A stretch of DNA of 21,074 bases, taken from contig JBHLRQ010000052.1 of assembly GCA_048882385.1 (NCBI GenBank), positions 1 to 21,074 on the forward strand. Direction: 5' to 3'. Shown here piece after piece: positions 1 through 21,074 of the stretch. The stretch is from Candidatus Thorarchaeota archaeon. Its GTDB lineage: Archaea; Asgardarchaeota; Thorarchaeia; Thorarchaeales; Thorarchaeaceae. The notes beneath the pieces are model-generated. The model did no database searches. It saw only the letters and a program-made list of their open reading frames with translations, and had not been told where the DNA came from. Both the position numbers and the translations under genes were made by a program. Positions within the stretch are counted from its first letter, which is position 1. Each line of letters starts with the position of its first letter.

Positions 1-36
1 ATGTGGTTCACCCTTGACCTCTAGGAGGGAAAATAA

Positions 37-894
37 TTGACTCTGAGAGTTGCGATTCCTGACACTGCTTTGACTGATTGTTCAGACCTACGACAGAAAA
101 CCGAGAAAGCTGGTTCAATTGCTCGAGCACTAGCAGTGTTTCGTGTGGATGCTGTATATATCTACGATACAGGGGCCCTCACTGCTAGTAGAAAACGAGA
201 TGCGGATCTACTGACAAAGTTACTCAGGTTCATGGACACACCACAATACCTCAGAAAAAGGATATTTCCAAAATCTCCCTCTCTCAAATATGCAGGTATT
301 CTTCCTCCGCTGAGAATCAGAAGCCATCCTTTGGAGAGCACTAAGTCTGAACTTCAGGAAGGTGCTGTAAGGTGGGGTGTTCAAGTTCGGGTTGGTAAGA
401 TTGACTTGGGCCTCAATAGTCACGTCAACTATCCCAAGACAATAAGTGAACGTGATCCGACATTATTCCGAATTATGAAGACATCGCCCCATATTACACT
501 CGAAGTTATTGATCGAGATGATGTCGAAGAATATTGGGGATTCAAAGTCGAACGTGTTCGTGAGCTCAGTAGTCTGCTGAAAGAGGCTGAGGATACTACT
601 AGAATCGGTTTTTCGAGGAATGCACCCCTCTTTCATAGAATTGAATCAGATCTGAAATCGACAATTGCAGGGACTCAGTCTATACTAGCAATATTCGGTG
701 GTCCAGGTCATGGTATCCTTGAGGTCTTTAAAGAAGATCGAGAAACCGTCAAGTCAAACATTGATTTCTGGGTAAATACAATTCCTGATCAAGGCACCGA
801 AACGGTACGTCTTAATGAAGCAATACTAGTTAGTCTTGGTGTTCTAAACAGCTCGTTTGGACAACTTATTGCTAAACCCGGCTATTATGAATGA
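37..894 (+). CDS. SPOUT-family RNA methyltransferase (DUF171 / MTH1 / SPOUT1-like)
   Basis: Family motifs seen: 'VAIPD', 'IARALAVFRVD', 'TPQYLRK', 'LKYAGILPPL' and the C-terminal knot 'WVNTIPDQGTETVRLNEA'. TTG start follows an AGGAGG SD. This family usually lies directly upstream of archaeal rpl3. Confidence 0.9.
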   Translation: MTLRVAIPDTALTDCSDLRQKTEKAGSIARALAVFRVDAVYIYDTGALTASRKRDADLLTKLLRFMDTPQYLRKRIFPKSPSLKYAGILPPLRIRSHPLESTKSELQEGAVRWGVQVRVGKIDLGLNSHVNYPKTISERDPTLFRIMKTSPHITLEVIDRDDVEEYWGFKVERVRELSSLLKEAEDTTRIGFSRNAPLFHRIESDLKSTIAGTQSILAIFGGPGHGILEVFKEDRETVKSNIDFWVNTIPDQGTETVRLNEAILVSLGVLNSSFGQLIAKPGYYE

Positions 895-916
895 AACGCT
901 AATGCATGCATGCGTG

Positions 917-964
917 ACCTTTATAGAAGAAATTGGATAGATGAATTGGAAGATTCAGTGAGGA
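917..964 (+). promoter_or_regulatory. Putative TATA box and SD for the glycyl radical enzyme gene
   Basis: TTTATAG at 920-926, about 50 nt upstream of ATG 972. GTGAGGA SD at 958-964. Short direct repeats lie between them. Confidence 0.45.
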
Positions 965-971
965 TTCATTG

Positions 972-3338
972 ATGCAGTCTGAAAGGGTGAAGAAGCTTCG
1001 CGACCAAAGTGTAGGAACAAAGCCCTACATCTCATCTGAGAGAGCTGAACTCCTTACAGATTTCTACCAGAGTGGGGGTGCAGACATGGTTTCAACACCT
1101 GTTGCAAGAGCTCTGGCGTTCAAACATATTCTGGAAAATAAGACAATCTGCATCAATGATGGAGAGTTAATTGTTGGAGAGAGAGGTCCAGCACCACGGG
1201 CATCACCCACATATCCAGAACTATGTTGTCATTCACTCAACGATCTTGATATCGCAAACTCTCGAGAAAGAACTCCGTTTCTGTTGAGTGAATCTGTTCG
1301 AAAAACCTACCGCGATGAGATTATACCCTTTTGGACTGGAAGGACAATGCGTGAACGAGTGTTCGAAGCAATGTCTGATGAGTGGATGGCTGCATTCGAT
1401 GCTGGTGTGTTCACAGAGTTCATGGAGCAAAGAGCTCCTGGACATGCCATCTTGGACGACAAAATCTATCACAAAGGTTTCTTAGACTTCATTGATGATA
1501 TCGAGAAACATCTGTCCAATCTCGATTATCATAACGATTCTGAAGCATACGACAAGGAACAGGAACTGAAAGCGATGAAGATTGCTGCTGAAGCAGTCAT
1601 TTTCTTTGCTAGACGTCATGCAGATATGGCACGAGAACTTGTTGAAGTTGAAACTGATTCTAGAAGGAAAGAAGAACTCCTTCGTATTGCAGAGATATGT
1701 GAACACGTCCCTGCACATGCACCTCGTAACTTCTGGGAGGCATTACAATCATATTGGTTTGTTCATCTTGGTGTCATCATTGAACTCAATGTCTGGGACA
1801 GTTTCAACCCAGGCAGGCTAGATCTGAACCTTTTCCCGTTCTATGAGAGAGAACTCAGAGATGGAACTCCCACAAGAGATTATGCAAAGGAATTGCTACA
1901 GTGTTTCTGGATTAAGTTCAATAACCAGCCTGCTCCCCTTAAGGTTTCAATCACAGAACAACAGAGTGGAACCTATCAGGACTTTGCTTTAATTAACACT
2001 GGTGGTCTAACACAGGATGGCAAAGATGCTGTTAATGAGTTGTCATACCTGATTCTTGAAGTATGTAATGAGATGCGATTGATTCAACCAAGTGTATGCA
2101 TCCAACTGAGTAATGAAAATCCAGAACAGTTTCTGATGAGTGCAGTTGATGTTGTCAAAGAGGGTTTTGGACAACCATCGATGTTCAATACTGATGTTAT
2201 ATTGAAAGAGTTTGTCCGAGCTGGAAAGTCTATCGAAGATGCCAGGACTGGTGGTCCTAGTGGTTGTGTTACAATCAGTGCTTTTGGGAAAGAGAGCTGT
2301 ATTCTGACTGGCTACTGCAATTGGCCAAAGATACTAGAAATCACACTAAACAACGGAATAGATCCTCGAACTAGTGAGAAAGTGGGTATTGAAACTGGTA
2401 ATCCTATTGATTTCAAATCATTTGATGAACTATTTTCAGCATATAAGAAACAGTTGGCATATTTCATTGATCTCAAAATCAAGGGTAACAACATCATCGA
2501 GAGACTCTATGCAAGATACATGCCCGCTCCCTTCATGTCGTTACTCTTTGATGATTGTATAGCAAAGGGGAAGGACTACCACGATGGAGGGCCCCGCTAC
2601 AACTCCACATATATCCAAGGAGTTGGAATGGGGACTATCTCTGACTCACTCTCAGCAATCAAGTATCACATTTTTGATAAAACTGAGTTCACCATGGAGG
2701 AGCTATTGAAGGGACTGAGAACTGATTTTAAAGACAACGAAGTTATGAGAATGACCCTTCTCAACAAGACTCCAAAGTATGGAAATGATGATGACTATGC
2801 AGACAAACAAGCAAAAGATGTGTTTAATGCATATTTTGACCTCATAGATGGTCGTCCTAATACAAAGGGTGGCGAGTACCGTGTGAACCTGCTACCTACT
2901 ACAGTCCACGTCTACTTTGGACAGATGACTGGTGCAACACCCGATGGTCGAACAGCTAGCTCCCCATTGTCCGATGGTATCTCTCCGAGTCATGGTGCTG
3001 ACACAAAAGGTCCTACTGCAGTCATCAAATCAGTAGCGAAAATTGATCACTGGAAGACTGGAGGAACACTTCTTAATCAGAAATTCATGCCAGAGGTTCT
3101 GGCCGATGCTGAGGGGCGAAGGAAACTCGGTGACCTTGTGAGGACCTACTTCAAACTTGGTGGGCATCATATTCAGTTCAATGTCATCAAGGCGGAAACT
3201 CTCAGAAACGCTCAAGCCCACCCTGAGAACTATCAGAACCTCATTGTCAGAGTTGCTGGTTACTCAGACTACTTTGTGAATATTGGGAAGGACCTCCAGA
3301 ATGAGATTCTTGCACGGACAGAACAGAATCGATTCTGA
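972..3338 (+). CDS. Glycyl radical enzyme, trans-4-hydroxy-L-proline dehydratase (HypD/PflD)-like, with atypical CVT active-site motif
   Basis: C-terminal glycyl radical motif RVAGYS (Gly codon 3258-3260) and Cys loop SGCVT (Cys codon 2265-2267). HypD-type blocks 'FTEFMEQRAPGH', 'ELNVWDSF', 'KFNNQPAP', 'TYQDFA', 'LPTTVH'. About 788 aa. ORF track starts at TTG 969; ATG 972 fits the SD spacing. Confidence 0.9.
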   Translation: MQSERVKKLRDQSVGTKPYISSERAELLTDFYQSGGADMVSTPVARALAFKHILENKTICINDGELIVGERGPAPRASPTYPELCCHSLNDLDIANSRERTPFLLSESVRKTYRDEIIPFWTGRTMRERVFEAMSDEWMAAFDAGVFTEFMEQRAPGHAILDDKIYHKGFLDFIDDIEKHLSNLDYHNDSEAYDKEQELKAMKIAAEAVIFFARRHADMARELVEVETDSRRKEELLRIAEICEHVPAHAPRNFWEALQSYWFVHLGVIIELNVWDSFNPGRLDLNLFPFYERELRDGTPTRDYAKELLQCFWIKFNNQPAPLKVSITEQQSGTYQDFALINTGGLTQDGKDAVNELSYLILEVCNEMRLIQPSVCIQLSNENPEQFLMSAVDVVKEGFGQPSMFNTDVILKEFVRAGKSIEDARTGGPSGCVTISAFGKESCILTGYCNWPKILEITLNNGIDPRTSEKVGIETGNPIDFKSFDELFSAYKKQLAYFIDLKIKGNNIIERLYARYMPAPFMSLLFDDCIAKGKDYHDGGPRYNSTYIQGVGMGTISDSLSAIKYHIFDKTEFTMEELLKGLRTDFKDNEVMRMTLLNKTPKYGNDDDYADKQAKDVFNAYFDLIDGRPNTKGGEYRVNLLPTTVHVYFGQMTGATPDGRTASSPLSDGISPSHGADTKGPTAVIKSVAKIDHWKTGGTLLNQKFMPEVLADAEGRRKLGDLVRTYFKLGGHHIQFNVIKAETLRNAQAHPENYQNLIVRVAGYSDYFVNIGKDLQNEILARTEQNRF

Positions 3339-3411
3339 TTTGGAAATTGAAATGCAGGTTCTACGAAAGAATGAAAACAATCCGTAACGAATGTATTCCT
3401 GTGGTCGGGAT

Positions 3412-4764
3412 ATGGAAGACGCACAGGTGAATACTGGGTGGTCCCTTAGAATCAATGGTATCTTTCCAAGAGTTATTCTCTGGCTAGTGATTTCAATTGT
3501 TGTTGATCTTCCAGGGCTCTATTCTGTATCAGGGTCAGGATGGAATTCTACTAGTATCCTAAGACAATCCTTGGGAGAGATTTCCAGTACCGCTTTTCTT
3601 GGGGTCTTGTTCTTTCTTGGTGCAAATCTCTTTCTATCATCTCAATTCGTTAGAACTTATGAAAGAAAACAACAACTGGTAAAGCCTTTCATCATGTTTC
3701 TATTATTGACAGCTCTGTATCTCGTATTTCATTCAATCATTATATTCAATACTTTCACACAATTTGGAGAAGTTGGTGCTGAGATCAATCTGGCATTTGT
3801 CTACGGAGCACTTCTTGCTGTACCTATAGTTTCTTTCATTTTTTGCTCACTGGCTGCTGGACTTGCAATCATAGTTGATGACTGGAGAAGTAGCACAATA
3901 GCAGGTTGCAGTCTATTTCTTGTAGTAAATCTCTTTCTTGGAATGCCTCACGCTCCTGCACTCTACCCTGAGATATCACTCTTCAGTCCCTCTCATTTCT
4001 ATCGAGCAGTAATGCTAGTACTTTCTGGTCTCTTTTCCCTAGTACCACTATCTATTCAAAATTGGGCTGGACTGTATTCACTCAATTATATAATCGCACC
4101 ATTGATTGTCTACATCACTCTATCTTTGATTTCAGTTTGGGCCATAATACAGTACGGAAAAGAGAATCAGCAACGACGACAATTATTACACAGATCTGAT
4201 ACAATCCAGGAGACTGAACAAGAACAGAGGGAAGAGACGAGACTTAGAAATCGACTAAAGGCACGAAGGAGAGCTGTGTTGGTGGGCTTTTTGGTATTCA
4301 GCTTGTTAATACCTATCAGTGGATATTCATACACATCAAGTAGAGCATATGACATACGCACGGTAATCTATGAAGACGTGCTTCAACCAACGAACGGTGA
4401 ACTATTCTACGAATCATTCACCACCGAGGTACTCCCTCCAGATATCACTCAGTGGATTGGATTTCCACTAGACATCATTGAATGGGGGCAAAGTCCAAGT
4501 TCAATTACATTTGAGTACGTGTTCAGAGCTGGATTCATACAAGATTTCTTCAATATGAATGAAAGTAGCCGTTGGCGGTTATCGCGTAGTATTATCCTAG
4601 AAGCTGACCAGACACAGTACTTGTACAATACCTATTCTGGACTTGATGAGCTTGGCGGACCGCATTACTGGGTGTTTCGGTTCCGTAGTGATGATTGGAC
4701 TTCTGAACAAGTCGGACTAAGAATAAGAATCTCGGTGGTTCTTAGAGAAATGCCAGAGATATAA
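3412..4764 (+). CDS. Hypothetical multi-pass membrane protein (about 6 TM ABC-2-permease-like N-part, charged linker, 7th TM, soluble C-terminal domain)
   Basis: ORF of 450-457 aa (track start 3391; ATG 3412 follows GTGGT). Hydrophobic helices, an 'SLFSPSHFY' segment resembling ABC-2 permeases, an E/Q/R-rich helix, then a TM and a roughly 140-aa hydrophilic domain. Confidence 0.6.
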   Translation: MEDAQVNTGWSLRINGIFPRVILWLVISIVVDLPGLYSVSGSGWNSTSILRQSLGEISSTAFLGVLFFLGANLFLSSQFVRTYERKQQLVKPFIMFLLLTALYLVFHSIIIFNTFTQFGEVGAEINLAFVYGALLAVPIVSFIFCSLAAGLAIIVDDWRSSTIAGCSLFLVVNLFLGMPHAPALYPEISLFSPSHFYRAVMLVLSGLFSLVPLSIQNWAGLYSLNYIIAPLIVYITLSLISVWAIIQYGKENQQRRQLLHRSDTIQETEQEQREETRLRNRLKARRRAVLVGFLVFSLLIPISGYSYTSSRAYDIRTVIYEDVLQPTNGELFYESFTTEVLPPDITQWIGFPLDIIEWGQSPSSITFEYVFRAGFIQDFFNMNESSRWRLSRSIILEADQTQYLYNTYSGLDELGGPHYWVFRFRSDDWTSEQVGLRIRISVVLREMPEI

Positions 4765-4814
4765 TCAACCAAAACTAACGACGTACTTCATTCTGGCCAT
4801 CATCTCTTCTTCTT

Positions 4815-5810
4815 TTACCCTTTATCCTTAGATTTCAATAGAGGATTAATTATATAGAGTACTCCAAAGGTCAACCACAACACCGACCACATCACTCGCG
4901 CAAAAAAGCTTGGGTAAAAGTATGTATAGATGAAGGTGTCCATGGGAGATAGTTGCATAAAAGCAGGCTCTGGTTCGATGAAGAACCATGAGTAATCCAA
5001 AGGAATGGGAAAGAGGGAACATCCAGTAATGTTCCAATAGTATATCCCTGCAGATGGACTCACTTTTGCAGCTACTAAATTCAGATGCATCTGATACACA
5101 ATTGGGAGGTATACGATGAAGAGGGCAATGAGTATCACACTTCTGATTGGATGAGTCTTCAGATTATCTATAATCACCCCTGTTCTACTTCCAAAAGAAG
5201 GAGTAGTAGGTCCTTGCGAAGTATCCCTTGTTCCCTCTTGAGATTTCCACCATGACTTTTCTTTCTTCTCGTCATTTTCATCAATCCACTCTGTACTCGA
5301 TTCGGCCTCTGTCTTTATCTTGTGGGAAAATCTCACTAAGGCATACCCCACAATGAATTGAATCGGGATTGGCCCAACATATGCAAAGATCATCCATTGA
5401 ACAACATAGAACATCCCATAAAGACCAAGGATTATTGGAGGAACGAGTGAGAGATATCCTACAATCATGACACTTCTTCTAGAAATATCATTGATATGGT
5501 ATCGGATCACTTGAGCTGCAAAGAGGATATTCAAGAACCAAATTGGAAATGTAATGAAGAGAATGGTGGGATTCAGAGGAACTAGCCCATAACCCTCCAC
5601 ACCAATTCCCATTGGATTGGAGTGAAGGGGAGCAGGAAAATATGACCAGAGAACTGCTATGACCATTAGGTCAACATAATATCCTTCTAGGTAACTATAG
5701 CCGCCACCCAGTGATACAACCGAAACAGGACACAACAGAGTGACTGCTACCATTAAAATGAATATTAAGTCCGTTGAATGTTCGATAACTTTGTCTTTGA
5801 TCCCTACCAC
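4815..5810 (-). CDS. Hypothetical membrane protein, two hydrophobic modules joined by a hydrophilic linker
   Basis: 331-aa ORF with about 5 TM segments in the N-part and 2 in the C-part. GTG start preceded by a purine-rich GAGG/AGGA SD-like stretch. No recognisable family motif. Confidence 0.6.
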   Translation of the reverse strand: MVGIKDKVIEHSTDLIFILMVAVTLLCPVSVVSLGGGYSYLEGYYVDLMVIAVLWSYFPAPLHSNPMGIGVEGYGLVPLNPTILFITFPIWFLNILFAAQVIRYHINDISRRSVMIVGYLSLVPPIILGLYGMFYVVQWMIFAYVGPIPIQFIVGYALVRFSHKIKTEAESSTEWIDENDEKKEKSWWKSQEGTRDTSQGPTTPSFGSRTGVIIDNLKTHPIRSVILIALFIVYLPIVYQMHLNLVAAKVSPSAGIYYWNITGCSLFPIPLDYSWFFIEPEPAFMQLSPMDTFIYTYFYPSFFARVMWSVLWLTFGVLYIINPLLKSKDKG

Positions 5811-6042
5811 TCCTTTTGCCTCAATTTCTCCATGATTGTGAGAATTGGTATGCTAGCACCTTGCTAATACACTTTCCCAATTCCTTCTTGAGTCTAAAAA
5901 AGAAGTTCAATCATTTTGATGAATCTGTGAAGTTATGTTATAGAGCAATGTTAAAAAGGATAGTAAAAAGGCTCGTGACAAGTTAGTACGAATAGCCCCA
6001 GTCTAGAGGCCGTTCGATACGGATATTATTGTGGTGTTTGAT

Positions 6043-7050
6043 TTGGCACACAGAAAGAAGAACGCACCAAGGCGTGGAAGTCTAGCATACTTACCACGAG
6101 GTAGAGCTTCTAAATTCGTGCCCCGTATCAAGAATTGGCCTGAGTACAATGACTCGGCTGCAAAACTACTTGGTTTCATCGGCTATAAAGCCGGTATGAC
6201 ACATGCGGTGATGACTATCGATAATCCAAACAGTCCCTTCAAGGGGCAAGAAACCGTAGTTCCGGTCACTGTCATCGATACTCCACCGATAAGACCATTC
6301 TCAATTCGTGGTTATGAAGCCACGCCCTATGGTCTAAAACTAGTTAGTGAGGTTCTTGCAGAAACTCTCGCAGAGGACTTACGGAAAGCCATGCCCTTTC
6401 CCAAAGACTATGATCATGAAGCCAAGATGAAAGAGTTCGAGGAGAAACTCGACTCACTTGCCGAGATTAGGATGCTAATCCACACTCAGCCAAGACTTGC
6501 TGGAGTATCGAAGAAGAAGCCTGACATTACAGAGTACAAAGTAGGCGCCCCCAGTGTGATAGAAGCCTTTGAATATGCTCAGAGTGTTCTAGGTACAGAT
6601 GTGCGTGTCGCTGATATCCTCAATGAGGGGATTCTAGTTGATAGCATTGCTGTGACAAAAGGACACGGTTTTCAGGGTCCTGTACGTCGCTGGGGTGTAC
6701 GAATTCTTCAACACAAATCCCGAAAGACAAAGCGTGGTGTGGGTTGTATTGGTCCATGGACTCCTACTAACATCAGGTATTCCGTACCTCGTCCAGGACA
6801 AACTGGTTTTCACACTCGGACCAGCTTTAACAATAAAGTCATGAAGATGGGTGAGCGTGGTGAAGAAATTACACCCTCCGGAGGTTTCGTAAACTACGGA
6901 GTGATACGTGGCGACTACATAATGCTTCACGGATCTATCCCTGGTACAGTGAAGAGACCAGTGAGATTCAGATTCGCTATTCGTCCAAAGAAGAAACACG
7001 TGGATGCACCCTCTCCGGTGAGCTATATCAGCACATCCTCAAAGCAGTAG
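6043..7050 (+). CDS. rpl3: 50S ribosomal protein uL3
   Basis: 'HRKKNAPRRGSLAYLPR', 'GYKAGMTH', 'TKGHGFQGPVRRWG', 'GQTGFHTRT', 'GGFVNYG'. Probable TTG start at 6043 after GGTG SD (track start 6031). Confidence 0.98.
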   Translation: MAHRKKNAPRRGSLAYLPRGRASKFVPRIKNWPEYNDSAAKLLGFIGYKAGMTHAVMTIDNPNSPFKGQETVVPVTVIDTPPIRPFSIRGYEATPYGLKLVSEVLAETLAEDLRKAMPFPKDYDHEAKMKEFEEKLDSLAEIRMLIHTQPRLAGVSKKKPDITEYKVGAPSVIEAFEYAQSVLGTDVRVADILNEGILVDSIAVTKGHGFQGPVRRWGVRILQHKSRKTKRGVGCIGPWTPTNIRYSVPRPGQTGFHTRTSFNNKVMKMGERGEEITPSGGFVNYGVIRGDYIMLHGSIPGTVKRPVRFRFAIRPKKKHVDAPSPVSYISTSSKQ

Positions 7051-7063
7051 GAGATGATTATCT

Positions 7064-7855
7064 ATGGCAAGTGTGAAAGCATTTACATTGAAGGGCAAGG
7101 TCATCAAAGAGAGGGTAACACTACCTTCCCATTTTGACACACCCTACCGCCCGGATGTTATTAAGAGAGCAGTCTTAGCAGTACAATCACGAAAACGGCA
7201 ACCCCACGGAGTTGACGAACTAGCTGGAAAGCGGAACACTGCCCAGAGCTGGCAGACTGGACATGGTAGGTCAAGAATGCCACGTATAAAGGGAAGTGGT
7301 ACAAGTGCAGCCAACAAGGCTGGATTTGCTCCTGGCACAGTTGGAGGTCGTGTTGCACATCCTCCTGAAGCACGAAAAGTACTCGTTGAGCGTATCAATA
7401 CAAAGGAAAATCGACTAGCAATTCGTTCAGCCATCGCTGCTTCCGCAAATCCTGAATTTGTCAAGGCACGTGGTCATAAGATAGAAAATATTCCTCAGAT
7501 ACCGATGGTAGTAAGTGACAAGTTAGAATCCATGTCCACTACAAAGGAAGTCTTTGAGGCATTGATTCTTTTGGGTTTAGGAGATGACCTTGATAGAGCT
7601 AGTAATGGTCGTAATATCAGGGCTGGAAAAGGGAAGATGCGTGGCCGAAAGATGAAGACTCCCAAGTCCCTACTCATAGTAGTAGGTACAGACTCTGGAA
7701 TTGGAAAGGCAGCTCGAAATCTTCCTGGAGTGGATATCACAGAAGTTCACGGGCTAAACGCTGAACTGTTGGCTCCTGGAACACATCCCGGTCGCCTAGT
7801 GGTCTGGACAAGATCCGCCATAGACAGGCTTCAGAAGGAGAACCTATTCATCTGA
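7064..7855 (+). CDS. rpl4: 50S ribosomal protein uL4
   Basis: 'RPDVIKRAV', 'GGRVAHPP', 'RAGKGKMRGR', 'LAPGTHPGRLVVWT'. Directly follows rpl3. Confidence 0.98.
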   Translation: MASVKAFTLKGKVIKERVTLPSHFDTPYRPDVIKRAVLAVQSRKRQPHGVDELAGKRNTAQSWQTGHGRSRMPRIKGSGTSAANKAGFAPGTVGGRVAHPPEARKVLVERINTKENRLAIRSAIAASANPEFVKARGHKIENIPQIPMVVSDKLESMSTTKEVFEALILLGLGDDLDRASNGRNIRAGKGKMRGRKMKTPKSLLIVVGTDSGIGKAARNLPGVDITEVHGLNAELLAPGTHPGRLVVWTRSAIDRLQKENLFI

Positions 7856-7865
7856 GGTGAGTGTG

Positions 7866-8129
7866 ATGAGAGATCCAAATGAAATCATTATCCGCCCCGT
7901 TGTCACAGAAGCCAGTCTTGAGGCTGTGGATGAGGAGAACAAGCTCATCTTTTATGTTGTCAGAACAGCGAACAAGAACACAATCAGGTGGGCAGTAGAG
8001 TCCCTATACGAGGTTGTTGTTGAAAAAGTCAATACTATGATAATGCCCGATGGAAAGAAGAAGGCATTTGTCAAACTGGCACCAGAATATAGTGCCGCAG
8101 AGGTTGCAACAAGCCTCGGGATATTCTAA
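7866..8129 (+). CDS. rpl23: 50S ribosomal protein uL23
   Basis: 'PVVTE', 'NKLIFYV', 'VNTMI..GKKKAFVKL', 'A..LGIF'. GAGGTGA SD at 7854-7860 favours ATG 7866 (track start GTG 7857). Confidence 0.97.
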   Translation: MRDPNEIIIRPVVTEASLEAVDEENKLIFYVVRTANKNTIRWAVESLYEVVVEKVNTMIMPDGKKKAFVKLAPEYSAAEVATSLGIF

Positions 8130-8141
8130 GGAGGTCTTTGA

Positions 8142-8861
8142 ATGGGTAGACGAATTCTGGTTCAGCGAAAAGGTCGAGGAACAACCCAGTGGAGGTCTCC
8201 ACGCCACAAGAAGATTGCACCAGCAAGACATCCCAAATGGGCTCCAAACAAGACCTATGTGGGTACTATTGTAAATCTTCATCATGAGTCTGGTAGAGGT
8301 GCCCCTCTTGCTGAGATTCGATATGAAGGTGAGTCAAAGATTCACTTCATGGTCGCTCCTGAAGGTGCTCAGGTTGGTCAAATTGTAGAGTGTGGAGAAG
8401 AGGCATCATTAGCAAACGGTAACACACTGATCCTCGAACATATTCCTGAAGGTACTCCTGTCTATAACATAGAAGGTAGTCCTGGTGATGGAGGAAAATA
8501 TGTCAAGTCATCAGGTCTTGCAGCCACAATTGTGTCAATTGACAAATCAAAGGCTATGGTCAGATTACCTAGTGGTAGGCAAAAAGCTTTCAGTCCAAGA
8601 TGCCGAGCCACAATCGGTATTGTAGCTGGTGGTGGACGCCAAGAGAAACCCTTCTTGAAGGCTGGTGCAGTCTGGCATCATACTCGAGGAAAAGCAAGAA
8701 AATGGCCTGTTGTTCGAGGTGCTGCAATGAATGCTGCATCACATCCACATGGCGGTGGTTCTCATCAATCACCTGGTAGACCAACTACTGTGAGTAGACA
8801 TGCTCCACCTGGACGTAAGGTGGGCAATATTGCGGCTAGAAGAACTGGTCGCAAGAAGTAA
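8142..8861 (+). CDS. rpl2: 50S ribosomal protein uL2
   Basis: 'MGRRILVQRKGRG', 'GRGAPLA', 'WPVVRGAAMNAASHPHGGG', 'PPGRKVGNIAARRTGR'. GGAGGT SD. Confidence 0.98.
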   Translation: MGRRILVQRKGRGTTQWRSPRHKKIAPARHPKWAPNKTYVGTIVNLHHESGRGAPLAEIRYEGESKIHFMVAPEGAQVGQIVECGEEASLANGNTLILEHIPEGTPVYNIEGSPGDGGKYVKSSGLAATIVSIDKSKAMVRLPSGRQKAFSPRCRATIGIVAGGGRQEKPFLKAGAVWHHTRGKARKWPVVRGAAMNAASHPHGGGSHQSPGRPTTVSRHAPPGRKVGNIAARRTGRKK

Positions 8862-8868
8862 ATGAGAT

Positions 8869-8902
8869 GAGAGGAAGCTTCCTCTCCTCCCTTTTTTATT
8901 TT
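8869..8902 (+). terminator. Putative terminator after rpl2: perfect palindrome followed by a T-rich tract
   Basis: GAGAGGAAGCTTCCTCTC (8869-8886) is self-complementary and is followed by CTCCCTTTTTTATTTT, 7 nt after the rpl2 stop. Confidence 0.75.
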
Positions 8903-8972
8903 GAAAGTATTGTATGCTAGTAATACTAGGAACCATATCTCCCTAGTTCTTCAGCATTTCAGAGGACTAGAT

Positions 8973-9155
8973 ATGCGTCTCATAGCTGTGCACTTGCCCG
9001 AGAAGATTGTTGAAGACATTCAACGCCTAGTGGACAAGGGACTCTACCCCAACAGATCTGAAGCGATTCGAAATGCAATCAGAGACCTGTTAAAACGTGA
9101 GTTGTGGGAGTCCACCTTAAACTCCAGTGGAAGGATGAGTGAGGTTATCGGATAA
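8973..9155 (+). CDS. cdrS: Ribbon-helix-helix transcription factor CdrS (cell-division regulator, CopG/Arc/MetJ fold)
   Basis: 'MRLIAVHLP...LVDKGLYPNRSEAIRNAIRDLL' matches the CdrS pattern. ATG 8973 follows an AGAGGA SD (track start 8901 is too long). Its stop overlaps the ftsZ start (TAATG). Confidence 0.88.
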   Translation: MRLIAVHLPEKIVEDIQRLVDKGLYPNRSEAIRNAIRDLLKRELWESTLNSSGRMSEVIG

Positions 9156-10414
9156 TGAAATCATTGATTGATGCCGCACGAGAACACAGTCGTGGTGAAC
9201 GAAGTCAATCTTCAGTTCGCGATATGGGACAAGCACGCATTGTTGTTGTGGGCTGCGGTGGTGCAGGTAATAACACAGTGAAACGGCTCATGACTATTGG
9301 TATCCAAGGCGCTGAGTGCATAGCAATAAACACCGACCGTCAACATCTCTCAGTTACAACAGCACACAGAAAACTCTTGATTGGTGAACGAATTACTCGT
9401 GGATTAGGCGCTGGTGGTTACCCACATGTGGGTAGAGCAGCCGCAGAAGAATCAACTGGCCAATTGACAGAACTTCTACGGGACGCTGATCTAGTTTTCA
9501 TTGCTGCTGGAATGGGTGGAGGTACTGGTACTGGTAGTGCACCAGTTGTTGCTGAGATTGCTAAGAATAGTGATGCAATAGTTGTGGGGGTCATTACAAT
9601 GCCTTTCAACCTTGAGAGAACACGTATTGACAAGGCAAAAACTGGTCTGGCACGTTTGCAGGAGAATGTAGACACTGCAGTTGTTATTGACAATCAAAAG
9701 TTGATGGAACTAGTTCCTGACTTGCCCCTTGAAGAGGCATTTGGAGTTGCAGATGAAGTATTAGCAAATATGGTAAAGGGAATCACTGAAACCATAACAA
9801 TGCCTAGCTTGATCAACCTTGACTATGCTGATGTTCGATCCATCATATGTAATGGTGGGGTTGCCCTAGTTGGGCTTGGAGAGGCTACTGGTGCCGATCG
9901 TGCAAATGAAGCAATAAAGAATGCTCTAAACAGCCCCCTCCTAGAAGTTGAATGGAGTGGTGCAACAGGAGCATTGATTCATATCACCGGTGGACCTGAT
10001 ATGAGTCTGGCTGAATCAAACAAGGTTGGTGAGTTGGTTTCAGAAAAGATGAGTCCCAATGCCAATGTCATATGGGGCGCTAGAGTTGACCCAAGGCTCA
10101 GTGGTGTTTTGCGAGTGATGCTAATCCTTACTGGTGTGAAAAGTCCTCAGTTACTTCCACGATCAAAGGAAGAGCGAAGTTTCTCATCAACAACCAAGCG
10201 TCTTGCTGAATTTGGTATAATTGGCTCACAGTCCACAATGATTGGTTCAAAAGAAGCACGAGCCCGGGCTTTTGGCAAGATCGCTGATTCACCAGAACGA
10301 ACATGGGAAGATCGGCTGAAACCATTAGAACGAACACTTGCCCGAAAGTCACCAAAGGAAAAAGAGATCAAAAAGAGAGAGATTGAGGAGCTTGGTTTAC
10401 GAAGACTTCTCTAA
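9155..10414 (+). CDS. ftsZ: Cell division protein FtsZ, FtsZ2 subfamily
   Basis: 'VGCGGAGNN', 'INTD', tubulin signature 'GMGGGTGTG', T7 loop '[10 protein letters not shown]' (FtsZ2 type), 'IWGA'. Coupled to cdrS. Confidence 0.96.
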
Positions 10415-10507
10415 GATGTAAAGATTATCGCAGCGAAAAACCTCGTTATGCCTAGTTATGACTCAGGGGTGTATTTGCGTCACATGTTCACATGTTCATG
10501 GCAACTA

Positions 10508-10939
10508 CTATGCTAGACCGTGTTCTTTCAACCAGTCATCTGCAATGACTGCGACTCGCTCATAGAGAGGACCACTTCCCTCGATACCGTCCTTACTTAT
10601 TCGAATCTTATTCATGACGAGGATTATCCCTGTATCTGGGTAGAACTGGACTCCTCCAGGCGGGAAAGTCTTCTCGAGCTCCTTTGCAAGCCCCTCAAGG
10701 CTAATCTCTTTCTCTGCCACCGAGAACGAAACAATGCTGGAACCATAAAGGAATATCTTTGGAATGGTTGCTCCATCATCATCTGTAACCTCTGAGAGAA
10801 CTATGCTTAGAGTGTTCTGGTCGATTCCTTTCAGGGTACCAGAATAGGTCTTGCCTGTGTTGATTACGACTTCAACAGTAGCACCCACAACAGCTGCGAG
10901 TTCTCGGTTGAAGGCTCTCATTGCTGCGACTTCAGACAT
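10508..10939 (-). CDS. Lsm/Sm RNA-binding protein with C-terminal domain (SmAP3-type)
   Basis: Sm1 motif 'VEVVINTGKTYSGTLKGIDQNTLSIVL', Sm2 motif 'KIFLYGSSI', plus a roughly 65-aa C-domain 'ELEKTFPPGGV...GIEGSGPLYERV'. GGTGA SD. Confidence 0.88.
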   Translation of the reverse strand: MSEVAAMRAFNRELAAVVGATVEVVINTGKTYSGTLKGIDQNTLSIVLSEVTDDDGATIPKIFLYGSSIVSFSVAEKEISLEGLAKELEKTFPPGGVQFYPDTGIILVMNKIRISKDGIEGSGPLYERVAVIADDWLKEHGLA

Positions 10940-11090
10940 TTAGTTTCACCACTAAAGCAATCTAATTCAGACTGGAGGGCAAATTCAACTCGTTTTAAAA
11001 TTGGTGCTAGCACAGTATACAGTCTATCGGTGCTTAAATTGTTCAGTCTATCACCACATCACGGTTCAAACTAGAGTAGAGGCCAAAACT

Positions 11091-12026
11091 ATGGCAACAA
11101 CACAACTACAAGAAGCAAAAACAGGACCTATACATCCTGTTTTGACAACCACATGGAAATCCATTGGCCTCATTAAGTTAGGAGGAATCATGCTTACCAT
11201 TGCAGTGGTCTGGAGGATTGTAGATCAGTTTGTACTCGGTCTTGGTGCAACATGGATGAACATCTTTCCGTCAAAGCTGTTTCCATTTTTGATTATTCTC
11301 GGCTTTTTCTGGAAGTTTAGACAGAACGAGATTGACTTGGTTCTGGGTCTCTCTCGAGACAGAATACGAGGCCATCTTGCAGTTGGTATCCTAATTGGAA
11401 CCATACTCGTAGTGGGAATCGACTTCGGTGGGACCATAATCTATGCGCTCTTGCTTGATCCCACATATCCACTACAACTCTACATCCTCAATGAAGGACT
11501 GCTCGGATACATGCTTGTCTTCTTCCTGACCAATGCGTTTCTCGAGGAAACTCTGTTTCGAGGACTCCTAATCAACGGGTTCAAGACTCGGTTGTCACTC
11601 AACAGATCAATTATGCTCTCTGCAATACTATTCGGATTCTGGCATGCTGGCTGGCCCATCATCAATGGTGGAGAGGGTGTTCTGATTCAAGTATCTTCAA
11701 TGGTGTTCTTCACAACAATCCTTGGAATTTTCTTTGGAGTATACTATGTGAAGTTCACTTCTGGAAAATCACTCATTGGACCAATTACAGTTCATACAAT
11801 CATCAATTTTGTCAGTGAATGTTTCAAGATCGGTCCCGAACCAGTAATCCAAGGTCCCGACCTAGTCTTTTCCAATAGCGGGCTGATGTCTGTCACGCTA
11901 CTGATGTTTCTCTTTAGCTTCATCCCTCTCGGGTTCTTTCTCTCAAGATATCGGATGGAACGTGTCGAAAATCTGTGGCAAAAGGCAAGAGGAAAAGGAA
12001 ACACTGAAACTACTCTGAAGATTTGA
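11091..12026 (+). CDS. CPBP / Abi (type II CAAX protease, Rce1-like) intramembrane glutamic endopeptidase
   Basis: All three family motifs intact: EETLFR (EExxxR), FGFWH (FxxxH), HTIIN (HxxxN). About 8 TM. ATG 11091 follows a GAGG SD (track start 11001). Confidence 0.88.
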   Translation: MATTQLQEAKTGPIHPVLTTTWKSIGLIKLGGIMLTIAVVWRIVDQFVLGLGATWMNIFPSKLFPFLIILGFFWKFRQNEIDLVLGLSRDRIRGHLAVGILIGTILVVGIDFGGTIIYALLLDPTYPLQLYILNEGLLGYMLVFFLTNAFLEETLFRGLLINGFKTRLSLNRSIMLSAILFGFWHAGWPIINGGEGVLIQVSSMVFFTTILGIFFGVYYVKFTSGKSLIGPITVHTIINFVSECFKIGPEPVIQGPDLVFSNSGLMSVTLLMFLFSFIPLGFFLSRYRMERVENLWQKARGKGNTETTLKI

Positions 12027-12052
12027 TAATGAAAAGAAGTGAGGTTTAGATA

Positions 12053-12748
12053 ATGCAAATAGGAACAGACTTGGTAGTACTCTCAAGCATTTCAACAGTA
12101 ATCATCTCTGCAGTGATTGGAACATACTTGGGTCGAAAATGGTATAATCAGCAAGTCCGGCTCATCACGGACTTACCCCTGGTCTTTGCAATAGCATTCG
12201 TTAGTCAGGCATTCAACATCACAATACTGACTCTCCAACACACAGGAATTCTGGAAACATCCATGATACTCTTCCGAATTCGTTCAATCACGATTGGTGG
12301 TTCAATCACTCCGATTCTGGGTGCGCTCCTACAGATCTGGCTACCTCGGATTCAGAAGTATCACAACAAGATGGTCTATCTGCTCACTCTTTACTGGGTG
12401 TCAATAGCCATTTTTGGAGCAACTGAAGCATTAGTCATGATTTTGACAATCCCTGTGATGATAGTCCTCGGGATTATGATGATGTTCACATTCATCATCA
12501 CTTGGAGAACCGGACGTCTGAAAGAGGTTCGAAGCGAACTCATGATAATCTCAGTACTTTTTGGAATGGCCAGTCAGATACTACGTGTTCCTCTCATGAC
12601 CACTTCTCTGTTCTATCTGCCCGACGTGCTGTTGACAATCTCAATGCTTGTCACTGCGATTGCATTTGCCAATCCCTGGTATCATAGAGAAGTTCGGGCT
12701 AAGAGAGAGGAAACTCCACCCATGGTTTCAAGCCACGAGTATTATTAA
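12053..12748 (+). CDS. Hypothetical seven-transmembrane protein
   Basis: 231 aa with seven hydrophobic stretches by eye. GTGAGGT SD. Starts 26 nt after the CPBP gene. Confidence 0.65.
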   Translation: MQIGTDLVVLSSISTVIISAVIGTYLGRKWYNQQVRLITDLPLVFAIAFVSQAFNITILTLQHTGILETSMILFRIRSITIGGSITPILGALLQIWLPRIQKYHNKMVYLLTLYWVSIAIFGATEALVMILTIPVMIVLGIMMMFTFIITWRTGRLKEVRSELMIISVLFGMASQILRVPLMTTSLFYLPDVLLTISMLVTAIAFANPWYHREVRAKREETPPMVSSHEYY

Positions 12749-12862
12749 CTGAATGTGAAATGATGTACCGCCAAAATACACTGACGATCCTTTCCAACAG
12801 TTAGCTCCCTAGGGAATCGGTTATTAGTCTCTCATTCAGCAGCTGGATTGGGTGTCATTCCA

Positions 12863-13693
12863 ATGGTGACTCAGAAGCATTTCGCTAGGCACTATCTTCG
12901 TGAAGAGGTCTTACCTTCCGTCTACTGTCCGGGCTGCGGAGCTGGAGAGGTCAGTTCAGCCTTTCTGAAAGCAGTTGGAGACTTGGGTCATGAGGACTTG
13001 AGTAAGTTTGCATTTGTTTCTGGAATCGGGTGCAGTGCCTGGATTCCATCACCACACTTCAAGGCTGACACATTACATACCACTCATGGCAGAGCCATTG
13101 CATTTGCAACAGGTCTTAAACTGGCTCGACCAGAGCTCAAAGTAATCGTGATAAGTGGGGATGGTGATCTTGCAGCAATCGGTGGAAATCATCTCATTCA
13201 TGCAGCAAGACGCAATATGGACTTGACTGTAATCTGTGTGAACAACTACATCTATGGAATGACTGGCGGACAAGTTGGTCCTACTACTTTTACTGGAGAC
13301 CGAACTACTACATCACCCTACGGGAATCCCGAGCGACCATTTGATCTGGCCCGACTAGTCGCAGCGGCAGGGGCTAACTACGTAGCGAGATGGACAACTG
13401 CACATCCAATACAAGCAGCTCGATCTATTAGAACCGCTATTGAACGTAGAGGTTTCTCATTCGTTGAAATGATTTCTCAATGCCCTACGGCATATGGAAG
13501 AAGGACTCAAGCTGGAAGTCCTCCTGAAATGATTAAGTGGTTCAAGAACCTCCCTGTTCGTAAGAAAGATGATCCTGTTGACCATAAGGTTCCCACAAAA
13601 GAAGGAATGGACCTCGGCGTTTTTGCAGATCGAGATGAAACCCCTTTCACTGAAACTCTGCAGTTAACAATGAGCAAAATTCAGGAGAAATAG
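12863..13693 (+). CDS. korB: 2-oxoacid:ferredoxin oxidoreductase beta subunit (KorB-like, TPP-binding)
   Basis: 'YCPGCG', 'VSGIGCS', 'HTTHGRA', TPP motif 'GDGD...IGGNH...NN', 'YGMTGGQ', 'SQCPT'. ATG 12863 follows GGTG (track start 12848). Confidence 0.9.
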   Translation: MVTQKHFARHYLREEVLPSVYCPGCGAGEVSSAFLKAVGDLGHEDLSKFAFVSGIGCSAWIPSPHFKADTLHTTHGRAIAFATGLKLARPELKVIVISGDGDLAAIGGNHLIHAARRNMDLTVICVNNYIYGMTGGQVGPTTFTGDRTTTSPYGNPERPFDLARLVAAAGANYVARWTTAHPIQAARSIRTAIERRGFSFVEMISQCPTAYGRRTQAGSPPEMIKWFKNLPVRKKDDPVDHKVPTKEGMDLGVFADRDETPFTETLQLTMSKIQEK

Positions 13694-13696
13694 ACT

Positions 13697-14224
13697 ATGA
13701 GGACCGAGATACGCATTGCAGGAACCGGTGGTATGGGTGTAGTATTAGCTGGCGTGGTTCTTGGTCATGCCGCGGTAGTCTATAGTGGACTCGAGGCAGT
13801 TCAGAGTCAGAGCTACGGGGCAGAGGCTCGTGGAACAGCTGCAAAGAGCGAAGTAATCATTAGTGACCAACCCATCAAGTATCCCAAGGTTCGCAAGTCA
13901 GACTATCTCGTCGTCATGTCCCAGAAAGCTCTAGATCTGTATCTGAAAGACGCCAAGAAGAGCAGTGTTGTCATTGTTGATCCCGATTTAGCAAAAATCG
14001 AGAAAATGAAACATGACTATGAGATAGTTGAGGTTCACGCGATGAAGACTGCTGACAAGCTGGGTCTCAGAATGGTTTCTAATATGGTGATGTTGGGTGC
14101 ACTCGTTAAGAAGTCTGGTTTGTTTCCTTTAGAGAACTTAGAGAATTCAGTATCTGATTTAATCGGTGCAAAAACACTCCAATTAGATATTGATGCGATC
14201 AGAGCTGGGGGTACTCTGGTTTAA
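13697..14224 (+). CDS. korC: 2-oxoacid:ferredoxin oxidoreductase gamma subunit (KorC-like)
   Basis: 'IRIAGTGGMGVVLAG', 'QSYGAEARG', 'NMVMLGA'. Starts 3 nt after the beta-subunit gene. Confidence 0.9.
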   Translation: MRTEIRIAGTGGMGVVLAGVVLGHAAVVYSGLEAVQSQSYGAEARGTAAKSEVIISDQPIKYPKVRKSDYLVVMSQKALDLYLKDAKKSSVVIVDPDLAKIEKMKHDYEIVEVHAMKTADKLGLRMVSNMVMLGALVKKSGLFPLENLENSVSDLIGAKTLQLDIDAIRAGGTLV

Positions 14225-14499
14225 CCACCATGAATCAGCGGTAGAACGATTAGGACATCACCGTCATTAAGCTCAGTTTCAAGTCCGCCTGTGAGACCGA
14301 TATCCGAATCGTTACACAAAATCAGCGCATCACGATCCATTGTTTCAGGACTCGACCAAACATCATACACAATCCTGTCCGTTTCTATTAATTTAGTCAA
14401 TGCTTCAAAGAGACTACATCCATCACTGCAGTCTACGACTATCTTTCCATCATGAAGTTGTTTCGCTAGCGGTCCACGAAACTGAACTATGATTTTCAT
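14221..14499 (-). CDS. Ubiquitin-fold sulfur carrier / modifier (MoaD/ThiS/SAMP family, Urm1-like)
   Basis: 92 aa beta-grasp pattern, 'LILCNDSDI...LETELNDGDVLIVLPLIHGG' with free C-terminal GG. Its stop overlaps the korC stop (TTAA 14221-14224). Confidence 0.88.
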   Translation of the reverse strand: MKIIVQFRGPLAKQLHDGKIVVDCSDGCSLFEALTKLIETDRIVYDVWSSPETMDRDALILCNDSDIGLTGGLETELNDGDVLIVLPLIHGG

Positions 14500-14599
14500 T
14501 ATTATCGACCACTCGTTGAGGTAGAGTGATTATTTGATAAAGGACTTGATTTGTGCGTTAGTATTAAGTTCTATATACAGCGTTGCTTGAGATGAGAAC

Positions 14600-16120
14600 A
14601 TGACTGCGGATTGTGAATCTGAGGTTGAACCATCGATCGAAGTTGTTTCAAGCAGATACGCCAGAGTATTCGGAATCGAACGAGCAACTGCTGAAACAGT
14701 CCGTCTAGTCAAGATTCTATCTGTCTTGTTGCCTTCCTTTGCTGCAAGTTTTCAAATCAGCACAACTTTCTGGATGATCTACATCGCAGAGTCCCTTGGC
14801 AACGGTGACTACTTTGCAGGTCTCACATTTGTTGGATTGCTCGTTGTTCTCCAAATGGCAATTCAGACTTCCCTTGATTATCCCACAGGTGCTGTGGGCG
14901 ACTGGATTGGCCAACGATACGTAATAGCTTCAGCCCTTCTCTGCTATTCTGTGGCTTTCTATCTGTCCTCGATGATTGCCGCTGATACACCTGCGCCACT
15001 ATGGATTTACGTGGCAATCTATGCACTCTTTGGACTGGGCTCTTCACAGGAGAGCGGAGCTTTCAACGCGTGGTTTGATAACAACTACAGAGTTGCCATG
15101 CCACATGACAAGGACAGGAAACAATATGGAGTATTCCAGGGTCGGCTTGGAATGGTCTGGCAGGTGTCATCTACTCTTGTGCTTCTACCTGGGTCTTGGC
15201 TTGCATTCCTTTATGGAGAAACTTGGGTCTTCAGTCTGCAGGCAGTCTTTGCAGTATTCCTTGCCCTCGTCGTCTTCAGACTTGTAAGGGACCTGCCTGG
15301 AGTCAGAGATGAGAGTGAACGCCCGTTTCTTCGAGAGTATGGTTCACTTCTAAAGGATGGCTTTAGATTTCTCTGGTCCAGCCGTTTTGTCACATTAATC
15401 ATGCTGGGAGAGGTCGTGATGTTCAGTATCGGACCTGTATGGTGGAACCTCATGCTCTTCCCACTCTACTTCAGTCTGCTAGTCACACAGGTCGCAGTAT
15501 CAGCATTTCGTACGCTTGTGTTTGTCCCGCAGGCAATCGCAAATGAGAGAAGTGGAGTATTAGCGAAGCGATTCGAACCCAAGACGTGGATACCTCGATT
15601 TAGGATTCTCCAATTCATGGGCGTTGTATTCTATCTGGCTTTGGCTGCAATAGTGCATTTCTTCCCAACCATTCCTGCTGGAACAGATCCCTCGACAGTC
15701 CAATTCCTGACAATACTAATACCCTTCACGAATCTCCCGTTGATTGAGATCCCTGTTCAGACTCTTGTTCCAGTTGTCTTGCTGTTCATCGTATTTGTGG
15801 GACTAAACATGTTCGGAGCGATTGCTGGAATCCTCACTCAACGGGTCATGCTTGATGTGATTCCAAACCGTATCCGTAACTCGATGTACTCGCTTCAACC
15901 CACTCTCGTTATGCTAATATCGATGCCTCTCATTGCATTCTATGGTTGGCTGATTCCACTTTCAGGATTCACTCTACCCTTTCTTCTCAGCGCAGTGATT
16001 TCACTTCTGTCTGTAGTGATGATATGGATGGCGTTCAATAATCCGATACCAAAAGCTGATGAACTGGTTCCAGCGACTGAAAAAGAGAAGGAAGAGGTCC
16101 AAGAAATGGACGTCACATAG
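14600..16120 (+). CDS. Major facilitator superfamily transporter
   Basis: Motif A-like 'DYPTGAVGDWIGQR', 'GLGSSQESGA..AW', about 12 TM, 'IPNRIRNSMYS' in the C-terminal half. Confidence 0.85.
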   Translation: MTADCESEVEPSIEVVSSRYARVFGIERATAETVRLVKILSVLLPSFAASFQISTTFWMIYIAESLGNGDYFAGLTFVGLLVVLQMAIQTSLDYPTGAVGDWIGQRYVIASALLCYSVAFYLSSMIAADTPAPLWIYVAIYALFGLGSSQESGAFNAWFDNNYRVAMPHDKDRKQYGVFQGRLGMVWQVSSTLVLLPGSWLAFLYGETWVFSLQAVFAVFLALVVFRLVRDLPGVRDESERPFLREYGSLLKDGFRFLWSSRFVTLIMLGEVVMFSIGPVWWNLMLFPLYFSLLVTQVAVSAFRTLVFVPQAIANERSGVLAKRFEPKTWIPRFRILQFMGVVFYLALAAIVHFFPTIPAGTDPSTVQFLTILIPFTNLPLIEIPVQTLVPVVLLFIVFVGLNMFGAIAGILTQRVMLDVIPNRIRNSMYSLQPTLVMLISMPLIAFYGWLIPLSGFTLPFLLSAVISLLSVVMIWMAFNNPIPKADELVPATEKEKEEVQEMDVT

Positions 16121-16125
16121 GACCT

Positions 16126-17091
16126 CTACTTTGACATCGTCTTCTCTATTGACTTCTTGAGAACCTCTGCATTCAGCTCTCCCGCATGGAATGTCTTACC
16201 ACTCTCAATGTGGGTCAATGTTATCTCTGCAGGACTGAACAGAAGTGGGTCTACCTTATAGAAGTCGTTCCCTACACTCTTAAACAAGTCATAGAATGGC
16301 TCGCCGTACTGTTCAGACGATGATGATGGGACTTGTTTAACAATATCCTCCAAATCCTTCTCGCCATCTCTCACAAAGTAGAAAGTCCGACCACCGTAGA
16401 GGATGCAGTCGTTTGTGACACCCATTGCTCTGGCATCTTTCTTTGCTACAGGCGCGACTGGAGCCACACCATACCCCGACCTTACACGATCCAGATCAAA
16501 TTTGATTTCATGTAATTTGTGCATTCCTACCTCAACGACTCTGGCTGAAACCTGTATCGAACCCACCAGACATGCCGTGGGGGCCAGAAGACAGTAGAGA
16601 TCAGAGGTAGCAATTCCACACTTGTCCGCGATATACTGAGCAACATTCTCTGGCGGCGTTTCTCTTGTTTCGAGTAGAATCACACCAACTTTGGCATCAT
16701 CTGCATAGTCAAGATGCTTGTACAGCTTTTTCTCAACCCGGGCAAGTGCCCTTGCTGGCCCTGAACCCATTGCGAAGTAACCTTCTTCGTTGATTACCCA
16801 GCCTGCGTACTGTGAACCCATGCATGCTATCTTGGGGTGGTCAGTACTCACAACAACAGCATCTAGATCCATGTTTCCAATATGCATCTTAGTATGTCTT
16901 ACAACTCCGTATCCTCCCAGACATATCTCGCTCACTAGTCTTCCGAGCTCTTCAGTTCCTTTGACATCAATACCTGTATCAATGACAGTTGTTCCGTTCT
17001 TTAGTTCGCTCACTGTACAGTCCAAATCATCCTTTTGATTCATTATCTCCTTGGTAATCTCAAATGCGCCTTCATTTACACTGATTCTCAA
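16126..17091 (-). CDS. mch: Methenyltetrahydromethanopterin cyclohydrolase
   Basis: 'ISVNE', 'ACMGSQYAGW', 'MGSGPARALA', 'GSIQVSARVVE', 'TNDCILYGG', 'DFYKVDPLLFSPA'. TTG start with GGTGAGAGGA SD. Confidence 0.95.
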   Translation of the reverse strand: MRISVNEGAFEITKEIMNQKDDLDCTVSELKNGTTVIDTGIDVKGTEELGRLVSEICLGGYGVVRHTKMHIGNMDLDAVVVSTDHPKIACMGSQYAGWVINEEGYFAMGSGPARALARVEKKLYKHLDYADDAKVGVILLETRETPPENVAQYIADKCGIATSDLYCLLAPTACLVGSIQVSARVVEVGMHKLHEIKFDLDRVRSGYGVAPVAPVAKKDARAMGVTNDCILYGGRTFYFVRDGEKDLEDIVKQVPSSSSEQYGEPFYDLFKSVGNDFYKVDPLLFSPAEITLTHIESGKTFHAGELNAEVLKKSIEKTMSK

Positions 17092-17102
17092 GTCCTCTCA
17101 CC

Positions 17103-17957
17103 TCATTTCAAGTGCTGGTTCTTAGAAGCACGAACGAAGATTTCCTCGCCCGGACTTGCCTCTGAAAAGTCCCCTATGTACTTGATCCATTTCTCTGAAA
17201 TATGGACACTCTCTGATAGAAAGTCTGGTCTGCGGTCCTTAAGGTATCTAAGATAGTAGTTGATGAATTCTCGTTCAGAACTGCCACTGAACTTGTAGGT
17301 CGGAAACATTGATTCAAGTTTTCCAAGACAGAAGATCATGCCTTTGGTGGCTTGCACACCCACACGCTCTGCCATGTCGCCTACAACAATAACAGTTCCG
17401 CCCATCATGCGAATAGCCGATTGTGGTCCCACGTCACCCTTGACGGCAAGGAAGCCTTTTCGCATATGTGAAGCCATCTCGCGTCCTACGTTACCAGCTA
17501 CATAGACGCGTCCACCTTTCATACCATCTGTACTGCCACGATAGCCTGAGCAAAGATAGTCCCCCGCATCACCCTCGATCTGGATGTTTCCGCCTTCCAT
17601 CTCTACTGCAGCCCAATCACCAACTGACCCTTTCACATGGATACGTCCAGCAATCATCTCTGCTCCGAGATACATTCCAGTGTCCCCTTCAACAATGATT
17701 CTTCCTCCGTTCATCTCCTTCCCAATCATCTTGACCTTCTTGAGATCGCCCTTGACAATGATTTCGGTTTCATCAGGTGTTGGGCCACTCTCTCCACTGA
17801 TATCAAAGAAATCCTTGAGTTGAACGATCTGATTGCCTTGATGAAGGGGCAATTCCCCAATCTTCTTGACAGTTTTTCCTGCAAAATGGGTAGGAGTAAT
17901 AGAATCCGCTTCTAGAGGTAATTCAGGTGTTTTCCTAAGTGACAAGGTCACTGTCAT
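17103..17957 (-). CDS. fwdC: Formylmethanofuran dehydrogenase subunit C (GXGXG beta-helix)
   Basis: 'PLEADSITP' and repeated 'G..M.GG.I.V.G' units, 'YRGSTDGMKGG', 'PTYKF', 'GD'. GGAGGA SD favours ATG 17957 (track start 17999). Confidence 0.92.
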   Translation of the reverse strand: MTVTLSLRKTPELPLEADSITPTHFAGKTVKKIGELPLHQGNQIVQLKDFFDISGESGPTPDETEIIVKGDLKKVKMIGKEMNGGRIIVEGDTGMYLGAEMIAGRIHVKGSVGDWAAVEMEGGNIQIEGDAGDYLCSGYRGSTDGMKGGRVYVAGNVGREMASHMRKGFLAVKGDVGPQSAIRMMGGTVIVVGDMAERVGVQATKGMIFCLGKLESMFPTYKFSGSSEREFINYYLRYLKDRRPDFLSESVHISEKWIKYIGDFSEASPGEEIFVRASKNQHLK

Positions 17958-18083
17958 GAGTCCATCCTCCGTGTTTTTTTGGAACGTAATCCCCGTCATA
18001 AATCCTTTTGCAGTTCACAAACGTGTGTAGGAAAAAAGAAAAGGGCGGTACAGCTTCGGAATTTCACCAGTGGGTGCGTTCTC

Positions 18084-18980
18084 ATGGAGATAAATGGAGT
18101 ACCAATAGAAGACACGTTTGCTGAAGCTTTTAGTATGCACATGAATCGAACAATAATCACAGCCTATAGTGAAGAATGGGCACGAATCACAGCTCTCGAA
18201 GCCACCGGTTTTGGTACATCAGTAATTATGGCTCCAGCAGAGGCTGGAATTGAGTACATTATGTCCCCTGATGAAACTCCTGATGGACGTCCGGGAGTTC
18301 GTGTGGTCTTTGCTGTTGGGTCTAAGAAAAAGCTTGAACCACAGCTCTTAGCCCGTCTTGGACAGTGTGTGTTGACAAGCCCGACTGCATCCGCATTTGA
18401 CGATACTCCGAAAGCCAAGGACCTATACGAGATAGGAAAGAAGGTTGCTATGTTTGGTGATGGTTTTCAGACCAAAAAAGGTCCCATTGATGGAAGAGTC
18501 CTGTGGCTAATCCCAAGGATGAGTGGGACCTGTGTTATGCAGAATATGTTTGGTCGGGTGAAGGGAGTTGCAGGTGGAAACATCATCTACTGCTGTGAAG
18601 ACGTCGAGAGCGGCATGAACAGTGGTATGGCAGCTGTGAAGGCAATCGAAAAAGTGGAAGGTGCATACACCCCATTCCCTGGAGGTCTTGTGGGTTCAGG
18701 GTCAAAACCATCATCAAAGTACAAGGTCTTGTTTGCTTCAACAAATGAGAAGTTCTGTCCCTCATTGAGAGCTCTTGTTCCAAACACTCTTGTTCCAAAA
18801 GGCAGTGAGTTCGTTCAGGAGATTGTTATTAATGGCCTGACAGAGGCATCTGTTGCTCAAGGGATGAAAGTGGCCATTGAGGAAGTCTGCAAACATCCTG
18901 GTATTACTAAGATGACTGCAGGCAACTATGGAGGAAAGCTTGGAGAGTATCAGATCAAACTGCATGACCTGTTTGCATAG
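18084..18980 (+). CDS. ftr: Formylmethanofuran:tetrahydromethanopterin N-formyltransferase
   Basis: 'MEINGVPIEDTFAEAF', 'ATGFGTSVIM.PAEAGIE', 'TPDGRPG', 'FGDGF', 'PFPGGLVGSGSK', 'EIVING', 'AGNYGGKLG'. True start ATG 18084 (the track start 17979 overlaps the fwdC 5' region). Confidence 0.96.
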   Translation: MEINGVPIEDTFAEAFSMHMNRTIITAYSEEWARITALEATGFGTSVIMAPAEAGIEYIMSPDETPDGRPGVRVVFAVGSKKKLEPQLLARLGQCVLTSPTASAFDDTPKAKDLYEIGKKVAMFGDGFQTKKGPIDGRVLWLIPRMSGTCVMQNMFGRVKGVAGGNIIYCCEDVESGMNSGMAAVKAIEKVEGAYTPFPGGLVGSGSKPSSKYKVLFASTNEKFCPSLRALVPNTLVPKGSEFVQEIVINGLTEASVAQGMKVAIEEVCKHPGITKMTAGNYGGKLGEYQIKLHDLFA

Positions 18981-19832
18981 TCAAGTCTTCTTTGTTCCAT
19001 TTGTTGTAATTCTGCCCACCTCAATAGGGGTTTCTGAGAAAATCATAGGCTCATTTGGAGAGTATGATGGCTCTTGATTCACCAGTCGCATAATCATCTC
19101 ATCTCCTTTCTCGAAATCTCCTCGGAATTGAATCTCCAAGATGGGGCTATAGAGCAATAGTGGAAGGAAAATTGCTATCATAACATATCTCAATGGCCAC
19201 AGATTATATCCTCCAACTCCAAAGACCAATTCGTTGAGCTTGAATGCCACCTCGATGAAACCCCAACAAAAGCCGAAGAAGATACTTAATTGTCTTAGAA
19301 TTTTCAATCTGTTGAATTTCTTGAAAATCTGATTCATCCATTCGTCATATTGATGATCTCCAAGAGGATATTGCATAATCCCCCGTTTCCTTACGGTAAT
19401 AACAGCAAGTTTTCCGAGAAACTCTTTGTTTTCTCTCTCAATAATGACAAGTGTACGGAACCGTTTCCTGAAGAAACCCCCGACTGTCATAATTGAGAAT
19501 GCAAACATCACTACCGCCCAAACAATGGTGACTGCTATCATTATTGCTGCAATTATAATGAGACAGACGATTGCCCCCTCGCCACAGTCTCCGCTCCCGC
19601 CACAACCTGAACAGTCTCCACCACCACCGCTCAATGCATTAGACGAATAGATCTCTGGAGTCACTGAAACACGGCCAGTCTCTTTGGAGTATACAGCATT
19701 CTTTCCCGGATTTACTCCTGTTATACTCTCTATTTCTTTCTTGATTGTGGTACCTGATAGGCCATATACACGAATTCCAGAGGATCTTTTAGAATCCTGA
19801 TTCCCTGCGTAGTCAAATTCCAAACGCTCCAA
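18981..19832 (-). CDS. Hypothetical membrane protein with a Gly/Cys-rich motif before the first hydrophobic segment
   Basis: 283-aa ORF. 'GGGGDCSGCGGSGDCGEG' is followed by a roughly 33-aa hydrophobic stretch and two further TMs. Its stop abuts the ftr stop with no gap. Confidence 0.65.
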   Translation of the reverse strand: MERLEFDYAGNQDSKRSSGIRVYGLSGTTIKKEIESITGVNPGKNAVYSKETGRVSVTPEIYSSNALSGGGGDCSGCGGSGDCGEGAIVCLIIIAAIMIAVTIVWAVVMFAFSIMTVGGFFRKRFRTLVIIERENKEFLGKLAVITVRKRGIMQYPLGDHQYDEWMNQIFKKFNRLKILRQLSIFFGFCWGFIEVAFKLNELVFGVGGYNLWPLRYVMIAIFLPLLLYSPILEIQFRGDFEKGDEMIMRLVNQEPSYSPNEPMIFSETPIEVGRITTNGTKKT

Positions 19833-19893
19833 CCTCCATACATTTTAGATACCCAAGAGATTATCACTTCTTCGATATTGAAATGCAAGTGAT

Positions 19894-20844
19894 TTACCGT
19901 AATGTTACAAGATTACTTTTTGCAGCTTTTATCGTATCTTGAGACCACTGACCGAATGTCTGAGATGCTAGTGCCAAGTGTCCAATTTCATGTGCTTCAA
20001 GTCCCAACTGTGTAGTTATTGTTGCATCAAGTTCAACGACATCATTTGACCCCCAGACTAGTCCCAAATCCCGACACATGGTTGACTTTCCAAGAAAATC
20101 CCTCGAACCAGAAGTTGTGAAGACTCCCTCGACAATGCCTCGAACACTAAAGAGTGACTGGTTGATTTTATTGATGTCCATTATACTGTCATTGAGTTTT
20201 GAGTCATTGACGCCATGAAACTTTCCCCTATAGGGCGTAGCAATCATTCCAAACTGATTCTTGATTGATAGACTTACACCAATGGCTCCATAACTTATCT
20301 TTGGTTTAGCCAGACTGAGTAGAGTTCCTCCTCTCATATCGTAAAGTCTTGTGGGTATCATTGAATACAATATGTCACTGACCAAAGGTTCGAAACGCGA
20401 ATCTACAATCTCTCTAATCTGTTTTGGTTCACAGACCCTCTTTGACCATAGTTCCTCTGAGAGGTTTAGATACTCCACATCATGCTTACTCAGTATTTCA
20501 CGAATTCCTGTCAGTTCTAAGAACCATCTGTCGTTCTCCCTTAGATCTCCCTTTTTTTGTGCTGTCAGTTTCTTTTCAAGTGCATCATCAAACGGTCCAT
20601 CATGTTCCTTTAAGATTGGACTTCGATAAAACGCATAGCTTTCAACTATCACTGTTTCACAATTAAGGGCTGATAAGGTCCAGTCAAGTATTGTGGCTTC
20701 CGTGAAGATGGTTGATGTGGACCAATTAGGTTTGATTATTACTGGTGGCGTGAGGTCAAGCCGTGAAATAATCTCCATGAACTGTTCTTTGGTCCCGTTC
20801 TTACAGAACATAATCTGACCGAATACTTCAATCTCTCTGGACAT
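19894..20844 (-). CDS. DUF362 family protein
   Basis: 'VIIKPN', 'VIVES', 'LSLAKPK...VSLSIKNQFG', 'FHG', 'DVVELDA...LG' follow the DUF362 pattern. Confidence 0.75.
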   Translation of the reverse strand: MSREIEVFGQIMFCKNGTKEQFMEIISRLDLTPPVIIKPNWSTSTIFTEATILDWTLSALNCETVIVESYAFYRSPILKEHDGPFDDALEKKLTAQKKGDLRENDRWFLELTGIREILSKHDVEYLNLSEELWSKRVCEPKQIREIVDSRFEPLVSDILYSMIPTRLYDMRGGTLLSLAKPKISYGAIGVSLSIKNQFGMIATPYRGKFHGVNDSKLNDSIMDINKINQSLFSVRGIVEGVFTTSGSRDFLGKSTMCRDLGLVWGSNDVVELDATITTQLGLEAHEIGHLALASQTFGQWSQDTIKAAKSNLVTLR

Positions 20845-20966
20845 ATTGTCAGTCCTGAAGAGTATCCTATTGGACGTTACGATTCTTTCTCTAGAACCTT
20901 GTAGAAATCTTTATCACCAATCTTCATGCGGAATGCGAAGTGACAGCCTTTGGCTGTTGCAAATAT

Positions 20967-21074
20967 GCCCCAGTAGCTTAGACCGGTTAGATCGCTTCCT
21001 TGGTAAGGAAGAGGCCGCGGGTTCAAAAATTTCGGGGATCTCCCGAGGTTGAACAAATCCCGCCTGGGGCTCCA
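20967..21074 (+). tRNA. tRNA-Thr(GGU), intron-containing, CCA encoded
   Basis: Acceptor stem GCCCCAG/CTGGGGC. Anticodon arm CTTCC-TTGGTAA-GGAAG with GGT at 21002-21004. T-arm GCGGG-TTCAA^AT-CCCGC after removing the intron. Discriminator U73 then CCA. Confidence 0.95.
21027..21056 (+). other. 30-nt tRNA intron at non-canonical position 58/59 with bulge-helix-bulge motif
   Basis: Central helix GTTC/GAAC with two 3-nt AAA bulges and intron helix AATTTCGGG/CCCGAGGTT. Cutting after the second base of each bulge restores a canonical TTCAAAT T-loop. Confidence 0.9.

Follow-up and report, generated by a model that had tools for sequence, protein, structure and literature searches.

A HypD-family gene with threonine in the Cys loop

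The window analyzed here, the whole stretch of 21,074 nucleotides from a Candidatus Thorarchaeota archaeon, contains a complete open reading frame (ORF; positions 969–3338) for a HypD-family glycyl radical enzyme (GRE), which lies on the forward strand together with all the features of the gene given below. Read from TTG 969, the product has 789 residues; its database twins have 788 and start at ATG 972. The 789-residue product matches the PFL-like domain (Pfam PF02901, 768.7 bits) and the Gly_radical domain (PF01228, 132.8 bits), and passes the cut-offs of both the HypD equivalog NF043068 (NCBIfam; 1250.3 bits against 1100, as a whole-protein match) and TIGR01774 (687.7 against 678.2). It aligns end to end with C. 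difficile HypD (trans-4-hydroxy-L-proline dehydratase, 6vxc_A; 1057.6 bits, query residues 5–787 against chain residues 27–808), HypD positions being ORF positions plus one. An alignment-based AlphaFold2 model has a mean pLDDT of 92.7 and a pTM of 0.92; a single-sequence model (pLDDT 32.8) was unusable. With its barrel, C-terminal radical domain and Cys loop, the protein is a member of the GRE superfamily (PFL2/glycerol dehydratase type), and the genome has no second gene of the HypD family.

The glycyl radical loop RVAGYS (3249–3266) places the radical glycine at residue 764 (HypD G765). The catalytic Cys433 (HypD Cys434; codon TGT, 2265–2267) is invariant in all 228 rows of the subfamily alignment described below. 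His159-Ala160-Ile161 (1443–1451) begins with the equivalent of HypD His160, followed by an Ala-Ile pair specific to the subfamily (Thr-Val in canonical HypD). Val275-Trp276-Asp277 (1791–1799) corresponds to HypD Thr276, altered here, Trp277 and Asp278. In the segment Gln332-Ser333...Gln337-Asp338-Phe339 (1962–1985), HypD Ser334, Asp339 and Phe340 are kept and both Glu333 and Thr338 are replaced by Gln. The Cys loop GGPSGCVTISAFGKESCILTGY (2250–2315) bears the subfamily signature residues Pro430, Ser437 and Cys444 (HypD 431, 438 and 445), of which Cys444 (2298–2300), at the site of HypD Tyr445, is the cleanest subfamily marker.

[quoted passage not shown] No alternative letter occurs at this codon in contigs spanning 2268–2281 from three sequencing runs of three studies (X3, X11 and X13), one of which may be the source sample. 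Across 50 Asgard loci of the subfamily, the codon for residue 436 is ACA in 20, ACG in 11, ACC in 11 and ACT in five, and encodes Glu in three. The use of all four Thr codons in 47 Asgard loci, together with the same codon recurring across three studies, excludes sequencing error for Thr435. Translation and alignment thus bear out the original prediction that Thr replaces the CXE glutamate of a HypD-like enzyme, and its view that a miscall at ACA is unlikely holds.

Gene neighborhood and genome partners

In Thorarchaeia the gene lies between a SPOUT methyltransferase gene and the ribosomal protein L3 operon. A Pfam-level scan of the window found no gene for an activase or for a P5C reductase, and the downstream membrane protein (3391–4764), considered as a conserved partner, had no match in 29 kin loci. 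Elsewhere in the genome, a single protein scores above the cut-off of the activase model TIGR02494 (317.8 against 174.35). It has ferredoxin-type domains, and its gene, on another contig (C16), shows no linkage to the three GRE genes of this genome. A radical SAM activase is therefore present, and we infer that it pairs with the HypD-like enzyme.

P5C reductase (TIGR00112) was found neither in this 95%-complete genome nor in its family (0 of 85 genomes). It is likewise absent from the canonical-HypD families f4, f8 and f13, so it does not discriminate between the two kinds of enzyme and its absence weighs little. Linkage of HypD to an activase and a P5C reductase is common in Clostridia but not universal. 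An aldehyde dehydrogenase on a further contig (C28), considered as a P5C dehydrogenase, was set aside; it resembles methylmalonate-semialdehyde dehydrogenase and adjoins PreA.

Outside Thorarchaeia, a sample of 32 loci with a Cys-Val-Thr (CVT) loop gives a fuller context. A ferredoxin-type activase adjoins most of them. Seven have an M2/M3-like peptidase next door, and in L137 it is fused. PutP-like symporters are present at three loci and an Xaa-Pro aminopeptidase or prolidase at three; single loci have a POT peptide transporter, a proline-racemase-family gene, or AcnX together with OCD. Together these neighborhoods point to the catabolism of proline and hydroxyproline peptides.

Subfamily II is a monophyletic branch of the HypD family

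The CVT loop is not peculiar to this assembly. Among the 120 closest database proteins, 117 have CVT and three have CVE, and a search with the DNA pattern for G-G-P-S-G-C-V-T-[IV]-x-x-F-G found the loop in at least 119 species genomes with some 17 phylum labels (Planctomycetota 51, Thorarchaeota 15, Bathyarchaeota 10, Bipolaricaulota 8, Thermotogota 7, and others). All 80 loci among the matches listed encode proteins 59–86% identical to this one, and the branch has a cultured member, Anaerohalosphaera lusitana, with the CVT form. The HypD family, this protein included, forms one 50%-identity cluster. The branch, here called subfamily II, is monophyletic on a tree of 252 rows (local support 100), with one change between Tyr445 and non-Tyr. 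Its signature is P431, S438, C445, A161, Q333 and H539 (HypD numbering); position 445 is Cys, Val or Thr in 228/228 subfamily rows and Tyr in 21/21 canonical rows. A CVT clade with co-varying residues across genomes, on which the original proposal depended, therefore exists.

On the tree, subfamily II is sister to the canonical HypDs of other Asgard archaea, from the same family of proteins and the same phylum. Unlike subfamily II, these have CVE and Tyr445 in 40 of 40 cases, with a short radical SAM activase (267–271 residues) encoded immediately upstream at five of six loci examined; several of the canonical Asgard families also lack proC. The two types were not found together in any of the genomes examined: all 30 HypD-family matches in 29 CVT genomes are CVT, and no Asgard genome has, among the matches listed, both one of at least 67% and one of at most 63% identity. 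Such a separation is easier to reconcile with a single shared role than with a division of labor. A literature search, which was not exhaustive, gave no description of a HypD-family clade without the glutamate and, for HypD in these lineages, only a mention of ‘several archaeal genomes’ (PMC6219649).

Purifying selection on the gene is strong. By the Nei–Gojobori method, dN/dS has a median of 0.057 (range 0.04–0.10, 31 pairs), against 0.092 for canonical Asgard HypD (26 pairs).

Changes in the pocket probably lie beside the C4 hydroxyl

The report on the HypD–Hyp structure (PMC7077986) describes Glu436 as hydrogen-bonded to His160 and, at 2.7 Å, to the C4 hydroxyl that is the leaving group, with the substrate amine held by Asp278 and, via water, by Asp339; there, E436Q kills the activity of C. 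difficile HypD (Table 2), and mutagenesis defines a set of Hyp-binding and acid/base residues. That set (His160, Asp278, Ser334, Asp339, Phe340, Tyr450 and Thr645) is kept here and in 228/228 subfamily rows. More broadly, the equivalents of F152, R156, H160, W277, D278, K326, S334, D339, F340, C434, Y450, T645 and G765 are all present, and these 13 substrate-binding and catalytic residues of HypD, that is, all except 436, are invariant in the same 228 rows. The list of retained residues drawn up from the sequence alone was right for His160 and for the Phe, Trp, Asp, Ser, Tyr, Thr, Cys and Gly equivalents; the retained His listed beside Thr645, however, is HypD 648 rather than 647. The change from FAN to FAL is not specific, since Leu342 is also common in canonical Asgard HypDs.

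The differences from C. difficile HypD (PDB 6VXC/6VXE), set against this full-length homology, include Glu436 to Thr, Tyr445 to Cys, Gly438 to Ser, Thr161 to Ala, Glu333 to Gln and Asn539 to His, in addition to the missing adjoining genes for activase and P5C reductase. In the Asgard set, five of 17 clade-specific positions fall within two residues of known sites (P = 0.0016). The hydroxyl-facing positions 436, 437, 438, 445, 161–162, 276, 333 and 338 are changed, with no change among those on the carboxylate and amine sides. Judged by adjacency in sequence alone, the subfamily changes would thus cluster on the side facing the C4 hydroxyl. This is the reverse of the arrangement first proposed, in which Glu436 contacts the ring amine and the nitrogen-facing side is altered while the hydroxyl side is kept: in the structure report, Glu436 contacts the leaving hydroxyl and His160, and the amine ligands Asp278 and Asp339 do not vary in subfamily II. 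The CXE motif of HypD and of GRE 1,2-eliminases is absent, and for this reason we regard the protein as a member of the HypD sequence family that probably has a HypD-like function, rather than as a proven HypD.

Other GREs provide a wider frame. The 1,2-eliminases (glycerol and propanediol dehydratases, CutC and IslA) share with this protein the PFL2-type fold, the Cys and Gly loops and His160, and all use the CXE glutamate as base on the substrate hydroxyl (PMC13450708). The same 2026 review states that every known GRE eliminase and isomerase keeps CXE. In a set of 150 diverse GRE representatives, CxE is present in 108, while the glutamate site has another residue in 38 and a gap in four, which suggests that loss of the glutamate is common in uncharacterized GRE clades, usually with other chemistry.

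Thr and Glu interchange repeatedly at position 436

Residue 436 is Thr in 174 and Glu in 54 of the 228 subfamily rows, and nothing else. The tree requires at least eight changes between the two, still at least eight when 57 Thr rows selected by the sequence pattern are left out, and a topology uniting the Glu members of the Thorarchaeia in one clade is rejected by an approximately unbiased (AU) test (p = 9e-5). Each switch takes two base changes, with no Ala or Lys intermediate in any of the 228 rows. No alignment column tracks the switch consistently; V411M, considered as a general partner of the Glu state, accompanies it in the two Thorarchaeial Glu lineages but in none of the six bacterial Glu clades, and was set aside in that role. 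This strict choice between two residues is better explained by two selected states than by free drift, and the two could therefore differ functionally. At the same time, the prevalence of Thr and the number of switches make the glutamate seem less indispensable than had been thought. New chemistry, as originally suggested, finds no support in a pattern where a single subfamily has undergone at least eight interchanges and no compensating change accompanies them consistently.

Discussion

Taken together, these observations suggest a functional GRE of a cross-phylum HypD branch that, on balance, probably still dehydrates 4-hydroxyproline; our confidence in this reading of substrate and mechanism is moderate. 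It is favored by the 13 kept residues, the interchange of Thr and Glu, the peptide- and proline-related neighbors, the equivalog match and the separation of the two types between genomes. The substrate carboxylate would be bound by Ser334, Tyr450, Thr645, Arg156 and Lys326, and the ring held by Phe152, Trp277 and Phe340, with Asp278 and Asp339 deprotonating the amine and protonating the leaving group; all of these are kept. The side next to the C4 hydroxyl would have been rebuilt, with Tyr445 replaced by Cys or Val, Gly438 by Ser, Thr161 by Ala and Glu333 by Gln, and a new Glu at 331. The thiyl radical would take a hydrogen from C5, Asp278 would act first as base and then as acid, and loss of water from C4 would yield P5C, as in HypD. 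In place of the His160–Glu436 pair, His160 and the Thr hydroxyl, perhaps via water, may position the substrate hydroxyl.

Several observations count against such a dehydration. The subfamily has lost two acids and several hydroxyls beside catalytic residues, P5C reductase was not found in the genome and no activase gene is adjacent in the window. The inactive E436Q variant of the structure report and the universality of CXE in the review could also mean that Thr marks a different reaction.

That the substrate is a proline-like compound with a difference at C4, such as another stereoisomer (for example cis-4-hydroxy-L-proline), a 4-O-substituted compound or one with a different leaving group, is a possibility to be taken seriously, if one we consider rather unlikely, either for subfamily II as a whole or for its Thr form only; position 436 would in that case act as a specificity switch with Thr and Glu as its settings. 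The apparent confinement of changes to the hydroxyl side, the at least eight two-base switches without intermediates and the reported inactivity of E436Q in HypD all agree with this, and the neighbors at two loci, a proline-racemase/hydroxyproline-epimerase-family gene (L132) and an AcnX gene resembling cis-3-hydroxyproline dehydratase (L163), hint at the metabolism of hydroxyproline isomers. However, Glu members with the complete canonical catalytic set are nested among Thr members with no consistent second change, no examined genome has both canonical and subfamily II genes, and no neighbor points to a candidate substrate. In a bolder form, which we put forward tentatively and with still more doubt, residue 436 alone would be a natural switch whose two settings, Thr and Glu, are both under selection, each adapting the enzyme to its own C4 leaving group or isomer of hydroxyproline. 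Sediment archaea and bacteria would have flipped it at least eight times, and the Thr form would be a glutamate-independent eliminase acting on a substrate new to the superfamily.

A radical reaction other than 1,2-elimination, as might be expected from the 38 of 150 GRE representatives with another residue at the CXE position (a further four have a gap), seems improbable here: the Glu-less clades are only 35–40% identical and share none of the HypD pocket, whereas this protein retains the 13 remaining pocket residues and falls within the 50%-identity cluster of HypD. We consider it very unlikely that loss of the glutamate opens the nitrogen side to N-methyl-hydroxyproline, hydroxyproline betaine or another N-substituted substrate, as was originally proposed. 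In favor is the general fact that HypD relatives act on N-methyl-hydroxyprolines: HpyG and HpzG are glycyl radical dehydratases of hydroxyproline derivatives that abstract hydrogen at C5 (PMC13450708). These enzymes (8id1 and 8iof; distant, at 506 and 483 bits) show the opposite pattern, keeping Glu (GCVETN) with Ala or Ser at 278 and Met at 339, whereas subfamily II has both aspartates in 228/228 rows, and the structure report has Glu436 facing the hydroxyl and not the nitrogen (PMC7077986). That the Thr is an error or the gene a decaying or inactive paralogue, a reading prompted only by the absent Glu and the absent adjoining activase, is scarcely credible given the full-length frame with intact radical Gly and catalytic Cys, a dN/dS of about 0.06, four Thr codons among relatives, an identical codon in contigs of three studies, and its standing as the sole HypD-family gene in the genome.

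The CXE glutamate is regarded as a hallmark of GRE eliminases and isomerases, and here a large natural branch of HypD, spanning Thorarchaeia, Bathyarchaeia, Planctomycetota, Bipolaricaulota, Thermotogota and others, mostly does without it. If the glutamate is dispensable in the subfamily background, the proposed HypD mechanism would shift toward Asp278 and His160; if Thr instead marks a different substrate, this would be new chemistry. Annotation pipelines label all proteins of the subfamily as trans-4-hydroxy-L-proline dehydratase, a putative assignment on which metabolic reconstructions of Asgard archaea and of anaerobes in sediments depend. The natural pairs of Thr and Glu enzymes are ready-made experiments.

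A threonine replaces the CXE glutamate

The glycyl radical enzyme (GRE) gene at 969–3338 (+ strand) translates to 789 aa, or to 788 aa from the ATG at 972, the length of identical database entries. Its product combines a complete PFL-like domain with a glycyl radical domain, aligns along its full length with C. difficile HypD (6vxc_A; 1057.6 bits) and yields a confident alignment-based AlphaFold2 model (pLDDT 92.7). In the translation of the window, the Cys loop (2250–2315, + strand; GGPSGCVTISAFGKESCILTGY) includes the catalytic Cys codon TGT (2265–2267, + strand) and the Thr codon ACA (2271–2273, + strand); because the loop aligns to 6vxc_A without gaps, this Thr falls exactly at CXE Glu436 (HypD numbering), as originally predicted. 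A miscall is, as anticipated, unlikely: contigs from three sequencing runs in three studies agree at this codon with zero differing letters, although one of these runs may be the source of the window.

The original prediction placed Glu436 on the nitrogen-facing side of the pocket, which is wrong. According to Backman et al. (2020; PMC7077986), Glu436 of HypD is hydrogen-bonded to the C4 hydroxyl of hydroxyproline, the leaving group (2.7 Å), and to His160 (2.5 Å), whereas the ring amine is bound by Asp278 and, via water, by Asp339. The same paper proposes Asp278 as base and then acid, and reports the E436Q, H160Q, D278N, D339N, S334A and F340A variants as inactive.

Thr and Glu forms share one subfamily

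Recurrence of the Thr (CVT) form beyond one assembly is borne out. Among the 120 closest database proteins (73–100% identical, mostly labelled Thorarchaeota), 117 have CVT and 3 the Glu form, CVE. Searching 400 genomes of the same phylum, we fetched 90 matches, leaving out eight partial ones at ≥67% identity: all 50 matches at ≥67% identity have a GGPSGC loop (47 Thr, 3 Glu), and all 40 at ≤63% are canonical, with CVE and Tyr445. All four Thr codons are used in the 47 loci (ACA 20, ACG 11, ACC 11, ACT 5).

In a FastTree phylogeny of 252 rows (all trees here are FastTree or quick searches), the 228 non-Tyr445 sequences, hereafter subfamily II, form one clade (local support 100) that arises from within the canonical HypDs, with the canonical Asgard group as its sister; CVT forms from many genomes are members of this clade of both Thr and Glu forms. 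Residue 436 is Thr in 174 rows, Glu in 54 and nothing else, a ratio skewed by the way rows were found, 57 of them having been pattern-selected for Thr. At least 8 Thr/Glu changes are needed on the tree, and still 8 without those 57 rows; under parsimony, a Thr root is slightly cheaper (8 steps versus 10). The two Thorarchaeial Glu lineages (loci L026/L027 and L039) branch from among Thr lineages; their monophyly, a grouping chosen after inspection of a first tree, is rejected by an AU test (p = 9e-5).

F152, R156, H160, W277, D278, K326, S334, D339, F340, C434, Y450, T645 and G765 are kept in 228/228 rows, which bears out, for the residues of this set, the predicted retention of pocket residues, catalytic Cys and radical Gly in the window GRE. 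The subfamily signature comprises T127, F144, A161, I162, E331, Q333, S438, C445 and H539. Of 17 clade-specific positions in the Asgard set, 5 are no more than two residues away from a known catalytic or binding residue (hypergeometric P = 0.0016), a proximity along the sequence. No column of the subfamily alignment tracks the Thr/Glu state over independent switches. Position 411 changes from Val/Ile/Thr to Met in both independent Thorarchaeial Glu lineages (L026, L027, L039; proteins P0051, P0076, P0080), and Met411 occurs in 0/46 Thr-bearing Asgard rows; it is absent from bacterial Glu clades, and V411M was accordingly rejected as a general partner of Glu.

The subfamily extends well beyond Thorarchaeia. 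A degenerate DNA pattern of the loop, able to find Thr only and run on one genome per prokaryotic species, matched at least 119 stretches, labelled among others Planctomycetota (51), Thorarchaeota (15), Bathyarchaeota (10), Bipolaricaulota (8) and Thermotogota (7); Armatimonadota, Ignavibacteriota, Hermodarchaeota, Heimdallarchaeota, Synergistota, Zixibacteria, Acidobacteriota, Chloroflexota and Gemmatimonadota also appear among the matches listed. All 80 listed pattern loci encode proteins 59–86% identical to the window GRE, and the loop was recovered again in 38 of 39 further loci. Of 301 Planctomycetota genomes sampled without bias, 10 have a HypD-family gene: 2 GGPS...CVT...KESC (one being the genome on which the sample search was centred), 3 GGPS...CVE...KESC and 5 canonical. 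The 120 database proteins closest to one Glu form comprise 73 Thr and 47 Glu forms, all with Cys445. CVT also occurs in the cultured Anaerohalosphaera lusitana (P0331).

Genomic context differs between lineages

In Thorarchaeia, archease, SPOUT RNA methyltransferase, GRE and L3-L4-L2 ribosomal protein genes follow one another on the same strand (window 37–8861; loci L013–L041, L102–L105 and L112), an order shared across genera; of 29 kin loci, 23 have the SPOUT gene upstream of the GRE and 26 have L3 downstream of it. This housekeeping neighbourhood, unusual for a catabolic enzyme, may imply constitutive expression. Between GRE and L3 the window contains two ORFs, one for a 457-aa predicted membrane protein (3391–4764, + strand) and one of 331 aa (4815–5810, – strand), neither with a Pfam or NCBIfam family or a match in the 29 kin loci, where the gap is ~150–300 bases. 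GC dips there to 0.385–0.41, against 0.43–0.47 around, and 3391–5810 appears to be a genome-specific insertion.

No activase adjoins the GRE in Thorarchaeial loci except the Glu-bearing L113, whereas a short activase lies directly upstream of canonical Asgard HypD genes in 5 of 6 loci. Those activases (L106–L110; 267–271 aa) are without Fer4 Pfam matches; the activases at subfamily II loci, like that of the window's genome, have ferredoxin-type domains. Two canonical Asgard loci also have nearby ribonucleotide reductase genes that contain intein and homing-endonuclease domains (L106:12311–16960; L109:2718–6164). The window's genome has three GRE genes, the window gene alone being of the HypD family. 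A single activase scores above the NCBIfam cut-off; it lies on a different contig and is unlinked to any of the three. Contigs C3, C57 and C16 (L002, L003 and L004) carry the other two GREs and, on C16, this activase. One of these GREs most resembles glycerol dehydratase and adjoins aminotransferase and PfkB kinase genes; the other is nearest Archaeoglobus PFL2.

Among 32 non-Thorarchaeial CVT loci, a ferredoxin-type activase adjoins most, an M2/M3-like metallopeptidase seven, and a PutP-like sodium symporter and an Xaa-Pro aminopeptidase or prolidase three each; a POT peptide transporter, a proline-racemase-family gene and an AcnX/OCD pair occur once each. Judged by gene content, these neighbourhoods match what would be expected for the use of peptide-released proline or hydroxyproline. 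Three Glu-form Planctomycetota loci have the activase and lack such peptidases, so context gives no direct link between the two forms. In one Pirellulales locus (L137:2812–6819), one open frame of 1335 aa spans both CVT GRE and M2/M3-like peptidase, through either fusion or loss of a stop codon; in a Planctomycetota locus (L280:3301–5994), the 897-aa activase upstream of the CVT GRE has an N-terminal extension of ~600 aa without family match.

P5C reductase (TIGR00112) was not found in the window's genome, in any of 85 genomes of its family or, among the 400 genomes of the phylum, in families f4, f8, f13 and f14; it occurs in 87/135 genomes of f22 and 15/22 of f11, and is equally absent from canonical-HypD families. 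The products of two ornithine cyclodeaminase-family genes of the window's genome (L117, L118) may make proline instead. Elsewhere, the window encodes FtsZ (9155–10414) and an Lsm protein and, within 12848–20844, 2-oxoacid:ferredoxin oxidoreductase subunits, an MFS transporter, and Mch (16126–17091, – strand) and Ftr (17979–18980, + strand) of the tetrahydromethanopterin pathway, a content that fits a Thorarchaeial Wood–Ljungdahl-type genome.

Probable function of the subfamily

The most likely function, proposed with moderate confidence, remains the dehydration of 4-hydroxyproline to P5C, in which His160 and the Thr hydroxyl would take the place of the His160–Glu436 pair. It is favoured because Glu and Thr forms interchange, because the pocket is otherwise identical and because canonical and subfamily II genes never co-occur in the genomes examined (in 29 CVT genomes, 30 of 30 HypD-family matches are CVT and none canonical). 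The main rival, a substrate differing at C4, is less probable; it draws on the strict Thr/Glu dichotomy, with two base changes per switch and no intermediates seen, and on the inactivity of E436Q in HypD (PMC7077986).

An N-methyl- or betaine-type substrate, as originally proposed, is unsupported. According to a 2026 review (PMC13450708), CXE is kept by all six C–O eliminases and by the isomerases, including the N-methyl-hydroxyproline enzymes HpyG and HpzG; in our alignment, the solved chains of these two (8id1, 8iof) retain GCVE, with Ala/Ser in place of Asp278 and Met in place of Asp339. The window GRE is the reverse, with Thr for Glu and Asp278 and Asp339 retained. The decaying paralogue raised as an alternative is contradicted by a median pairwise dN/dS of 0.057 (31 pairs), below the 0.092 of canonical Asgard genes.

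The window GRE passes the HypD annotation model but lacks the CXE glutamate; it should be named HypD-family, not HypD, until assayed. At the level of sequence, the evidence shows an apparently functional, ancient and horizontally spread HypD subfamily. Of the predicted pocket changes, the kept carboxylate side stands, but the sides were otherwise reversed: ring- and amine-handling residues are untouched and the hydroxyl-facing side appears rebuilt, such that the 'essential' CXE glutamate would be optional within the subfamily.
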